Part shown: piece after piece, positions 1-64,000 of the stretch | Layout of the letters: each line of letters starts with the position of its first letter | Numbering within the stretch: the stretch's first letter is position 1 | NCBI GenBank assembly: GCA_039033415.1 | Contig: JBCCCR010000022.1 | Coordinates: 29,579 to 93,578 of the forward strand | Reading direction: 5' to 3' | DNA: 64,000 nt | From: Pseudomonadota bacterium | Lineage (GTDB): Bacteria > Pseudomonadota > Gammaproteobacteria > Xanthomonadales > SZUA-38 | Made by a program: the position numbers and the translations under genes | Notes under the pieces: model-generated | What the model was told of the DNA's origin: nothing | What the model saw: the letters and a program-made list of their open reading frames with translations, nothing else | Database searches by the model: none

Positions 1-484
1 CGATCTGCGCACCCCGCGAATTCTGTTGCTGGTCCGCAACGCTTACGGCGGTGCTTACGCCTCCTTCAACAACTACCCCACCGGGGCGGACTACGTTTTC
101 GCCCTGCCGTCCACTCGTGTGGCGGTGATGGGTCCTGCCGGCCGTGAGTTTGTCTACAAAAAAGAGCTGCAGTCACTGCGTGCTGAGCGAAAGCAGCGCG
201 TGGCTGAGCTGGCGGCCAAGCTGCGAGAGTCGGGCAGCACGCCGGAGGCGGCGACCGCTGAGGCCACCCGCGAGGCAGATGCCTGGTTCGCCGGCAAAGA
301 CGCTGAGCTCGTAGCACGCTACGAAAAGGCGCTGATGAATCCGAAAGAGGGGCTGAGCCTCGGCTCCATCTCGCAGATTGTCATGCCGTCCGAGCTACGG
401 AAGCTCCTGGGCACCACCATCGATTTCTGTTTGCGTCACTACGAGCCCAGTCCGCTGACGGGCGTCCAGCGGGAGTTCCACTGA
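1..484 (+). CDS. acyl-CoA carboxylase carboxyltransferase (beta) subunit, C-terminal fragment (5' end outside window)
   Basis: The ORF is open from the window edge. '..RNAYGGAYASFNNYPTGADYVFALPSTRVAVMGPAG..' resembles the C-terminal carboxyltransferase motif of propionyl/methylcrotonyl-CoA carboxylase beta chains. Stop TGA 482-484 overlaps the next ATG (TGATG). Confidence 0.8.
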   Translation, partial: DLRTPRILLLVRNAYGGAYASFNNYPTGADYVFALPSTRVAVMGPAGREFVYKKELQSLRAERKQRVAELAAKLRESGSTPEAATAEATREADAWFAGKDAELVARYEKALMNPKEGLSLGSISQIVMPSELRKLLGTTIDFCLRHYEPSPLTGVQREFH

Positions 485-3318
485 TGGCCGGCATCTATAC
501 CCAAAACCCGCAGGTCTTCGAAGACCGTCGCCGCAGCCGGGGCGGCTCCGACTGGGAGCGCAGCTTTGCCTGTGAACATTTGAGGCCACTGATCATCTGC
601 CGCGGCCCGGTGCGCAAGGAGGCGATGGACGTCTTTTCCCAGATGGGCATCGAGCACTTCGGCATTCTGCTCTCGGAAAAAGATTCAATCGCCTTTCCCC
701 GAGCGCTTGCGCCGGAGCTGCGGGAGCTCAAGGACCAGTCGCGCATCCACCGGCTGCCCGACTACAGCGGCGTGGATCAAGCCGAGCGGGAGCATCGCAT
801 CGCGCAAATCATCGGCATCGCAAAGGCAAACGGCTACAACTCGGTGTTCGCCGGCTACGGCTTCATGGCCGAAGAGGAAATTCTGGTGCGATCACTGGAG
901 GAGGCCGGACTCAACTTTATCGGCCCCTGCAGCCGCACCGTGCGCGATGCCGGGCGCAAAGACGTGGCCAAACGAACCGCGCTGGCCTGCGACATCAGCG
1001 TAACGCCTGGCGTGGATAACGTCAGCGCCCTGGCGCTGCTGCGCAAACATTCAACGGTCGACGCGCTCACGGCGCTGGCCCAGGAGCAAGGTCTTGAGCT
1101 GCCGGCCGATCTACCCGACACCCCCGAGCTGCTGGCGGAAGACGTGCTGGATGCTAGCTACCGCGCTGCGGTGGAGGTCATCACCGTCGACGAGCTCTGC
1201 GATGAGATTCGCCGGCAGGTGGCCAACCTGTTTGAGAAGTATCCCGATCGTCGCTTACGGCTCAAGGCCATTGGTGGCGGTGGGGGAAAAGGCCAGCGGC
1301 TCCTTGAGTCGCCGAGCAGCCTCAGTGCCGACAGCCCTGAGGCCTGTATCGCCAAAGCCGCCGCCCAGGCTCCGGAGAAGGCTCGAGAGATCTTTTCTGA
1401 GGTGAAGGCCACCGGGCCCGGCGATAACAAAAACCTGTTGATCGAGCTCAACATCGACAGCAACCGGCACCAGGAGGTGCAGCTGCTCGGCAATGGCGAC
1501 TGGTGTATCGCGCTCGGTTCGCGCGACTGTTCGCTCCAGATGCATGAGCAGAAGCTGCTGGAAATCTCGGTGACCGAGCCGTCGATCGAACGGGCCATCG
1601 AAGCCTCCCGGTCGGCCGGCAACGAGATACGTGCTCAGGCGCTGCAGGATGAGCTGGACATTCTCAATCGCATGCAGGCCGAGGCGGAGCGTTTCGGCGC
1701 AGCGACGGGGCTGGACTCGGTGTCCACCTGGGAATGTATCGTCGACGGCAACAACCACTACTTCATGGAGATGAATACCCGCATCCAGGTGGAGCACCGC
1801 GTGACGGAGCTGTGCTACGCGCTGGAGTTCGAGAACCCGGAGTTTCCCGGCGAGGCGTTTCAGGTCAACTCGCTGATCGAGGCGATGGCGATACTCGCGG
1901 CACACGGTCCGCGGCTGCCAAGGCCGAAGCGAGTCGTGCGAAACATGGACTCCATCGAGATGCGCCTCAACGCCACCAATGACGCCCTGGCGCCGCACGC
2001 GGGTGGCCTGATTCAGTCGTGGTCGCCATGTTTGCCAAATGAGATTCGCGACGACCAGGGAATCAGCGTACCCAATCCCGATACGGGCCTGTTTATGCCG
2101 TACTACCTGGCTGGCGCGTACGACAGCAACCTCGCGCTTCTGCTGACGGTTGGGGAGTCACGGCGCGAAACGTGTGAAGGGCTGGGCGACGTGATGCGCC
2201 GGGCCAAGCTTCGCGGTCGCGACCTTGAGACCAACCTCGAGTTTCACTACGGCCTGCTGCACTGGTTGCTGGCCAACGACGTCCGCGCGAAGGTTGGAAC
2301 CCGCTTTGTGCCGCCTTACCTGGTTGCGGTGGCGGACCTGGCCACCAGCGCTGAGGGGCTGGACCTTGCCGGCGTCTATTCGGCGGTGGTTTCCCAGGAG
2401 CTGCAGAGCATTGGCGCGGAGCATCGGGCAGCGGTACAGGCGATCGCGGAGCAGAAACGCACTCTGCTGCTGCGGCCTCTGCGGCGGCTTTTTGATCATC
2501 CGCACGTGCTGTCGGGCTGGCTGAGCGCTTCAAGCGGCTGGGGAAGCTGGGATGACGAGCATTGGCGCTGGTCCGTCAACCCGCTGGAGGTGCTGGATCG
2601 CCTGTATTCGTTCCTGTCGATGGATGCGCAGCCAGATCAACCGCCGGCTTACGTCATCTGGGACCACGATCAGGCGCTGCTGCAGCAGGCGATGGCGTTC
2701 TACGAGCAGCTCCAGCAGCAGCTCGGTGCTCAAGACTACGCTTCAGCCGAAGCCGCGCTGGCGGCAGCGTCGGAAGATGCGGGCGATGGTCCGTCGGCTG
2801 CAGCGCTCAAAGCCAGTCACGCCGGGTTCCAGCTTGGCAACGCAATCCTGGCGCTGCCTCAGCTGCTGGCTCAGGAAAGCGGTTTCTACGATCTGAAGGT
2901 CAACGAAGATCTCACCGTCGAAATCCCTGACCGGCTGCAGGGCAAAGAAACGCAGGATGCCGCCCGCCTGGTGCTGGCGCCGCCGCCGCGCGCCACCGGC
3001 AACCAGATCCTCGCGGAAGCCGGCGGGATGTACTACGCCCGCCAGGCGCCGGACCTGCCGCCGTTTATTGAGGTGGGCGACCACTTCGAGGCGGGCGATC
3101 CGCTCTACGTGATTGAGGTGATGAAAATGTTCAACGTGGTGCGGGCGCGCTTTGCCGGCACCATCACCCGTCTACTGATTGCGGACGACGGCGTGGTGGT
3201 GAAAAAAGGTCAGCCGGTATTCGACATCGAGCCAGACGCCACTGACGGTGACGGTGAGAGTGAAGATGACGCTGCCCGCTCGCAGCGTTTGCGGGAGCTT
3301 TCTGCACGCCTAACCTGA
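484..3318 (+). CDS. biotin carboxylase (ATP-grasp) fused to a C-terminal biotin carboxyl carrier domain, unusually long (944 aa)
   Basis: ATP-grasp motifs 'KAIGGGGGKGQR', 'RDCSLQMHEQKLLE' and 'YFMEMNTRIQVEHRVTE'. C-terminal biotinyl-lysine motif 'EVMKMFN'. Coupled to the upstream carboxyltransferase gene. Confidence 0.85.
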   Translation: MAGIYTQNPQVFEDRRRSRGGSDWERSFACEHLRPLIICRGPVRKEAMDVFSQMGIEHFGILLSEKDSIAFPRALAPELRELKDQSRIHRLPDYSGVDQAEREHRIAQIIGIAKANGYNSVFAGYGFMAEEEILVRSLEEAGLNFIGPCSRTVRDAGRKDVAKRTALACDISVTPGVDNVSALALLRKHSTVDALTALAQEQGLELPADLPDTPELLAEDVLDASYRAAVEVITVDELCDEIRRQVANLFEKYPDRRLRLKAIGGGGGKGQRLLESPSSLSADSPEACIAKAAAQAPEKAREIFSEVKATGPGDNKNLLIELNIDSNRHQEVQLLGNGDWCIALGSRDCSLQMHEQKLLEISVTEPSIERAIEASRSAGNEIRAQALQDELDILNRMQAEAERFGAATGLDSVSTWECIVDGNNHYFMEMNTRIQVEHRVTELCYALEFENPEFPGEAFQVNSLIEAMAILAAHGPRLPRPKRVVRNMDSIEMRLNATNDALAPHAGGLIQSWSPCLPNEIRDDQGISVPNPDTGLFMPYYLAGAYDSNLALLLTVGESRRETCEGLGDVMRRAKLRGRDLETNLEFHYGLLHWLLANDVRAKVGTRFVPPYLVAVADLATSAEGLDLAGVYSAVVSQELQSIGAEHRAAVQAIAEQKRTLLLRPLRRLFDHPHVLSGWLSASSGWGSWDDEHWRWSVNPLEVLDRLYSFLSMDAQPDQPPAYVIWDHDQALLQQAMAFYEQLQQQLGAQDYASAEAALAAASEDAGDGPSAAALKASHAGFQLGNAILALPQLLAQESGFYDLKVNEDLTVEIPDRLQGKETQDAARLVLAPPPRATGNQILAEAGGMYYARQAPDLPPFIEVGDHFEAGDPLYVIEVMKMFNVVRARFAGTITRLLIADDGVVVKKGQPVFDIEPDATDGDGESEDDAARSQRLRELSARLT

Positions 3319-3450
3319 CGTATTGCTGTCCGATGCGGGCGACGTGTGAAGGAATGTCACAGAAACGGTTTCTGGGACTTTTTTCGGTGACAATGTCGGC
3401 ATACGTTGATCGCCGGTGGGGGCCGGTGATGCGAAGCAAAGGACATCAAT

Positions 3451-3618
3451 ATGCAGAAGACGAGCCGTCGGGCTTTACTGAAAAAGGCGGGCTATGTCGC
3501 ACCAGCCGTTCTCACGCTCACCGCAACGCCCGCCATGGCGCAGTCCGGCTCGTCCGGGCGGCGTATGCACCGAGAGCGACGCCGCGACAGGCCGGTTCGT
3601 CGGCGCCCACAGGGCTAG
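3451..3618 (+). CDS. small ORF (55 aa): Tat-like signal peptide followed by an Arg-rich basic tail. Not in the supplied ORF track because it is under 60 aa.
   Basis: My translation is MQKTSRRALLKKAGYVAPAVLTLTATPAMAQSGSSGRRMHRERRRDRPVRRRPQG*. AGGA lies 7 nt upstream of ATG 3451. It has an 'SRRALLKK' twin-Arg n-region, a hydrophobic h-region and an 'AMA' cleavage-like site. GC3 is about 73% by hand count. Confidence 0.4.
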   Translation: MQKTSRRALLKKAGYVAPAVLTLTATPAMAQSGSSGRRMHRERRRDRPVRRRPQG

Positions 3619-3662
3619 CGACCACGCGGACTCGACCCCGCCGAGCCTGAGGCTCGGCGTTG

Positions 3663-4355
3663 TTACCGTGACGGTTCCCGGGTGAGCCACGTCCAGGTCG
3701 CAAGGCGATCGTCGAGGTGAAAAGCCTGCACGGTCATGGCGCTGATCGCCGTCTCGGCCGCAAGCTCATCATTCAGCACAACTTCCAGCTGCTCGCGATT
3801 CCCGGGTAGCACCGACACCTCTTTGTAGCCCACAAACCGTTTCACCAGCGGAAACAGGCATTTGTAGATACTCTCTTTGGCGCTGAACATCAGCACGGCA
3901 AGCGTAGGGTCATCGCTGGCGTTGAGCACGCCCAGCTCATCGTCATTAAACAACAGGCGCCAGGTGTTGGGTTTGAGCCGCGTGCTGCACTCCACGTCCA
4001 GCCCGAGTCCCAGCCACTGCGCCTGTGGCGCCAGCCAGGCTAAGGCGCTGACGTTGTCGTGCGTGATGGTGCCGACGAGGCCACCCGGCCAGCAGGGTTC
4101 GCGCTGGGAGCCGACCGGTAGCGAAGACAGTTCAATGCCCAACGCGGCGGCACCCGCTTTGGCAGCCACGCGGCCGGCGGCAAACTCCCGCCGGCGCTTG
4201 TCCACCGCTCGGCTCAGCGGCTGGCGTTCTTCTCCGGTGAGGTCAGACCAGTGGTGGTCGGAGAACTGGCACCAGGCGGCCTTGGAGCCCGGGGCTGAGG
4301 CTTCCAGCGCTTGGATCAGGCTCAGCTCAAACTGATGCGGCTTGCTCGTGCTCAT
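3663..4355 (-). CDS. 4'-phosphopantetheinyl transferase (EntD/Sfp superfamily)
   Basis: Motifs 'WPGGLVGTITHD', 'LGLDVE' and 'FSAKESIYKC'. The start is set at internal ATG 4355 (MSTSKPHQ..). The 398-aa track ORF is an out-of-gene extension that overlaps rmlC in another frame. Confidence 0.85.
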   Translation of the reverse strand: MSTSKPHQFELSLIQALEASAPGSKAAWCQFSDHHWSDLTGEERQPLSRAVDKRRREFAAGRVAAKAGAAALGIELSSLPVGSQREPCWPGGLVGTITHDNVSALAWLAPQAQWLGLGLDVECSTRLKPNTWRLLFNDDELGVLNASDDPTLAVLMFSAKESIYKCLFPLVKRFVGYKEVSVLPGNREQLEVVLNDELAAETAISAMTVQAFHLDDRLATWTWLTREPSR

Positions 4356-4899
4356 CGTAGGCGGGCAGGGTGTTGCAGTCGGCAAGGTTGGGCGCGCTGC
4401 GGTCTTTGTCCGACAGCAGCGGCTGGTCGACCGGCCAGCTGATGCCGATGTCCGGGTCGTCCCAGGCCAGTGAGCGATCGTTGGCCGGTTCATAAACGCG
4501 CGTGCACTGATAGCTGAAGATAGCGAACTCCGACAGCACGCAGAAACCGTGCGCAAACCCTTCCGGCACATAGAGCTGGCGATGGTTGTCGCCGGAGAGG
4601 TGATAACCCTCCCACTGGCCAAACGTCGGAGAGCCCCGCCGGATGTCGACCGCAACGTCAAAGACTTCACCGCTGAGCACGTGCACGAGCTTTCCCTGCG
4701 GGTTGGGCTCCTGAAAGTGAAGCCCGCGCAGGACCCCTTGAGCGGACTTGGACAGGTTGTTCTGCCGGAACATCGTCGGCAGCCCCACCTCGCTATAGCG
4801 TGCGTGGTTCCAGGTTTCCATAAAGAAGCCGCGATCGTCGCCGTGAAGCACCGGCTCAAACAGCATCACGCCGGGAATCTGGGTAGGGAGCACCTTCAT
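4327..4899 (-). CDS. rmlC: dTDP-4-dehydrorhamnose 3,5-epimerase
   Basis: Full-length RmlC-like sequence ('[10 protein letters not shown]', 'RGLHFQ', '[11 protein letters not shown]'). ATGA overlap with the rmlA stop. Confidence 0.95.
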
Positions 4900-5783
4900 A
4901 TCGGATGGGCGCCGTCAGCGGCCAGCTTCAGCAGGTATTGGCCATAGCCGTTTTTGCTTAAGGGGGTGGCAAGCCGCTCAAGCTGCTGCGCGGAAATCCA
5001 GCCTTTGGAGAAAGCGATCTCCTCCGGACAGCAGATACGCAGCCCCTGACGCTGCTCCAGCGTCTCGATGTAGGTGCTGGCCTGCACCAGCGACTCGTGC
5101 GTGCCGGTATCCAGCCAGGCGTAGCCTCGTCCCATCCGCTCCAGGTGAAGCTCATCCTGCTCGAGGTAGCGTCGGTTCAGATCGGTGATCTCCAGCTCGC
5201 CGCGAGGGGACGGCTCGAGCTCCGCGGCAAACGCGGGTGCGCGGCCGTCGTAGAAATACAGGCCCGTCACCGCGTAGTTGGAGCGCGGTTTTTCCGGCTT
5301 TTCTTCAATGCTGATGACCTTGCCGCTGGCGTCCATCTCCGCCACGCCGTAGCGCTCCGGGTCCCGCACCCAGTAGCCGAACACGGTGGCGCCCGACTGG
5401 CGCTCGTCAGCGCTCTTGAGCATCGGCACCAGGCCGTGGCCATAGAAGATGTTGTCACCCAGCACCAGGCAGGAGTCTTTGCCGTCCACGAAATCAGCGC
5501 CGATCAGGTAGGCCTGGGCGAGCCCGCCCGGGTCGGGCTGCACAGCGTAGCTGATGGACATGCCCCAGCCGGCGCCGTCACCCAGGAGCTCCTGAAACTG
5601 CGCCTGGTCGTGCGGTGTGGTGATGATGAGCACCTCCCGGATGTCGGCCAGCATCAGGGTGCTCAGTGGGTAGTAAATCATCGGCTTGTCGTAGATCGGC
5701 AGCAGCTGCTTGCTCACGACTCGCGTGACCGGGTAAAGGCGCGTTCCGCTGCCGCCGGCGAGAATGATGCCGCGTCGACTCAC
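4896..5783 (-). CDS. rmlA: glucose-1-phosphate thymidylyltransferase
   Basis: '[16 protein letters not shown]' signature. The start is reassigned to GTG 5783, which has GGAG 7 nt upstream and forms a GTGA overlap with the rmlB stop. This gives 295 aa, typical for RmlA. Confidence 0.93.
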
Positions 5784-6856
5784 GATGCCGCTCCTCCGCC
5801 CTGGAGTCCGAGCCGCTGACCCTGATAGCTGCCGTCCTGGATGTGGTTCACCCACGGCTCGTTGTCCAGGTACCAGGCCACGGTGTCGCGGATGCCGTCC
5901 GCGAAACTAAGGGCCGGGGCCCAGCCCAGCTCGTTTTGCAGCTTGCTGGCGTCGATGGCGTAGCGTCTATCGTGGCCCGGTCGGTCTTTGACGAACGTGA
6001 TCTGGTCGCGGTACTGGCCGCTCTCCAGCGGCCGGCGACGGTCCAGCTCCGCGCAGATGGTTTCCACCACGTCGAGGTTGGCCATCTCGGCGTCGCCGCC
6101 CACGTTGTACACCTCGCCCGGCGTACCTCTTTCCAGCACGGCCGTGATGGCGGCGCAGTGGTCTGAGACGTGCAGCCAGTCGCGCACGTTTTGCCCATCG
6201 CCGTAGATCGGCAGCGGCTCGCCGGCCAGCGCCTTGTTGATGATCAGCGGGATGAGCTTCTCCGGGAACTGGTACGGACCGTAGTTGTTCGAGCAGTTGG
6301 TGGTGAGCACCGGCAGCCCGTAGGTGTGGTGAAACGCGCGCACCAGGTGGTCTGATGCGGCTTTGGAGGCCGAGTAGGGTGAGTTGGGGGCGTAGGGCGT
6401 GGTTTCGGTGAATTTGCCAGTCTCTCCGAGCGAGCCGTAGACCTCATCGGTAGATACGTGCAGGAAGCGAAACGCCTGCTGCTGCGTCTCGGCGAGCCCC
6501 TGCCAGTACTTCAGGCAGCACTCCAGCAGCGACAGCGTGCCCACCACGTTGGTCTGGACAAAGGCTGCCGGCCCGTCGATGGAGCGGTCCACGTGGCTCT
6601 CCGCGGCGAAGTTGATGACCGCCGTCGGCTGGTGCCCGCTCAGCAGGCCGGCCACCAGCTCCGCGTGACCGATGTCGCCATGCACAAACTGATGGCCTTC
6701 CTGACCCATCACCGAGTTCAGCGTCTCCAGATTGCCGGCGTAGGTGAGGGCGTCGAGGTTAACCACGGTCGCGCGACCGCTTTTCACGGCGTCCAGCACA
6801 AAATTACCGCCGATGAATCCGGCGCCGCCGGTCACCAGCCACACGGGCTTACTCAT
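5780..6856 (-). CDS. rmlB: dTDP-glucose 4,6-dehydratase
   Basis: '[12 protein letters not shown]' Rossmann motif, '[10 protein letters not shown]' catalytic YxxxK, and full-length RmlB similarity. Confidence 0.95.
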
Positions 6857-6917
6857 GTTCGGGGTTTCTCATTTCTTGGCAGTTCTTGGGTCTGGATGCT
6901 GCCGGGCTTGACGCGCC

Positions 6918-7391
6918 TTAGAACGGAATGTCGTCGTCGAAGTCGTCCGGCGGCGGGCCGGCCGGAGCCTGCGCCTGGCCACCCGCGGGCGCCGGGCTGC
7001 GCTGCTGCTGCGGCCGACCGCCACCGCCTTCAAACGGCGCGCTGCCGCCGCCGCCGCGGCTGTCCAGCATCTGCATTTCGTCAGCGATGATCTCGGTGGT
7101 CCAGCGGTCCTGACCCTGCTTGTCCTGCCACTTGCGCGTCTGCAGCCGGCCTTCGAGGTAGACCTTGGAGCCTTTGCGCAGGTACTCAGCGGCGATTTCG
7201 CCGAGCCGGCCGAACAGCACCACGCGGTGCCACTCGGTCTCTTCGCGCATTTCGTTGCTCTGCTTGTCGCGCCAGCTCCGGGAGGTAGCCACGCTCAGGT
7301 TGCTCACCGCCGCGCCGCTGGCCGTGTAGCGGGTATCGGGATCGTTGCCCAGATTTCCGACCAAAATCACTTTATTGATGCCGCGGGCCAT
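6918..7391 (-). CDS. ssb: single-stranded DNA-binding protein
   Basis: OB-fold N-terminus '[18 protein letters not shown]', Gly/Pro/Gln-rich linker, and acidic tip 'DDFDDDIPF'. Confidence 0.97.
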
Positions 7392-7508
7392 GGTTTCCTC
7401 CTGTGCGCGTGGGGCTGAAAGCAGGCGGCAGAGTCTACCAGAAAGGTGTTTGTGAGCTGTAGGCGCGGGGCCTGGATCTATGTGAGTCAGGTGCGCATTT
7501 AGCTTATA

Positions 7509-8546
7509 ATGCTGGGGCTAACTACGAGTTTTTCTGTGTCCGCAACCGTAAACGATCTCAAGACGCCCGCTTCGGGCGACTTTTTTGCCAGCGTTACAGA
7601 CCTGGTGCGCGAAGACATGGCGTCGGTGGATCGGTGTATCCGCAGCGGCCTGTACTCCGACGTCCCGCTGATCAACCAGATCTCCGACTACATCGTCGGG
7701 GGTGGGGGCAAGCGTCTGCGCCCGGCGCTGCACCTGCTGTGCGCCCAGGCCGTGGGGTATCGCGGCGAGCACCACATCAAGCTGGCCGCCATTATCGAAT
7801 TCATCCACACCGCCACCCTGCTGCATGACGACGTGGTGGACGAGTCGGAGCTGCGGCGCGGCAAAGACACCGCTAACGCGGTTTGGGGCAACGCCGCCAG
7901 CGTGCTGGTGGGCGACTTTCTCTACTCGCGCGCGTTTCAGATGATGGTGGAAGTGGATCAGATGCCGGTGATGCAGATCCTGTCTGACACCACCAACACC
8001 ATCGCCGAAGGCGAGGTGATGCAGCTCCTCAACCAGGGCAACCCAGACACTGACGAAGCGCGCTACCTGGCGGTCATTCGCTGCAAAACGGCCAAACTTT
8101 TTGAGGCCGCGGCGGAGCTCGCCGGCGTGATCGGCGGGGTTTCTGAGCCGGTGCAGCGGGGCCTGGCTAACTACGGTATGCACCTGGGCCTGGCTTTTCA
8201 GCTGGCTGACGACATGCTGGACTACGCGGGCGACACCCGGGAGCTGGGCAAGAACCTGGGTGACGATCTGGCGGAAGGCAAACCCACGTTGCCGCTGATC
8301 CACGTCCTGCGCGAAGGCAACGAGCAGCAGAGAACGCTAGTGCGCAACGCCATCGAACACGACGGTCTGCAGGATCTGAACCTCGTGATCCAGGCGATCA
8401 AAGACACCCAGGCCCTGGACTACACCCGCGATCGAGCGCTGGCCGAGGCCCAGATGGCGCGCGCCTCGCTAGACTGTCTGGCGCCGGGGCCGGCCAAAGA
8501 CGGCCTGATTACGCTCACTGAACTGGCGGTTTCGCGCCGCAGCTGA
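7509..8546 (+). CDS. ispB: octaprenyl-diphosphate synthase (start codon uncertain)
   Basis: Polyprenyl synthase motifs '[15 protein letters not shown]' and 'QLADDMLD'. ATG 7509 sits inside a perfect TATAAT (7505-7510) and has no SD, so GTG 7536 or ATG 7617 are alternative starts. Confidence 0.9.
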
Positions 8547-8587
8547 ATCTAAAAGGCCAAGACTGACCCGCCCGAGAAAGGGGTCTG

Positions 8588-8644
8588 AAAAAGGGGTCAG
8601 GTTAAATTTCGGCCGAGGGCCGAAATTTAACCTGACCCCTTTTT
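8588..8644. terminator. 27-bp perfect inverted repeat with a 3-nt loop, flanked by A- and T-runs (bidirectional intrinsic-terminator-like hairpin)
   Basis: 'aaaaaggggtcaggttaaatttcggcc' (8588-8614), loop 'gag', then 'ggccgaaatttaacctgaccccttttt' (8618-8644). Imperfect complementarity continues outward to about 8574-8660. It lies between ispB and typA. Confidence 0.6.
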
Positions 8645-8683
8645 CCTTTTTCCCTTATTTCGGGTTGAGACTGGAGAGTCCCT

Positions 8684-10507
8684 GTGACCGAAATTCGAAA
8701 CATTGCCATCATCGCTCACGTCGATCACGGCAAAACCACGCTGGTGGACCAGCTCCTGCAGCAGTCCGGCACGCTGGACGCCCGGGCTGAATTGCCTGAA
8801 CGCGCCATGGACTCCAACGACCTGGAGCGCGAGCGAGGCATTACGATCCTGTCCAAGAACACCGCGGTGACCTGGGGCGACTATCGGATCAACATCGTCG
8901 ACACCCCGGGCCACGCCGACTTTGGCGGTGAGGTAGAGCGTGTGCTGTCGATGGTGGACTCGGTGCTGCTGCTGGTGGACGCGGTGGAAGGCCCGATGCC
9001 TCAAACGCGGTTTGTAACTCGCAAAGCGTTCGATCTGGGCCTGAAGCCCATTGTGGTCATCAACAAGATGGACCGTGACGGGGCCCGGCCCAGCTGGGTG
9101 CTGGATCAGACGTTTGACCTCTTCGACCGTCTCGGCGCCACCGAGGAGCAGCTCGACTTCACCACCATTTACGCCTCCGCGGTGCAGGGTAAAGCGGGCC
9201 TTGAGCCCGACGCGCTGGACGACAGCCTGGACCCCCTGTTTCAGGTGATCACCGGCGAGGTGCCGGCGCCCGAGGTGGACCCGGACGCCCCGTTTCAGAT
9301 GCAGATCATCACGCTCGACTACTCATCCTATGTCGGCGTCATCGGCATCGGGCGGATCTCCCGCGGCCAGGTGAAGACCAACACGCCGGTGACCGTGGTG
9401 GCAGCTGACGGCTCGCAGCGCAGCGCGCGCGTGCTCCAGGTGCTGGGCATGACGGGGCTTGAGCGGTTTGAGGTGCCGAGCGCCAGCGCCGGCGACATCA
9501 TTGCGGTATCGGGCGTGGAGGGCTTAGGGATTTCCGACACGCTGTGCGACCGTCAGCAGCCAGAGGGTCTGCCGCAGCTGACCGTCGACGAACCCACCAT
9601 CAGCATGTCGTTCCGGGTGAACTCCTCACCGTTTGCAGGACGTGATGGGAAGTACTTAACGTCGCGGCAAATCCGCGAGCGACTCATGCGGGAGGCCAGC
9701 CACAACGTGGCGCTGCGGGTCGAGGATACGGCAGACCCGGACGTCTTCCAGGTCTCCGGCCGCGGCGAGCTGCACCTGGCCGTGCTGATTGAGACGATGC
9801 GCCGGGAAAAGTATGAGCTCGCGATCTCACGACCCAGGGTGGTGCTGAAGGAAGTTGACGGCGTGTTGTGTGAGCCTTATGAAGAGCTGGTGTGTGACCT
9901 TGACGAGGCCGGTCAGGGGGCCGTGATGCAGCGCCTCGGGGAACGCCGCGGCGAGCTGCGCAACATCAGCGCGGAAGGGGACGGCCGGGTCCGGCTCGAA
10001 TACGCCATCCCCTCACGCGGGCTGATCGGCTTTCAGTCGGAGTTCCGCACGCTCACGGCCGGCGAAGGTCTGATGCACCACCGCTTCGAAGACTTTCGTC
10101 CGCGCATCGACGAGCGTATCGCGCCCCGCAAGAATGGCGTGTTGATTTCTAACGGCACCGGCAAAGCGCTGGCCTATGCGCTGTTCAATCTTCAGGAGCG
10201 GGGCCGGATGATGATCGACGCCGGCGACGAGGTGTATGGCGGGCAGGTGATCGGTCAAAACTCGCGCAGCAACGACCTGACGGTGAATCCGCTCAAAGGT
10301 AAGCAGCTCAGCAATGTGCGCGCGGCCGGCAAAGATGATGCGCTGCTGCTCACCCCGCCGATCAAAATGTCGCTGGAGCAGTCGATGGAATTTATCGAAG
10401 ACGACGAGCTGGTGGAGGTCACGCCAACCGCGCTGCGGGTGCGTAAGGCGCTGCTCAGCGAGTCGGACCGCAAGCGGGCGGGGCGTGAGTCAAAGAGCGA
10501 CGCCTGA
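8684..10507 (+). CDS. typA: translational GTPase TypA/BipA
   Basis: '[16 protein letters not shown]' and '[14 protein letters not shown]' G-motifs with full-length BipA-like sequence. GTG start has GGAGAG 5 nt upstream. Confidence 0.95.
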
Positions 10508-10527
10508 ACCAGGCATGCAACCGTAGC

Positions 10528-11451
10528 TTAGGCTGAGCCGGCTAGCCGGCTTCGCACTCCGTGCCACCAGCGCCGCACGGGTGAGCGGGCCCGCGACAAG
10601 CGCCGCTGCAGCGGCTCGATCCGCTGCAGGCTCTCGAAGATCCCGCTGGCGAGCAGTTCGTCGAACGCCCCAAACTGCGACCAGTGCAGGGCCTTCACCT
10701 CGGGATAGAACACAAAGTCAGCCGCGCTCGCCTGCAGGTGGGCTAGCGTTATCTGGGTCAGGTGCTCTGCGCGCATCATTAAGGAATACACGCTGAGCTG
10801 CTCAAGCTTAGGCAGTCGTCGCTGATTCACCTCGCTGGCGATCACAAAATCCACCTTCGACCGCAGGGGCTCCACCGGCACGGGGAGAAACACGCCGCCG
10901 TCAGCCAGCACGCTGGCGTCATTGATCTCCGCCTCCAGCACCCCCGGGATGCTGGCGCTGTTGCACAGCGCGTTGATCAGGTCACCTTCTTCGTACACCA
11001 CCGCCTCGCCGGCGTTGAGGTCAGCCGCACAAACCATGAGCGGGATCTTAAGTTCGGCAAACGTTCGCGCCGGCACCAAAAACTCAAGCGCCTCGCGGAG
11101 CAGCCCGCGCGGGATGATGTACTGACGCAGTAGCGACAGGTTCACCACCATGTGGTCTTTGAGGCGGCGGGAAAACACGCCACCGTCCGAATCGCGCTCG
11201 TAGCGCTGCGCCAGCCGCTGCGTGCCGAGGCGGAGAAACGCTTCGCTTTGAAGAAACTGGCGGAAATGAGACTCAATCCAAAGTGGGTCTGGCCGGGACG
11301 CGTACATGGCCGCAATGATGGCGCCCGCGGAGGTCCCCGCCAGCCGGTCTACCGTCACACCGTGTTCATGAAGGGTCTTTAATACTCCGATGTGTGCAAT
11401 GCCTCGGGCACCACCGCCGGCCAGCGCCAGTCCCGTGAGGATTCTCGCCAT
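10528..11451 (-). CDS. patatin-like phospholipase family protein
   Basis: 'LALAGGGARGIAHIGVL' oxyanion motif and 'GTSAG' nucleophile elbow. Strong SD (GGAAGGAG) upstream. Confidence 0.85.
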   Translation of the reverse strand: MARILTGLALAGGGARGIAHIGVLKTLHEHGVTVDRLAGTSAGAIIAAMYASRPDPLWIESHFRQFLQSEAFLRLGTQRLAQRYERDSDGGVFSRRLKDHMVVNLSLLRQYIIPRGLLREALEFLVPARTFAELKIPLMVCAADLNAGEAVVYEEGDLINALCNSASIPGVLEAEINDASVLADGGVFLPVPVEPLRSKVDFVIASEVNQRRLPKLEQLSVYSLMMRAEHLTQITLAHLQASAADFVFYPEVKALHWSQFGAFDELLASGIFESLQRIEPLQRRLSRARSPVRRWWHGVRSRLAGSA

Positions 11452-11692
11452 GCCGACGCTCCTTCCTGGATGCGGTGAGTGTGCCCTGATGACCAGGCGA
11501 TTGCACTTATCGACAACCCCTTAAGTGCAACTGATCCAGGGATTAAGTTGTCTACACTGGGGACGGCGCCTGACTCTCCCGCGTTCGGGCTGAGCGACGC
11601 CACAGGAAAAACGGCCTAAATCCAGAGGTTCGGCAGGTTTTCTCAACCTCCTGCGCCTTGCCTGGCCCACGGACTCGTTCTACTCTTTGCTT

Positions 11693-13222
11693 ATGACACC
11701 AGTGTCCACGCGTCATTCTTTATGCTTCAGTCTGCTGCTTGCGGTCGCGCTGAGCGGCGCAACCCCGTTTGCCGGCGCCCAAACTTTGCCCGAAACTGAG
11801 GCGGCTACCGCCCCGCAGGACGCTCAGTCCAGCGCTGAAGCATCCAACCTTCCGGCCGCTGCTGCGGACGACGTCACGCCCTCACCGGGCGTTGTAGAAG
11901 CTGAGCTCGACGACGAAGAGCAGGCGATGTACGACGAGCTGACCGGGACGGACTCATCCAAGCGGGAGTCGAAGTTCGGCCAAATCGGCGACCTGCGTGT
12001 CGACCGTTACGAGGCTCGCCAGGTATTCATCAACTACATGCGGTCTGAGGAGTATCCGCAGGCGATTGACGCCGCGGCGACCGGGCTTGAGCTGACCCGC
12101 ACCGAGCTCGGTGAAGGTCATCTCGAAACCGTGCCCTATATCAATGATCTCGGCAACGCGCTCCTGCGCAACGGTCAGCCTGGCGAGGCGCGCATCCAGT
12201 TTGAAAAGAGCGTCAACCTCCTGCGCGAAAAGGCGGGCATCTTCAGCACCGAGCTGGTGGAGCCTCTGATCGGCATGGGCCTGGCGTTCCAGGATATGTC
12301 TGAGCACGACCAGGCGATCGATACCTTCAACTACGCGCAGCACGTGACCCACCGGGATCAGGGTGTCTACAACCTCGATCAGATTCGCATTATTGAAGCC
12401 ACCGCCAGCAGCTTTGCGGCACAGGAGCAGTGGCTGCAGGCGGAAAACCTGCACCTCCTGGCCTACAAGCTCTACAAGCGCAACTACGGCGTCGACAGCG
12501 AGGACGCGCTGCCGGGCCTTTACCGACTCGCCCGCTGGTATCAGCAGGTACAGGACTATCGCCAGGCGCGGGTGGTATACCGCAAAGCGATGGCCAGCAT
12601 CGCCGAGATTCACGGCGAGCGTTCGCCCAAGCTGATTCCGCCGTTGAAAGGTATTGCCGGGGCTTATCTCGAAGAGAACGGTCCGGACGCGATCAAAGGG
12701 CTCCGCGCCTCCGAAGACATTCTGGACATCATGAACGACAACCCCCAGGAGTTCAGCATGGAGCAGCGCATCCTGGCGCACCTGGAGATGGGTGACTGGT
12801 TTGTGCAGTTCAATCGGTCCGATGACGCCTGGGGGCAATATCGGGCCGGCTGGGAGCTGGCCCAGACCGATGGGGAAAGCGGCCGCGACTGGTCGCAGTA
12901 TTTCGACCGGCCGCACCTGATCTACCCCGGCGCCCGGCTGGGTCTTGAGGTGATTGGCTACGGCCGGGTCGGCGATGAGGTTTACTACGACTTCCAGTTT
13001 ACGATCGCCCGCAGCGGCCGACCCGAAGATATCGAAATTATCGGCACCAACCTTCACGGACAGACCCGATCGGTCGCGCTGCAGGCGTTTCGCTTTGCGC
13101 GGTTCCGGCCCCGCATCGTTGATGGTGCGACGGTGGCCACGCCGGGCTACAAGGTCCGCCGGGTTTATCCCACCGACGCGCCCCCCGGCTACGGCACGGC
13201 GGACGTTGGGCAGCGTGGCTAG
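11693..13222 (+). CDS. secreted TPR-repeat protein with a TonB-C-terminal-like domain
   Basis: Signal peptide 'LLLAVALSGATPFAGAQ', then TPR-like helical repeats. The C-terminus 'VYYDFQFTIARSGRPEDIEIIG...ALQAFRFARFRPRIVDG' follows the TonB_C pattern. The start is moved to ATG 11693 because the track start is TTG 11687. Confidence 0.65.
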   Translation: MTPVSTRHSLCFSLLLAVALSGATPFAGAQTLPETEAATAPQDAQSSAEASNLPAAAADDVTPSPGVVEAELDDEEQAMYDELTGTDSSKRESKFGQIGDLRVDRYEARQVFINYMRSEEYPQAIDAAATGLELTRTELGEGHLETVPYINDLGNALLRNGQPGEARIQFEKSVNLLREKAGIFSTELVEPLIGMGLAFQDMSEHDQAIDTFNYAQHVTHRDQGVYNLDQIRIIEATASSFAAQEQWLQAENLHLLAYKLYKRNYGVDSEDALPGLYRLARWYQQVQDYRQARVVYRKAMASIAEIHGERSPKLIPPLKGIAGAYLEENGPDAIKGLRASEDILDIMNDNPQEFSMEQRILAHLEMGDWFVQFNRSDDAWGQYRAGWELAQTDGESGRDWSQYFDRPHLIYPGARLGLEVIGYGRVGDEVYYDFQFTIARSGRPEDIEIIGTNLHGQTRSVALQAFRFARFRPRIVDGATVATPGYKVRRVYPTDAPPGYGTADVGQRG

Positions 13223-13272
13223 ACCACACCTCGTCAATTGCGCCGCGGATCTCATGACGATCCGTCAGGCAT

Positions 13273-13306
13273 AAAAAAAGCGGCTTACTCGAGCCGCTTT
13301 TTTTTT
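13273..13306. terminator. bidirectional rho-independent terminator
   Basis: A7 run, stem 'agcggct' (13279-85) paired with 'agccgct' (13292-98), 6-nt loop, then a T9 run (13298-13306). It lies between convergent genes. Confidence 0.8.
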
Positions 13307-13346
13307 CGGGGAATCGGTTCCGACACCGCCCTGAAGCGTTAAGACA

Positions 13347-14003
13347 TTAACCTGCCAGAATGTCACCGAGCTGCTGGCCAAGACTCTTGCACGACGCGTT
13401 CTTGGTCCGGGCAATCAGCGGCAGCGGCACACCCAAAGCGGGCACCACCGACGTGCCGGTGGCCTCCGTGCTGATGATGCCCATGGGCTCGCCGGCCTGG
13501 ATATCCCAGATGGACGCTTCATAGTTGGAGTTGTTGTCCCAGCTCAAGACCCCGAGACAGCCACCGCCGGCCGGGCTGAGCGTACAGGTCATCACCCCCT
13601 GCTTGTTGCGGGCCTCCGACTCGCCGTGGATCCACACCAGGTAGCGGACGTTGAGGTCTTCCACTCGCTTGGCGATGACCGGCTCTTCGAGCAGCACGTT
13701 CACCAGCTCCGCCCGGGTGGGCGCCAGCCGCGGCTCAAACCAGGGAAACATCTCGTCTTTGAAGCGGTTCTCGCTGATGATATTGACGTCACCGGCCCGG
13801 GATCGGAGCTGGCCGAAGAGGCACTCGGAGAAGCTGTCTTCGGTCTCGATCACAGCGTCCTGGCGATTGGTGAGGATCACCACCGACTCGTCGCCGCTCA
13901 TATCCAGATCGGTTTGCATAAACTCTTCCACGCGCGCCGTGACGCAACCCGACAGCGCGACCGTCAGCGCGGCCGTGACACCCAGTCGAAAACCTGGATT
14001 CAT
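13347..14003 (-). CDS. hypothetical lipoprotein
   Basis: Lipobox 'ALSGC' after 'MNPGFRLGVTAALTV'. ATG 14003 forms an ATGA overlap with the upstream lipoprotein gene stop. Confidence 0.7.
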   Translation of the reverse strand: MNPGFRLGVTAALTVALSGCVTARVEEFMQTDLDMSGDESVVILTNRQDAVIETEDSFSECLFGQLRSRAGDVNIISENRFKDEMFPWFEPRLAPTRAELVNVLLEEPVIAKRVEDLNVRYLVWIHGESEARNKQGVMTCTLSPAGGGCLGVLSWDNNSNYEASIWDIQAGEPMGIISTEATGTSVVPALGVPLPLIARTKNASCKSLGQQLGDILAG

Positions 14004-14638
14004 GGTGAACTTACCTCGTTTGGTGGCAGCGGCGTGCGCCACTGCTGCTTTTCAACAACGCCTTTGAACTGGCTGACCATGGCGGCGGCGGCATCGCGCA
14101 GTGCGAGCGTCGTCGCCTCGCCGAGTGACTGGTTGCCGTTAACAAACCGCTTGCGGTCTTTGCCGTAGGCGACAAATGGCCAGTACCCCACAATGGTGCC
14201 CTGGTCGGAATAGAGCCGGATCTGATACTTCATCGAGACGGCGTAAAAGTTGGTGGCGGTCTCAGCGGGCGACAGAAACGCATATTCTTCGAGGACCGGT
14301 TCGAGCACAAGGTCGACGCCATAGCTGGAGTTGTCCTGATCTGGGCTGGGTACCGCGATGGTCTGCTCGAACAGCGCGCCGAAGATTTTGTCGTACACCG
14401 CCTGCTGTTTGGTGCCCAGCTCGAAGGTCAGCTTGCCTTCCTCTTCGGTGTAAACGTACTGGCTGAACTGCGGGCTGTAATAGATGCCGGCGCTGAAGGG
14501 CAGGGGCTGCACAACCGGCTCAGGAAACTCCTGCTCGATGACCACCGTGCCGGCGCAGCCGGCGAGGGTCAAAGCCATTAGCAGGGCGAACAACAGACGG
14601 ATGGGACGCCGCTCTCGGCGTTGCGGATGGATCCTCAC
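14000..14638 (-). CDS. hypothetical lipoprotein
   Basis: 'LLFALLMALTLAGC' lipobox. GTG start. Translationally coupled to the downstream lipoprotein gene. Confidence 0.7.
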   Translation of the reverse strand: MRIHPQRRERRPIRLLFALLMALTLAGCAGTVVIEQEFPEPVVQPLPFSAGIYYSPQFSQYVYTEEEGKLTFELGTKQQAVYDKIFGALFEQTIAVPSPDQDNSSYGVDLVLEPVLEEYAFLSPAETATNFYAVSMKYQIRLYSDQGTIVGYWPFVAYGKDRKRFVNGNQSLGEATTLALRDAAAAMVSQFKGVVEKQQWRTPLPPNEVSSP

Positions 14639-14876
14639 GGGTGGGCTGTCCCTGTCGATTTGCTCATGCTGCTGCGTGGCCTCATCTGAAAGTGACCGCT
14701 CGTCGGGCGAAAAGGTTGCATTTAAGTCTACACCTAAGCACCACGAAGCGCTCCGTACAGTAAAAGTATCGCGTTACCCGTCGTAAGGCCGTGAATTGGC
14801 GGGAAATCGCCCACAGCCACTACGAAGCTTTTAGTATTTTGCTGAGCGGCCCTGCGTCTTGCAACTATTTGGCGAT

Positions 14877-14882
14877 TATAAT
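14877..14882 (+). promoter_or_regulatory. perfect -10 hexamer TATAAT upstream of the nine-gene operon (no convincing -35)
   Basis: Consensus TATAAT in a GC-rich divergent intergenic region, 49 nt upstream of ATG 14931. The nearest TTGCAA (14859-64) is only 12 nt away, which is non-canonical spacing. Confidence 0.3.
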
Positions 14883-14930
14883 GGTCTGGTACATAGCGCA
14901 AACGCGACACGACCCGTGGAGAGCAACACC

Positions 14931-16097
14931 ATGAAGCAGCCGGTGCAAAACCTGTCTAGGACGTTGGGAACGCCTTTGGCGAACCCCGTAGCTACGCCTG
15001 CACGCTGGCTCCCGGTGTGTTTGCTGGCGCTGGCCGCCGGGTGCGCCAGCCAGAGCCAAATGCAGCAGCAGCAAATGCCGCAGATGCCGTCTCCTTCGGC
15101 CTCCCCGCCGTCGCCACCGTCGATGCCGTCGTCGTCGCCGAGCATGCCGTCGCCCTCGCCGAGCATGCCGACCCCGAGTATGCCGTCACCCAGCATGCCA
15201 ACACCGTCGATGCCAACACCTTCGGGCGCCCCTTCTTCACCGAGTCCAGAGCAGTCGCCAAGTGCCCAGCCGCCGGGTTCCAGCAGCCCGAGTGAAGCCG
15301 GCGCGGAGTCGCAGGCGAACGCCGAGTCGAGCGCGGCTGGCGGTACCAGCGAGCTGGAAGTCTTAGAGCCGGAAGAGTCCGAAGCGTCCGCGGATGCGAG
15401 CGCTGAGCCCACCTGGGACGAAGGAGAAAGCGGTGGCGAAGAGTCGCTCGCCGACGCCTCCGAGAGCTCGGCGGGTGGCGGTGCATCGGGCGGCGAAGAG
15501 TCGCTGGAAGAAGAATCACTCGCTGAGGCCGGTGAAGCCGGTGCCAGCGGCGGCGCGCCGGGCGGCGGCGACCCCACCAGCGGCGAGATGGCTGCCGCCA
15601 CCGGCGGCATGCCGGGCGGCGCTTCACCGGCGGGTACGGAGCAGTCGCTTGAGGCGGAGCTGAATAGTTCGCTCGAGATCTTCGAAGGTGAAATGGAACG
15701 CACCATCACCATCCTGGCCTCCAATGACGATGCTGACGGCGATGCGCAGGGCGCCGCCGGCGGCAACGGCGGCGAAGAGGAAGAGGGTGGGCTGTTTGAT
15801 CAGACGGGTGCCGGCGCTGAGCTGGTGCTGGTAAACGGCGATCCCTCGCTGCTGCCGGGTAGTTCCCAGGACGTGGATGGTGAGACGGGCGACGAACCGA
15901 TCACCGGCCGGCCCGGGCTGGAAGGCGGGGGTACGGCCAACGAAACTTATCCTCGCGTACCGGGCGATGTGGGTGACGGCCTGGACGACGACGTGGTCGC
16001 GCGTCAGATTCGTGAAGCAGCGATCAACGAAGACGACCCGTCGCTGCGTGAGAAGCTGTGGGAAGAGTACCGCAACTACAAAAAATCCATTCAATGA
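14931..16097 (+). CDS. lipoprotein with Pro/Ser/Met tandem repeats and a long polyacidic, low-complexity region
   Basis: Lipobox 'LALAAGC', then 'PSMPSSSPSMPSPSPSMPTPSMPSPSMPTPSMPTPS', then about 250 aa rich in E/D/G/S/A. The C-terminus 'DDVVARQIREAAINEDDPSLREKLWEEYRNYKK' looks more ordered. Start at ATG 14931 with GGAGA 8 nt upstream (the track start is TTG 14859). Confidence 0.7.
   Translation: MKQPVQNLSRTLGTPLANPVATPARWLPVCLLALAAGCASQSQMQQQQMPQMPSPSASPPSPPSMPSSSPSMPSPSPSMPTPSMPSPSMPTPSMPTPSGAPSSPSPEQSPSAQPPGSSSPSEAGAESQANAESSAAGGTSELEVLEPEESEASADASAEPTWDEGESGGEESLADASESSAGGGASGGEESLEEESLAEAGEAGASGGAPGGGDPTSGEMAAATGGMPGGASPAGTEQSLEAELNSSLEIFEGEMERTITILASNDDADGDAQGAAGGNGGEEEEGGLFDQTGAGAELVLVNGDPSLLPGSSQDVDGETGDEPITGRPGLEGGGTANETYPRVPGDVGDGLDDDVVARQIREAAINEDDPSLREKLWEEYRNYKKSIQ
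15069..15225 (+). repeat. imperfect in-frame tandem repeat (15-21 nt units containing 'ATGCC(G/A)') encoding (P-S-M-P-S/T)n
   Basis: 'atgcc' recurs at 15075, 15084, 15123, 15144, 15165, 15180, 15195 and 15210. The last four are spaced exactly 15 nt apart. Confidence 0.75.
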
Positions 16098-16105
16098 GGA
16101 ACGTC

Positions 16106-17311
16106 ATGTCAAGGATCGTTTCAGTGACCGTTGTGCTGGCCCTTGCGGCTGCCCTGTCCGCTTGCACCACCGCCACGGTGAAAACCGTTAACTCGGTTCA
16201 AATCGACAAAGCCGATCAGGAGCTGGCTCAGGATCAGCTGCTGGATGTGGGTCTGCAGATTTTTAATCCGGGCATACCCGCCGACCAGGAAGACCGGGAA
16301 GACGACAACATCTATCCGGCCGTCCGCCGGGCTGAGGCTCGCTACGTCCCTTACCTGCTGCGGACCACGCTCGAGGAGTCTAACCAATGGGGGGCGGTGC
16401 GGGTGCTGCCGGGTGAAGACCCGGCCTCTGAGGTCACCGTCACCGGCGAGATTCTCCACTCCGACGGCGTGGTGCTGGAGGTGCGCGTCACCGCCACCGA
16501 CGCCACCGGGCGCACCTGGTTGGATAAGAAGTACGCTGACCTGGCGACCCAGTTTGCCTATCGCGACGACGTGGAGTACGACGGCGATGCGTTTCAGGAT
16601 CTGTACAACCTGGTCGCCAACGATCTGCGCAAGGCGCGCGACGAGCTGAGCCGTGAGGAGCTCAAGGAGATCCGCACCGTGGCCAATCTGCGCTACGCGG
16701 CGGAGGTGGCGCCGGACGCGTTCGGCAACCACCTGACCGAAGATCGCAACGGAGACGTGGTCATAAACCGCCTGCCCGCGTACGACGATCCGATGATGCG
16801 CCGCGTGGCCCGCATCCGGGAGAGTGAGTACCTGTTTATCGATACGGTCGATCAGCAGTACGCGGTGTTTTATCAGCAGATGGATCCCAGCTACGACCAG
16901 TGGCGTCGATACTCCTACGAGGAGACGCTGGCCGAAGAAGACATCAAGCGCTCCGCCCGGACCCGTATGCTCGCCGGCCTGCTGGGTGTGGTGGGTGGCG
17001 CGGCCATCTCGTCCAACGCCAACGGCAACTGGGCCCAGAACAGTATCGGCAACGCTGCCGCGCTGGGCGGCCTATACGCCCTGAAGCAGAGCTACGACAC
17101 CTATCAGGAAGCCAAGATCCACCAGGAGGCGCTCAAAGAACTCGCCGCGTCGTTCGACGCTGAGGTCAAGCCGATTGTGCTGGAGGTGGAAGGTGAGGTC
17201 GTGAAACTCAACGGCACCCTCGACGCGCAGTACCAGGAATGGCGTCGGCTGATGCGGGAGATCTACGAAGCCGAGACCGGCATACCCGTAGCGGACGCGG
17301 TTCCGCAATAA
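16106..17311 (+). CDS. hypothetical lipoprotein
   Basis: 'VVLALAAALSAC' lipobox. ATG 16106 has GAGGA 5 nt upstream. The in-frame ATG 16094 (ATGA overlap with the upstream stop) is an alternative start. Confidence 0.7.
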   Translation: MSRIVSVTVVLALAAALSACTTATVKTVNSVQIDKADQELAQDQLLDVGLQIFNPGIPADQEDREDDNIYPAVRRAEARYVPYLLRTTLEESNQWGAVRVLPGEDPASEVTVTGEILHSDGVVLEVRVTATDATGRTWLDKKYADLATQFAYRDDVEYDGDAFQDLYNLVANDLRKARDELSREELKEIRTVANLRYAAEVAPDAFGNHLTEDRNGDVVINRLPAYDDPMMRRVARIRESEYLFIDTVDQQYAVFYQQMDPSYDQWRRYSYEETLAEEDIKRSARTRMLAGLLGVVGGAAISSNANGNWAQNSIGNAAALGGLYALKQSYDTYQEAKIHQEALKELAASFDAEVKPIVLEVEGEVVKLNGTLDAQYQEWRRLMREIYEAETGIPVADAVPQ

Positions 17312-17322
17312 GCGACGACCCC

Positions 17323-19545
17323 ATGCCCACTGATCCGACAACGCTGGAACAGTTCAGCGACCGGCAGCCTTTGCCTGGCGCGAGCGGAAATAGCCTGCTC
17401 GCGAACCTGGACGGCGCACCGGTCCGGCTGCGACGGCTGCCGCTGACACCCGACGCGGTGACGGCGGCCCGGCAGCAGCTGGCGGCTGCGGCCGGCATCA
17501 GCCATCCAGCGATTGTGCCGGACAGCGGTCTGCTGGTGCAGGACGGTGAGGTTTGGGTATGGCGGCCGGAGCTGGAAGGTGAGGCCCCCGTCAGCGACGA
17601 CCAGGAACAGCGGCTGGCGTTCGCCCAGCGCACCTGTGAAGCGCTGGGGCTGATTCATCGAGCGGGCTTTGCGCATGGCGCGGTGGACGGCATACACCTC
17701 ATCATGACGCCCGCGGACGGCCTGAAGCTCGTCGATCCGACGCTCGACGCCGCAGCGACACCCACCCAGGACATGCAGGCACTCGGACGCGTGCTGTTTG
17801 AGTGGGAGACGGGGCAGAGCGCCCAAAATCTTCAGCAGCCGGAGCTGGCCGCCGCGCTCACGCGGCAAGCGGCCCAGCGGCCGCTACCGCCTCGTCTGGC
17901 GCGTCTGATCCTGCAGCTGCTATCCGAAGAACCGCCGGCCGCAACGCTGGCGGCTGAAGACCTCGAGGACATCCGGCTGAGTCTCGCCCGAGCGGATGCC
18001 CAGGTGCAGGCGCACTGGCAAACCGAATCGTATGAGCCGGTCAAAGCCGTCAAGGGCTCGACACCCTCGATTAGCCCGGTGCAACCCGCCGCGCAGCCAC
18101 AATCGAAGGCGCCAGCTTTTATCGCTACCGCCGCCGCCTGCGTGCTGCTGCTGGCGATTGTATTTGTCGTTGGCGTCCTGCCCGACCGGGTTGCCCCCGA
18201 ACCCGAGCGCGTCGCTGAGACCGCGGCCGCTGCGCCCGAGCCGGCAGCGCCCGAACCGCCGCCGCCGGCGGCGGCGCCGCTGAGTCAGGCTGACCTTGAG
18301 CGTCTGCTGCGCCAGCGTGAGTCGGCTCAGGCGGTGCTGGACGAGCTGATCAATCTCCAGCTGGAGCTGGAGGAGCAGCAGGTGGAACGCTGGGCCGAAC
18401 GGCGGTTTGGTGAGGCGCGCGATCTGGCCGCGTCCGGCGATGAGCCGTTTCGCGAGCAGCAGTTCGAGCTCGCGGAAAAGATTTATGCCGATGCGTTTCA
18501 GGAGATGCAGGCTGTTGCAGCGCTTCGTCCCATCATTGTGGCCGAGGCGCTGGAGCGAGGACGTTACGCGTTCGACCGGGGCAACGCGGCGGACGCGAGC
18601 GACGCCTACTCGCTGGCGCTGGCGATCGATCCGGAAAACGAGCAGGCCAAGATCGGTAAAGCCCGGTCCGAAACGCTGGATCGGGTCAAAGCGCTGATGG
18701 CGGACGTCATGGAGGCGCGCGACGAGCTCCGCCTCAGCGACGCCCTGTCGCTGCTAGACCAGGTGCTGGCACTCGACCCCCTGACCGAAGAAGCGGTCGG
18801 GCTCAAAAGTGAACTGCAAACCGAGCTGGCTGACGCGCGCTTTCGCAACGCGATGTCGGACGGGCTGGCCGCGCTGTCGGCAGGCCGCTGGCAGGAGGCG
18901 CGCACGGCGCTGAATCGGGCCGCCAAGCTTGAGCCGGCCAACCGCGCGCCGAAAGACGCGCTGATCGAACTGGAGCGGCGGCAGCGCGATGCGCTGGTCG
19001 CCCGCGATATTGGCAAAGCCCGCACGGCGCAGGATCAGGAGCGCTGGGAAGCGGCCATCAAACACTTCGACGATATCTTAAAGCGCGACCCCAACTCGCG
19101 GGTGGCCCAGGAAGGGCGTGCCCAGGCGGTTGAGCGGCAGGATCTGGACCAGCGGCTCACCTCGCTGCTGCGAGACCCGGCCCAGCTCTGGTCCAACGAG
19201 GGCCGCTCGACGGCGCGTTCGTTGCTTTACGACGCGCGGGCGATCGAGGGTCCTGGCCCGCGGCTGCGCGACCAGCTCGTCCGCCTCGACCAACAGATCG
19301 ACCTTGCGGCGCGGCCGCAGCCGGTGACGCTGGTGTCCGACAACGCCTGCAACGTGGTGGTCTATAAGGTCGCGCGCCTCGGGCAGTTCGACCGGCACCA
19401 GCTTGAGCTGCTGCCCGGCCGCTATACGGCGGTCGGCACGCGCGACGGCTACCGCGATGTCCGCGTCGAATTTATGGTCCCGGCCGACCAGGCGCCGCAG
19501 CCGGTCTCGCTGCGCTGCGAAGAACAGGTCCTGGCGCGAGGCTAA
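17323..19545 (+). CDS. Hanks-kinase-like (apparently catalytically dead) domain - TM helix - coiled coil/TPR repeats - PEGA-like C-terminus
   Basis: Kinase-like blocks 'ISHPAIV', 'LGLIHRAGFAHGAVDGIHLIM', 'LKLVDPTL' and 'ALGRVLFEWETG'. TM helix 'FIATAAACVLLLAIVFVVGVL'. At least 4 TPR-like units ('..ALAIDPENEQA..', '..LALDPLTEEA..', '..AKLEPANRAP..', '..ILKRDPNSRVA..'). Start at ATG 17323. Confidence 0.7.
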   Translation: MPTDPTTLEQFSDRQPLPGASGNSLLANLDGAPVRLRRLPLTPDAVTAARQQLAAAAGISHPAIVPDSGLLVQDGEVWVWRPELEGEAPVSDDQEQRLAFAQRTCEALGLIHRAGFAHGAVDGIHLIMTPADGLKLVDPTLDAAATPTQDMQALGRVLFEWETGQSAQNLQQPELAAALTRQAAQRPLPPRLARLILQLLSEEPPAATLAAEDLEDIRLSLARADAQVQAHWQTESYEPVKAVKGSTPSISPVQPAAQPQSKAPAFIATAAACVLLLAIVFVVGVLPDRVAPEPERVAETAAAAPEPAAPEPPPPAAAPLSQADLERLLRQRESAQAVLDELINLQLELEEQQVERWAERRFGEARDLAASGDEPFREQQFELAEKIYADAFQEMQAVAALRPIIVAEALERGRYAFDRGNAADASDAYSLALAIDPENEQAKIGKARSETLDRVKALMADVMEARDELRLSDALSLLDQVLALDPLTEEAVGLKSELQTELADARFRNAMSDGLAALSAGRWQEARTALNRAAKLEPANRAPKDALIELERRQRDALVARDIGKARTAQDQERWEAAIKHFDDILKRDPNSRVAQEGRAQAVERQDLDQRLTSLLRDPAQLWSNEGRSTARSLLYDARAIEGPGPRLRDQLVRLDQQIDLAARPQPVTLVSDNACNVVVYKVARLGQFDRHQLELLPGRYTAVGTRDGYRDVRVEFMVPADQAPQPVSLRCEEQVLARG

Positions 19546-19604
19546 GTGATGACCAGGAGCAGTGACATCCCCACAGAGAACGCCGGCACGGCGAGGAGCG
19601 GCGC

Positions 19605-21722
19605 ATGAGCGACCTGAAAACGCCCGCGCAGCAGAGCTCGGGTGACGATCACTTTGAGGTCATCACGCCGACCGACTTTCAGCCGGCGGCGGCGACCACC
19701 AGCCGCGGCATTGGCGGCGTGTCGTGGTGGACCGTCGGCAGCTTCGCGCTGCTCGGACTGGTGGCGGGCTGTGCCCTATACCTCTTCACCGCGCGCTCGG
19801 TCCTGATCGACATCGCGCCGGCCCCCGACTCGATGGAGCTGGACGGGGCGCTGCTGTTTCCGCTGAAGCTCGGCGAGCGGTGGCTGCTGCACCCTGGCGG
19901 CTACACGGTGGAGGCGACCCTCGAGGGCTATCATCCGCTCAAGACCGACTTTGCCGTGCTGTCGGAAGACGGCCAGCAGTTTGCCTTCACCATGGACAAG
20001 CTGCCTGGACTGCTCAGCGTGACGGCCGGTGACGTGCCCGGTGCCCACGTCTGGGTGGACGGTCAGCCGCTGAGCCCCGCGCCGCTCAGCCAGCACGAGC
20101 TGGAACCCGGCACCTATCAGCTGACGGTGCGCGCGCCCCGCTATCGCGACTTCGACCAGACCATCGACATCGAGGGCAAGCAGATCGAGCAGACCGTTGC
20201 GGCGGTCCTCGAGCCCGCCTGGGCCGACGTTCAGCTGACGAGCACCCCGGCCGGGGCCACGCTTTACGTGGACGGCGATCCGGTGGGGGAAACGCCGCTG
20301 ACGGCGCAGATCCTCGAAGGCGAACGCGACCTGTCGCTGCAGCTTGAGGGCTACAAAGATTGGGCCACCGGCCTCACCCTGACCGCCGGCGCTGAGCTGG
20401 CGCTGCCGACGGTGGAGCTGACGCCGGCTGACACCCTGGTCACCGTGGCCAGCACCCCTAGCGGTGCCAGCGTGACCGTGGAAGGCGAGTATCGCGGACA
20501 AACGCCGCTGCGGCTGGCGCTGGCGCCGGGCCGTTCTTACCGCATGGGCTTCACTCGGGCTGGCTACCAGTCGCGGCAGCGCGTCGTGGACGTGGCTGAG
20601 GGTGATGACACCCGGCTCAACATCCGGCTTCAGCCAATCCTCGGGGTTGTGCAGATGGCGGGTGAACCCGAAGATGCCGAGGTTTATGTCGACGGCGTAT
20701 TCCAGGGCCGGCTGAACGACCGCTTCGAGCTGGCGGCGCATCCGCAGCGCATCGAGGTGCGGCGCGAGGGCTATCAGCCTTACAGCACCACCGTGACGCC
20801 GAGCCCAAACCAGGAGCAGCTGCTGAACGTGGAGCTCACCAGTTTCGCGGACGCGGCGGCTGAGGCCAATCCAGACACCCTGGTGACCAGCACCGGCTAT
20901 GAGCTCAAGCTGATCCGGCCCAGCGGCGTGTATCGCCTGGGCAGCCCGCGGCGCGAGCAGGGTCGGCGCTCCAACGAATTCATCCGCCAGGTCCAGCTGG
21001 AGAAGCCGTTTTATCTCGGCACCCGGGAAGTGACCAACCTTCAGTTTAAGGCGTTCAGCTCGAGCCACGACTCCGGCATCGCGAGCACCAACAGCCTGAG
21101 CCTGAAGGATCAGCCGGTGGTGCGGATCAGCTGGGATCAGGCTGCGCGGTTCTGTAACTGGCTCAGCGCCAAAGAAGGCCTGCCCGCGGCTTATCAGGAG
21201 AGCAATGGCGTGATGGTGCCGGTCACTCCGATGACCATCGGCTATCGGCTGCCCAGCGAAGCGGAGTGGGCTTATGCTGCCCGCTATGGCGGCGGCTCCC
21301 AGTCCGCGCGCAAATATCCGTGGGGTGAGCAGATGCCGCCGCCGGGCGCCGCCGGCAACTTTGCCGGCACGGAGTCCAGCAGTGAGGTGGAGCGCGGCCT
21401 GTCGAACTACACCGACGAATATCCCGTCAGCGCGCCGGTGGCGCGTTACGGCAGCAGCTCGCTGGGGCTGCACGATCTGGGTGGCAACGTGCACGAGTGG
21501 ATTCACGACTACTACCTGATCAGCAGCAGCGGCCTCGGCAAATCGCCGCTCGATCCGCTGGGCGCGGCGGAAGGCAACAATCACGTGATCCGCGGCTCCA
21601 GCTGGCGCAGCGGCAGCATCACGGAGCTACGTTTGGCCTGGCGCGACCAGGGCTCCGGCGGCAAGGACGACATCGGCTTCCGCGTGGCGCGCTACATCGA
21701 CCAGGGCGGAGGAACGCCATGA
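19605..21722 (+). CDS. TM-anchored protein with about 5 PEGA-like repeats and a C-terminal FGE/SUMF1-type (formylglycine-generating-enzyme-like) domain
   Basis: TM helix 'WWTVGSFALLGLVAGCALYLF'. PEGA-like units such as 'TSTPAGATLYVDGDPVGETP...LEGYKDW' and 'ASTPSGASVTVEGEYRGQTP...RAGYQS'. FGE-like blocks 'VTNLQFKAF', 'ISWDQAARFCNWLS', 'YRLPSEAEWAYAARYG', 'GNVHEWIHD' and 'VIRGSSWRS'. GAGGAG SD 7 nt upstream. Confidence 0.8.
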   Translation: MSDLKTPAQQSSGDDHFEVITPTDFQPAAATTSRGIGGVSWWTVGSFALLGLVAGCALYLFTARSVLIDIAPAPDSMELDGALLFPLKLGERWLLHPGGYTVEATLEGYHPLKTDFAVLSEDGQQFAFTMDKLPGLLSVTAGDVPGAHVWVDGQPLSPAPLSQHELEPGTYQLTVRAPRYRDFDQTIDIEGKQIEQTVAAVLEPAWADVQLTSTPAGATLYVDGDPVGETPLTAQILEGERDLSLQLEGYKDWATGLTLTAGAELALPTVELTPADTLVTVASTPSGASVTVEGEYRGQTPLRLALAPGRSYRMGFTRAGYQSRQRVVDVAEGDDTRLNIRLQPILGVVQMAGEPEDAEVYVDGVFQGRLNDRFELAAHPQRIEVRREGYQPYSTTVTPSPNQEQLLNVELTSFADAAAEANPDTLVTSTGYELKLIRPSGVYRLGSPRREQGRRSNEFIRQVQLEKPFYLGTREVTNLQFKAFSSSHDSGIASTNSLSLKDQPVVRISWDQAARFCNWLSAKEGLPAAYQESNGVMVPVTPMTIGYRLPSEAEWAYAARYGGGSQSARKYPWGEQMPPPGAAGNFAGTESSSEVERGLSNYTDEYPVSAPVARYGSSSLGLHDLGGNVHEWIHDYYLISSSGLGKSPLDPLGAAEGNNHVIRGSSWRSGSITELRLAWRDQGSGGKDDIGFRVARYIDQGGGTP

Positions 21723-22042
21723 ACCAAAATGCCTTAAAGATCATGCTGGCTATGCTGCTCGGTCTCGGCCTTACAGGGCTGGCGGCCGGTCAGGCTGACG
21801 ACGCCGCCGACAAGTCGGAGACGGCCGAGGAGGCCAACGAATCCGCCGCGGAGTTCGACCCCGCGGTATGCCAGGAGCCGCCGGCGGAAGGGGAGACCCT
21901 ACCGTCCGAATGCGCGGAGCTGGCGGGCGAAGGGCCTACCAACGACGTCGACGCGGGTGAAATGCGCGCCACGATGCGTCGCTTCGTCCCGAGCGAACAA
22001 ATCTCGGAAGACAGCTCAGTGGCGTTTCCCAACGACATCTGA
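21719..22042 (+). CDS. small secreted acidic protein (107 aa)
   Basis: ATG 21719 overlaps the upstream stop (ATGA). Signal peptide 'MNQNALKIMLAMLLGLGLTGLAAG', then a D/E-rich region with 2 Cys. The track ORF starting at 21497 is an upstream extension that overlaps the FGE-like gene. Confidence 0.6.
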   Translation: MNQNALKIMLAMLLGLGLTGLAAGQADDAADKSETAEEANESAAEFDPAVCQEPPAEGETLPSECAELAGEGPTNDVDAGEMRATMRRFVPSEQISEDSSVAFPNDI

Positions 22043-22104
22043 GCTGACTGCGAGCCTCATTTAAGTATTGATACCCAAGCGGTTTTTATAGGAATAAGAT
22101 CAAC

Positions 22105-22932
22105 ATGGACGGTACTGTCAGGACACCCACAACGATGAAAAAAGGTTTCCCGGTTGAGTTTGTGTTTCAGCTTTTTGCGCTGCTCGTGTCGGTGCTGATT
22201 GTGCATACCGTGTACGTCACGGTGGTGCGCCCGGCGGCCGCTGAGGTGATGCAGGCGCAGACGCAGGCGATCGCAGAAGACCCCAACTACGTGCCGGAGC
22301 GATCCGTTTACGTTCTGATCCGGGACTTTGAGCAGGAGGCCTGTTTTGTGCTGCTGTTCTGGGCGCTGGCGATTATGGCCTACAAAGCCTATCGGGGTTT
22401 GCGGGAGCGCCGGCTGCTCGAACAGGTGCTTATGCCCGTCGGCGACGGCATCAGTATCCTGCCGGAAGACACGCGCGAATACTCGCGCCCACTGCAGGCG
22501 CTGCCCGATCAGGAGCGCCGCTTTCTATTGCCCAAGGTGCTGCTGACGGCGCTGCACCGCTTTCGCTCCACGCGGGACATCCAGAGCGTGGCGACCACGG
22601 TGCGCGAGCTCTGTGAGCAGGAGGCGGAGCGCCTCGAATCGGAGCTCTCGATGGTGCGCTACATCGCCTGGGCGATTCCCTCCATTGGATTTATCGGCAC
22701 CGTGCGCGGGATCGGTGAAGCGCTGGCGCAGGCCCACAAGGCCGTGGAGGGTGACATCACCGGCGTCACGGACTCGCTAGGCGTGGCGTTTAACTCCACG
22801 TTTATTGCGCTGGTCCTGAGTATCTTTCTGATGTTTCTGATGCACCAGCTCCAGCTGATGCAGGAGCGCCTGTCGCTGGACGCGCAGGACTACGCCGAAG
22901 AAAACCTGATCGGGAAGCTGCGTGAGTCGTAA
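22105..22932 (+). CDS. MotA/TolQ/ExbB-family proton-channel protein
   Basis: N-terminal TM helix, a long cytoplasmic segment, then a TM2/TM3 pair 'YIAWAIPSIGFIGTVRGIGEAL' ... 'GVAFNSTFIALVLSIFLMFLMHQ'. This mirrors the ExbB/TolQ '..P.(L/I)G(L/F).GTV.GI' signature. Confidence 0.8.
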   Translation: MDGTVRTPTTMKKGFPVEFVFQLFALLVSVLIVHTVYVTVVRPAAAEVMQAQTQAIAEDPNYVPERSVYVLIRDFEQEACFVLLFWALAIMAYKAYRGLRERRLLEQVLMPVGDGISILPEDTREYSRPLQALPDQERRFLLPKVLLTALHRFRSTRDIQSVATTVRELCEQEAERLESELSMVRYIAWAIPSIGFIGTVRGIGEALAQAHKAVEGDITGVTDSLGVAFNSTFIALVLSIFLMFLMHQLQLMQERLSLDAQDYAEENLIGKLRES

Positions 22933-22974
22933 GCTCGCCAGCAGCAGTGTCTCCAACCGCGGGGTGAGCCGCCC

Positions 22975-24357
22975 GTGATCGGCGTTGTCGAACTCAATGA
23001 CGCCGGCCTGCTGGTAGCGGCTGACGGCACCGAGCTGCTGGAGAGCCCGGGCTACCTGGCGTTTGAAGGCAAAAACCTTCATGTCGGGGCGGCCGCGGCG
23101 CAGCGCGTCAAGCTGATCCCCACGCAGACCCAGTACGCCTTCTGGGAATACTTTGCGAGCGAAACGCTCCCGACGGGCCAGCTGCCCCAGGCGGGCCTGA
23201 AACACGCGGATCTCGCCTATCGTCACCTGGAGCGCCTGTGGAGCATCGTCGGCAAGGACCTCAAGCAGCTGGTGCTGTGTGTACCGGCCGACTGGGGCCG
23301 GGCGGAGCTCGGTCTGCTGCTGGGGATCTGCCAGACGCTCAAGATTCCCGTGCGCGCGCTGGTCAATGTGGCGCTGGCGGCCAGCGCGATGCCCCAGCCC
23401 GGGCGTACGCTGATGCACCTGGACATCCATCTGCACCGGCTGGTGCTGAGCACGCTGGACCAGGGGCCGTGGCTGTCGCAGGCGGCGGTTGAGAGCACCC
23501 GAGAGGTGGGCCTGCTGCGGCTGCTCGACGGCTGGGCGTTTGCAGCGGCCGGCGCGTTTGTGCAGGCCACCCGCTTTGACCCGCTCCACCAGGCGCAGAC
23601 CGAGCAGCAGCTGTTCGATCGGCTGCCGGCGTGGCTGGCGGCGGCAAGCGGGCGCCGCCAGCTGTCGCTCAGCGTAGATCACAACGGCAATACGGTTGAG
23701 GCGCGGGCGCCTTCACAAATCTTCCGGGATGCCGCGGAACCCCTGTATCGCCGCATGGCGGAATTTGTCGGCTCACACCTTGCCGGCGTTGACCCGGTGT
23801 CGCTGGTGATCAGCCCGCGGCTTGCGGTTCTGCCGGGTGTCAGCGAGGAGCTGGCCGCGCTGCCGAACGTCCAGCTGATTCCGGGCGGACGGCTGGACTT
23901 CGCCGGCGTGCTGAATCGACTGTACCTGCCGCGGGACGCCGGCAAGGGTGGTGCGGTGAACGTCACCCGCATCCCCTGGTTCAAATCGGAGGACCAGGCG
24001 AGCCATGAGGCGCCGGGCAGCGCCCGCGCTTCGGCCCCGACCCATCTGCTCCACGAGCACACCGCCTACCGGCTGGCGGCGGGACAGCCGTTTGTAGTCG
24101 GCGCTGGCGTCCAGCAAAACGATGGGCTGAAGCTGGGCGGGGGCGGCGTGGGTGAGCGGCACTTCAGGCTGCGCCAGGAAAGTACCGGTTGGCTGCTGGA
24201 GGATCTGTCCGGCGGCGCCACCCGCATCAACGGCGAGCCGCTGGAGGGCCGCCGACCGGTTTCCGCCGGGGACCGCATCCAGCTTGGCAACCCGGCCCAG
24301 GAGCTGATCCTCATCGCCGAAGCCGCCACCGTGAGGTCTCCCAGTGCCGCGTCGTAA
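22975..24357 (+). CDS. cytoplasmic Hsp70/actin-like (ASKHA-fold-like, degenerate) protein with a C-terminal FHA-like domain
   Basis: The N-terminal region parallels Hsp70 blocks: 'IGVVELNDAGLLVAA' vs 'IGIDLGTTNS', 'LVLCVPADWGRAELGLLLGICQTLKIPVRALVNVALAASA' vs 'AVITVPAYFND..AG..V.RIINEPTAAALA', and 'LMHLDIHLHRLVLS' vs 'VLVFDLGGGTFDVS'. The C-terminus 'ERHFRLRQESTGWLLEDLSGGATRINGEPLEGRRPVSAGDRIQLG' is FHA-like. GTG start. Confidence 0.6.
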   Translation: MIGVVELNDAGLLVAADGTELLESPGYLAFEGKNLHVGAAAAQRVKLIPTQTQYAFWEYFASETLPTGQLPQAGLKHADLAYRHLERLWSIVGKDLKQLVLCVPADWGRAELGLLLGICQTLKIPVRALVNVALAASAMPQPGRTLMHLDIHLHRLVLSTLDQGPWLSQAAVESTREVGLLRLLDGWAFAAAGAFVQATRFDPLHQAQTEQQLFDRLPAWLAAASGRRQLSLSVDHNGNTVEARAPSQIFRDAAEPLYRRMAEFVGSHLAGVDPVSLVISPRLAVLPGVSEELAALPNVQLIPGGRLDFAGVLNRLYLPRDAGKGGAVNVTRIPWFKSEDQASHEAPGSARASAPTHLLHEHTAYRLAAGQPFVVGAGVQQNDGLKLGGGGVGERHFRLRQESTGWLLEDLSGGATRINGEPLEGRRPVSAGDRIQLGNPAQELILIAEAATVRSPSAAS

Positions 24358-25435
24358 GCGCCAATTTAACGCCTTCAACCTGTCGTTTCTGGACATCATG
24401 TCCTGCGGCTTCGGCGCGGTGATCCTGTTTTTTGTGATCATCAATCACGCCCAGGACGAGCGGAACGACGACCTGACGGCGGACCTCTCCGGTGAGGTCA
24501 ACCTGGTGGAAACCGAGCTCAAGCTGGAGCAGCTGAACCTGGCGAAACTGCAGAACGCGCTGACGGAGGTCGAAGAGGAGATCGTGACGGCCCAGGGGGC
24601 TTCCGATCGTCTGCTGTCCGAGGTGGACGACACCGAGAAGGAGCTGTCGGAGCAGGACGCGGAGACCGCCGCCAAGCGCGAGCATATGAACCAGCTCATC
24701 ACCGATCTGAAGGCGCTGGAAAAGGAGCGCGACCGGCTACAGCAGCTCGAGACCGAAGGTGGCGAGAGCGTTCGCAGCTACACCGGCGAAGGTGACCGGC
24801 AGTACCTGACCGGGCTTCGGGTTGGCGGCCGGCGAATTGCCATCTTTGTGGACGCGTCAGCCTCCATGCTGGACGAGACGATCGTCAACGTGATCCGGCG
24901 CCGCAACCTGCCGGACGAGCAAAAGCTGCGGGCGGACAAGTGGCAGCGGGTTGTTCGGACCGTTGACTGGATTACGACGCAGGTGCCGGAAAACGCGCAG
25001 TTTCAGGTGTATACCTTCAATACCAAGGCCACGCCGGCGCTCGAGGGCACCGACGGCCAGTGGCTGGACGTGGAAAAAGGGCGCCGCCTGGATGAGGCGG
25101 TGGACCGGATTCGCAGCATCATTCCCACCGGCGGCACGCGGCTTCACTCGGTCACTGAAACCATCAACCGGATGAATCCACTGCCGGACAACGTGTTTCT
25201 GCTGGTGGACGGGTTGCCGACCCAGGGGCTGAATCCGGCCACCAAACGCGGCACCGTCACGTCCCGAGAGCGGGAGCGGTTTTTTTACGACGCCACCGCC
25301 GACCTGCCGATCGGCGTGCCGGTCAACACGATCCTGTTTCCCATGGAGGGTGATCCGAAGGCCGCCAGCGGCTTCTGGCGCCTGGCGATCCTCAGCGGCG
25401 GCTCGTTCATCACGCCCGCGAAGGACTGGCCATGA
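24344..25435 (+). CDS. ExbD/TolR/MotB-like TM helix (Asp17) - about 90-aa coiled coil - vWA domain protein, paralog 1
   Basis: 'MPRRKRQFNAFNLSFLDIMSCGFGAVILFFVII' has a basic N-terminus and a TM helix with Asp (codon 24392-94). Heptad-rich segment at about aa 45-137. vWA domain with MIDAS 'DASAS' (aa 170-174). GTG start has GAGG 7 nt upstream and a 14-nt overlap with the upstream gene. Confidence 0.75.
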   Translation: MPRRKRQFNAFNLSFLDIMSCGFGAVILFFVIINHAQDERNDDLTADLSGEVNLVETELKLEQLNLAKLQNALTEVEEEIVTAQGASDRLLSEVDDTEKELSEQDAETAAKREHMNQLITDLKALEKERDRLQQLETEGGESVRSYTGEGDRQYLTGLRVGGRRIAIFVDASASMLDETIVNVIRRRNLPDEQKLRADKWQRVVRTVDWITTQVPENAQFQVYTFNTKATPALEGTDGQWLDVEKGRRLDEAVDRIRSIIPTGGTRLHSVTETINRMNPLPDNVFLLVDGLPTQGLNPATKRGTVTSRERERFFYDATADLPIGVPVNTILFPMEGDPKAASGFWRLAILSGGSFITPAKDWP

Positions 25436-26430
25436 GCCGGCGTAAGCGCACCGTTGAGCAGGTCAGCCTGTCGTTCCTCGACTGCATCTGCTGTGGTTTC
25501 GGCGCCATCATTTTGCTGCTGGTGATCGTGAAAACGGCCGAGCCGATGATCATCGAGGAAACCCGCGAAGACTTAAGCGGGCTCCTGGCGGATCTGCAGG
25601 AGCAGCTGGTGCAAATCCGCGGCGAGACCACGGTACTGAACCGCGATCTGCAAACCAAAGAGGAACAGCTCTCGGAGGTTGAGGACAGCATCGCGCGCCT
25701 GCGGATGCTGCTGTCGACCCTCAAATCCGAGTTTGACTCCTCTTCCGATCAGAGTGACGCCATCACGGCGATCGAAAACCAGCTCAGCCGAGCCCGTCAG
25801 CAGCTCAACGAGATGCAGCGGCGGCTGAACTATTCCCGGGCGCTCGAAGACACCACGGTGGGTGGTATCCCGGTGGACAGCGAATACGTGATCTTTGTGA
25901 TCGACACCTCCGGCAGTATGCGCAACTTCGGCTGGGACCTCCTGCTGGATAAGATCATTGAGACCCTCGACGTTTACCCGGAAGTGAAGGGCATCCAGGT
26001 GCTCAACGACATGGGGGAATACATGTTCTCGCGCTATGCCGAGCGCTGGATTCCCGACTCGCCCGGGCGTCGTCGGGCGATCATCGATCGGATGAAAACC
26101 TGGAGCGCGTTTTCCAACTCCAGCCCCGTCGAGGGGATCACCAAGGCGATTGCCCGCTTCTACAAGCCGGGGCAAAAAATCAGCGTCTACGTTTTTGGCG
26201 ACGACTTTTCGGGCCGCTCCATCGCCCGCGTGATCGAGACGATCGACAAAATCAACCGTGAAGACGCTGAGGGCAACCGCCTGGTGCGGATCCACACGGT
26301 CGGCTTCCCGGTGTGGTTCACCGCGCCCCGCTCCCAGCAGGCATCGGTGGAGCGCTTTGCCACCCTGATGCGCCTGCTGGCGGAAAAAAATGGCGGAACC
26401 TTTGTCGGATTGAATTCTCACCAGCCGTAG
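25432..26430 (+). CDS. ExbD/TolR/MotB-like TM helix (Asp17) - coiled coil - vWA domain protein, paralog 2
   Basis: 'MSRRKRTVEQVSLSFLDCICCGFGAIILLLVIV' (Asp codon 25480-82). Coiled coil at about aa 45-133. vWA domain with MIDAS 'DTSGS' (aa 158-162). ATGA overlap with paralog 1. Confidence 0.75.
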   Translation: MSRRKRTVEQVSLSFLDCICCGFGAIILLLVIVKTAEPMIIEETREDLSGLLADLQEQLVQIRGETTVLNRDLQTKEEQLSEVEDSIARLRMLLSTLKSEFDSSSDQSDAITAIENQLSRARQQLNEMQRRLNYSRALEDTTVGGIPVDSEYVIFVIDTSGSMRNFGWDLLLDKIIETLDVYPEVKGIQVLNDMGEYMFSRYAERWIPDSPGRRRAIIDRMKTWSAFSNSSPVEGITKAIARFYKPGQKISVYVFGDDFSGRSIARVIETIDKINREDAEGNRLVRIHTVGFPVWFTAPRSQQASVERFATLMRLLAEKNGGTFVGLNSHQP

Positions 26431-26486
26431 TTCACGATACCCCTCGTTTTTCGTTCCCCCTTTTTTCTTAAACGGAGACTCACACC

Positions 26487-26765
26487 ATGAGCCGAGCATC
26501 TGCGCGCCACATTCTGGTGGCCACCGAAGCTGATTGTTTGAACCTGAAAAGTGAAATCGAAGGTGGCGCCGACTTTGCCGACGTCGCCCGCCAGCACTCC
26601 AGCTGCCCGTCGGGTCAGCAGGGTGGCAACCTGGGCGAGTTTGGCCCGGGTCAGATGGTGCCGGAGTTTGACCAGGTGGTGTTCAGCGCACCGGTCGGAG
26701 AGCTTCAGGGACCGGTCAAAACCCAGTTTGGTTACCACCTGCTCGAGGTCACCGAGCGCTCCTGA
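26487..26765 (+). CDS. ppiC: parvulin-type peptidyl-prolyl cis-trans isomerase C
   Basis: 92-aa protein. 'ARHILV...CPSGQQGGNLGEFGPGQMVPEFD...TQFGYHLLEV' matches PpiC over its full length. Confidence 0.9.
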   Translation: MSRASARHILVATEADCLNLKSEIEGGADFADVARQHSSCPSGQQGGNLGEFGPGQMVPEFDQVVFSAPVGELQGPVKTQFGYHLLEVTERS

Positions 26766-26808
26766 GCGTGACCAGATGCGTGGGCGCGGCATGTGGCCGC
26801 GCCCCGCC

Positions 26809-27438
26809 TTAGACGGCCGCTGAGGGCCGCTCAGCAATCTCGCTGTACCAACGCTTGAGGCTCGGCTGGTCTTCACCGGGTTCGAGCTTGATGCGTGCGG
26901 CAAACTCCACCAGGCAGAAGCCGGTGATGTCCGCATAGGTAAAATTCTCGCCGGCAAGGTACGGCGTTTCCGACAGCCGTTCGTCCATCGTCGCCAGGAA
27001 CGCTTCACTGCGCAGGCGACCGCGTTCTACCAGCTCTGGAATCTGCGCAAATGGCTGCGGTCCGGTCACGGATCGGTCGGCAAAAAACTTCGAGAAATTG
27101 CGAAACGACTCGGCGACGGCGCTGTAACCCTCCAGCGTGCAGCGATCATTCCAGTTGGTGACCAGCGCTTTTTCTTTGGCGCTGACCCCGAGCATCGGTG
27201 GTTCGGGATAAACCTCCTCGAGGTAGACCGCAATGGCGTTGTTTTCCGTGAGCGCCGTGCCGTCGTCCAGCTCCAGTACGGGAATGGTGCAGGCCGGGTT
27301 GATCGCTCGAAACGCCGGTTCAAACTGTGCTTTTCTGCCCAGATCGACCACCACGGTCTCGATGTTGAGCCCCTTCTCAGCGATCAGCATGCGGGCCCGG
27401 CGCGGGCTGGGGGCGTGGGCAAAGTCGTAAAACTTCAT
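26809..27438 (-). CDS. glutathione S-transferase family protein
   Basis: Thioredoxin-like N-terminus 'MKFYDFAHAPSPRRARMLIAEKGL..' with 'IPVLELDDG' and an alpha-helical C-domain. Length is typical for a GST. Confidence 0.8.
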   Translation of the reverse strand: MKFYDFAHAPSPRRARMLIAEKGLNIETVVVDLGRKAQFEPAFRAINPACTIPVLELDDGTALTENNAIAVYLEEVYPEPPMLGVSAKEKALVTNWNDRCTLEGYSAVAESFRNFSKFFADRSVTGPQPFAQIPELVERGRLRSEAFLATMDERLSETPYLAGENFTYADITGFCLVEFAARIKLEPGEDQPSLKRWYSEIAERPSAAV

Positions 27439-27508
27439 AGGGTCGATTCCTGTTCAGGGTAACGGGTTGGATCTGCCGGATCAGCCGCAGGGGTCATAAG
27501 CTCGCGGG

Positions 27509-28300
27509 TCACTGCTTCGGGCTGTAGTAGCGCGTCAGGTAGGTGCACAGGCCGTCGAGGCCGGGAAACAGCACCCGCTCATTGATGTTGGACTGATCGA
27601 GCTTGTCGCGCACTTCCCACTTCATCGCTGCGGGAATGATGATCTTGCGACACACGGTTTCTGCCGGGGAAAACCACTGGTCCATGGAAATCTTCGGATT
27701 GGACATCACCGAGAACAGCCCGGACTGATTAACGATTCGCGCATCCAGCGACGGCGGCTCGATAAACACCACAAACGGATTCGCGCGCTGGGCGTCAAAA
27801 GCGTCAAGGGTATTGACCTCTTCGTGGAGCATCCGGGTGGTGAACACGCGGGCGCTCTCGCTGCGCAGGCGGCTCATGAGCTGTGAGGACAGGTGCTGGT
27901 TGGTCGCCACAAAGTTCACGCACCAGATAGCGCCGTCCAGCTCAAACTTGTCCGTGTGGTCGGTGCAGAAATTTAGAGCAACGTAAGGTGAGTAGGTCCA
28001 GTCGAGCAGCCGGGTGGGCAGCCCGTGGTGCTGCGCCAGCGCCAGCCAGTTCCAGATATAGGCTTCCTCGTTCATCTCCAGGTGGGCGTACTTCTGGAAG
28101 CTGCGCAGGATGTGGGGCTCCAGCCGGGCGTAGTCCCCGCCGAGGCGCATCAGGGTGGTTTCCAGCCCGTAGCGGGCGTCCGAGACGCCGCGATAGGCAA
28201 AGTTCGAGCGGTAGCGACCGATCTGAGGATGGGGCGGCTCGTCGAACAACACCTGGTTGAGATGCGCCCAGTTTTCTACCCGGATTTCTTCGATGGCCAC
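27509..28300 (-). CDS. FRG-domain protein
   Basis: 'AYRGVSDARYGLETTLMR' and 'LALAQHHGLPTRLLDWTYSPYVALNF' match the FRG-domain signature. GTG start. Confidence 0.75.
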   Translation of the reverse strand: MAIEEIRVENWAHLNQVLFDEPPHPQIGRYRSNFAYRGVSDARYGLETTLMRLGGDYARLEPHILRSFQKYAHLEMNEEAYIWNWLALAQHHGLPTRLLDWTYSPYVALNFCTDHTDKFELDGAIWCVNFVATNQHLSSQLMSRLRSESARVFTTRMLHEEVNTLDAFDAQRANPFVVFIEPPSLDARIVNQSGLFSVMSNPKISMDQWFSPAETVCRKIIIPAAMKWEVRDKLDQSNINERVLFPGLDGLCTYLTRYYSPKQ

Positions 28301-28417
28301 TGAGCGTCCCGCGACTGAATTAACGGGAGATTATAGCCTCCGCGTTCGTCGAGTTGGCGGATTTGCCGGAGGCCGGGTAGAGTGCCGCCAGCTTCCTGAA
28401 TTGCAGCGCCGTTTGCC

Positions 28418-29131
28418 ATGACCGCCACTGATCCAAACCCCGTTTACGTGATCGAACCGCCACCGCAGGCCTGGGTGCCGGTGGGTGAGGGGTGGGAGCG
28501 ATTTCCCGTGCGCCGCATCTACTGTGTCGGTCGGAACTACGCTGAGCACGCCCGGGAAATGGGGGGTGACGACCGCGACCCGCCGTTCTTTTTCCAAAAG
28601 CCAGCTGACGCTCTTCTGCACAGCGGGAAGGTGCTGCCTTATCCGCCGCTGACCGAAGACCTGCACCACGAGGTGGAGCTGGTCATGGCGCTCAAGAGCG
28701 GGGGCCGCAGGCTGTCGGCGAGCGCCGTCGCAGACGCGGTTTATGGACTGGCTGTCGGCATCGACTTCACCCGCCGCGATCTCCAGGCCGTGGCGAAGAA
28801 GGCCGGACGCCCCTGGGAAATTGGTAAGGCGTTCGATCACTCGGCGGCCATTGCGCCGCTGACGCCGCTGGACGGCGCGCCACTGCCCACAAGCGGCGAG
28901 ATCGTGCTGTCGGTGAACGGTGAGGTCCGTCAGCGGGGGGACATCCAGGATATGGTCTGGGGCTGCCTCGAAATTATCCAGACCCTGTCGACTCACTACA
29001 CCCTGGCGCCCGGCGACCTGATCTATACCGGCACGCCGGCCGGCGTGGGGCCCTTGATACCCGGGGATCAGCTCGAGGCCAGCGTCACCGGCCTGGCTCC
29101 ACTGGCAATCGCGGTCAGCGACCGGGACTGA
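28418..29131 (+). CDS. fumarylacetoacetate hydrolase (FAH) family protein
   Basis: 'RIYCVGRNYAEHAREMG', 'HEVELV' and 'GDLIYTGTPAGVG' are FAH-family blocks. Confidence 0.85.
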   Translation: MTATDPNPVYVIEPPPQAWVPVGEGWERFPVRRIYCVGRNYAEHAREMGGDDRDPPFFFQKPADALLHSGKVLPYPPLTEDLHHEVELVMALKSGGRRLSASAVADAVYGLAVGIDFTRRDLQAVAKKAGRPWEIGKAFDHSAAIAPLTPLDGAPLPTSGEIVLSVNGEVRQRGDIQDMVWGCLEIIQTLSTHYTLAPGDLIYTGTPAGVGPLIPGDQLEASVTGLAPLAIAVSDRD

Positions 29132-31100
29132 GGGTGCTGTGGAGCAGGTCAACCTGCAGGCTGTGAAAGCGCGAGATATAAAGCACCTGGCCGTCAGCTG
29201 ACGCTCCGAGCGCCAGTCCCACCGTGCTGGGCGCCGGCGAGTCGACCACACCCCGTTCCGGCCCGCTGAGGGAGCGCCACTCAAGGCCGTCCGCCGAAAC
29301 AAAATAGAGCCGGTTGCCGCCGATGGTCCAATCAAGTTCGCGGTTGGCCGGCAGCGCCACGGTGGGGGAGAGCGTGCGGTCGTTCTCCAGCCGCACCACG
29401 CCAGCCTGGCCTCCGACCCCGAGATAGAGCTGGCCGCTGCGATCTTGCTCCAAGCGGTTGAATGTCCCTTCGCGAATCAGCATGGCGGTGCCGCCCTGCC
29501 AGCGGAATAGCCCCTGACTTGCGCCGTCGGAACCCAGGAAGTAAAGGGTCCCCGCCGGATCGGCCACCACTTCGCTGGGCGCAAACTCGGCCGGCACCAT
29601 CAGCTCCGGTTCGCCGCGGGACAGGCTTACGGCAAAAACCTCGGAACCACGAGGGCTGTACACCACGTAGAGCAGCCGGCGGTTGTTCTGCCAGGAGGGC
29701 CGGGTGATTCGACCGTCGCTGAGACCCGCCCGCAGCGATGCCTCGCTGCCGTCGGGCTCGCTGAGCCACAGGCCGGTGGTGCCGCTCCGGGTGGAGACAA
29801 AGGCCAGGACGCGGCCGTCAGGCGACAACCTCGGGTGATTATCATAGTGCTGAGAGCCCACCGTCAGCTTGGTTTGGCTGCCGTCCCAGCGCCAGATATC
29901 AGCGCGATAGCGCGGCAGTTCGAAAACCAGGTTGGGAGCCTCAAAATCCAGGTTCATCACCCCGGTTTGCCCATAGTCTTGCCACGTGTCGCTGCCTGTA
30001 TGGTGGCGCCAAAGTCGCCTGACGCCCGAACGGTCGCTGCTGAGCATGACCTGGTCCCGGTTGATCCACGCGTGACCAAAGACCATCTGGTGGTCTTGTG
30101 TCAGCGGCGTAGCGCCACCGGGCTCGGTTTGCATCAGTTCGCCGACTCGGCCGTCGCTGCGCACAAACGATACGTTCACGCCGTCCGGGTGAAAGCGCGG
30201 CGTCAGGTCCTCGGCGGGTGGCCTGGGCCGGGTCCGAACGGTGGTAACCCCCGTTGCGACATCGAGCACGGAGATGCCGCCGCGACGGTTCTCAAAGGCC
30301 AGCTGCCCGCCGTCCTTCGACCAGTCCAGTCCGCCGGGCGCCCGACGGCAGGGTGTAACCGCTGTATCGATCGGGCCGGCCGCTGCCGTGTTTGAGTGGA
30401 TCTGCAGTTGGCACCCGTCCTCCGCCTCAATCATCAGCGCCCGAAATATTGGTCCCGGATGAACATGCCGTACGCTCGCGGGCCATTCCCCCGCCTCGAT
30501 CTTGAGCGAAGCCAGCGTCAGCCGTTGCCCCGGATGGGTGACCACACCCTGCGAGTCAGCCGCGTTGAACCACACCTGCTGGTCGTAAAGCACCGGCCAG
30601 CGCGCCGCGCCGGTGAAGGAGGTCAGCCGCGTGGCCTCGCGGTCGGCCGGCATTTCGGTTTGCGCCGTCGGCGGCACCTCCGCCTGAGGCGCCACGGACC
30701 GTCCAAGGCCCAACGCGACAACACCGGCAACGGCCGCGGTGGCTAGGCCAGCGATCCACGGCCAGGCTCGACGGGAGTGCGACGCTGGGTCGGCGCTGGG
30801 GGGCGAGGCCGCCTGCTCGCGCAGCCGGTAGCCGCGGCGTGGGATCGTTTCAATGAAATGGGGGTTGCGGGCCTCGTCGCCGAGGGCCTGGCGCAGTTCG
30901 TTGATGATCCGAGACAGGCCTTCGTCGCTCAGCCCAACCCGGTCGGCGAGCTCGGCGCGGCTCAGGACCCGGCCCGGCACCTCCGCCAGCAGCAGCAGCG
31001 TGTGTGACGCTTTTGGCGTTAACCGGACCTGTTGCCGGTGGCCGACCAGTTCGTTGGCATCGGGATCGAACCACCAGGGATGGATGCGTAGCTTGCCCAA
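29115..31100 (-). CDS. ToxR/CadC-type membrane-bound winged-helix regulator with a periplasmic TolB-like beta-propeller
   Basis: N-terminal OmpR/PhoB-type wHTH ('..VRLTPKASHTLLLLAE..LSRAEL..ETIPRRGYRL'). TM helix 'WPWIAGLATAAVAGVVALGL'. C-terminal repeats ('PRLSPDGRVLAFVS', 'PRFHPDGVNVSFV', 'DWSKDGGQLAFE') are typical of TolB/WD40-like propellers. TTG start. Confidence 0.75.
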   Translation of the reverse strand: MGKLRIHPWWFDPDANELVGHRQQVRLTPKASHTLLLLAEVPGRVLSRAELADRVGLSDEGLSRIINELRQALGDEARNPHFIETIPRRGYRLREQAASPPSADPASHSRRAWPWIAGLATAAVAGVVALGLGRSVAPQAEVPPTAQTEMPADREATRLTSFTGAARWPVLYDQQVWFNAADSQGVVTHPGQRLTLASLKIEAGEWPASVRHVHPGPIFRALMIEAEDGCQLQIHSNTAAAGPIDTAVTPCRRAPGGLDWSKDGGQLAFENRRGGISVLDVATGVTTVRTRPRPPAEDLTPRFHPDGVNVSFVRSDGRVGELMQTEPGGATPLTQDHQMVFGHAWINRDQVMLSSDRSGVRRLWRHHTGSDTWQDYGQTGVMNLDFEAPNLVFELPRYRADIWRWDGSQTKLTVGSQHYDNHPRLSPDGRVLAFVSTRSGTTGLWLSEPDGSEASLRAGLSDGRITRPSWQNNRRLLYVVYSPRGSEVFAVSLSRGEPELMVPAEFAPSEVVADPAGTLYFLGSDGASQGLFRWQGGTAMLIREGTFNRLEQDRSGQLYLGVGGQAGVVRLENDRTLSPTVALPANRELDWTIGGNRLYFVSADGLEWRSLSGPERGVVDSPAPSTVGLALGASADGQVLYISRFHSLQVDLLHSTLSPGR

Positions 31101-31216
31101 GTCAGGCCTGCTGGGGCTGCGCTGAAGAAAAACCGAAGAACTTTCGAAGACGACCGAAAGGACTCAACCGCCACTCCCTGTAGGTTTCGACGGCGTTCAG
31201 TTTACCGGGAGAGTCC

Positions 31217-32566
31217 ATGTTTGGTGTAACACACAGGGCTGGCCAGTGGGCCGGCACAGGGGCTGCCGCGCGCACGCTGGCGCTAATCACGCTGGCGCTG
31301 CTGGCGTCAACCGGGGCAGTCGCCGCTGAGAAGGGCTGCGCGCAGCAGCTGCTGGTTAGCGGCTATACCTCCGACAATGTTCACAGCTTCGATTTGTGCA
31401 GCGGTCAGTTTATACGATTGCTGGACACCGGCGGACGCCTCAACGGGGTGCAGGCGGTCCGGCGCGGCAACGGGTACCTGTATGTGGCGAGTGAGGAGAA
31501 CAACCGCGTGGTGCGCTACGACGAAACCACCCTCGCGTTTATCGACGTGTTTGTCGAAACCAGCGCCATCGGCATCAGCAAACCGACCGGTCTGGCGGTC
31601 GGTCCGGACGGGGACCTGTACATCGCGGGCTTCACCACAACCGATGTGGTGCGCGTCGACGGGGAGTCGGGAAGCGAAAAACGCCGGTACAGCCTCGCCG
31701 GGCAGATTTCCGGCATCGACGCTGGGATGGTGTTCGATCCGACGGACCGGCTCCTGGTGCCCGGCTTCAACTCGGGGAACATCGTCAGCCTCAACGTCGA
31801 TACCGGTACGGCCACGGAGCTGATAGCGGCAGGGAGCGGCGGGCTCGCATCACCCCGGGTCATTGTGATCGACGCTGGCGGCGAACGGCTGCTGGTGAGC
31901 TCCTGGGGTTCGGGCAGCGTGCTGTCTTTTGGGTTCGACGGAACATTCATCGAGCGCCTGCTGCTCCGCAACGGGCCCAGCGGCCTGGTCCAGGAGCCTT
32001 CCGGCAGTCTGCTGGTGGTGTCCGATCAGCAGGCCCAGGTTGTGCGGCATGGTGCGGACGGCACCCGGCAGGAGGTATTGATCGAAGCCGGGCAGGGGGG
32101 CGTTTTGGGCGCGACGTTTCTCACGCTGCTCGGTACCGAGGGGGACGCGCCGCCGGCCAGTGAGGCGGATCAGGCGTGGCTCATTGGCGTCGGCGGTTTT
32201 GAGGGCAACACGCTCGTGGCCGAGATGGTGATCACCGATGGGGCCGCGTTCGGTGCCGACTTCGATCCCGCACAAGTCAGGCGCGTGCCCTGGGGGACGC
32301 TGGAGTTTGAGCTGACCGGCTGCGCCAGCGCCAGCTACCGCTGGTCTGGGCTGGAAGCGGCCTACGGTTCGGGTGCGTATGACGTCCAGCGGGTGGCGCC
32401 CAATCTGGCGCAGCAGGAGTGTGAGGCCGAGGGACTGGCGCCGGCGGCGGCGCGGGGAACCTGGTTCGGCGGCGGCGCACGTGACGGCGAGGGGCTGCTG
32501 ATCGACGTGTTGCAGAGCGGTGACGCCGTCATCACCCTTTACAGCTACCGCCCCTCGTCGGGCTAA
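31217..32566 (+). CDS. secreted NHL-like beta-propeller protein with an uncharacterised C-terminal module
   Basis: Signal peptide, then NHL-like blades ('NNRVVRYDE', 'GLAVGPDGDLYIAGFTTTDVVRVD', 'GNIVSLN', 'GSVLSF'). The C-terminal region of about 135 aa shares 'FGADFD..WG..F..C' and 'GEG' motifs with the C-terminus of the 58127 gene. Confidence 0.7.
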   Translation: MFGVTHRAGQWAGTGAAARTLALITLALLASTGAVAAEKGCAQQLLVSGYTSDNVHSFDLCSGQFIRLLDTGGRLNGVQAVRRGNGYLYVASEENNRVVRYDETTLAFIDVFVETSAIGISKPTGLAVGPDGDLYIAGFTTTDVVRVDGESGSEKRRYSLAGQISGIDAGMVFDPTDRLLVPGFNSGNIVSLNVDTGTATELIAAGSGGLASPRVIVIDAGGERLLVSSWGSGSVLSFGFDGTFIERLLLRNGPSGLVQEPSGSLLVVSDQQAQVVRHGADGTRQEVLIEAGQGGVLGATFLTLLGTEGDAPPASEADQAWLIGVGGFEGNTLVAEMVITDGAAFGADFDPAQVRRVPWGTLEFELTGCASASYRWSGLEAAYGSGAYDVQRVAPNLAQQECEAEGLAPAAARGTWFGGGARDGEGLLIDVLQSGDAVITLYSYRPSSG

Positions 32567-33006
32567 ACGGTCAGCTTTTCGACGGCGGCCAGCATCGGCG
32601 CCGGGATGGCGGTCGGTCGGTGGCTGTCCCGGTCGACGTACACGTGAACAAACTTCGCCAGCGCGGCCGTTTCGGTTGCGCCCTCGGCAAACAGACCCAC
32701 CTGATAGATGATGCTGGAGCGGCCGATTCGCTGGACCGCTAACCCGCCGTCGATGTTCTGCGGATACACGAGCGGCGCAAAATAGTTGCAGCGCGTTTCG
32801 ACCACCAGACCCACAACGTCGCTGCGCTCGATGTCCAGCGCCCCTTCTTCGACCAGATAGCCGTTCACCACCGTGTCGACGAGGTGGTAATACACCGCGT
32901 TGTTCACGTGTCGATAGATGTCGTTGTCGCTCCAGCGGGTCTGTAGCGTCTGAAAATGCACAAATGCGCTGCGGGGCAGGGGCGCTACGCGGGATTCGTC
33001 CGTCAT
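32563..33006 (-). CDS. acyl-CoA thioesterase (4HBT/YbgC-like hotdog fold)
   Basis: 'RWSDNDIYRHVNNAVYYHLVD' block. Start set at ATG 33006 (147 aa). The track ORF carries a 42-aa upstream extension. Confidence 0.8.
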   Translation of the reverse strand: MTDESRVAPLPRSAFVHFQTLQTRWSDNDIYRHVNNAVYYHLVDTVVNGYLVEEGALDIERSDVVGLVVETRCNYFAPLVYPQNIDGGLAVQRIGRSSIIYQVGLFAEGATETAALAKFVHVYVDRDSHRPTAIPAPMLAAVEKLTV

Positions 33007-33124
33007 GGCAAGGCACCGAAAAAGGGGCGCATTATGGCGCACCGCCGTTGCCGCATAAAGCGAGCCCCGACGGCGGGATTGGGTACAATCCTGGCTCGAG
33101 GAGAAGTAACCAAGGGAGCCAGGG

Positions 33125-34189
33125 GTGGTCAATCGACAATGGCTGTGCGCCAGCTACGTCCCGCCGGACGAAATTCCCACGCAAAAACACTTTGAGCTCG
33201 TGGAAGCGCCAATGCCGTCGCCGGCCGAGGGTGAGGTGCTGCTACGCACGCTGCTGCTGGGAACCAGCCCGGCGCAGCGGATGTACGTGACCAAAGAAAG
33301 CGAATTCCACATCAAGGTGGCGCCAGGCGAGATCATGAGCGGGCGTGGCGTGGCGGAGGTGATCGAGAGCCGCCACCCTCAGTACCAGGCGGGCGACATC
33401 ATGGAGGGCACGCTGGGCTGGCAGGAGTACGTGGCGATGTCGCCGGATCCGCAGGTTAAAGACGGCTCCCACGTGACCCCGGTGAAAAAGGTGGACAATC
33501 CAGTGCGGCCCCTGACTACCGTACTGGGCCTGTTCGGCCAGCGGGCCTTCAGCGCCTACGTCGGCATGGTCGAAATCGGCGACACGCAGCCCGGGGACCA
33601 GGTTCTGGTGTCATCAGCGGCTGGCGGCGTCGGCTCCATCGCCTGCCAGCTCGCCCGCGCCAGGGGCGCGAGCCGGGTTGTCGGCATCGCCGGCGGCGAG
33701 GAGAAGTGCCGCTGGCTGGTCGATCAGGGGTTATGCGACGCGGCCATCGACTATCGGCAGGAAAACCTCGAAGCGCAGATCGGCGAGGCGCTGCCGGACG
33801 GCCTCAACATTTACCTCGACAACGTGGGCGGCGACACCCTGGACGCGGCGCTCCAGCACCTGGCGGTCGGGGCTCGGGTCGCGGTCTGCGGCCACATCTC
33901 AACGGAATACCTGCGCCCCCGCCCGCCTGGGCCCACCCACTATTACAACCTGCTGTATCGGCGGTCGCGGATGGAAGGCTTCTTCGTGTTCGACTACCTG
34001 TCCCGCTGGGGGGAGTTCGAAGCGCAGCTTCGCCGGTGGTACGCCGACGGCCTGCTCAAGCTGACCGACCACGTTCTGGAGGGCATCGAGCGCACGCCCG
34101 ACGCGCTGACAAGCCTGTTTACCGGCGCCAACGTCGGCAACTGCGTGGTCCGGGTGGCGCCAGATCCAGAAACCGTTCCAGCGCTGTAG
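33125..34189 (+). CDS. NADP-dependent oxidoreductase, medium-chain reductase family (YncB/CurA/PTGR-like)
   Basis: 'GEVLLRTLLLGTSPAQRMY', 'VSSAAGGVGSIACQLAR' cofactor motif, 'GGEEKC' and 'VCGHISTEY'. GTG start has GGGAG 7 nt upstream. Confidence 0.85.
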   Translation: MVNRQWLCASYVPPDEIPTQKHFELVEAPMPSPAEGEVLLRTLLLGTSPAQRMYVTKESEFHIKVAPGEIMSGRGVAEVIESRHPQYQAGDIMEGTLGWQEYVAMSPDPQVKDGSHVTPVKKVDNPVRPLTTVLGLFGQRAFSAYVGMVEIGDTQPGDQVLVSSAAGGVGSIACQLARARGASRVVGIAGGEEKCRWLVDQGLCDAAIDYRQENLEAQIGEALPDGLNIYLDNVGGDTLDAALQHLAVGARVAVCGHISTEYLRPRPPGPTHYYNLLYRRSRMEGFFVFDYLSRWGEFEAQLRRWYADGLLKLTDHVLEGIERTPDALTSLFTGANVGNCVVRVAPDPETVPAL

Positions 34190-34223
34190 TGTGAGGTTCC
34201 ACGGCCGGGGCGATCGACTGGTG

Positions 34224-34967
34224 ATGGTGGGTCGATTGGCCTGGCTTTTGCTGCTGATTCTGCTTGGGGCAGGTGGTGTCCACGCTCAAGACGCCTTTGA
34301 GAACGACAACTCGCCTTCGCTCGCCCGGGAGATTGCGGACCTGCAGCAGCGGACCTTTGATCCGACCGGCGACGAAGACTGGATGTATTTTCCGGGCAAC
34401 GATAGTTCGATCATCATCCAGTACGAGTTCAAGGTGCTGTCGACCGCTGCGTCGGTGCCGACTGACTTTCAGGCCGTCGTGGAGGTGTTCCCGTCCAGCC
34501 GGTTGGCGGATGATCAGGTTGCGCCGCTAGTAACGATTGGCACCTGCCAGCCTGGCGGACCTCGGGAGCCGGTCGGCGATGTGTCGGTGGGGAGGAACCT
34601 GGTGCTGCTTCGCGTCAGAAACTGTGTCCCTGTCGCCGCCCCGCGCGCTTACGAAGTGACGTTTGCGGTGGATCAACTGTTTTCGTTTGTCGGCGGTGTT
34701 CAGATTGTCGGCACCGTCACCGACAGCAGTTCGGCCGGCGTCGGCGTATTTCTGCTGACCGACAGCAACAACGCTACTGCGGCCAATCCGACTGACGGCA
34801 CCTATCGCGTGTTCATTCCCGCCAACAGCGCCAACCGGATCAGCGTGGTGTCAACGGAGTTCACCGCTGCGCCCGTGCTGCTGGATCCGTTCCCCGAATT
34901 TGACATTCAGACGGTCGATTTCACCGTCGAGCGGGTCGTTGAGATCTTCTCTGACGGCTTCGAATAA
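34224..34967 (+). CDS. secreted hypothetical protein (PPC-like 'ENDN..GDEDWMYF' motif and a CarboxypepD_reg-like segment)
   Basis: Signal peptide 'MVGRLAWLLLLILLGAGGVHA'. 'DAFENDNSPSLAREI...DPTGDEDWMYF' resembles pre-peptidase C-terminal domains. 'GTVTD...TDGTYRVFIP' is Ig-like. The family call is tentative. Confidence 0.55.
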   Translation: MVGRLAWLLLLILLGAGGVHAQDAFENDNSPSLAREIADLQQRTFDPTGDEDWMYFPGNDSSIIIQYEFKVLSTAASVPTDFQAVVEVFPSSRLADDQVAPLVTIGTCQPGGPREPVGDVSVGRNLVLLRVRNCVPVAAPRAYEVTFAVDQLFSFVGGVQIVGTVTDSSSAGVGVFLLTDSNNATAANPTDGTYRVFIPANSANRISVVSTEFTAAPVLLDPFPEFDIQTVDFTVERVVEIFSDGFE

Positions 34968-34984
34968 GCTCGCCCTACCTCGAC

Positions 34985-37237
34985 CTAAACCTCGACAACC
35001 AGCGAATCCACCTTCTGGAATCCGCGGGGGAGCTTGCGACCCCGCTTGGCCCGCTCGCCGGTGTAGTGTTCGAGGTCTTTTGGCTTGAGCCTCAGGTGTC
35101 GACCGCCGGAGTGCGCCAGCACGTCAGCGCCCTCGGGTGCGCACACGACCGCGACAACGTGCTCATCACCGGCTTTCAGAAGTTTTGGCGGTATGTTGAT
35201 GATTTTGTTGCCTTTTCCTCGCGCCATTTCCGGCAGGTCAGCCAGGCTAAAGGCCAGCAGGTAACCCCCGGAGGTGACCGCCACCACCCGGTCCGTGGCG
35301 GGTTCACTGACCATCGATGGAGCAAGCACGGTCGCGCCGGCGGGTACCGTCAGCGAGGCTTTGCCGGCCTTGGCGCGCGTATATAGGTTCTCCAGACTGG
35401 TAAAGAAGCCGTAGCCGAAGCTAGATGCCAGAAGCACCTTGTCCTCAGGCCGGCCCGCGATGGCGGCGCAGAACTGAGCGCCGGCGGCGGGGCTGAAGCG
35501 CGAGGTGAGCGGCTCGCCCTGGCTGCGGGCTGACGGCAGGGTGTGGGCGGCCAGCGAGTAGCTGCGGCCTTTGCTGTCGAGAAAGACCGCCTGCTGATTG
35601 CTGCGGCCGCGGGCGCTGGCAAGGTACCCGTCCCCGGATTTGAAGTTGAGCGTCGAGGCGTCGATCTCGTGACCCTTGGCGGCGCGCGCCCAGCCGCCCT
35701 GAGACAGCACGATCGTGACCGGCTCGGTGGGCATCAGGTCGGTTTCGCTCATGGCCTCGGCAGGCTCTCGGGCGACGATCTGACAGCGTCGCTCGTCGCC
35801 GTGGGTTTTGACGTCCGAGGCAATCTCGTCGGCGATGAGCTTCTTCAGTTTGCGGGGTGAATTCAGTATCCCCTCGAGCGTTTTGCGCTCGTCCTCCAGC
35901 TCCGCCTGCTCACCCTGGATTTTCATTTCCTCCAGGCGGGCCAGGTGGCGCAGCTTGAGGTCGAGGATCGCCTCGGACTGCCGCTCCGACAGGTTGAAGG
36001 TTTTCATCAGGACCGGTCCGGGCCCGTCTTCTTCCCGGACGATCCGGATCACCTCGTCAATGTTCAGGTACGCAACCAGCAGACCTTCCAGGATGTGCAG
36101 CCGGTCCAGCACCTTATCCAGGCGCCACTGCAGCCGGCGACGCACGGTCTCGGTGCGGAAGGCCAGCCACTCGTTCAGGATCTGCGCCAGGTTTTTGACC
36201 TGCGGGCGGCCGTTGGTGCCGATCAGATTCAGGTTGACCCGCACGTTGCGTTCCAGGTCGGTCGTCGCAAACAGGTGGCTCATAAGGCCGTAGACGTCCA
36301 CGCGGTTGGACCGTGGGATCAGCACCAGCCTGGTGGGGTTCTCGTGATCACCCTCGTCCCGGAAGTCGTCCAGCATCGGCAGCTTCTTGGCGCGGATCTG
36401 TGCGGCGATCTGCTCCTGAATCTTGTTGGGCGAAACCTGGTGGGGCAGAGCGGTGATGACGATGTTGCCGTCCTCGCGTTTCCACACGGCGCGCAGCTTG
36501 ATCGAGCCGTGGCCGGTCTCATACATCGCGCGGATGTCCTCCGGCGGCGTGATGATGTCTGCGCCAGTGGGAAAGTCGGGTCCTTTGATGTGTTCACACA
36601 GCTCGGCAACCGGCGTGCGGCTGTTGGCCAGGAGCCGGATGCAGGCGGAGGCCACCTCTTTCATGTTGTGCGGCGGTACGTCCGTCGCCATACCCACCGC
36701 AATGCCGGAGGCGCCGTTGAGCAAAACGTTGGGCAGCCGGGCCGGCAGCAGGGTCGGCTCGGTCTGGGTGCCGTCGTAGTTGGGCTGCCAGTCCACCGTG
36801 CCCTGGCCCAGCTCGCTGAGCAGCACCTTGGCGTAGGCTGACAGCCGCGACTCGGTGTAGCGCATGGCGGCAAACGATTTGGGGTCGTCCACCGAGCCAA
36901 AGTTGCCCTGGCCGTCCACCAGCGGATAGCGGTAAGAAAACGGTTGGGCCATCAGGACCATGGCCTCGTAGCACGCGCTGTCGCCGTGCGGGTGGAATTT
37001 GCCGATCACGTCACCCACGGTGCGGGCCGACTTCTTATGCTTGGAGCTGGCGGACAGGCCAAGCTCCGACATGGCGTAGACGATGCGCCGCTGGACCGGC
37101 TTGAGGCCGTCAGCGATGCTCGGCAGCGCCCGGTCGAGCACCACATACATCGAATAGTCGAGGTACGCCTTCTCGGCGTACTCCCGCAGCGACAGCTGTT
37201 CAAAGCCGCCGGGTGGCGCTTCAATTGTTTGCGTCAT
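34985..37237 (-). CDS. parC: DNA topoisomerase IV subunit A
   Basis: GyrA/ParC family ('[10 protein letters not shown]', '[18 protein letters not shown]', 'RYTE' active-site Tyr region). About 750 aa with no GyrA box, and adjacent to parE. Confidence 0.93.
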
Positions 37238-37264
37238 GGTTCTTACCTTTAGCGGACCGCCGAA

Positions 37265-39145
37265 TCAGACTTCGGCGAGGTCACCTTTCTTTTCGAGCCA
37301 GGCCTTGCGGTCGCCCGCGCGCTTTTTGGCCAGCAGCATATCCATCAGCGGCCGGGTCTTATCTCCGGGCGTAACGGTGAGCTGCACCAGCCGGCGGGTG
37401 TCCGGCTCGATCGCGCTTTCCTTGAGCTGGGCGGGGCTCATCTCCCCGAGGCCCTTAAAGCGGGTCACGGAGATTTTGACGTTGCGCTTCTCGCGCTTGA
37501 GCTTTTCCGTCAGGTGATCGCGCTCGGCCTCGTCTAGCGCGTAATACTTTTCTTTGCCGACGTCGATGCGAAACAGCGGCGGCATGGCGACAAACACGTG
37601 ACCCTCCCGGACCAGCGGCTCGAAGTGGCGCAGAAACAGCGCGCAGAGCAGGGTGGCGATGTGCAGGCCGTCGCTGTCGGCGTCCGCCAGCACAATGACC
37701 TTGCCGTAACGCAGGCCGTCCAGATCATCGGTCCCCGGGTCGACGCCGATCGCCACCGACAGGTCGTGTACCTCCTGGGAGCCCAGCACCGAGCCGGACT
37801 CCACCTCCCAGGTGTTCAGGATTTTGCCGCGCAGCGGCAGGATCGCCTGGAACTCGCGGTTGCGCGCCTGCTTGGCTGATCCGCCGGCGGAGTCGCCCTC
37901 CACCAGAAAGAGTTCGGTGCGCGACGTTTCCTGCGACGTGCAGTCCGCCAGCTTGCCCGGCAGCGCCGGGCCGGCCGTGATCTTTTTGCGCACCACCTTT
38001 TTGGCCGCCTTGAGGCGCTTCTGCGCGTTGGCGATCGCAAGCTGGGCGATCGCCTCGCCGTCGGCCACGTTGTTGTGCAGCCAGAGGCTAAAGGCGTCTT
38101 TGATGATGCCGGTGACCAGCCCCGCCGCCTCGCGCGTGGACAGGCGCTCTTTGGTCTGGCCGGAAAACTGCGGGTCCTCCAGCTTGATCGACAGGATGTA
38201 GCTGATGCGCTCCCAGGCGTCTTCCGGCGCCAGCTTGATGCCGCGGGGCAGGAGGTTGTGGATGTCGCAGAACTCGCGCAGCGCTTCGGTCAAACCGGTG
38301 CGCAGCCCGTTGACGTGGGTGCCGCCCTGGCCCGTCGGGATCAGGTTGACGTAGCTTTCCTGCACCAGCTCGCCTTCCGGGACCCAGCACAGCGCCCACT
38401 CAACCGCCTCGGTCTCCGTGTCCTTGGCGCCGACAATGGCCTGCTCGGGCAGCGTGGCAAAACCCTCAAGCTCACCGCTCAGGTAGTCAAAGAGGCCGTC
38501 CTCGTAGTACCACTCGTCCTTGTCGCCGGTCTTTTCGTCCTTCAGCCGGACGGTCAGGCCGGGGCACAGCACCGCCTTGGCGCGCAGCACGTGGCGCAGC
38601 TTGGTGAGCGAGATGCGGGCGCTGTCGAAATAGCTCGCGTCGGGCCAGAAGCGCACCCGGGTGCCGGTATTGCGCTGGCCAACCGTGCCAACCTTTTTTA
38701 GATCGCTGGTCTTCTCGCCGGCCGCAAACGCGATGTGGTGTTCGGTGGCGTCGCGCTTGATCCACACGTCCAGCTTCGACGACAGGGCGTTCACCACCGA
38801 CACGCCGACGCCGTGCAGTCCGCCAGAAAACTGGTAGTTTTTATTGGAGAACTTGCCGCCGGCGTGCAGCTTGGTCAGGATCACCTCAACCCCGGGGATA
38901 CCTTCTTCCGGGTGCAGATCCACCGGCATGCCGCGCCCGTCGTCCGACACCTCCACCGAGCCGTCTTTATAGACCGTCACGTCCAACAGCTTGGCGTGGC
39001 CGGCCACCGCCTCGTCGACGCTGTTGTCGATGACCTCCTGCGCCAGATGGTTGGGCCGGGTGGTGTCGGTATACATGCCGGGGCGGCGCTGCACCGGCTC
39101 CAGTCCGGACAGGATCTCAATATCTTCAGCGGTGTAGCGACTCAT
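37265..39145 (-). CDS. parE: DNA topoisomerase IV subunit B
   Basis: GHKL ATPase and Toprim blocks ('VIDNSVDEA', 'GLHGVG', 'ELFLVEGDSAGGSAKQ', 'PLRGKILN', 'IVLADADSDGLHI'). 626 aa, directly upstream of parC. Confidence 0.93.
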   Translation of the reverse strand: MSRYTAEDIEILSGLEPVQRRPGMYTDTTRPNHLAQEVIDNSVDEAVAGHAKLLDVTVYKDGSVEVSDDGRGMPVDLHPEEGIPGVEVILTKLHAGGKFSNKNYQFSGGLHGVGVSVVNALSSKLDVWIKRDATEHHIAFAAGEKTSDLKKVGTVGQRNTGTRVRFWPDASYFDSARISLTKLRHVLRAKAVLCPGLTVRLKDEKTGDKDEWYYEDGLFDYLSGELEGFATLPEQAIVGAKDTETEAVEWALCWVPEGELVQESYVNLIPTGQGGTHVNGLRTGLTEALREFCDIHNLLPRGIKLAPEDAWERISYILSIKLEDPQFSGQTKERLSTREAAGLVTGIIKDAFSLWLHNNVADGEAIAQLAIANAQKRLKAAKKVVRKKITAGPALPGKLADCTSQETSRTELFLVEGDSAGGSAKQARNREFQAILPLRGKILNTWEVESGSVLGSQEVHDLSVAIGVDPGTDDLDGLRYGKVIVLADADSDGLHIATLLCALFLRHFEPLVREGHVFVAMPPLFRIDVGKEKYYALDEAERDHLTEKLKREKRNVKISVTRFKGLGEMSPAQLKESAIEPDTRRLVQLTVTPGDKTRPLMDMLLAKKRAGDRKAWLEKKGDLAEV

Positions 39146-39420
39146 GGAAAAGCGGCCGAAAACGGCGTCAGGTGGTTAGTCGAACGATATTGGCGCTTTT
39201 CCAGGGGCAATGCAACAATCGTGCAAAAAACACAAGATGTAGCGAAAAATCCCGTATCTCGCCCCAGATCTGGGGGTGTAAGGAAACTGACTGACAGGTG
39301 CCGGCGCGCCGATCGTAGGGCTCGGACCCGAAGCTGCCGCCGGAGCCCCACTTTCTCCGGCCAGGGAAGCGCCTGCCGACCGAAATCTCCCGGAGACCTC
39401 AGCTAGATCGCAAACAGCCG

Positions 39421-39449
39421 TTGGGGCGCCGCCGGGAATCGGCTACAAT
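39421..39449 (+). promoter_or_regulatory. sigma70-like promoter candidate for pyrG
   Basis: TTGGGG (39421-26), 17-nt spacer, TACAAT (39444-49). About 90 nt upstream of ATG 39541, which has GGAG 7 nt upstream. Confidence 0.3.
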
Positions 39450-39468
39450 ACCGGCCCGTTATGTCTAA

Positions 39469-43338
<3,870 letters not shown>

Positions 43339-43369
43339 TCGGGCCGCTTCGGCGGCGCGGGTTCCACCG

Positions 43370-43398
43370 TTGACCTTTCATCCGGCACCGGTGACAAT
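43370..43398 (+). promoter_or_regulatory. sigma70-like promoter candidate for ftsB
   Basis: TTGACC (43370-75), 17-nt spacer, GACAAT (43393-98). 28 nt upstream of ATG 43426. Confidence 0.3.
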
Positions 43399-43425
43399 GC
43401 GCAAATCACGTGATTAAGTGGCGCT

Positions 43426-43713
43426 ATGCGACTGATCAACCTCATGTTTATTGCGATTCTCCTGCTGCTTCAGCAGCAGCTGTGGTTCGCGCAGGGTGGC
43501 CTGCGTGATAGCTGGCGGCTGCAGCGCGCGGTGGAGGACCAGCAGGCGGCGAATCAGCGGCTGCTGGATCGCAATCGCTCGCTGCGGGCTCAGGTCCAGG
43601 ACCTGAAGACCGGCTCGGAAGCGGTCGAGGAGCTGGCGCGAAGCGAGCTGGGGCTGCTGGGCCCCGATGAGTCGTTTTATCAGATCGTCGAAATCGGCCG
43701 GAGCTCGCGCTGA
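43426..43713 (+). CDS. ftsB: cell division protein FtsB
   Basis: 95 aa. N-terminal TM helix 'LMFIAILLLLQQQLWF', a leucine-zipper coiled coil, and 'ELARSELGLLGPDE'. Conserved position after eno. Confidence 0.9.
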   Translation: MRLINLMFIAILLLLQQQLWFAQGGLRDSWRLQRAVEDQQAANQRLLDRNRSLRAQVQDLKTGSEAVEELARSELGLLGPDESFYQIVEIGRSSR

Positions 43714-44780
43714 CCGACGTCACCGCCTCGCAGCCGACCTCCCGGCTGCCTGACTGGCCCACCGTAAACCCACCCCCGACCGCCACGGGCCGGCTGAAAG
43801 TTCAGCCCGACGACTTTGTGGTGGATGAGCTGCTCGATCTCGACCTGACGGGCACGGGCGAATTCCTCTGGCTTCGGGTCGCCAAGCGTGCGGTTAACAC
43901 CGCGGACGTTGCAAAGCTGCTGGCCGAGGGTGCCGGACTGCCCGCCAGGGCCGTGAGCTATTCGGGTCTCAAGGACCGGCAGGCCGTGGCCACCCAGTGG
44001 TTCAGCCTCCACCTGCCAGGTCTGCCCGATCCTGACCTCCCCGACGCGCTCAGCCCGGGAATAGAGATTCTGGAGCGCGTTCGCCACCAGAAAAAGCTGC
44101 GCCGCGGTACCCACCGCGCCAATCGCTTTCAGATCCTGCTGAGGGACTGCCGCCTGGAGCTCGATGACCTCAGCCGACGCTGTGACCAGGTGTCGCGCGA
44201 GGGTGTCCCCAACTACTTCGGCGGACAGCGTTTCGGCCGCAACGGCGACAACCTGCGACAGGTCCAAAGCTGGTACGCGGCCCAGCAGAGTGGACAGCGC
44301 TCGCGGCGACGCGGCCGCCACCTCGAAGGGCTGCTCCACTCGACGGCTCGCGCATTTTTATTCAACGAGGTGCTGGCCGAACGCGTGCGCGACGGCGACT
44401 GGGCCATGGGGCGGGACGGCGATATCTGGATGCTGGCCGGCACGCGCTCCATCTTTGGCCCCGAATCAATGACAGACGAGCTGCGGGCGCGCCGTGTGGC
44501 GGGTGACGTTACGCCGACCGGTCCGCTCTACGGTCGGTCGGGCGGCACCCTATGGCCAGTCTGGGAGAAGGCGTTGCTGGAGCGTCACCCCGAGCTGACC
44601 GGCGGTCTCGATGCTGCGGGCGCCCGGCCGGCGCGCCGCCGCCTGAGCCTGAGACCTCACAATTTTCAGTGGACGGTCGACGGCGACCAGCTCAGCCTGT
44701 CTTTTGAGCTGGCGCGCGGCGAGTTTGCCACCGTTGTGCTCCGGGAGCTGATCAATGTTGACGCTCAGTCCGTGAGGTAG
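43710..44780 (+). CDS. truD: tRNA pseudouridine(13) synthase TruD (5' end uncertain; no canonical start upstream of the conserved N-terminal motif)
   Basis: TruD blocks 'GRLKVQPDDFVVDE', 'GLKDRQAVATQWFS' and 'VPNYFGGQRFG'. The frame is open from 43671. The only start-like codon before 'GRLKVQPDDF' is CTG 43710 (CTGA overlap with the ftsB stop), giving 356 aa. The first GTG (43818) would delete the conserved motif. Confidence 0.8.
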   Translation: MTDVTASQPTSRLPDWPTVNPPPTATGRLKVQPDDFVVDELLDLDLTGTGEFLWLRVAKRAVNTADVAKLLAEGAGLPARAVSYSGLKDRQAVATQWFSLHLPGLPDPDLPDALSPGIEILERVRHQKKLRRGTHRANRFQILLRDCRLELDDLSRRCDQVSREGVPNYFGGQRFGRNGDNLRQVQSWYAAQQSGQRSRRRGRHLEGLLHSTARAFLFNEVLAERVRDGDWAMGRDGDIWMLAGTRSIFGPESMTDELRARRVAGDVTPTGPLYGRSGGTLWPVWEKALLERHPELTGGLDAAGARPARRRLSLRPHNFQWTVDGDQLSLSFELARGEFATVVLRELINVDAQSVR

Positions 44781-45514
44781 ATAAGCCACTCTCGTAGATC
44801 GATGGCGCCGGTAGCTGCCAGCAGGGGCACCACGCAGGTAGCGAGCGCGACGGTGAGGACAAACCCGGGCCAGCCCAGGCGGCCCGACAGCCCGGCCAGC
44901 AGCGCGATGCCGCCACCGCCGCCCAGAAGAAAATTGCCCGGCACGTTGAGCAGGAGCCCGAGGAGCACGTAGTCCGCCGGACCGCCGCGGTTCCTCAGCC
45001 AGCCCGCGGCACGGTGGGTCAGCCGGTGGCCGGCCAGCGCGGCATCCCGCTGATCGTCAAAGTGGCGCGCCTGCTCCCGCCAGCGGCGCAGGATGGGGAG
45101 CTGAAGGCAGTGGCCGCGGAGATAAACGCCGGCGCCGAAGGCCAGATTCAGACCGGCGAGAGTGGCCAGATAGGCCACGAGGGCGCCGACCTTGCCGAAG
45201 ACCAGCATCATCAGCAGCCCCAGCTCGATGCCCGGCATAAACGGCAGCGCCAGCAACAGCGCGTAGCTGACGCCGCTGGAAATCAGCAGCGCCGGCGTCT
45301 GCCGCGCGTCGGTGAGCAGCTGAACCAGATCCATCTCCAGATCCCAGAGCAGGACGGCTGCCGTCGCTGCGAGCAGGAGGACCAGTACTAACGCGGTGAT
45401 GCTTCGCCGGCGAGCGCGCCGGAGCGCAGCGTCGGGGACCGTTGGCCGCGGCGAGCGGCTGGCGTTAGCCGGAGCGGCGTCCGGCGTATTTGCGGGCTGA
45501 GCGGGTTCGTTCAT
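44765..45514 (-). CDS. hypothetical polytopic membrane protein
   Basis: Pro/Ala-rich N-terminus followed by about 5 hydrophobic segments. No recognisable catalytic motif. Its 3' end overlaps the truD 3' end by 16 nt (convergent). Confidence 0.55.
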   Translation of the reverse strand: MNEPAQPANTPDAAPANASRSPRPTVPDAALRRARRRSITALVLVLLLAATAAVLLWDLEMDLVQLLTDARQTPALLISSGVSYALLLALPFMPGIELGLLMMLVFGKVGALVAYLATLAGLNLAFGAGVYLRGHCLQLPILRRWREQARHFDDQRDAALAGHRLTHRAAGWLRNRGGPADYVLLGLLLNVPGNFLLGGGGGIALLAGLSGRLGWPGFVLTVALATCVVPLLAATGAIDLREWLIYLTD

Positions 45515-45605
45515 CTGCCGGCCTAAGTCGAGAGCATTACCCTACAGACGCCAGGGTCGCTTGGCCCGTGCCAGGGGTTGCCGGCGCAGTCCGTATCGCG
45601 CCGGC

Positions 45606-46187
45606 TCAGCCGGCGCTCAGCAGCACGTAAACCGCGCCCGTTCCGCCGTCGTTTGGGCGGGCTGAGGTGAAGGCGAGCACCGCTTTGCGCCGGCGCAAAA
45701 GGCTGTTGGTCAAACCCTTCAGCACCGGACCGCGCGACTTTGAGCGCAAGCCCTTGCCGTGAATGATTTTGACGCAGGTGATGCCGCGCTGCTGGCAGTA
45801 GTCGATGAAGTCCAGCACGCTGACCCGCGCGGCCTCGATGTTCATTTGGTGCAGGTCGAGCTCGGCGCCGACGCTGTACTGACCGCGGCGCAGCTTCTTC
45901 AGCAGCTTGGGCGACAAACCGTCGCGGACAAAGTTGAGCTCCTCCCCGGACTCGACCTCGGCCCAGTCGATCTCGCCCCGCTTCAGCTCGTCCATCACCC
46001 GGCGTTCGTCGGCGCGGCTGTGTCGATTCGACGGTGGCGGGGGCGGTTTGCGCCGGCGCTCGCGGGTTCTTTTGATGGGCCGCACGTCGGCCATCTCCTG
46101 ACGAAAAAGATCCAGATCATCGGCCTCCGGCGCTCGCGAATCGCCTTTGGGTGGCTTGGTCGAATCGCTGGGCGGGGGCGGGCTCAT
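45606..46187 (-). CDS. Smr-domain (MutS2-related endonuclease-like) protein
   Basis: C-terminal 'ELDLHQMNIEAARVSVLDFI...VKIIHGKGLRS' is a Smr-domain signature. Basic, disordered N-terminus. Confidence 0.8.
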   Translation of the reverse strand: MSPPPPSDSTKPPKGDSRAPEADDLDLFRQEMADVRPIKRTRERRRKPPPPPSNRHSRADERRVMDELKRGEIDWAEVESGEELNFVRDGLSPKLLKKLRRGQYSVGAELDLHQMNIEAARVSVLDFIDYCQQRGITCVKIIHGKGLRSKSRGPVLKGLTNSLLRRRKAVLAFTSARPNDGGTGAVYVLLSAG

Positions 46188-46268
46188 GGCGGGTGAAACG
46201 GTGACTCATTCAGGCGGCTGCCGGGCAATTCCAGTATATTACCCGCTTCTTTTTTGAGAAGCGCACGG

Positions 46269-47084
46269 ATGCATATTCTGATCAGCAACGACGACGGACT
46301 GGACGCGCCGGGCATCGAGATGCTCGAGCGTCAGATCAGCCGGGTCGCCGAGGTCACCGTGGTGGCGCCCGACCGCGACCACAGCGGTGCGTCCAACTCG
46401 CTGACGCTGAGCGCGCCCATCCGAATTTTGCACCATGCCGGCCACCGCTATCGCGTCGCCGGAACGCCTACCGACTGCGTGCACCTCGCGCTGACCGGGC
46501 TGCTGGACCCGGAACCCGACATGGTGGTTTCCGGCATTAACGCCGGCGCTAACCTCGGTGACGACGTGATCTATTCCGGCACCGTCGCCGCCGCCATGGA
46601 GGGGCGCTACTGCGGGCTGCCGGCGGTGGCCGTATCGCTGGTTTATGACAACCGGCCGCGTCACTTCGAGACCGCCGGGCTGGCGGCGGTGCAGATTGTC
46701 CAGCGCCTGGTGAGCGATCCGCTGCCGGCGGACACGATACTCAACGTCAACGTGCCGGATATTCCCTGGGATCAGGTTGCCGGCTTTGAAGTGACCCGGC
46801 TGGGGCACCGCCATCGCGCTGAACCGTTCGTCAAGCAGCACGATCCCCGCGGGCGACCGGTTTACTGGATCGGCGCGGCCGGTCCCGCGCTGGACGCAGG
46901 TCCCGGTACCGATTTTCACGCGATCAGCCGCGGCTGCGTGTCGGTCACGCCGATCCACGTGGATCTGACCCGCTACACGGCGCTGGAAACGGTGGGCAGC
47001 TGGGTCAGTGGCCTGGACCGGGCGCTGACCAACCCGGCGGAGGCTGCCGCGCCCGCCGCGACGACGGACGTGTCACGCCGTTGA
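46269..47084 (+). CDS. surE: 5'/3'-nucleotidase SurE
   Basis: '[16 protein letters not shown]' and '[25 protein letters not shown]'. Start set at ATG 46269. Confidence 0.95.
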
Positions 47085-47119
47085 ACAACCCGGGTACGCA
47101 GTCGGTCGCCGGCATCGGC

Positions 47120-47755
47120 ATGACCTCTGCGCGCACGCGCCAGCGGCTCATCGAGCGGCTGCGCCAGGGTGGGGTCACCGACCAGCGCGTGCTGGACGCG
47201 GTGGCCGCCGTGCCGCGCCATCAGTTTGTCGACGAGGCCATGGCCAGCCGCGCGTACGAGGATACGGCGCTGCCCATCGGACGCGGGCAAACCATTTCGC
47301 AGCCGCTGGTGGTGGCGACCATGACGCAGGCGCTGCTGACGGACGGACCGCTGGAGAGTGTGTTGGAAATCGGCACCGGGTCGGGTTACCAGGCCGCCGT
47401 TTTGGCGCTGCTTGTGCCGCAGGTGTTTACGGTGGAGCGAATCGATGAGCTGTCGCGGCAGGCGCGGCGACGCTTTCGCCATCTGAAGATCCGCAACATT
47501 CGCGCCAAGCAGGCGGACGGCGGCGAGGGCTGGGCCCAGAACGCGCCGTATGACGGCGTCATGATCACCGCCGCCGCTGACCACGTGCCGCAGGCGCTGT
47601 TCGATCAGGTGGCGCCCGGCGGTGTGCTGGTGGCGCCGGTGGGGCCGGTGGGCGGCGTTCAGCGGCTGCTTAAGTTCTCGCGGCGGGCGGCGGGTTTCCG
47701 CCGGCAGGATCTTGGGGCGGTGGTGTTTGTGCCGCTGCTTAGTGGGCTGGAATAG
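47120..47755 (+). CDS. pcm: protein-L-isoaspartate O-methyltransferase
   Basis: 'VLEIGTGSGYQAAVLA' SAM motif. The N-terminus 'MTSARTRQRLIERLRQGGVTDQRVLDAVAAVPRHQFVDE' aligns with E. coli Pcm from residue 1. ATG 47120 is preferred over TTG 47081. Confidence 0.93.
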   Translation: MTSARTRQRLIERLRQGGVTDQRVLDAVAAVPRHQFVDEAMASRAYEDTALPIGRGQTISQPLVVATMTQALLTDGPLESVLEIGTGSGYQAAVLALLVPQVFTVERIDELSRQARRRFRHLKIRNIRAKQADGGEGWAQNAPYDGVMITAAADHVPQALFDQVAPGGVLVAPVGPVGGVQRLLKFSRRAAGFRRQDLGAVVFVPLLSGLE

Positions 47756-47758
47756 GTT

Positions 47759-48015
47759 CTGCGAACGCTGCGGAAATGAATCCTGTTGCCCCTGAAAAAG
47801 CGTCAATGTAGGCGCGAGGAGAGAAATCTGGTGGGTCCAAATGAACGACGAGCAACGCCCAGTGACGCTTTTTCAGGGGCAACCCGCAGGGCCGGGCCCC
47901 TGTTCCCGCCGGCGGCGTTGTCAGTCGCTTGTTTAGCGGTGCTAAACGGCGCTCCCTCCGCCTTGCCGGACGAAAACAGGGACTCCGGCAGGGTCCATTT
48001 CCGCAGCGTTCGCAG
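47759..48015. repeat. 257-nt nested inverted-repeat element: a 20-bp perfect outer stem enclosing a 21-bp perfect hairpin and a second long imperfect hairpin
   Basis: Outer stem: 'ctgcgaacgctgcggaaatg' (47759-78) pairs with 'catttccgcagcgttcgcag' (47996-48015). Inner hairpin: 'gttgcccctgaaaaagcgtca' (47785-805) pairs with 'tgacgctttttcaggggcaac' (47863-83). A third imperfect hairpin spans about 47889-47990 and is centred on 'gtttagc ggt gctaaac' (47931-47). Confidence 0.7.
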
Positions 48016-48022
48016 GCCCTAA

Positions 48023-48601
48023 ATGGGGCTGTTTGCGCCGCTCTACGACACGACGCTGCGCTGGTCGCAGCACCGTCTTGCGCCCCGCTATCTGGCGGGA
48101 TTGAGTTTCGCCGAGTCCACCTTTTTTCCGGTGCCGCCGGACGTGATGCTGATTCCCATGGTGCTCGGCAAGCCGGCAAGATGGCTCCAGCTGGCGGGCC
48201 TGTGCACGGTGATGTCGGTGCTGGGTGGCCTGTTTGGTTATCTGATCGGGGTCTTTGCGTTCGAGCTGATCGAGCCGCTGCTCCATCGCTTCGGCTACTG
48301 GGAAACCTTCGAAAAAGCGCAAGCTGGCTTTCAGGAGTATGGCTTCTGGGTGGTCCTGCTGGCGGGCTTTTCGCCGATTCCGTACAAGATCTTTACCATC
48401 GCCAGCGGCACTGTCGGCATGGCGCTGCTGCCCTTTGCGATCGGCTCCCTGATCGGTCGGGGCGGCCGGTTTTTCCTGGTGGCTGGCCTGATCCGGCTGG
48501 GCGGCGTCAAGGCGGCGGACAAGATTCGGCAGTACGTTGAGGTACTGGGCTGGCTGCTGGTGGTGCTGGTGGTGGCGGCGGTGCTGTGGCTGCGCCACTA
48601 G
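48023..48601 (+). CDS. YqaA/DedA-type (VTT-domain) inner-membrane protein
   Basis: 'LSFAESTFFPVPPDVMLIPMVL' and 'FSPIPYKIFTIASG' are typical of the YqaA/DedA SNARE-associated family, with 4-5 hydrophobic segments. Confidence 0.8.
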   Translation: MGLFAPLYDTTLRWSQHRLAPRYLAGLSFAESTFFPVPPDVMLIPMVLGKPARWLQLAGLCTVMSVLGGLFGYLIGVFAFELIEPLLHRFGYWETFEKAQAGFQEYGFWVVLLAGFSPIPYKIFTIASGTVGMALLPFAIGSLIGRGGRFFLVAGLIRLGGVKAADKIRQYVEVLGWLLVVLVVAAVLWLRH

Positions 48602-49473
48602 GGCGCCGGCCCACCGGGCGGCTTTCGATCGCCCTGGTCTCGCTTCTGGTCACCGCGCTCGCGGCGTGCAGCTATCGCGCCGCGCCGCCGGAAAAGCGCC
48701 GACCCGCGCCGCGCTATGAGCCGGCGGCGCCCGGATCTACTCGGATTCAGCGCCCCTCGTTCTATACGGTAAAGCGCGGGGACACGCTTTACGCCATCGC
48801 CTGGCGCTATGGTTTGGACTATCGGGATCTGGCGCGCTGGAATCGCGTTCAGGCGCCGTTTGTGATCCATCCGCAGCAGCCGCTGCGTCTGTATCCGCCG
48901 CGGGTTGTGGCGACTCCGGTTCGAACATCGTCAACTGCATCGACAGCGGCGCCGCCGCCGAGAGCCCAGGAGTCGACGCCGAGGCTGTCCGCCGCGACTC
49001 CCCCGACAGCCTCAAGCAATACCCCCGCAGTGCGACCGTCAGCGAAGCCGCGAGCCACCGCCGCGACCCCGGCCAAACCCAAACCGGCCGCCACCAGCGG
49101 GGCCGTCGCCTGGCGCTGGCCTCTGGAGGGAAAGGTGTTGGCCGAGTTTTCGAACGCGGCGCCCAACCTTCAAGGTCTCGACATTGCGGCCGCCCCGGGC
49201 ACCGCGGTCCAGGCGGCCGCAGCCGGGGAAGTGGTCTACAGCGGCAACGGGCTGGTGGGGTATGGCGAGCTCATTATCATTAAACACAGCGATCGCTATC
49301 TCAGCGCCTACGCCCACAACCGCCAGCGTTTTGTGAGGGAAGGGCAGGCGGTTGGTGCTGGGGAAAAGATCGCCGAAGTTGGGTCGAATGGCAGTCAAAA
49401 GTCACGACTGCACTTCCAAATTCGGGAAAACGGAAAACCGGTCAACCCCCGGAAACACCTGCCGAAGCGCTAA
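48586..49473 (+). CDS. nlpD: murein hydrolase activator NlpD (lipoprotein, LysM + M23 peptidase domains)
   Basis: Lipobox 'LVTALAAC', LysM 'YTVKRGDTLYAIAWRYGLDYRDLARWN', Pro/Ala-rich linker, and M23 'GLDIAAAPGTAV...YGELIIIKHSDRYLSAYAHN'. Sits upstream of rpoS. Confidence 0.92.
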   Translation: MAAPLGRRPTGRLSIALVSLLVTALAACSYRAAPPEKRRPAPRYEPAAPGSTRIQRPSFYTVKRGDTLYAIAWRYGLDYRDLARWNRVQAPFVIHPQQPLRLYPPRVVATPVRTSSTASTAAPPPRAQESTPRLSAATPPTASSNTPAVRPSAKPRATAATPAKPKPAATSGAVAWRWPLEGKVLAEFSNAAPNLQGLDIAAAPGTAVQAAAAGEVVYSGNGLVGYGELIIIKHSDRYLSAYAHNRQRFVREGQAVGAGEKIAEVGSNGSQKSRLHFQIRENGKPVNPRKHLPKR

Positions 49474-49580
49474 ACGTCAAGGGTGGTGCACGGTTTTTTA
49501 ACAAAGATTTGAGGTGTTTGGGCTAGCATGGCGTTTCAAGGATGGAACGACGCCTGAGGATCAGGCAGGGATAAGGGAAT

Positions 49581-50480
49581 ATGCATGCACTGAAAGCGCA
49601 GGAGCGCTCGTCAGCGCTGGAGCCAATGGCATCCGGTGTTGGTGCAGCCAGCGCAGACTCAACCACCGTTTACCTCTCGTCGATCGGCGCCGCGCCGCTG
49701 CTCACCGCCGAGGAGGAAGTTCACTTCACCAGGGCCTGGCGCCAGGGCGATCAAAACGGTCGCCAGCGGATGATCGAATCGAATCTGCGACTGGTCGTCA
49801 ATATCGCCCGCCGCTACGCCAATCGCGGCCTGCCGCTGTTAGACCTTATAGAGGAAGGCAATCTCGGCTTGATCAGGGCCGTCGAAAAATTTGATCCCGA
49901 ACGGGGCTTCCGCTTTTCCACCTACGCCACCTGGTGGATTCGCCAGGCGGTGGAGCGCGCCATCATGAACCAGGCACGGACGGTGCGACTACCGATCCAC
50001 GTGGTGCGGGACGTGGCCGCCTACCTGCGCGCAGCGCGGGAACTGGCGCAGCAGCTCGATCGGGCACCGACGCGCGAAGAGATTGCGCAGCAGCTTGACG
50101 TTTCGCTCGAGCAGGTGGATCGGTTGGCCTGTCTGAACGAACGCTCGACCTCCATCGACGGGCCCATGGGGACAGACGGCGACCGCCAGCTCCTCGATGC
50201 CCTGGCGGACGACAACAACCCCGACCCGTGCGAAATCGTTGCGGACAATCGGCTGGGGGGACAGGTCGATGAGTGGCTGGGGCGCCTGCCCGACCGCGAG
50301 CGGGAGGTGCTGGAACGACGCTTCGGCCTGCACGGCTATACCAGCCAAACGCTGTCCGATGTCGGTCGGGAAATGGGTGTGACCCGGGAACGGGTCCGCC
50401 AGATCCAGATCCAGGCGCTCCGTCGCCTGCGGCAAATCTCCAGTGCCTGCGGCGTTGAGGAAACACCGCTGTTCGATTAA
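49581..50480 (+). CDS. rpoS: RNA polymerase sigma factor RpoS
   Basis: Near-identical blocks to E. coli RpoS ('[56 protein letters not shown]', 'TRERVRQIQ') and the nlpD-rpoS context. The start could instead be ATG 49626. Confidence 0.93.
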
Positions 50481-50502
50481 GGCCTGTGGCCGCCGGCGAC
50501 TC

Positions 50503-50877
50503 TTAGGTCACCGGAAAGATCAGCGCCAGCATGGCCGCCCGACCCTCGTCGAGCAGGATGTTAAAAGTGCGGCAGGCGGCGGCGTTGTGCATCGACTCCA
50601 GCCCGACGTGAGCCGCCATAATCGAGGCTGCGAAGGGCGGCGGTGGAAAGGTCAACGTGGCGCCTGTGCCCAGGATCACCAGCTCCGGCCGCCAGTCGAG
50701 CATCATCGCCGCCTGGTCGCGGTCGAGCTGAGCGGCGTCGGTCACCGACCACTCGGCGTTTAGCTGCTGGCCGGAAACGAGCAGGCTTTGGGTGTAATGC
50801 TGCTGCCCGATGATCACGCCGTCGTCGCTCAGGCTGCGAATGGCGTTGGGGGGCGCGTTATGAAGCGTCAGATCCAT
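50503..50877 (-). CDS. Mth938-like (DUF498) domain protein
   Basis: 'PELVILGTGATLTFPPP..' and 'GLESMHNAAACRTFNILLDEGR' match the Mth938/NDUFAF3-like family. Start at ATG 50877 (124 aa). Confidence 0.7.
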   Translation of the reverse strand: MDLTLHNAPPNAIRSLSDDGVIIGQQHYTQSLLVSGQQLNAEWSVTDAAQLDRDQAAMMLDWRPELVILGTGATLTFPPPPFAASIMAAHVGLESMHNAAACRTFNILLDEGRAAMLALIFPVT

Positions 50878-51173
50878 CAGCGGGGCAGGGCCAGCTGCGG
50901 TTTCTCCGGGTGCGGTCGGTAAAGGCAGCACACCTGGCCGATTTGCTGAACCACCGCTGCCCCGGTTGAGTCGCGAACGGTGTCGATCCAGCCGCTGCGC
51001 TGTTCCCGGTCGCCGCGCAGCTTTAGCTTGACCAGCTCGTGCGTGTCCAGCGCCAGCTCCAGCTCCGCCAGCACACCCTCCGTCAGGCCGTTATTGCCGA
51101 CCGTAACAACCGGCTTTAGTCCATGCGCCAGGCCGCGCAGAAAGCGCGTCTGGCTGCGGGTCAGATTGTTCAC
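50877..51173 (-). CDS. yhbY: ribosome-assembly RNA-binding protein YhbY (CRM domain)
   Basis: 'LTRSQTRFLRGLAHGLKPVVTVGNNGLTEGVLAELELALDTHELVKLKL' aligns with E. coli YhbY from residue 3. GTG 51173 gives 98 aa. The 152-aa track ORF extends across the divergent rlmE start. Confidence 0.88.
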   Translation of the reverse strand: MNNLTRSQTRFLRGLAHGLKPVVTVGNNGLTEGVLAELELALDTHELVKLKLRGDREQRSGWIDTVRDSTGAAVVQQIGQVCCLYRPHPEKPQLALPR

Positions 51174-51231
51174 AATGTTCTCATCTGGTGTGGGATAGTG
51201 TCCGTCCCAGTATCGCTTATGTCGGTGACCC

Positions 51232-51849
51232 TTGGCGAGATCCAAGAGCAGCAAGAAATGGCTGGCTGAGCATTTCGACGACGAGTACGTGCTTCGCGCG
51301 CAGCGCGAGGGACTAAGGTCGCGGGCAGCATTCAAGCTGCAGGAGCTGCAGGAGCGGTATCAGCTGGTCCGACCGGGGATGACCGTGGTGGACCTTGGCG
51401 CTGCTCCCGGGGGCTGGGTCCAGCTGGTGCTTCGCTGGCTTAAGGGCAAGGGCCGGGCGGTGGGTCTGGACCTGCTGCCGATCGAGCCGATGGAGGGCGC
51501 GCTGCTGATTCAGGGCGACTTCACCGAAGACGAGCCGCTGGCGGCCCTGACGGAGTCGCTTGAGGGTCAGCCGGTCGATCTTGTGTTATCGGACATGGCG
51601 CCCAATATCTCCGGTATGCGCGCGGTCGACCAGCCGCGTGCGATGTACCTGGTGGAGCTGGCGCAAGACTTCGCCCGGCAGCACCTCCGCAAAGGCGGCA
51701 CGCTGCTGATGAAGGTGTTTCAGGGTGAGGGTTTTGACGAACTGGTGAGGCAGCTGCGGACGGATTTTTCGACCGTCAGCGTGGTCAAACCCAAAGCGTC
51801 CCGACCCCGGAGCCGAGAGGTGTACGTTTTGGCACGTGGCGCACGCTGA
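51232..51849 (+). CDS. rlmE: 23S rRNA (uridine2552-2'-O)-methyltransferase RlmE/FtsJ
   Basis: 'KKWLAEHFDDEYV', 'RSRAAFKL', 'VVDLGAAPGGW' and 'VLSDMAPN'. TTG start; I see no in-frame ATG or GTG nearby. Confidence 0.93.
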   Translation: MARSKSSKKWLAEHFDDEYVLRAQREGLRSRAAFKLQELQERYQLVRPGMTVVDLGAAPGGWVQLVLRWLKGKGRAVGLDLLPIEPMEGALLIQGDFTEDEPLAALTESLEGQPVDLVLSDMAPNISGMRAVDQPRAMYLVELAQDFARQHLRKGGTLLMKVFQGEGFDELVRQLRTDFSTVSVVKPKASRPRSREVYVLARGAR

Positions 51850-51968
51850 GAGGCGGTGCTATCGTGCCGGTCAAGAGAAGTTGACACTTGCCGATTTCGT
51901 AAGGCAAGGGTGGGCGCAAAGCCGCCGAGCGGCGCGTCCTTTCAAGAGGTAGAGCATTGAGAAACGAT

Positions 51969-53891
51969 ATGGCAAAGAACCTGGTCCTTTGGATCATCAT
52001 CGCGGTTGTCCTGATGTCGGTGTTCAACACCTTCTCGCCGCGCGGATCCGCAAATGCTCCGGTCGCGTACTCGGAGTTTTTAAGCGAAGTTCGCAACGGC
52101 CAGGTTTCCAAGGTCCGCATTCAAGAGTCGCCCGACGGCCGGGTTATCGCCTACGAGTCGAGCAATGGTGATATCAACGAAACCTTTGCGCCGGACGATG
52201 AAAAGCTGATCGACGATCTGGTCACAAGGGACGTGCAGATCGAGGTGAAGCCGCCCGAGCGTCGTTCGCTGCTGGTGGACATCTTTATTTCCTGGTTCCC
52301 GTTCCTGCTCCTGATCGGCCTGTGGATCTTCTTCATGCGCCAGATGCAGGGCGGTGGTGGCGGCCGTGGAGCCATGTCCTTTGGGAAGTCACGCGCGCGG
52401 CTGCAGGGCGAGGATCAGGTGAAGGTCACCTTCGCAGACGTTGCCGGCGTTGAGGAAGCCAAGCAGGAAGTCACCGAGCTGGTGGAGTTCCTGAAGGACC
52501 CGGGCAAGTTCCAGCGCCTGGGTGGTCAAATTCCACGCGGCGTGCTGATGGTTGGGTCGCCGGGTACCGGTAAGACGCTGCTGGCCAAGGCGGTCGCGGG
52601 CGAGGCCAAGGTGCCGTTCTTTACGATCTCCGGCTCGGATTTTGTCGAAATGTTTGTCGGTGTCGGCGCCTCTCGAGTGCGCGACATGTTCGATCAAGCC
52701 AAAAAGCACGCGCCGTGCATCATTTTCATCGACGAAATCGATGCGGTCGGCCGCCATCGTGGCGCCGGTCTCGGTGGCGGGCACGACGAGCGCGAGCAGA
52801 CTCTGAACCAGCTGCTCGTTGAGATGGACGGCTTTGAGGGCAACGAGGGCATCATTGTGGTGGCCGCAACCAACCGCCCCGACGTTCTCGATCCGGCGCT
52901 GCTGCGCCCCGGTCGCTTCGACCGCCAGGTGGTGGTGCCGCTGCCGGACGTGCGCGGTCGCGAGCAGATCCTCAAAGTGCACATGCGAAAGGTGCCCTAC
53001 AGCTCCAACGTTGATGCCCGGGTTCTGGCCCGGAGCACGCCGGGGTTCTCGGGGGCGGACCTCGCGAACCTCGTTAATGAGGCGGCGCTGTTTGCGGCTC
53101 GCGAGGACTCCAAAGACGTCAACATGGAGCACTTCGAGCGCGCGAAAGATAAGCTGATGATGGGCGCCGAGCGTCGTTCGATGGTGATGAGCGAAGACGA
53201 AAAGCGTCTGACCGCTTACCACGAAGCGGGTCACGCAATAGTCGGCCGGCTGGTGCCTGAGCACGACCCGGTTTACAAGGTCAGCATCATCCCTCGCGGG
53301 CGAGCGCTGGGTGTCACGATGTTTCTCCCTGAGGAGGACAAGTACAGCCAGAGCCTCACCCAGCTCCAGAGCCAGCTGTGCAGCCTTTACGGCGGCCGGA
53401 TTGCCGAGGAGCTGATCTTCGGCAAGGACAGGGTTACAACCGGTGCCTCCAACGACATCGAGCGGGCTACCGATCTCGCGCGCCTGATGGTTCAGCGCTG
53501 GGGTCTGTCTGACGCGCTCGGACCGGTCGCTTACGGCGAGCAGGAGGAGGAGGTTTTCCTGGGTCGTTCGGTCACCCAGCACAAGGCGGTTGCCGAAGAG
53601 ACGGCCCGGCAGATTGATTCGGAGGTCCGTCGCATTCTCGATGAAGCCTACGGTCGGGCGACTCGCCTGCTCAAGGAAAACGAGAAGAAGATGCACGTCA
53701 TGGCCGAGGCCCTGATGAAGTACGAGACGATCGATTCCGGTCAGATCGACGACATCATGGACGGACGCACGCCCGGACCACCGCGCGACTGGTGGGACAC
53801 GCCGGACGACGACACCGGCAGCGGCGGTTCTCGCGTCACCGCCTCGACCCAGGACGAGCCCCCGCTGGGCGGCCCGGCCGAACAGCACTAA
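51969..53891 (+). CDS. ftsH: ATP-dependent zinc metalloprotease FtsH
   Basis: '[19 protein letters not shown]', Walker A 'GSPGTGKT', SRH '[19 protein letters not shown]', and 'HEAGHA' zinc site. Start at ATG 51969. Confidence 0.98.
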
Positions 53892-53912
53892 GAGACCCAG
53901 ACAGAGAACCTA

Positions 53913-53935
53913 GGGCCCGAACCTCGTTCGGGCCC
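53913..53935 (+). terminator. GC-rich hairpin after ftsH (10-bp stem, 3-nt loop, weak U-tract)
   Basis: 'gggcccgaac' ctc 'gttcgggccc' followed by 'catcctttcc'. May be an attenuating structure rather than a full terminator. Confidence 0.35.
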
Positions 53936-53991
53936 CATCCTTTCCACCGGCGCGTTTTCTTTGGCCGGCTTGTGCAGCACGATCTCTTGCC

Positions 53992-54846
53992 ATGGTGACG
54001 CAACCTTCGGACACCTTTACGGTCGGGCCGCTGACGCTGCCAAAGCCGGCGCTGCTGGGCGTGCTGAACGTCACTCCCGATTCTTTTTCTGACGGCGGTC
54101 GCTACGCTACGCTGGACCGCGCCGTGGCGGCTGCCGAGCGGATGGCGGCGCAAGGTGCTGATCTGATCGACGTTGGCGGGGAGTCCACCCGACCGGGCGC
54201 GGAGCCGGTCAGCACCGAAGAGGAGCTGGCGCGGGTTGTGCCGGTGGTTGAAGCGCTGGCGTCCCGGATCGCAACGCCGATCTCGGTCGACACCTCTCAC
54301 CCTGAGGTCATGCGGGCCGCGCTGGCTGCAGGTGCTCAGCTGGTCAACGACGTACGGGCCCTGTCGCGGCCAGGTGCGTTGGAGGCGGTCGCGGAAAGTG
54401 ACGCCGCCGTTTGCCTGATGCACATGCGCGGTACACCGCTCACCATGCAGACGAATCCAGACTATGCTGAGGTGGTGGATGAGGTCGCGGCGTTTCTTGA
54501 GCACGCGGTGCAGCGCTGCGAGGGAGCCGGCATCACCCGGAGCCGAATCATGATCGATCCGGGCTTTGGTTTTGGCAAAACGCTGCAACACAATTTAACC
54601 CTGCTCGCGCGCTTGCCTGAGCTACAGTCGACGGGCTGCCCCGTGCTGGTTGGCGTGTCCCGCAAGTCGATGTTTGGACAGCTGCTGGATCGGGCGGTTG
54701 ACGAACGGCTTGCCGGAACGCTGGCGGCAGGGCAGCTGGCGCTGGACGGTGGCGCCCACGTCCTGCGGGTTCACGACGTGGCGGAGCACCACGATATGCG
54801 CCAGGTCTGGCAACGCGTACGCGCGCTGCGACACAACTCAACTTAA
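53992..54846 (+). CDS. folP: dihydropteroate synthase
   Basis: '[14 protein letters not shown]', '[11 protein letters not shown]', 'ISVDT' and 'DPGFGFGK' blocks. Confidence 0.95.
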
Positions 54847-54886
54847 ACGATGGTCGGCCAGGGAACGCCGGCCAGGGGAAACCACC

Positions 54887-56224
54887 ATGAGCCGAAAATA
54901 TTTTGGTACTGACGGCATTCGGGGCCGTGTCGGGGATGAGGTTATCAACGCCCAGTTTGCCCTCAAGCTGGGCCATGCGATGGGTAGCGTGCTGCGACGC
55001 CGCGGCGCTCCGCTGGTGGTGATCGGCAAAGACACACGTATCTCGGGCTATATGTTTGAGGCCGCGCTGGAAGCCGGTCTGGCGGCAGCCGGGGCCGATA
55101 TTCGACTGCTGGGACCCATGCCGACCCCCGCGGTGGCATTTATCACCCGCACCCTGCGAGCCGGCGCCGGCATCGTGATCAGCGCCTCGCACAATCCTCA
55201 TTACGACAACGGCTTTAAGTTCTTTAGCAGCGCCGGCGAGAAGCTGCCGGACGAAGTGGAGGCAGAGATTGAGCTGGAGCTGGACCGGCCGTTCAGCACA
55301 GTGGACTCCGGCAGCTTAGGACGGGCTCAGCGCGTGGAAGATGCGGCCGGGCGCTACGTCGAGTTTTGCAAGCGCACCATTCCTTATACAAGCTCGCTGG
55401 CCGGCATCAAGATGGTGCTCGACTGCGCCAACGGTGCCACGTACGACGTGGGGCCAGCCGTGTTCACCGAGCTGGGTGCGGAGGTGGTTGCCATCGGGAA
55501 CGAGCCCGATGGGCTCAATATCAACGAAAAGGCCGGGTCCCTGCATCCTGAGCTGCTGCAGCAGGCGGTCGTGGAACACCAGGCAGATCTTGGCATCGCG
55601 TTCGACGGCGACGGCGACCGCGTGCAGATGGTCGACGGTTCCGGCGAGCTGATCGATGGTGATCAGCTCCTCTACATCATCGCCCGACACCGCGAGGACG
55701 CGGGCCGCCTCGGTGGCGGTATCGTCGGCACGCTGATGACCAACTTTGGGCTGGAGACCTGCTTCCGAGAGCGGGGCATCAACTTCGTGAGGGCTGACGT
55801 CGGCGACCGCTTTGTGCACCAGCAGCTGCTCAAGCGTGGCTGGCTGGTGGGTGGTGAGGCGTCCGGGCACATTCTCTGTCTTGACAAAACCACCACCGGC
55901 GATGCCATTATCAGTGCTCTGGAGGTGCTGGAGATTTTGTCCTCCAGCGGGCAGACCCTGGCGCAGGCCGCCCATGGCTTTGAGAAGTTTCCGCAGACCA
56001 TGATCAACGTGCCGGTGAAGGGTAAGGTGGCGATGGACAGCTCCGCCACCGTGCTCGACGCCGTCAAAGATGTTGAGGCGAGCCTCGGCAATGACGGCCG
56101 GGTGATTCTCCGTCCTTCCGGCACCGAACCTGTGGTTCGGGTGACGGTCGAGGGTCGACGTGGCGGCCAGGTTGACGAACTCGCGCAGCAGCTGGCGCAG
56201 GTGGTACAGGAGGAATTTAGCTAG
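54887..56224 (+). CDS. glmM: phosphoglucosamine mutase
   Basis: '[13 protein letters not shown]', active-site 'SASHNP', 'FDGDGDR' and 'GGEASGH'. Start set at ATG 54887 (445 aa). Confidence 0.97.
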
Positions 56225-57165
56225 TGCAGGAAACCCAGAAGGTCCCGACGCTGGACCTGTCGACGTTTGAGGTCGATCCCGAAGGGTTTGTGACGGCGCT
56301 GGGCGAGGCCTACCAGCGCTACGGTTTTTGCGGCATCCGCAACCATGGCATCAGCGACGCCGTGATGGGCTCCGCGTATCGCGTGTTCCAGGAATTTTTT
56401 GCGCTGCCCGCGGCGGTTAAGCAGGCGTATGCCGCCGGTGAGGGCGGGGCCCGAGGCTATACCGGCATCGGGATCGAAACGGCCAAGGATGCGCAGCATC
56501 CCGACCTCAAGGAGTTCTGGCACGTGGGCCGGGAACTGCCGGTCGATCATCCGCAGCGAGACCGCATGCCGCCCAACCAGTGGCCCACGGAGGTGGCCGA
56601 GTTCCGGGAAAACGCCTACGCACTCTACGAGGCGCTCGACGACCTGGGTCGCCGCGTGCTGCAAGCGATGGCGCTTTACCTTGGACAGGACGAACGCTAC
56701 TTCGACTCCCGGGTCAACGAGGGCAACAGCATCCTTCGACCGATTCACTATCCGCCCATCGAGGAAGAAACGCCATCGGTGCGGGCGGGACGGCACGAAG
56801 ACATCAACCTGATCACGCTGCTGATCGGTTCCGAGCAGCCGGGCCTGGAAATTTTGAGCCGCAGCGGTGACTGGGTACCCGTGACCACGGTTCCCGGGGC
56901 CATCATGTGCAACATCGGCGACATGATGCAGCGGCTGACCAACCACGTGTTTCCGTCGACCACCCACCGGGTGGTGAATCCGCCCGGGGACGAGGCGCTG
57001 AAGCCGCGCTACTCGATTCCCTTTTTCCTGCATCCCAACGCCGATTTTATGATCGAAACGCTGTCGACCTGTATCAGCGAAGATCGGCCCAACCGCTACC
57101 CCGAGGCGCTGTCGTCGCACGACTACCTCGAGCAGCGGCTGGTCGAAATCGGGCTCAAAAGCTGA
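56224..57165 (+). CDS. 2-oxoglutarate/Fe(II)-dependent oxygenase (isopenicillin-N-synthase-like family)
   Basis: 'GFCGIRNHGI' N-terminal block, 'RPIHYPP', 'GRHEDINLITLL' (HxD), 'STTHRVVNP' (distal His/Arg) and 'RYSIPFFLHP'. Confidence 0.8.
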   Translation: MQETQKVPTLDLSTFEVDPEGFVTALGEAYQRYGFCGIRNHGISDAVMGSAYRVFQEFFALPAAVKQAYAAGEGGARGYTGIGIETAKDAQHPDLKEFWHVGRELPVDHPQRDRMPPNQWPTEVAEFRENAYALYEALDDLGRRVLQAMALYLGQDERYFDSRVNEGNSILRPIHYPPIEEETPSVRAGRHEDINLITLLIGSEQPGLEILSRSGDWVPVTTVPGAIMCNIGDMMQRLTNHVFPSTTHRVVNPPGDEALKPRYSIPFFLHPNADFMIETLSTCISEDRPNRYPEALSSHDYLEQRLVEIGLKS

Positions 57166-57209
57166 CGGTGGCGCGCGTCGATCTCACGTCGATCAGAGCC
57201 CGGCGGGTG

Positions 57210-57947
57210 ATGCTGCCCGTTTTGCTTTTGCTGACGTTTGCATCGGGCCTGAGGACCGCGGTCGGCGAGACGATTCCCGCCGGGGTGACGCTGCTGGCCC
57301 AGCTGGCCGACCGGGGTGACGCTGACGCGCAGTACGGGCTCGGTACCTGGTACATGGAAAACCACGCGTCGCAGTCCGAGCTGGAACAGGCCCGGGACTG
57401 GCTGCTGCAGGCAGCGCGCCAGCAGCACGTTCACGCCATGTTCCGCCTCGGCGTCATGCTTAACCGATTCGATAGCCTGCGCGATGAAGGGCAGTCGATG
57501 ACCTGGGTTCGCGGCGCGGCTGAGGCCGGGCTGGCGGATGCCCAGGCGCTGTTTGGTATGTACCTGTTTCAGGGGTTGGACGGCAGCACGCCCGACTGTA
57601 CCGCCGCGGCCGGCTGGCTGGAGAAAGCGGACGCGGTGGGTCACGAGACCGCCCAGAGCAATCTCGTGTGGGTGCTGGCGACCTGCCCGGTGGAGGGTCA
57701 GCGCGATGGATCCCGCGCGCTGCGCCTGGCCTTCGATCAGGTCTATCGACGAGGCATGAAGACCGCCAATCAGATGGACAACCTCGCCGCCGCCTACGCG
57801 GCCGCCGGCGATTTTCTGAGCGCTGAGGTGGCTCAGCGGGAGGCGCTGGCGATGGAGGAGGACCCGGAAGTCAAAGCGATTTTTCAGGAGCACCTCGACA
57901 GCTACCTCAAGCGTGAGGCCTGGGTGGAGCATCCGACGCCTCGCTAG
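57210..57947 (+). CDS. secreted Sel1-like repeat (SLR/TPR) protein
   Basis: Signal peptide 'MLPVLLLLTFASGLRTAVG'. Repeats 'GDADAQYGLGTWY', 'QHVHAMFRLGVML', 'GLADAQALFGMYL' and 'GHETAQSNLVWVL'. Confidence 0.75.
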   Translation: MLPVLLLLTFASGLRTAVGETIPAGVTLLAQLADRGDADAQYGLGTWYMENHASQSELEQARDWLLQAARQQHVHAMFRLGVMLNRFDSLRDEGQSMTWVRGAAEAGLADAQALFGMYLFQGLDGSTPDCTAAAGWLEKADAVGHETAQSNLVWVLATCPVEGQRDGSRALRLAFDQVYRRGMKTANQMDNLAAAYAAAGDFLSAEVAQREALAMEEDPEVKAIFQEHLDSYLKREAWVEHPTPR

Positions 57948-58069
57948 CCGGCCCCGGAAGCCTCCGATTCTGGCCCGAATACGCATTAGTCAGCCTTTTC
58001 TTCGTCCTCACTCAGGCCTCAGCCAGCGGGTTGATCGGGCCAGCGCCCAGGGCGCTGAACTACGACGAC

Positions 58070-58097
58070 TTGCGTACTTGGTCAGTCGCCCTACAAT
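58070..58097 (+). promoter_or_regulatory. sigma70-like promoter candidate for the FG-GAP gene
   Basis: TTGCGT (58070-75), 16-nt spacer, TACAAT (58092-97), 29 nt upstream of ATG 58127. Confidence 0.3.
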
Positions 58098-58126
58098 AAA
58101 AGTGCTGTTTTTCATCGAGTGCCACG

Positions 58127-60649
58127 ATGTTGAAAAAGAACAAGATCCAGAGCCTGTCGGCTCTTCTGGGGCTATGGCTTTGCGCTGACGTGCTGGCGCA
58201 ATCCATTGAGCTGAACCTGACGAAGGCTGTCTCGGACAGCAACGGCGCGGCCGTTGACGGGGCTTCAGCCGGGGACCTCCTCGGCTGGGCCGTGAGCGGG
58301 GACGGCGACTACAACGGCGACGGCATCAACGATCTGGCGATCGCCGCGCAGGGTTTCGACGTTGTCGGTGCCAACGGTACGTCCAACAACGCCGGTGCCG
58401 TCTACGTGGTCTTCGGCAGCAGCGAAGGCTTCGATCAAATCGATCTGGCCGGGCTCACGGCGGCTGGCGGCGGCGACGGCAGCCGCGGCTTTGTCCTGTT
58501 TGGCCAGCTCACCAACGAAAACGTCGGCAACGCGCTGGCGAGCGCTGGCGACGTGAATGGCGACGGTATCGACGATCTGCTGATCGGCTCCACCACGATG
58601 CAAAACGCCCTGGGGGGCGGCGGTGTCTACCTGATTTTCGGTCGCAGCGCCGCTGACCCGATGCCGGCGGAGTTCTTTCTGAGCAACCTGCGGACCTCAG
58701 ACAACGTCAACAGCGGCTTTGGTGTTGTGCTGGAGGGCAGTCAGGCCGGTGGCCGGTCCGGCACCGCCCTGGTCGGCAACATCGACGTCAACGTCGACGG
58801 CCGGTCAGATATGGTGATTGGCAGCCTCTTTTTCGGCGCGGGTCGGACCCCGCGGCCGGGGATCATCAACGTGCTTTATGGCCGCTCGGCCGATAACCCG
58901 TGGCCGGCGGTTCAGCGGCTCATCGATCTGCGCGACAACCTCGGCACCGGTGACGAAGGCTTTCAGATTATCGGCGACGTGGCCTCAAGCGCGCTGGGCA
59001 GCCGCCTGGCCGCTACGGGCGATTTTACCGGGGACGGTTTCGATGATTTTGTGATGGGTTCACCCAGCGCGAGCGCGTCGGACGGCATTGGCAACAGCGC
59101 GGGCTTTTTGATACCCGGCCGTGTATCGGGTCCGGGTGAGGGCTATGGCAGCGGGCTTAACCTGTCGCTTGAAGAGGAGCGGGTTTTTGTCCACCGCCTG
59201 CTCGGCGACGTGGCCGAGGACCAGGCGGGTGAAGCGGTGGCCGGCCTGGGCGACGTCAACGGTGATGGACGGCCGGATCTGGCGGTGAGTGCGCCCCTGG
59301 CTGACCACAACGGCGAAGACAGCGGCAGCGTCTACGTGTTCTATGGTCGGCCAGCCTCGCGACCGGTGCCGGAGAGCTATTCGCTGGCCGGGCTGCTGCC
59401 GGAGAACGGCGGCGACGGCAGCGATGGCTTTGTGCTGGTCGGCGCCCCGGGGCAGGAACTCGGTGACGCAATCGCGGGTGCGGGTGACTTCAACGGTGAC
59501 GGGCTGGACGATTTCCTGGTTGGCGCCAAGGCGGACGGCCAGGGCGCCCAGGAGGCGGGTGCCGTCTATGTGGTCTACGGCCGAGCCGGCGGCTTTCCGG
59601 CGCGGGTGGAAGTCGCGGGCCTGAGCGCCAGTGACCAGGGGCAGAAGCTCCTCGGCGAAGCGGTAGACGATAGCGTCGGTGATCGGCTCGCCGTCGGGCG
59701 CGATCTCGATCGGGACGGCAACCCCGAGATTTTGGTCGGCGCTCGTCAGGTGGACGTGGCGGGAGCCAACGATGGACGTATCTACGCGATCAATGGCCAA
59801 GGCGGCTCGCTGGCTGGCCTGGTGGGGGCTGACAGCCGGGCTTGGTACGACCCGCAGCGCGCCGGCGAGGGGATTATGGTTGAGGTGGGCACCCTGGACG
59901 GCGGTCCGTCCCTGTTTGTGACCTGGTATACGCACGTTGGCGGTGAGCAGCTCTGGCTGGCTGCCGGGCCGGTGAGCCTGGAGCCTGACCAGACGGAGGT
60001 CACCATGGACCTGCTGAGCACCTCGGGCGGCAGCTTCGGCGCTGATTTTGACGCTGATGCGGTGGCGTTTGACGTCTGGGGCAGCGTCACCTTCACCCGA
60101 GTTGCGTGCGATCAGCTGCTGTGGCGCTATCAGGGGCCACCCGAAATCGGCGGCGGCCAGCGCCAGTTCCTGCCGCTGCTCAGCGACCTGCTGCAGCAGC
60201 CCGGCTGCACCGACAACTCGGATGCCAAAGGCGCGGCGGGTGCCAGCCTGGGCGCGGGCAGCGCCGGCGCCTGGTGGGATCCGGCGCGGGCTGGCGAAGG
60301 TGTGGTAGTGGACCTGGAAACGCGGGGCGCCCAGCCGACGCTGTTTTTCAGCTGGTTTACCTACCACGACGGCGCCCAGCGCTGGCTGGTGGGCAGCGCA
60401 GCCTTTGACCCGGCAAGCGGCATAGTTGAGCCGCTGTCGCTGGTCGAACCGGCCGGCGCGCAGTTTGGCGCCGCCTTCAATCCGCAGGATGTGTTCAACC
60501 GCCCCTGGGGCCAGGCGACGCTTAGCTTCTCCGCCTGTAACGGCCTGGCGGTTCAGTACGAGGGGGCGTTCGACGGCGGGTCAGATCAGGCCGGGAGCCT
60601 GTCCCTGGTGCGATTCACCGGCCAGCCGTTTGGTCTGAGCTGCCCCTGA
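58127..60649 (+). CDS. secreted integrin-alpha-like seven-bladed FG-GAP beta-propeller protein with two copies of an uncharacterised C-terminal module
   Basis: Signal peptide 'LSALLGLWLCADVLAQS'. Seven Ca-binding-type repeats (GDYNGDGINDL, GDVNGDGIDDL, IDVNVDGRSDM, GDFTGDGFDDF, GDVNGDGRPDL, GDFNGDGLDDF, RDLDRDGNPEI), each followed by 'G.VYV.(F/Y)G'. Two C-terminal modules of about 130-140 aa lie at about 59825-60253 and 60254-60646. Confidence 0.85.
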   Translation: MLKKNKIQSLSALLGLWLCADVLAQSIELNLTKAVSDSNGAAVDGASAGDLLGWAVSGDGDYNGDGINDLAIAAQGFDVVGANGTSNNAGAVYVVFGSSEGFDQIDLAGLTAAGGGDGSRGFVLFGQLTNENVGNALASAGDVNGDGIDDLLIGSTTMQNALGGGGVYLIFGRSAADPMPAEFFLSNLRTSDNVNSGFGVVLEGSQAGGRSGTALVGNIDVNVDGRSDMVIGSLFFGAGRTPRPGIINVLYGRSADNPWPAVQRLIDLRDNLGTGDEGFQIIGDVASSALGSRLAATGDFTGDGFDDFVMGSPSASASDGIGNSAGFLIPGRVSGPGEGYGSGLNLSLEEERVFVHRLLGDVAEDQAGEAVAGLGDVNGDGRPDLAVSAPLADHNGEDSGSVYVFYGRPASRPVPESYSLAGLLPENGGDGSDGFVLVGAPGQELGDAIAGAGDFNGDGLDDFLVGAKADGQGAQEAGAVYVVYGRAGGFPARVEVAGLSASDQGQKLLGEAVDDSVGDRLAVGRDLDRDGNPEILVGARQVDVAGANDGRIYAINGQGGSLAGLVGADSRAWYDPQRAGEGIMVEVGTLDGGPSLFVTWYTHVGGEQLWLAAGPVSLEPDQTEVTMDLLSTSGGSFGADFDADAVAFDVWGSVTFTRVACDQLLWRYQGPPEIGGGQRQFLPLLSDLLQQPGCTDNSDAKGAAGASLGAGSAGAWWDPARAGEGVVVDLETRGAQPTLFFSWFTYHDGAQRWLVGSAAFDPASGIVEPLSLVEPAGAQFGAAFNPQDVFNRPWGQATLSFSACNGLAVQYEGAFDGGSDQAGSLSLVRFTGQPFGLSCP

Positions 60650-60750
60650 CCCCCTGTCCATGAGGTCCTGTTTCAGGGCCACCTCGTCAGGCTTGCGCCC
60701 CCGCAACGCCGCCGTTATCCTTGCGCGTCAATTTTCGGGGAGTGATGTCT

Positions 60751-61509
60751 ATGCGCCGCGTGATGGTCGCCGGCAACTGGAAAATGCATGGAAGCTTCGC
60801 GGGTAACCGCCAGCTGGTCGAGGCGATCAGCGCGGGGCTGCCGGCGGAGTCGTCGGTGGACGTGGCGGTGTTTGTGCCTGGGCCATACCTGGCGGCCACG
60901 GTCGAGCTGGTCCGAGGCTCGCCGGTTGCAGTCGGCGCGCAGGATGTGAGCGTCCATGAGCAAGGTGCCTACACCGGCGAAACCAGCAGCGCGATGATCG
61001 GTGACTGTGGCGCCACCATGACCTTGGTAGGACACTCCGAGCGCCGTACCCTTCACGGCGAGAGTAATGAGCAGGTAGCGCTCAAGGCCAAAGCGGCGCT
61101 GGGCTCCGGGCTGACGCCCGTCGTGTGCATCGGGGAGACGCTCGCGCAGCGCGAGGCCGGCACCACCGAAGCGGTGGTCGCCGAACAGATTGACGCCGTC
61201 ATCGATCAGCTCGAAATAGCTGGCTTAGGCCGCTGCGTGCTGGCCTACGAGCCGGTATGGGCCATCGGCACCGGCGTCACGGCGAGCCCGGAACAGGCGC
61301 AGGACGTACACGCGTTTATCCGGTCCAAAATCGCCGCATTGGATGCTACAATAGGCGGTCAACTTCGCATTCTTTACGGCGGCAGCGTGAAGGGCAGCAA
61401 TGCCGGCGAGCTGTTTGCCATGGCGGACATCGACGGCGGCCTGATTGGCGGTGCTTCGTTGTCTGCCGAAAATTTCCTGCCGATCTGCCACGCCGGGGAA
61501 CAAGCCTGA
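60751..61509 (+). CDS. tpiA: triosephosphate isomerase
   Basis: 'VAGNWKMHG', 'VGHSERR', 'AYEPVWAIGTG' and 'YGGSV'. ATG 60751 has GGGGAG 8 nt upstream. Confidence 0.97.
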   Translation: MRRVMVAGNWKMHGSFAGNRQLVEAISAGLPAESSVDVAVFVPGPYLAATVELVRGSPVAVGAQDVSVHEQGAYTGETSSAMIGDCGATMTLVGHSERRTLHGESNEQVALKAKAALGSGLTPVVCIGETLAQREAGTTEAVVAEQIDAVIDQLEIAGLGRCVLAYEPVWAIGTGVTASPEQAQDVHAFIRSKIAALDATIGGQLRILYGGSVKGSNAGELFAMADIDGGLIGGASLSAENFLPICHAGEQA

Positions 61510-61550
61510 GGCGCGCGGGTCTGAGTGCAGTGATCTGAACGGATAGTTAC

Positions 61551-62012
61551 ATGGACGCCATATTCAGCATTATTCAGGTGTTAATCGCGATCGCGATGAT
61601 CGCCATCATCCTGATCCAGCGGGGGCCGGGTGCCGCCGCCGGTTCGGGTTTCGGCGCCGGTGCTTCAGGCACGGTTTTCGGGGCCCGCGGATCCGGGTCA
61701 TTTCTCACCCGCACCACCGGTTTGCTGGCGATCGCGTTTTTTGCCGTCAGCATGACGATGGCGGTGCTCGCCAGCCGCGTCGCCAGCACCTCTGCCGGCC
61801 CGGATCTTGGCGTGATGGGTGAAATCGAACAAAGCACGCCGGAGGTTCCGGCCTTCGACGTGCCGACGCTGGAGGTACCGGAAGTCAGCACGCCGTCGCA
61901 GACCGACGACGTCCCGGTGGTTCCGGCGCCGGAAGGCGCGGGTGAAGAGGGTGCCGGCGGTGCGGCGATGGAGGCCGCCCAGCCTGAGGGAGAGGAAACG
62001 CCGGAGCCCTGA
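61551..62012 (+). CDS. secG: preprotein translocase subunit SecG with an extended acidic/Pro-rich C-terminal tail
   Basis: 'IIQVLIAIAMIAIILIQRG.GA..GSGFG' and a second TM helix 'LLAIAFFAVSMTMAVL'. 153 aa versus roughly 110 aa typical. Conserved tpiA-secG-tRNA-Leu context. Confidence 0.92.
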   Translation: MDAIFSIIQVLIAIAMIAIILIQRGPGAAAGSGFGAGASGTVFGARGSGSFLTRTTGLLAIAFFAVSMTMAVLASRVASTSAGPDLGVMGEIEQSTPEVPAFDVPTLEVPEVSTPSQTDDVPVVPAPEGAGEEGAGGAAMEAAQPEGEETPEP

Positions 62013-62029
62013 GCCCGGAGATCATCAAA

Positions 62030-62114
62030 GCCGAAGTGGTGGAATTGGTAGACACGCTGTCTTGAGGGGGCAGTGGCGCAAGCCGTGCCGGTTCGAGTCC
62101 GGCCTTCGGCACCA
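62030..62114 (+). tRNA. leuU: tRNA-Leu (anticodon GAG), CCA-encoded
   Basis: The 85-nt sequence folds by hand into a class-II cloverleaf: acceptor GCCGAAG/CTTCGGC, anticodon arm CTGTC-TTGAGGG-GGCAG, long variable arm, T-arm GCCGG-TTCGAGT-CCGGC, and 3' ACCA. It closely parallels E. coli leuU, which also follows secG. Confidence 0.95.
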
Positions 62115-62194
62115 TTTGAAAAGTCGAACATTGAACGACGAAATTGCGAGCGTAAAGATGTTGGTTCGCGGAGTCGATACGGTAAAATTAGCCC

Positions 62195-62551
62195 ATGCTA
62201 GCTAATTACCTGCCCATACTGTTGTTTCTTATCGTGGCCCTCGCGTTTGGCGCTGTTTTGGTCCTCGCGGGCGGCATTATTGGCCCGAACCGCCCGTCCG
62301 CGGAAAAGCTTGCGCCCTATGAGTGCGGCTTCGAGGCCTTCGAAGACGCGCGGATGAAGTTCGACGTTCGCTATTACCTCGTCGCAATCCTATTCATCAT
62401 CTTTGATCTCGAGATCGCCTTTCTGTTTCCCTGGGCGGTGGTCCTCGATCGAATCGGATTATTCGGCCTGATTTCCATGACGCTGTTCCTGCTGATTTTG
62501 GTGATCGGCTTTGTGTACGAGTGGAAAAAGGGTGCGTTGGATTGGGAATGA
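62195..62551 (+). CDS. nuoA: NADH-quinone oxidoreductase subunit A
   Basis: '[33 protein letters not shown]' NuoA/ND3 signature. Confidence 0.96.
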
Positions 62552-62591
62552 TGACTGACGCTGCCCCCCTGCCGCTGCCAAACAGGATCGT

Positions 62592-63158
62592 TTGCTGATG
62601 AAAATGTTGATGTCTTCGCGCAACGCCACCGACCCGGGCAACGAGTACGGGCTCGGGATCGTTGACGACATTCTTCGCCCCGAAGACGACAACCCGGTCA
62701 TGGACCGGGGCTTTGCCGTGACCTCGGTGGACGCGCTGATGAACTGGGCCCGCACCGGCTCGATGTGGCCGGTGACCTTTGGTCTGGCGTGCTGCGCGGT
62801 CGAGATGATGCATGCCGGCGCCTCGCGTTATGACCTGGATCGTTTCGGCGTGATCTTCCGCCCCAGCCCCCGCCAGTCGGACGTCATGATTGTGGCCGGT
62901 ACGCTGGTGAACAAGATGGCCCCGGCGCTGCGCAAGGTATACGACCAGATGGCGGACCCCAAGTGGGTGATCTCCATGGGTTCCTGTGCCAACGGCGGTG
63001 GGTATTACCACTACTCCTATTCGGTGGTGCGGGGCTGCGATCGGATTGTGCCGGTCGACATCTACGTGCCGGGCTGCCCGCCGACCGCTGAAGCGCTGAT
63101 GTACGGCATTTTGCAGCTCCAGTCCAAGGTGCGAAAAACCAGCACCATCGCCCGCTGA
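62592..63158 (+). CDS. nuoB: NADH-quinone oxidoreductase subunit B (start ambiguous among TTG 62592 / ATG 62598 / 62604 / 62610)
   Basis: '[11 protein letters not shown]', '[12 protein letters not shown]', '[12 protein letters not shown]' and 'VPGCPP', the N2 cluster ligand motifs. Confidence 0.96.
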
Positions 63159-63178
63159 AACCTACGGCCAGAGTCTAG

Positions 63179-63892
63179 ATGCTAGAAAAATCTGCAATGC
63201 TGCCCGATCGCCTGCGCGACACGCTCGGCGATCTGGCGTTGAACATCATCGAGGCGCCGACCGGCGTGACCGCCGAGGTGGCGGCCGCCAGCTGGGTCGA
63301 ATGCTGCCGCCTGGCCCGCGACGAGCTGGGCTTTGAGCAGCTGATCGACCTCTGTGGCGTCGACTACCTGAGCTACGGCGAAGATGAGTGGGATACCGAT
63401 GACGCCACCTCGGAGACGTTCTCCCGCGGCATCGAGGGTGACGGCGGTCCGGGCCGCTTTGACTGGGCGGGCCGACCGACCAACGTCAGCGGGCAGCGAT
63501 TTGCGGTGGTTGCCCACCTCTTGTCCATCAGCAACAACGAGCGGCTGCGGCTGCGCTGCAAGGTGCCCGACGATGAGGTGCCGGCGGTGGCGTCGCTGGT
63601 CGACACCTGGCCGTCCGCCAACTGGTTCGAGCGCGAGGCGTTCGATCTGTTCGGCATCATCTTTGAGGGGCATCCGGATCTGCGGCGCCTGCTGACCGAT
63701 TACGGGTTTATCGGCCACCCCTTCCGCAAAGACTTCCCGCTCATCGGCAACGTTGAGGTGCGCTACGATCCGGAAAAGGGCCGGGTGATCTATCAGCCGG
63801 TCAGCATCGAACCGCGGGTGCTGGTGCCCAAGGTAATTCGCTCCGACTCGCGCTACGGCCAGCAGGGCGCCAAAGGGGGCTCCCGTGGCTGA
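63179..63892 (+). CDS. nuoC: NADH-quinone oxidoreductase subunit C
   Basis: '[43 protein letters not shown]' 30-kDa-subunit signature. Separate from nuoD (not fused). Confidence 0.95.
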
Positions 63893-64000
63893 GATCCGCA
63901 ACTACACCATGAACTTCGGCCCGCAGCACCCGTCCGCGCACGGGGTGCTGCGCCTCATTCTGGAAATGGATGGTGAGGTGGTCCAGCGGGCGGATCCGCA
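63885..64000 (+). CDS. nuoD: NADH-quinone oxidoreductase subunit D, N-terminal fragment (runs off window)
   Basis: GTG 63885 gives '[38 protein letters not shown]..', the canonical NuoD N-terminus. 8-nt overlap with nuoC. Absent from the ORF track because there is no in-window stop. Confidence 0.9.

Follow-up and report, generated by a model that had tools for sequence, protein, structure and literature searches.

The gene at positions 22975..24357 of the window (the whole stretch of 64,000 nucleotides that was analysed; all features described here lie on its + strand) encodes a 460-aa cytoplasmic protein in which a linker joins an Hsp70-like pseudo-nucleotide-binding domain (pseudo-NBD) to an FHA domain. 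Because this gene always lies between the gene for a MotA/TolQ-like channel subunit and two genes for vWA "axle" subunits, the pseudo-NBD/FHA protein was the best candidate for the cytoplasmic adaptor or regulator of the proton-driven envelope motor that has recently been predicted from these genes. The favoured reading, with a probability of about 0.55, was that it serves the motor as a cytoplasmic adaptor without enzymatic activity, formerly gated by a kinase and now phospho-independent in the window; binding to the motor is inferred, and there was no direct evidence of contact.

The ORF is a genuine gene. It starts with GTG at 22975 and ends with TAA at 24355–24357, is preceded by a Shine-Dalgarno-like site (GGGGTGAG), and its start fits the N-terminal pattern shared by homologues, M..(L/I)E(L/I)NDAG. 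No signal peptide or transmembrane (TM) segment was visible on inspection of the 460-aa sequence, and the AlphaFold2 model had a mean pLDDT of 92.2. The strings singled out in the initial annotation were located at aa 5–11 (VELNDAG), aa 149–155 (LDIHLHR) and aa 396–438 (the FHA-like stretch). A spurious ORF might be suspected in GC-rich DNA, where many long non-coding ORFs overlap the region in other frames, but this was refuted by the hundreds of syntenic homologues, the high model confidence and the domain-specific purifying selection.

The protein family is real, widespread and unstudied. In total, 105 full-length homologues were found, and the N-terminal domain alone was matched by 1,397 representative clusters at 50% identity. 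A single architecture of about 430–475 aa was observed, without any fusion among the 150 best representatives of the 1,397 clusters; three longer homologues (P0037, P0104 and P0035), considered as partner-revealing fusions, were rejected as mis-called starts or loop insertions. A genome scan with a degenerate DNA pattern for T-R-F-D-P-L-H(x4)E-Q, part of the family signature described below, returned 120 loci, all of them true homologues; the carriers include the cultured species Steroidobacter denitrificans, Peristeroidobacter agariperforans and Spectribacter acetivorans.

Residues 1–337 (22975..23985) have, according to the predicted structure and to profile comparisons, an Hsp70-type NBD fold of the ASKHA superfamily. 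The best 50 Foldseek matches in the PDB were all Hsp70 proteins (DnaK, Ssz1, BiP and Hsc70; E 1e-17 to 4e-15, probability 1.0), and targets comprising only the NBD gave TM-scores of 0.63–0.70, normalised by target length. The DnaK NBD 8w1m was matched by the family sequence profile (E 3.7e-4), and hhalign against E. coli DnaK gave an E of 2.5e-4; Pfam HSP70 (PF00012) did not match the window protein at E ≤ 0.01. The hhalign register placed DnaK "YDLGGGTFD" on "HLDIHLHR" and "IINEPTAAA" on "LVNVALAAS". This alignment stops at aa 260, and the order of the Hsp70 blocks was used to infer where the adenosine motif lies.

The three glycine loops of Hsp70 (phosphate-1, phosphate-2 and adenosine) were absent from all 380 aligned family sequences, the adenosine position being that given by block order. 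The phosphate-1 loop remnant VELNDAG (aa 5–11; 22987..23007) stands at the place of Hsp70 IDLGTTNS and is modelled as strand-turn-strand (strands at residues 2–8 and 11–16). The window reads ELNDAG at this site and the family consensus is (L/I)E(L/I)NDAG(L/I), with Asp9 alone retained (95% conserved in the 380 sequences). At the phosphate-2 loop remnant HLDIHLHR (aa 148–155; 23416..23439; Hsp70 DLGGGTFD), Asp150 is retained (D 82%, E 16%), Gly-Gly-Gly-Thr is replaced, and H154 is 87% conserved in the same 380 sequences. The segment SPRLAVLPGV (aa 280–289; 23812..23841), at the inferred position of the Hsp70 adenosine motif (GGxxRxP), has lost Gly-Gly and kept Pro-Gly (P287 96%, G288 93%). Glu171 is likewise lost throughout the family: hhalign aligned this DnaK residue opposite Val132, in a column whose family consensus is Ala, and the DnaK ribose/adenine contacts E267 and K270 fell opposite Pro and Leu. 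There is no Hsp70 substrate-binding domain or lid, and the FHA domain occupies the C-terminus instead.

The features of a functional Hsp70 ATPase (three glycine loops, Glu171, and a substrate-binding domain with lid) are thus not met, with the caveat that nucleotide binding and hydrolysis were judged from sequence only. Sequence alone does not rule out that the Hsp70-like domain binds nucleotide in an unusual manner, since D9 and D150 are retained and the atypical Hsp70 Ssz1 is among the best structural matches. The protein might even be an active non-canonical ATPase or chaperone that assembles or remodels an envelope complex, with the FHA domain replacing the substrate-binding domain: the fold is specifically that of Hsp70 and not just actin-like, the acidic cleft residues are retained (D9 in 95%, D/E150 in 98%), the NBD-linker-beta-sandwich layout mirrors Hsp70, and a conserved hydrophobic P-T-H-L-L lies at the position of the Hsp70 interdomain linker. 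This was nevertheless considered unlikely in view of the loops missing from every aligned sequence, the replacement of Glu171, E267 and K270, the lack of a Pfam HSP70 match at the above threshold, and the absence of a J-protein (DnaJ) or GrpE partner from the gene tables of the looked-up contigs.

What the family conserves most strictly lies elsewhere in the domain. The family signature TRFDPLHQAQTEQQLFDRLP (aa 199–218; 23569..23628), identified in family alignments (380 sequences in one of them) and by hhalign, contains the invariant motif T-R-F-D-P-L-H..E-Q, in which R200, D202 and Q211 are 100% and P203 and E210 99% conserved among the 380 sequences. According to hhalign, this segment derives from "LRNDPLA..QRL" of Hsp70 subdomain IIB. 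The pseudo-NBD thus has the two-lobed fold and block order in common with Hsp70/DnaK NBDs, especially the atypical Ssz1 of the ribosome-associated complex, together with a recognisable homologue of the subdomain IIB "DPL..(Q)RL" segment; unlike Hsp70, it lacks the glycine loops, Glu171 and the substrate-binding domain with lid, and carries its own invariant R-F-D-P-L-H..E-Q motif. It is followed by an interdomain linker (aa 338–354; 23986..24036) that is variable and modelled with low confidence (pLDDT 47–78, and <50 at aa 345–351), then by a conserved pre-FHA strand, PTHLLH (aa 355–360; 24037..24054; P 88%, T 86% and H357 98% of the 380 sequences), of which residues 357–360 form a strand in the model.

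Residues 361–447 (24055..24315) are homologous to FHA domains, as judged from profile matches and the model, and form an FHA beta-sandwich with a degenerate phosphothreonine (pThr) pocket. The family profile matched FHA structures (Rv0020c, Rad53, Ki-67 and others) with E 4e-8 to 1e-5, the C-terminal 110 aa of the window protein alone matched 1uht (E 2.7e-4) and 3po8 (E 8e-3) with phmmer, PF00498 is recorded on most homologues, and a run of beta-strands extends across aa 357–447 in the AlphaFold2 model. The only Pfam match of the window FHA domain was the clan member Yop-YscD_cpl (E 2e-4), at 21.8 bits below the cut-off of 33.2. In the phmmer alignments, the pThr pocket of the window protein reads G376-A377 for G-R, G393-E-R-H396 for S-R-x-H and G-A-T for N-G-T; the Ser of S-x-x-H is replaced by Gly393 and His396 is retained. 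Among homologues, only a minority has the Arg of the G-R motif, and S-R-x-H is intact in most. From sequence, binding of pThr peptides is predicted to have been lost in the window clade. Pairwise identity within this clade was 58% in the FHA domain and 58% in the NBD, vs 41% in the linker, from which it is inferred that the window FHA domain is still under selection despite its degenerate pocket. As far as the alignments indicate, loss of the ATP loops is family-wide and loss of the pThr-binding residues lineage-specific.

These results bear out most of the initial annotation, which had likened the first 330 aa or so to an Hsp70 NBD with "VELNDAG" and "LDIHLHRLV" in place of the phosphate-binding motifs, and the last 80 aa or so to an FHA domain: structure prediction, fold search and profiles found both the ASKHA and the FHA fold, with neither pocket intact. 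Its reading of the pThr-contacting positions was right for G-A in place of G-R; the proposed "E-R-H" corresponds only to the x-x-H part of the other motif, the Ser position being Gly393.

The gene belongs to a conserved, chromosomally encoded cluster of at least nine genes that spans Gammaproteobacteria, Desulfobacterales, Acidobacteriota and Kiritimatiellia with stable synteny, is flanked by housekeeping genes and is apparently inherited vertically. The upstream neighbour (22105..22932) encodes a MotA/TolQ/ExbB-like channel subunit (PF01618, E 2.5e-15) that is strongly conserved across phyla (mean column identity of the alignment 66%). Downstream, vWA1 (24344..25435), identified from its sequence, from conserved N-termini and by reference to PMC12204202, consists of a short basic N-tail, an Asp-bearing transpore helix (LSFLD), a coiled coil and a vWA domain with the MIDAS motif DASAS, and is followed by its paralogue vWA2 (25432..26430), with an LSFLD helix, the MIDAS motif DTSGS and a weak VWA_2 match. 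No match to the ExbD/TolR family was found among the scanned cluster genes. A TolQ-like pentamer with paired subunits carrying a transpore helix and a vWA domain has been predicted to form force transducers driven by the proton-motive force (PMC12204202, Mol Biol Evol 2025), and this motor core is present in the window, with a MotA_ExbB-family gene, no TolR/ExbD and two Asp-helix vWA paralogues. The Hsp70-like/FHA, kinase, PEGA-FGE-sulfatase and lipoprotein genes are unmentioned in that paper.

The order of these genes is constant: wherever the locus was long enough, the pseudo-NBD/FHA gene was adjoined by the MotA-like, vWA1 and vWA2 genes, and it had the channel gene on one side and both vWA genes on the other, usually overlapping or abutting its two neighbours. 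In searches from the pseudo-NBD/FHA side, the MotA-like gene was adjacent in 107/107 informative loci and vWA1 in 106/106; in the search from the MotA side, restricted to the MotA-like subfamily at ≥59% identity, the gene was present in all 65 metagenome loci with sufficient downstream DNA. The position between channel and vWA genes and the 14-nt overlap with vWA1, both given in the initial annotation, were confirmed (vWA1 GTG at 24344, with GAGG 8 nt 5'), and overlaps of 11–17 nt recur in homologous loci (L123, L124, L126, L127 and L128); the overlap with the MotA-like gene is 4 nt or 1 nt in L124, L126 and L129. The gene is thus usually translationally coupled to both neighbours. The earlier proposal of a cytoplasmic scaffold or regulator of the stator is now better supported, since the gene lies beside the MotA/TolQ-like gene in every informative locus in both search directions, and it is still an inference.

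The MotA-like neighbour had weak PADLOC matches to ZorA (E 7e-5), by which the protein could be taken for an accessory of a Zorya-like anti-phage system. This is highly improbable: the protein itself had no PADLOC match, no ZorB/C/D-like matches were found, the other PADLOC matches in the cluster were only weak and of LmuB/JetC type, on the vWA coiled coils, and the stable, apparently vertical synteny with housekeeping flanks does not fit. The plasmid and phage collections contained no match to the protein either, and on account of the missing PADLOC, plasmid and phage matches the defence-system and mobile-element readings were both rejected. The vWA-MoxR and GTPase/Hsp70 conflict systems of Kaur et al. 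2020 were also considered and set aside as different systems without a MotA component.

Another gene of the operon (17239..19545, with the true start probably at a Met at ~17320) encodes a dead Ser/Thr kinase domain, a TM segment and a periplasmic TPR domain, as inferred from its translation and a chain of homology. The kinase motifs of the window are altered (HRD to HGA and DFG to DPT) and Pfam Pkinase had no match in this protein; its homology runs from the window to L124 (E 2e-12) and from L124 to the kinase domain of L129 (E 6e-16), in which HRD and DFG are present and Pkinase is matched. Across loci, degeneration of the FHA pThr pocket tracks inactivation or loss of this kinase domain, as read from the motifs: S-R-x-H is retained in 21/22 loci with an intact kinase vs 1/21 with a dead or deleted kinase, where its decay takes different forms. 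Pfam annotations of the looked-up contigs, an independent source, were consistent with this pattern. In loci L129 and L087, an FHA domain of the G-R/S-R-x-H type accompanies a kinase with intact catalytic motifs. The exceptions are L168, with S-R-S-H and no kinase domain in the available upstream sequence, and L114, with a kinase and the motif S-A-Q-H. Parsimony on a rough neighbour-joining tree gave only about three evolutionary transitions, and the naive Fisher p of 4.6e-10, which overstates independence, was therefore not used as a measure of support. Even in kinase-positive loci pThr binding is unproven, because there T, L, V, S, A or W usually takes the place of the G-R Arg. A phospho-acceptor site did not come to light: comparison by eye of the conserved cytoplasmic Ser/Thr residues of the MotA-like protein (EDTREY, F.STRN) between kinase-positive and -negative loci gave no pattern. 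The gene tables of the looked-up contigs contained no PP2C phosphatase.

This co-variation of the FHA motif with the kinase also suits a protein that acts only in the kinase branch, binding the kinase and/or the PEGA-FGE-sulfatase protein and passing the signal to a target other than the motor, its gene position reflecting operon packing. In many kinase-positive loci the PEGA-FGE protein has an N-terminal FHA-like domain of its own, suggesting an FHA hub centred on the kinase. Such a restricted role appears unlikely, in that the protein and its invariant Hsp70-like motif are unchanged in lineages without a kinase domain (for example L126, L127, L128 and L058), that its gene is invariably placed beside, and coupled to, the MotA-like and vWA genes, and that no other component observed in the window cluster is fully soluble and cytoplasmic.

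Under the favoured reading of an adaptor of the motor, the Hsp70-like domain would be a non-enzymatic docking module whose invariant R-F-D-P-L-H..E-Q surface may bind the cytoplasmic face of a 5:2-type motor, comparable to the binding of PilN by PilM. The contact could be with the short basic N-tails of the vWA "axle" subunits or with the cytoplasmic part of the MotA-like pentamer, which is highly conserved (ILPEDTREYAR / LLPRxLLxALxRF). The ancestral FHA domain would have docked on phosphothreonine made by the kinase, and envelope signals sensed by the periplasmic TPR domain of the kinase could thereby have gated whether the motor assembles or works. This phospho-switch would be lost in the window lineage, leaving the FHA domain as a constitutive, phospho-independent protein-binding module, like FHA domains of YscD type.

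Known machines offer parallels for both domains. PilM, which binds the N-tail of PilN, the cytoplasmic domain of GspL, and FtsA are ASKHA-fold cytoplasmic scaffolds of membrane machines, and PilM retains ATP binding. As with these, a gene of the actin/Hsp70 superfamily here lies directly 5' of, and coupled to, a gene for a bitopic protein with N-tail, TM segment and coiled coil; unlike PilM and FtsA, the protein is placed with Hsp70 by Foldseek, and a peptide-binding groove has not been demonstrated. Brakes of the YcgR/MotI type are stator-binding regulators of flagellar motors. FlgX is likewise reported to be a cytoplasmic stator-binding regulator of the flagellar motor (PMC11725899). What the protein would share with these flagellar regulators is the proposed role of a soluble protein that binds a MotA-family 5:2 unit at its cytoplasmic region and stabilises or gates it, but their folds are unrelated (PilZ) and the setting is flagellar, so that the analogy concerns role only.

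An FHA domain at the cytoplasmic side of a trans-envelope machine, as here, is found in T6SS Fha1/TagH with PpkA/PppA, T3SS YscD/MxiG and GltG on AglRQS, and for that of Myxococcus GltG docking on the TolQ-like AglR pentamer has been predicted (PMC11761067). FHA domains of YscD type, to which the best Pfam match of the window domain belongs, include phospho-independent variants. The T6SS pair PpkA-Fha1 joins a TM Ser/Thr kinase to an FHA protein, as this operon does, and had already been invoked in the initial annotation. The comparison holds as an analogy of parts and not as membership: family scores were far below cut-offs for TagH (TIGR03354; 17.8 vs 120.25 bits) and FhaB (18.5 vs 125), no T6SS, T3SS or Glt genes were found nearby, and the scanned cluster genes had no T6SS family match. 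In contrast to the FHA adaptors of T6SS, T3SS and Glt, the FHA domain is here fused to an Hsp70-like domain and not to a TM segment, and unlike in T6SS PpkA the vWA domain sits on the motor B-subunits and not on the kinase.

Flagella, gliding, nutrient import, envelope integrity and some phage defence are powered by MotAB/ExbBD/TolQR motors, and how these motors are coupled and regulated at their cytoplasmic face is a central open question. The gene described here contributes the one soluble cytoplasmic protein to a motor cluster that is widespread (>1,000 sequence clusters in several phyla) and that had no recognised core until 2025. A broader, tentative possibility is that an Hsp70-derived pseudo-ATPase is used specifically as a cytoplasmic clamp or clutch by a hitherto uncharacterised class of 5:2 envelope motors that are proton-driven and have vWA-tipped subunits instead of TolR/ExbD/MotB, and that an ancestral kinase switch acting through a pThr dock for the FHA domain was hard-wired in several lineages, the window included, by a dead kinase and a blind FHA domain. 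If true, this motor superfamily would gain its first phospho-regulated member, and the Hsp70 fold its first structural (non-chaperone) role at a membrane machine. The family would also be a natural example of a kinase and its reader module decaying jointly while the regulated scaffold is retained. The fold without ATP loops, the invariant surface motif and the kinase-linked pocket make a "hypothetical FHA protein" experimentally tractable.

The PEGA-FGE-sulfatase gene of the window (19605..21722) encodes four PEGA domains and an FGE-sulfatase domain (Pfam E 5e-50 and 4.5e-40, respectively), together with a TM segment. Its product is GldK/PorK-like and matched TIGR03525 (GldK) with E 1e-26, below the cut-off. 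Lipoprotein genes were also present in the cluster.

The ORF at 22975-24357 (+), encoding the Hsp70-like/FHA protein of 460 aa, starts with GTG preceded by GGGGTGAG and ends with a TAA stop at 24355-24357. The region is GC-rich and long spurious ORFs were abundant on other frames. Despite these, the ORF is a gene, because 105 full-length homologues were found, its N-terminal domain alone matched 1,397 clusters (50% identity) when 1.84 billion proteins were searched, and its AlphaFold2 model had a mean pLDDT of 92.2 and a pTM of 0.74. The nearest homologues, with 73-98% identity, came from Lysobacterales and 'Pseudomonadota' MAGs, and no description of the protein turned up in full-text searches of the literature. 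The initial annotation, an Hsp70/actin-like domain with degenerate nucleotide-binding motifs fused to an FHA-like domain, was borne out in its ORF, quoted strings, gene overlap and both folds. VELNDAG was located at aa 5-11, LDIHLHR at aa 149-155 and the FHA-like stretch at aa 396-438. The 14-nt overlap was also present, with the GTG of the downstream gene vWA1 at 24344 and GAGG 8 nt before it; overlaps of 11-17 nt were seen again in homologous loci, and the Hsp70-like/FHA gene is frequently coupled to the motor genes in translation.

The gene was embedded in a conserved cluster. Two lipoprotein genes (14859-16097 and 16058-17311), with two further divergent ones at 13347-14638, were followed by a kinase-like/TM/TPR gene (17239-19545, true start probably near 17320), a gene for a TM protein with four PEGA domains and an FGE-sulfatase domain (PEGA-FGE; 19605-21722; GldK/PorK-like, below cut-off), and a gene for a small acidic secreted protein of 107 aa (21719-22042) overlapping the PEGA-FGE stop. 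A MotA/TolQ/ExbB-family gene (22105-22932) preceded the Hsp70-like/FHA gene, and the paralogues vWA1 (24344-25435) and vWA2 (25432-26430) followed it; in both of their products a short basic N-tail leads into an Asp-bearing helix (LSFLD), after which come a coiled coil and a vWA domain. The vWA domains were barely detected by Pfam, and their MIDAS motifs (DxSxS) were intact (DASAS and DTSGS). No TolR, ExbD or MotB gene was found in the cluster. The MotA-like and two vWA proteins match exactly the core of a predicted new PMF-driven force transducer, in which a TolQ-like pentamer is combined with a heterologous 'transpore-helix' vWA pair replacing TolR (PMC12204202, 2025); that paper makes no mention of an Hsp70-like/FHA gene, a kinase or a PEGA-FGE protein.

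Linkage to the motor genes is obligate. Among loci found through the motif of the Hsp70-like/FHA protein, the MotA-like gene adjoined in 107 and vWA1 in 106, which were all the loci long enough, and a metagenome search from the MotA-like protein recovered the gene in 65/65 loci whose sequence ran on for 700 nt or more downstream. As a component of the TolQ/transpore-helix-vWA cluster, the Hsp70-like/FHA protein is constant and had gone unremarked. The MotA-like protein had a mean column identity of 66% across phyla (identity 48-80%), far above its neighbours, and its cytoplasmic segments ILPEDTREYAR and LLPRxLLxALxRF.STR were nearly invariant, which suggests, on conservation alone, a conserved cytoplasmic partner. 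The vWA N-tails were also conserved before the LSFLD helix (M-A-R-R-K/R-x-E-V-F and M-K-x-x-R-R-D/E-x-E-V-F).

Foldseek comparison of the model with solved structures gave the Hsp70 family throughout the best 50 matches (including DnaK, Ssz1, BiP, Hsc70, Hsp110 and Ssb), with E-values of 1.4e-17 to about 4e-15 and probability 1.0. TM-scores, normalised by target length, were 0.63-0.70 for Foldseek targets consisting of the nucleotide-binding domain (NBD) only. The Hsp70 fold was also supported by a profile of 52 family members, which matched the DnaK NBD (8w1m, E 3.7e-4) and several other Hsp70s. In an hhalign comparison of the family profile with E. coli DnaK (E 2.5e-4; DnaK sequence entered by hand), 'AVYDLGGGTFD' fell on 'LMHLDIHLHR' (Asp194 on D150), 'IINEPTAAA' on 'LVNVALAAS' (Glu171 on Val) and 'LRNDPLA..QRLKEAAEKAK' on 'TRFDPLHQAQTEQQLFDRLPAWL'. 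Motif frequencies were taken from 380 unique full-length family sequences. The phosphate-1 position read (L/I)-E-(L/I)-N-D-A-G (D9, 95%), the phosphate-2 position H-L-D-x-x-L-H-R (D/E, 98%; H154, 87%) and the adenosine position S-x-R-x-A-x-L-P-G, and the glycine-rich loops were kept in 0/380 sequences. The canonical ATP site is missing, and its loss is therefore family-wide rather than peculiar to the window; some residual or non-canonical binding of nucleotide is still possible. The protein has the NBD fold in common with Hsp70 but fails every testable functional Hsp70 criterion, and is therefore not to be filed as an Hsp70 chaperone. In place of the ATP site the family has a signature of its own, comprising R200, D202 and Q211 (100%), P203 and E210 (99%), and F201, H205 and A207 (93-94%), with H357 (98%) within a P-T-H-(L/V)-L strand directly ahead of the FHA domain. 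When species-representative genomes were scanned with a DNA pattern for T-R-F-D-P-L-H(x4)E-Q, 120 loci were retrieved, all true homologues (120/120).

In Pfam/NCBIfam the protein gave only a sub-threshold FHA-clan match (Yop-YscD_cpl, E 2e-4, 21.8 bits; cut-off 33.2), plus weak FhaB and TagH matches. The FHA fold was established by the 52-member profile, which matched the FHA domains of Rv0020c, Rad53, Ki-67, EmbR and kinesins (E 4e-8 to 1e-5), and by the last 110 residues alone, which matched FHA structures 1uht (E 2.7e-4) and 3po8 (E 8e-3). Mapping through phmmer alignments to solved FHA domains placed G-R on G376-A377, S-R-x-H on G393-E394-R395-H396 and S-x-N-G-T on S-G-G-A-T; the earlier hand alignment of the pThr-contacting positions was essentially correct. 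The main phosphate ligands, Arg and Ser, were both lost, and the structural His and Thr were kept. The protein has the FHA fold, though its window copy fails both the criteria for pThr binding and the Pfam threshold; it is not T6SS TagH/Fha1. Across the family the pocket was mixed: some members were fully canonical (G-R, S-R-x-H), most kept S-R-x-H with the Arg of G-R replaced, and several lineages had lost the Ser or retained only some 45 aa of the domain as a stub. Within the window clade, mean pairwise identity was 58% for the FHA domain, 58% for the Hsp70-like domain and 41% for the linker, and the motifs HFRLR and LEDLSGGAT.(V/I)N..(x)EGRR were specific to the clade. By this measure selection persists on the pThr-blind domain, as would be expected of a phospho-independent binding module.

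The FHA pocket was maintained together with the kinase. The kinase-like protein of homologous locus L001 had the G-loop, VALK, HRDLKPSN and DFG motifs. The window protein, which Pfam did not recognise as a kinase, was brought into register with these motifs in two steps (window to L124, E 2e-12; L124 to L129, E 6e-16) and read H-G-A-V-D-G-I-H and D-P-T at the catalytic positions (HRD>HGA, catalytic-loop Asn>His, DFG>DPT), so it is a pseudokinase. Its orthologues elsewhere were intact kinases or lacked the domain (about 505-530 aa, TM and TPR only). Among all loci with both kinase N-terminus and FHA motif readable, S-R-x-H was present in 21 of the 22 with intact HRD (DFG also, except L025 and L114), the exception being L114 with S-A-Q-H, whereas only one (L168) of the 21 with a dead or absent kinase domain kept it. 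A naive Fisher test treating loci as independent gave p = 4.6e-10. On a neighbour-joining tree built from the Hsp70-like domain, each trait needed only about three transitions by parsimony, and independent events are therefore few. The pattern of change is more telling: S-R-x-H was constant among kinase-positive lineages of only about 30% identity, and drifted to GERH, AGQN, AGEH, SARI, DEPQ, IGSR, VRHH, SPRY or deletions where the kinase was dead or missing. A second, N-terminal FHA-like domain of the PEGA-FGE protein was common in kinase-positive loci and absent in the window clade, which suggests a second FHA reader lost with kinase activity. The window PEGA-FGE protein lacked this cytoplasmic domain in comparison with L001 (6635-8929). 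The Hsp70-like domain and invariant motif were unchanged across all kinase/FHA states, and the core job of the protein is therefore independent of the kinase. In the exceptional L168 (metagenome contig Ga0209403_10000976), the available upstream sequence showed no kinase domain, the FHA domain kept G-L/S-R-S-H and the PEGA-FGE protein kept its N-terminal FHA-like domain; the kinase may be encoded elsewhere.

The stator scaffold or regulator proposed initially is supported as an interpretation, with function and motor contact remaining inferences. The protein is inferred to serve an envelope machine as a cytoplasmic adaptor that carries an FHA domain and is built on an Hsp70-derived pseudo-ATPase module, and the motor class to which it attaches is itself only predicted. 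This non-enzymatic adaptor would dock on the motor from the cytoplasmic side, at either the conserved cytoplasmic domain of the MotA-like pentamer or the short basic N-tails of vWA1 and vWA2. Docking on the N-tails would be like PilM binding PilN, a comparison that rests on the same gene order and overlap. The ancestral FHA domain may have bound phosphothreonine made by the transmembrane kinase, the simplest site being the kinase after autophosphorylation, and so have coupled a periplasmic TPR sensor to the assembly or activity of the motor. The window lineage would have lost this phospho-switch, leaving the interaction constitutive. A caveat on the pThr reading is that even kinase-positive loci mostly lack the Arg of G-R. 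Comparison of MotA-like cytoplasmic Ser/Thr gave no phospho-acceptor, and the gene tables of the looked-up contigs contained no PP2C phosphatase. Contact with the motor is inferred, without direct evidence; a useful precedent is a published AlphaFold model placing the GltG FHA domain on the TolQ-like AglR pentamer (PMC11761067). This is a large and unstudied family with an unexpected structure, and it is open to testing straight away.

The cluster is chromosomal, was flanked by housekeeping genes (BipA, PpiC-type rotamase, GST) and was not found in plasmid and phage collections. The 14859-16097 lipoprotein had a Pro/Ser-rich long repeat (PSMPTPSMPSPS...) as well as a low-complexity region that is acidic; conservation in other loci was confined to its C-terminal part (short alignments, about 70% identity). 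The slot of 21719-22042 held an 81-120 aa gene in every looked-up locus, with low sequence similarity. Upstream lay a secreted TPR_12 protein (11687-13222, +) and two divergent small lipoproteins without Pfam match (13347-14042 and 14000-14638, -). Genes of ~205-240 aa without Pfam match also lay next to a TPR_12 protein beside the cluster in homologous loci L123 and L124, and downstream of it in L125-L127 and L129; the divergent lipoproteins and TPR_12 protein may be part of the system, judging from gene tables only, without sequence comparison. Downstream, a Trans_reg_C and PD40 (WD40-like beta-propeller) protein (29115-31100, -) and an FRG-domain protein (27509-28300, -) appear unrelated to the cluster; an FRG gene was also present in L123.

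Follow-up and report, generated by a model that had tools for sequence, protein, structure and literature searches.

The window, the whole 64-kb stretch of DNA analysed here, carries pcm on its forward strand (47081-47755; PCMT, Pfam PF01135), followed on the same strand by yqaA (48023-48601), which encodes a VTT/DedA-type membrane protein, and then by nlpD and rpoS. Between pcm and yqaA lies a palindromic element of 265 nt (47755-48019) bordered on each side by the dinucleotide TA (47753-47754 and 48020-48021), a putative 2-bp target-site duplication. The left TA and the first base of the element, G47755, together form the TAG stop codon of pcm, and the yqaA ATG begins 1 nt after the right TA. 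An initial annotation had described a 257-nt nested inverted repeat at this position and reported no target-site duplication; the TA flanks were missed because the repeats had been truncated by 4 nt at each end, and they become apparent once the repeats are run out to 47755 and 48019.

The terminal inverted repeats were defined by a repeat search and by the consensus from family alignments as 47755-47785 (GGTTCTGCGAACGCTGCGGAAATGAATCCTG) on the left and 47989-48019 (reverse complement GGGCCTGCGAACGCTGCGGAAATGGACCCTG) on the right. The right repeat retains the consensus terminus, and the left one has two substitutions in its first 7 nt relative to the family consensus GGGCCTG. Pairing between the two is perfect over 20/20 positions (47759-47778 with 47996-48015) and extends over 33 nt at 88% (47753-47785 / 47989-48021). 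Enclosed by this outer stem, hairpin A (47785-47883) has a stem of 47785-47808 / 47860-47883 with 23/24 positions paired, a conserved foot, GTTGCC...GGCAAC, and a 21/21 core (47785-47805 with 47863-47883) that the repeat finder extends to 24 nt at 96%. Its 51-nt loop (47809-47859) holds the conserved block GAGGAGAGAA..TGG..CCAAATGAACGACGAGCAACGC. A junction at 47884-47895 (CCCGCAGGGCCG, within the motif GCAACCCG(A/C)AGGG) leads to hairpin B (47896-47988), a long imperfect stem with a mini-hairpin, GTTTAGC-GGT-GCTAAAC, at 47931-47947. The interior of hairpin B and the loop of hairpin A are paralogous in inverted orientation; in one family member (L262) both loops are 56 nt and are 73% complementary. 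Direct reading and the repeat finder agree with the initial annotation on the 20/20 and 21/21 stems, and the minimum-free-energy fold places its imperfect third hairpin, centred on the mini-hairpin, at about 47889-47988. A motif said to recur four times, GCCCCTG or its complement, is exact at three sites only (47788, 47874 and 47896), the fourth, at 47977, reading CAGGGAC with one mismatch.

Predicted RNA folds of the element are very stable on both strands, at -155.7 kcal/mol (z = -10.9) for the + strand and -169.9 kcal/mol (z = -13.4) for the - strand. None of 200 shuffled sequences folded as well as the element, and the chance expectation for a 22-nt arm in the window is 0.00. Rfam 15 covariance models gave no match to the element region at E <= 1 and only sub-threshold miRNA-hairpin noise for other family members. 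The sense strand of the element has neither a promoter-like site nor a U-tract terminator-like site. The sole terminator-like site inside the element is a weak, 5-bp, antisense one at 47861-47849. Two candidate features within the element were considered and rejected: a small ORF (MNDE...) with a Shine-Dalgarno-like motif in the conserved block, which lacks a conserved ATG and is not conserved in Burkholderia copies, and a sigma-54 promoter, for which the spacing and the TTGC are missing.

Orthologous junctions were obtained from contigs encoding YqaA homologues and represent four other lineages. In L266 and L267 (84-88% nucleotide identity) the junction reads GAC TGA CT ATG, and in L079 and L081 (about 79% protein identity) it reads TGA GC ATG and TAA CC ATG, each with a 2-nt spacer. 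As these relatives share a 2-nt spacer, the 2-nt state is ancestral and the 267 extra bases are derived. The window junction reads GAA TA[GGTTCTG...CAGGCCC]TA AATG. In a sister clade of ~95% identity (L077, L078, L264 and L265) it reads GAT TAGGGCCT ATG, and the 8 nt of TAGGGCCT are TA plus the first six bases of the family consensus terminus; they are also the reverse complement of the intact right end of the window copy, TAGGGCCTGCGAAC. We read TAGGGCCT as a remnant of the same insertion, which would have been lost later by excision or hairpin-mediated deletion; the junction, with its 1-2 nt differences before the ATG, is compatible with either an excision footprint or a slipped-strand deletion. 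We rejected the alternative that the sister strain preserves a never-occupied site whose target was the palindrome TAGGGCCTA, as empty sites in Burkholderia (see below) have no palindrome and a distant relative reads TGA-CT-ATG. The orthologous site is thus polymorphic for presence and absence, being filled in the window, reduced to 8 nt in the ~95% clade and spaced by 2 nt in remoter relatives. The initial annotation had correctly anticipated short gaps here in relatives, and the comparison it had proposed of element presence and absence favours a MITE.

The same three-helix architecture, at 266-295 nt, was found at unrelated intergenic loci in Beta- and Gammaproteobacteria. Family members in a plasmid collection were found by sensitive blastn, and nhmmer was used for the family profile search. 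The blastn members come from Halomonas sp. PA16-9, two Azotobacter chroococcum plasmids and a P. aeruginosa plasmid, together with a partial copy in Methylophaga. The family is also carried by replicons of Burkholderia, Paraburkholderia and Caballeronia. Two Burkholderia chromids gave 8 and 14 matching places, but a palindromic copy may be matched on each of its strands and so counted twice, and the copy numbers are below these figures. A scan of IMG/VR viral contigs with TCGTCGTTCATTTGGA returned one true copy (L161) and otherwise chance matches, and a phage collection gave no match to the element. A 121-nt internally deleted derivative (L193) and a solo end also belong to the family. When the translated element was compared with 1.84 billion protein representatives, 30 short unannotated ORFs (cluster representatives) were matched, and the four metagenome loci taken from these matches (L259-L262) all contain further family copies. 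Those that are window-like include one between flgA and flgB (L261), 71% identical to the window copy, and one between dprA and a DUF494 gene (dprA/smg; L260). Copies occur repeatedly in very short spacers between co-directional genes (the window, L260, L185, L096 and L186), in the sense orientation in the window and L260 and antisense in L185, L096 and L186.

Searches for close relatives of the window copy itself were less productive. Exact matches to an 18-mer of the window terminus in GTDB representative genomes and to a 20-mer in JGI metagenomes were single chance matches with no extended similarity, and the source contig was not among either set. Within the 64-kb window, the part of the host genome covered, the element is single, which is a point against its being a MITE; a likeness to a hairpin A arm at 39190-39210 was not significant (nhmmer E = 1.2).

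The ends of the family are well defined. Members start TA-GGG(C/T)CTG and end CAG(G/A)CCC-TA, or close variants of these, and the terminal inverted repeats are paired in all 16 aligned members. TA is present on both sides in 11 of the 16 full-length copies, the window included, and nine of those 11 stand in a YTAR context. The imperfect flanks of full-length copies are TA..TT (twice), CA..TG and TT..TT, and the 121-nt derivative is flanked by TA..TG. A filled site in B. cenocepacia, GACAT-TA-[element]-TA-AATTC, can be compared with empty sites in B. arboris (GACAC-TG-AATTC) and B. stagnalis (GACAC-CA-AATC): the filled site is longer by the element and exactly 2 nt, and no palindrome is present at the empty site. 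Because TA is itself palindromic, this 2-bp duplication is indistinguishable from insertion of an A...T-ended element between T and A. A 4-bp YTAR duplication in the style of the IS5 group was rejected, as the flanks in the window (ATAG/CTAA) and in B. cenocepacia (TTAG/CTAA) share only TA.

RNAalifold predicted 93 pairs from 13 full-length members, 64 of which show compensatory double changes. Standard pairs fill 94.2% of alignment cells compared with 74.5% in shuffles, with 0/500 shuffles reaching the observed value, and pairing falls to 33-41% when partners are slid by 1-3 columns. Covariation was found in every helix, the mini-hairpins in the loop of hairpin A and inside hairpin B among them. 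Mispairs comprise 22 G·T and 18 A·C, with no bias towards G·T, so that neither strand is favoured by the constraint on pairing. Such symmetry suggests that the palindrome is constrained as DNA, or on its two strands alike, rather than through a function of RNA from one strand. Between subfamilies, identity is 83% in the terminal 9 nt, 33-38% in the inner part of the terminal repeats, 56-62% in the hairpin A stems, 33-35% in the hairpin B stems and 63% in the hairpin B interior. At the junction, the window-like subfamily shows 84% identity to the gammaproteobacterial one, but there is no conservation against the Burkholderia subfamily (about 20%). An internal core is kept across subfamilies with differing repeat interiors, which is unexpected for simple deletion-derivative MITEs and counts against that reading. 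The window copy retains 68/89 Watson-Crick pairs, compared with 85-88 in Burkholderia copies; together with the two left-terminus substitutions, this fits an old copy whose drift began before the sister clade diverged by ~5%.

The termini of the Halomonas/Azotobacter and Burkholderia subfamilies match those of autonomous insertion sequences. ISAba31 is an IS5-family element of 858 bp with repeats GGGTGTGTTGACACTT / GGGTCTGTTGACACTT and a 2-bp duplication (PMC4776018), and elements of the IS427 group measure 832-865 bp and also generate 2-bp duplications (PMC3281130). An ISAba31-like copy from IMG/VR sits in CTA-[element]-TAG and encodes a 248-aa product with DDE_Tnp_1, DUF4096 and DDE_Tnp_1_2 domains. 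Homologous elements located by tblastn with this ISAba31-like transposase include ISPaes2 of the IS427 group, and the autonomous elements of the set are ~830-860 bp long. An Aeromonas salmonicida element, with ends GGGGCTGTTGACGTTTTGCC / ...GTTTCACA and repeats GGGGCTGTTGACGTTT(C/T)..., matches the MITE termini of Halomonas at 17/18 bases and of Azotobacter at 18/20. A B. thailandensis element with ends GGGTCTGTTTACATTC and repeats GGGTCTGTTTACAT matches the Burkholderia MITE terminus at 14/14. Similarity between MITE and autonomous element ends at the terminal repeats, with none internally. The terminal repeat of the window copy has only about the first 7-9 bases in common with the autonomous elements found, which counts against any of these being its partner; no element with the GGGCCTGCGAAC termini of the window was located, and a viral-contig scan with TAGGGCCTGCGAAC gave only chance matches. 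We infer from the matching termini that these elements would be moved in trans by a DDE transposase of the IS5 family, ISAba31-like and of the IS427 type in its size and its 2-bp duplication. Such an enzyme would recognise the terminal repeats, insert at TA (usually YTAR) and duplicate the TA. A tblastn search of the 64-kb window with the ISAba31-like transposase found nothing, and in the absence of a matching transposase within this distance the window copy is probably immobile.

Taken together, the data make it very probable that the nested hairpin is an old, decaying MITE, of a kind moved by IS5/IS427-type transposases, that landed at the stop codon of pcm, rather than a regulatory RNA dedicated to the operon. 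The initial annotation had listed a mobile element among its options, and this is the option that the tests favour; its other proposals, a structured RNA, an insulator or terminator, or an RNase III processing site, find no support as the origin of the element. A dedicated structured RNA, or a processing, terminator or insulator element, of a surE-pcm-yqaA-nlpD-rpoS unit would be in keeping with the very stable predicted sense-strand fold, the covarying helices and the position between co-transcribed genes upstream of nlpD-rpoS. We regard it as very unlikely, however, because the element is missing from the pcm-yqaA site in all relatives examined, its homologues lie at unrelated loci (flgA/flgB, dprA/smg, acyl-CoA genes) in both orientations to transcription, G·U is not enriched, Rfam gives no match, and the sense strand of the element lacks both a terminator with a U-tract and anything promoter-like. 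Among the further checks that had been suggested, copy number revealed many dispersed family copies elsewhere but a single one within the window, and covariation was present in all helices but, with symmetric G·T and A·C counts, gave no signal of one-strand RNA. As for the enzyme, a transposase of the IS630/Tc1-mariner type also targets TA (classically CTAG) and duplicates it, and the TA flanks in CTAG or YTAR context, the IS630-family element that abuts two Azotobacter copies, and the resemblance of the sister-clade TA-GGGCC-TA to a cut-and-paste excision footprint could all be accommodated by it. Mobilisation by such an enzyme nevertheless appears improbable: the abutting element has unrelated termini (GTGTCTCAACACAC...) and had simply taken the terminal CTAG of the MITE as a site for its own insertion, the ends of the MITE agree over 14-27 nt with ISAba31-like elements of the IS5 family, and no IS630 transposase is found within the 64-kb window. 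There is similarly little to recommend transfer as single-stranded DNA by an HUH enzyme (REP/REPIN with RAYT, or IS200/IS605-like), with insertion between T and A and no duplication. The termini match those of IS5-family elements with DDE-type transposases, long terminal inverted repeats such as those of this family are lacking in HUH elements, the Burkholderia locus shows a 2-nt gain, one copy (L098) has the direct TT...TT flanks that a true 2-bp duplication would leave, and no RAYT or TnpA(Y1) gene was seen in the annotated neighbourhood of any copy. In favour of such transfer are the strictly Watson-Crick, strand-symmetric hairpins, the retention of the inner A and T beside GGG/CCC in copies with imperfect flanks, where the outer bases vary, and the loose likeness of the terminus TAGGGCCTG to the E. 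coli REP sequence, GTAGGCCTG.

A different question is whether the MITE has a functional core, made up of its conserved parts: the foot of hairpin A, the junction, and the interior of hairpin B, which measures roughly 55 nt and includes the mini-hairpin. Such a core might serve as an accessory site for a host factor or the transposase, as a cruciform, or as a buffer at the RNA level through which insertions between co-transcribed genes become tolerable. The family would then be a structured parasite evolving in its own right, with terminal repeats that adapt to different transposases, rather than a set of deletion derivatives. In favour of such a function, the inner terminal repeats and hairpin B stems remain paired at only 33-38% identity between subfamilies while the hairpin B interior (63%) and the termini (83%) are better kept, nothing internal resembles the autonomous elements beyond the terminal repeats, and very short spacers between co-directional genes are recurrently occupied. 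The compensatory changes (64/93 pairs, 94% of cells paired, 0/500 shuffles reaching this) point the same way, although covariation among copies from few master elements overstates the number of independent events. Against it, the window copy decays at about the rate expected without selection (68/89 pairs against 85-88), and the symmetric G·T and A·C counts oppose selection on one RNA strand. We consider a core function possible but rather unlikely, and hold with equal reserve the broader proposal that the family may be an undescribed, ancient, structure-constrained class of MITE that persists across Beta- and Gammaproteobacteria, the repeats of which diverge to track IS5/IS427-type transposases around a conserved three-way-junction core and loop motif. 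The core would then have its own role, for instance as an accessory binding site or as a buffer of RNA or DNA. If so, G-first termini and a TA target would allow the element to occupy operon junctions of GC-rich genomes almost without harm, with TAA or TAG stop codons rebuilt as TAG in either orientation.

Under the preferred reading of an IS5/IS427-type MITE, the target of the insertion would have been the TA in the stop codon of pcm, where this gene meets yqaA. As the first base of the element is G, the stop codon was restored as TAG and pcm was left unharmed. The insertion would be older than the split from the ~95%-identical sister clade, which would then have lost all but TA and 6 nt, and the window copy would now be decaying, as its two left-terminus substitutions and its greater number of mispairs than other copies suggest. 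The stop codon consists of TA plus the G of the element at four loci: pcm in the window, dprA (L260), an SMP-30 gene (L185) and a GST gene (L188). Restoration works in both orientations because the termini are symmetric. In relatives, where they are 2 nt apart, pcm and yqaA are probably translationally coupled. Loss of this coupling, with 267 nt of very stable structure now in the transcript, is a plausible effect of the insertion on yqaA expression, and a three-way junction just before the yqaA start codon could alter transcript processing or stability.

MITEs of IS5-family elements are a known kind. MITEPsy1 of Pseudomonas syringae, associated with the IS5-family element ISPsy2, is 100 nt long with a 4-bp duplication and a CTAG/YTAA target (PMC3189936). 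As with MITEPsy1/ISPsy2, the IS427 group and ISAba31, the present family is non-coding, has a TA-containing target and, in two subfamilies, carries terminal repeats matching those of an autonomous IS5-family element, and it shares with MITEPsy1 a low to moderate copy number and intergenic siting. The repeats of MITEPsy1 are unlike those of this family, which is 266-295 nt long and has repeats of about 30 bp, two conserved hairpins and a block of roughly 55 nt. We could not find the family with its conserved core described in Rfam 15 or the searchable literature, where a full-text search with the terminal sequence gave only the autonomous ISAba31.

Other small palindromes resemble the family in organisation. 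The Correia elements of Neisseria (NEMIS/CREE) and the ERIC/IRU elements of enterobacteria are TA-flanked palindromes of 100-170 nt, each a single hairpin, that often lie within operons and are co-transcribed as long RNA hairpins, and published cases of RNase processing that depends on a hairpin, and of changed mRNA stability, come from them. The present family shares their TA flanks, palindromy and operon siting but no sequence relationship, and it forms a three-way junction about twice as long. By analogy with these elements, altered RNA processing or stability is the most plausible secondary effect of the insertion, a possible effect on the pcm-yqaA transcript. REP/REPIN elements are also GC-rich extragenic palindromes with compensatory stem evolution and strand-symmetric pairing; they differ in being shorter, RAYT-linked and without a duplication or terminal repeats matching a DDE-type insertion sequence.

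For the window, this reading removes a candidate regulatory RNA upstream of yqaA-nlpD-rpoS. More broadly, it describes a MITE family that extends across many proteobacterial genera with unusually strong compensatory evolution in every helix, and a route by which insertion may be tolerated, with the TA of a stop codon targeted and the stop rebuilt from the first base of the element. It also explains the three ORFs crossing the element, which the initial annotation had judged spurious: the element encodes no transposase, and the only counterparts of these ORFs are short ones that gene callers place over other copies, with no annotation and no Pfam domain. Gene callers give short false proteins over such elements, and a family model would aid annotation clean-up, as at least 30 cluster representatives in a public protein collection look alike in this way.

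In four independent insertions, the TAG stop codon of the upstream gene is made up of the flanking TA and the first G of the element; these are the stops of pcm at window 47753-47755 and, in fetched loci carrying other family copies, of dprA (L260:2772-2774), an SMP-30 gene (L185:1785-1787), and a GST gene (L188:281-283). In two separate Azotobacter copies of the MITE (L095:2770-2830 and L097:1317-2502), the same IS630-family insertion sequence has inserted exactly at the CTAG that ends the element, on the right in one copy and on the left in the other; MITE ends therefore create IS630 target sites.

Within the Burkholderia subfamily, an internally deleted derivative of 121 nt (L193:2502-2622) that keeps both terminal repeats and part of hairpin A, together with a solo left end (L194:2501-2554), show the decay and deletion products of the MITE family. 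A 30-nt hairpin, TCCGGCCCCTGTTCCGGCCCGAAACAGGAG, was observed in B. multivorans NZ_CP143551.1 (L191; alignment A1, columns 87-116) at exactly the position of the MITE in B. cenocepacia, a site that is empty in B. arboris and B. stagnalis.

Translation of the non-coding MITE aligns with 30 representative "proteins" of 43-196 aa in a public collection (P0121-P0150). As all four of the representatives whose loci were fetched are gene calls over MITE copies, the others are probably false predictions of the same kind. Elsewhere in the window, an intergenic sequence at 39190-39210, TTGGCGCTTTTCCAGGGGCAAT, matches the right arm of hairpin A at 20 of 22 bases; this likeness is probably due to chance, as the family HMM gives an E-value of only 1.2 there.

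Approximately 17 matches in marine viral contigs (L195-L217, IMG/VR) have a common terminus, TTC(T/C)TA followed by GGGTCTGTTGACACA(T/C)T(G/C)AT (for example, L196:5592-5620), and the left flank of this terminus is conserved among them as well, which suggests that marine phage or host DNA carries a further repeat or insertion sequence with ends of the class found in ISAba31, an IS5-family element.
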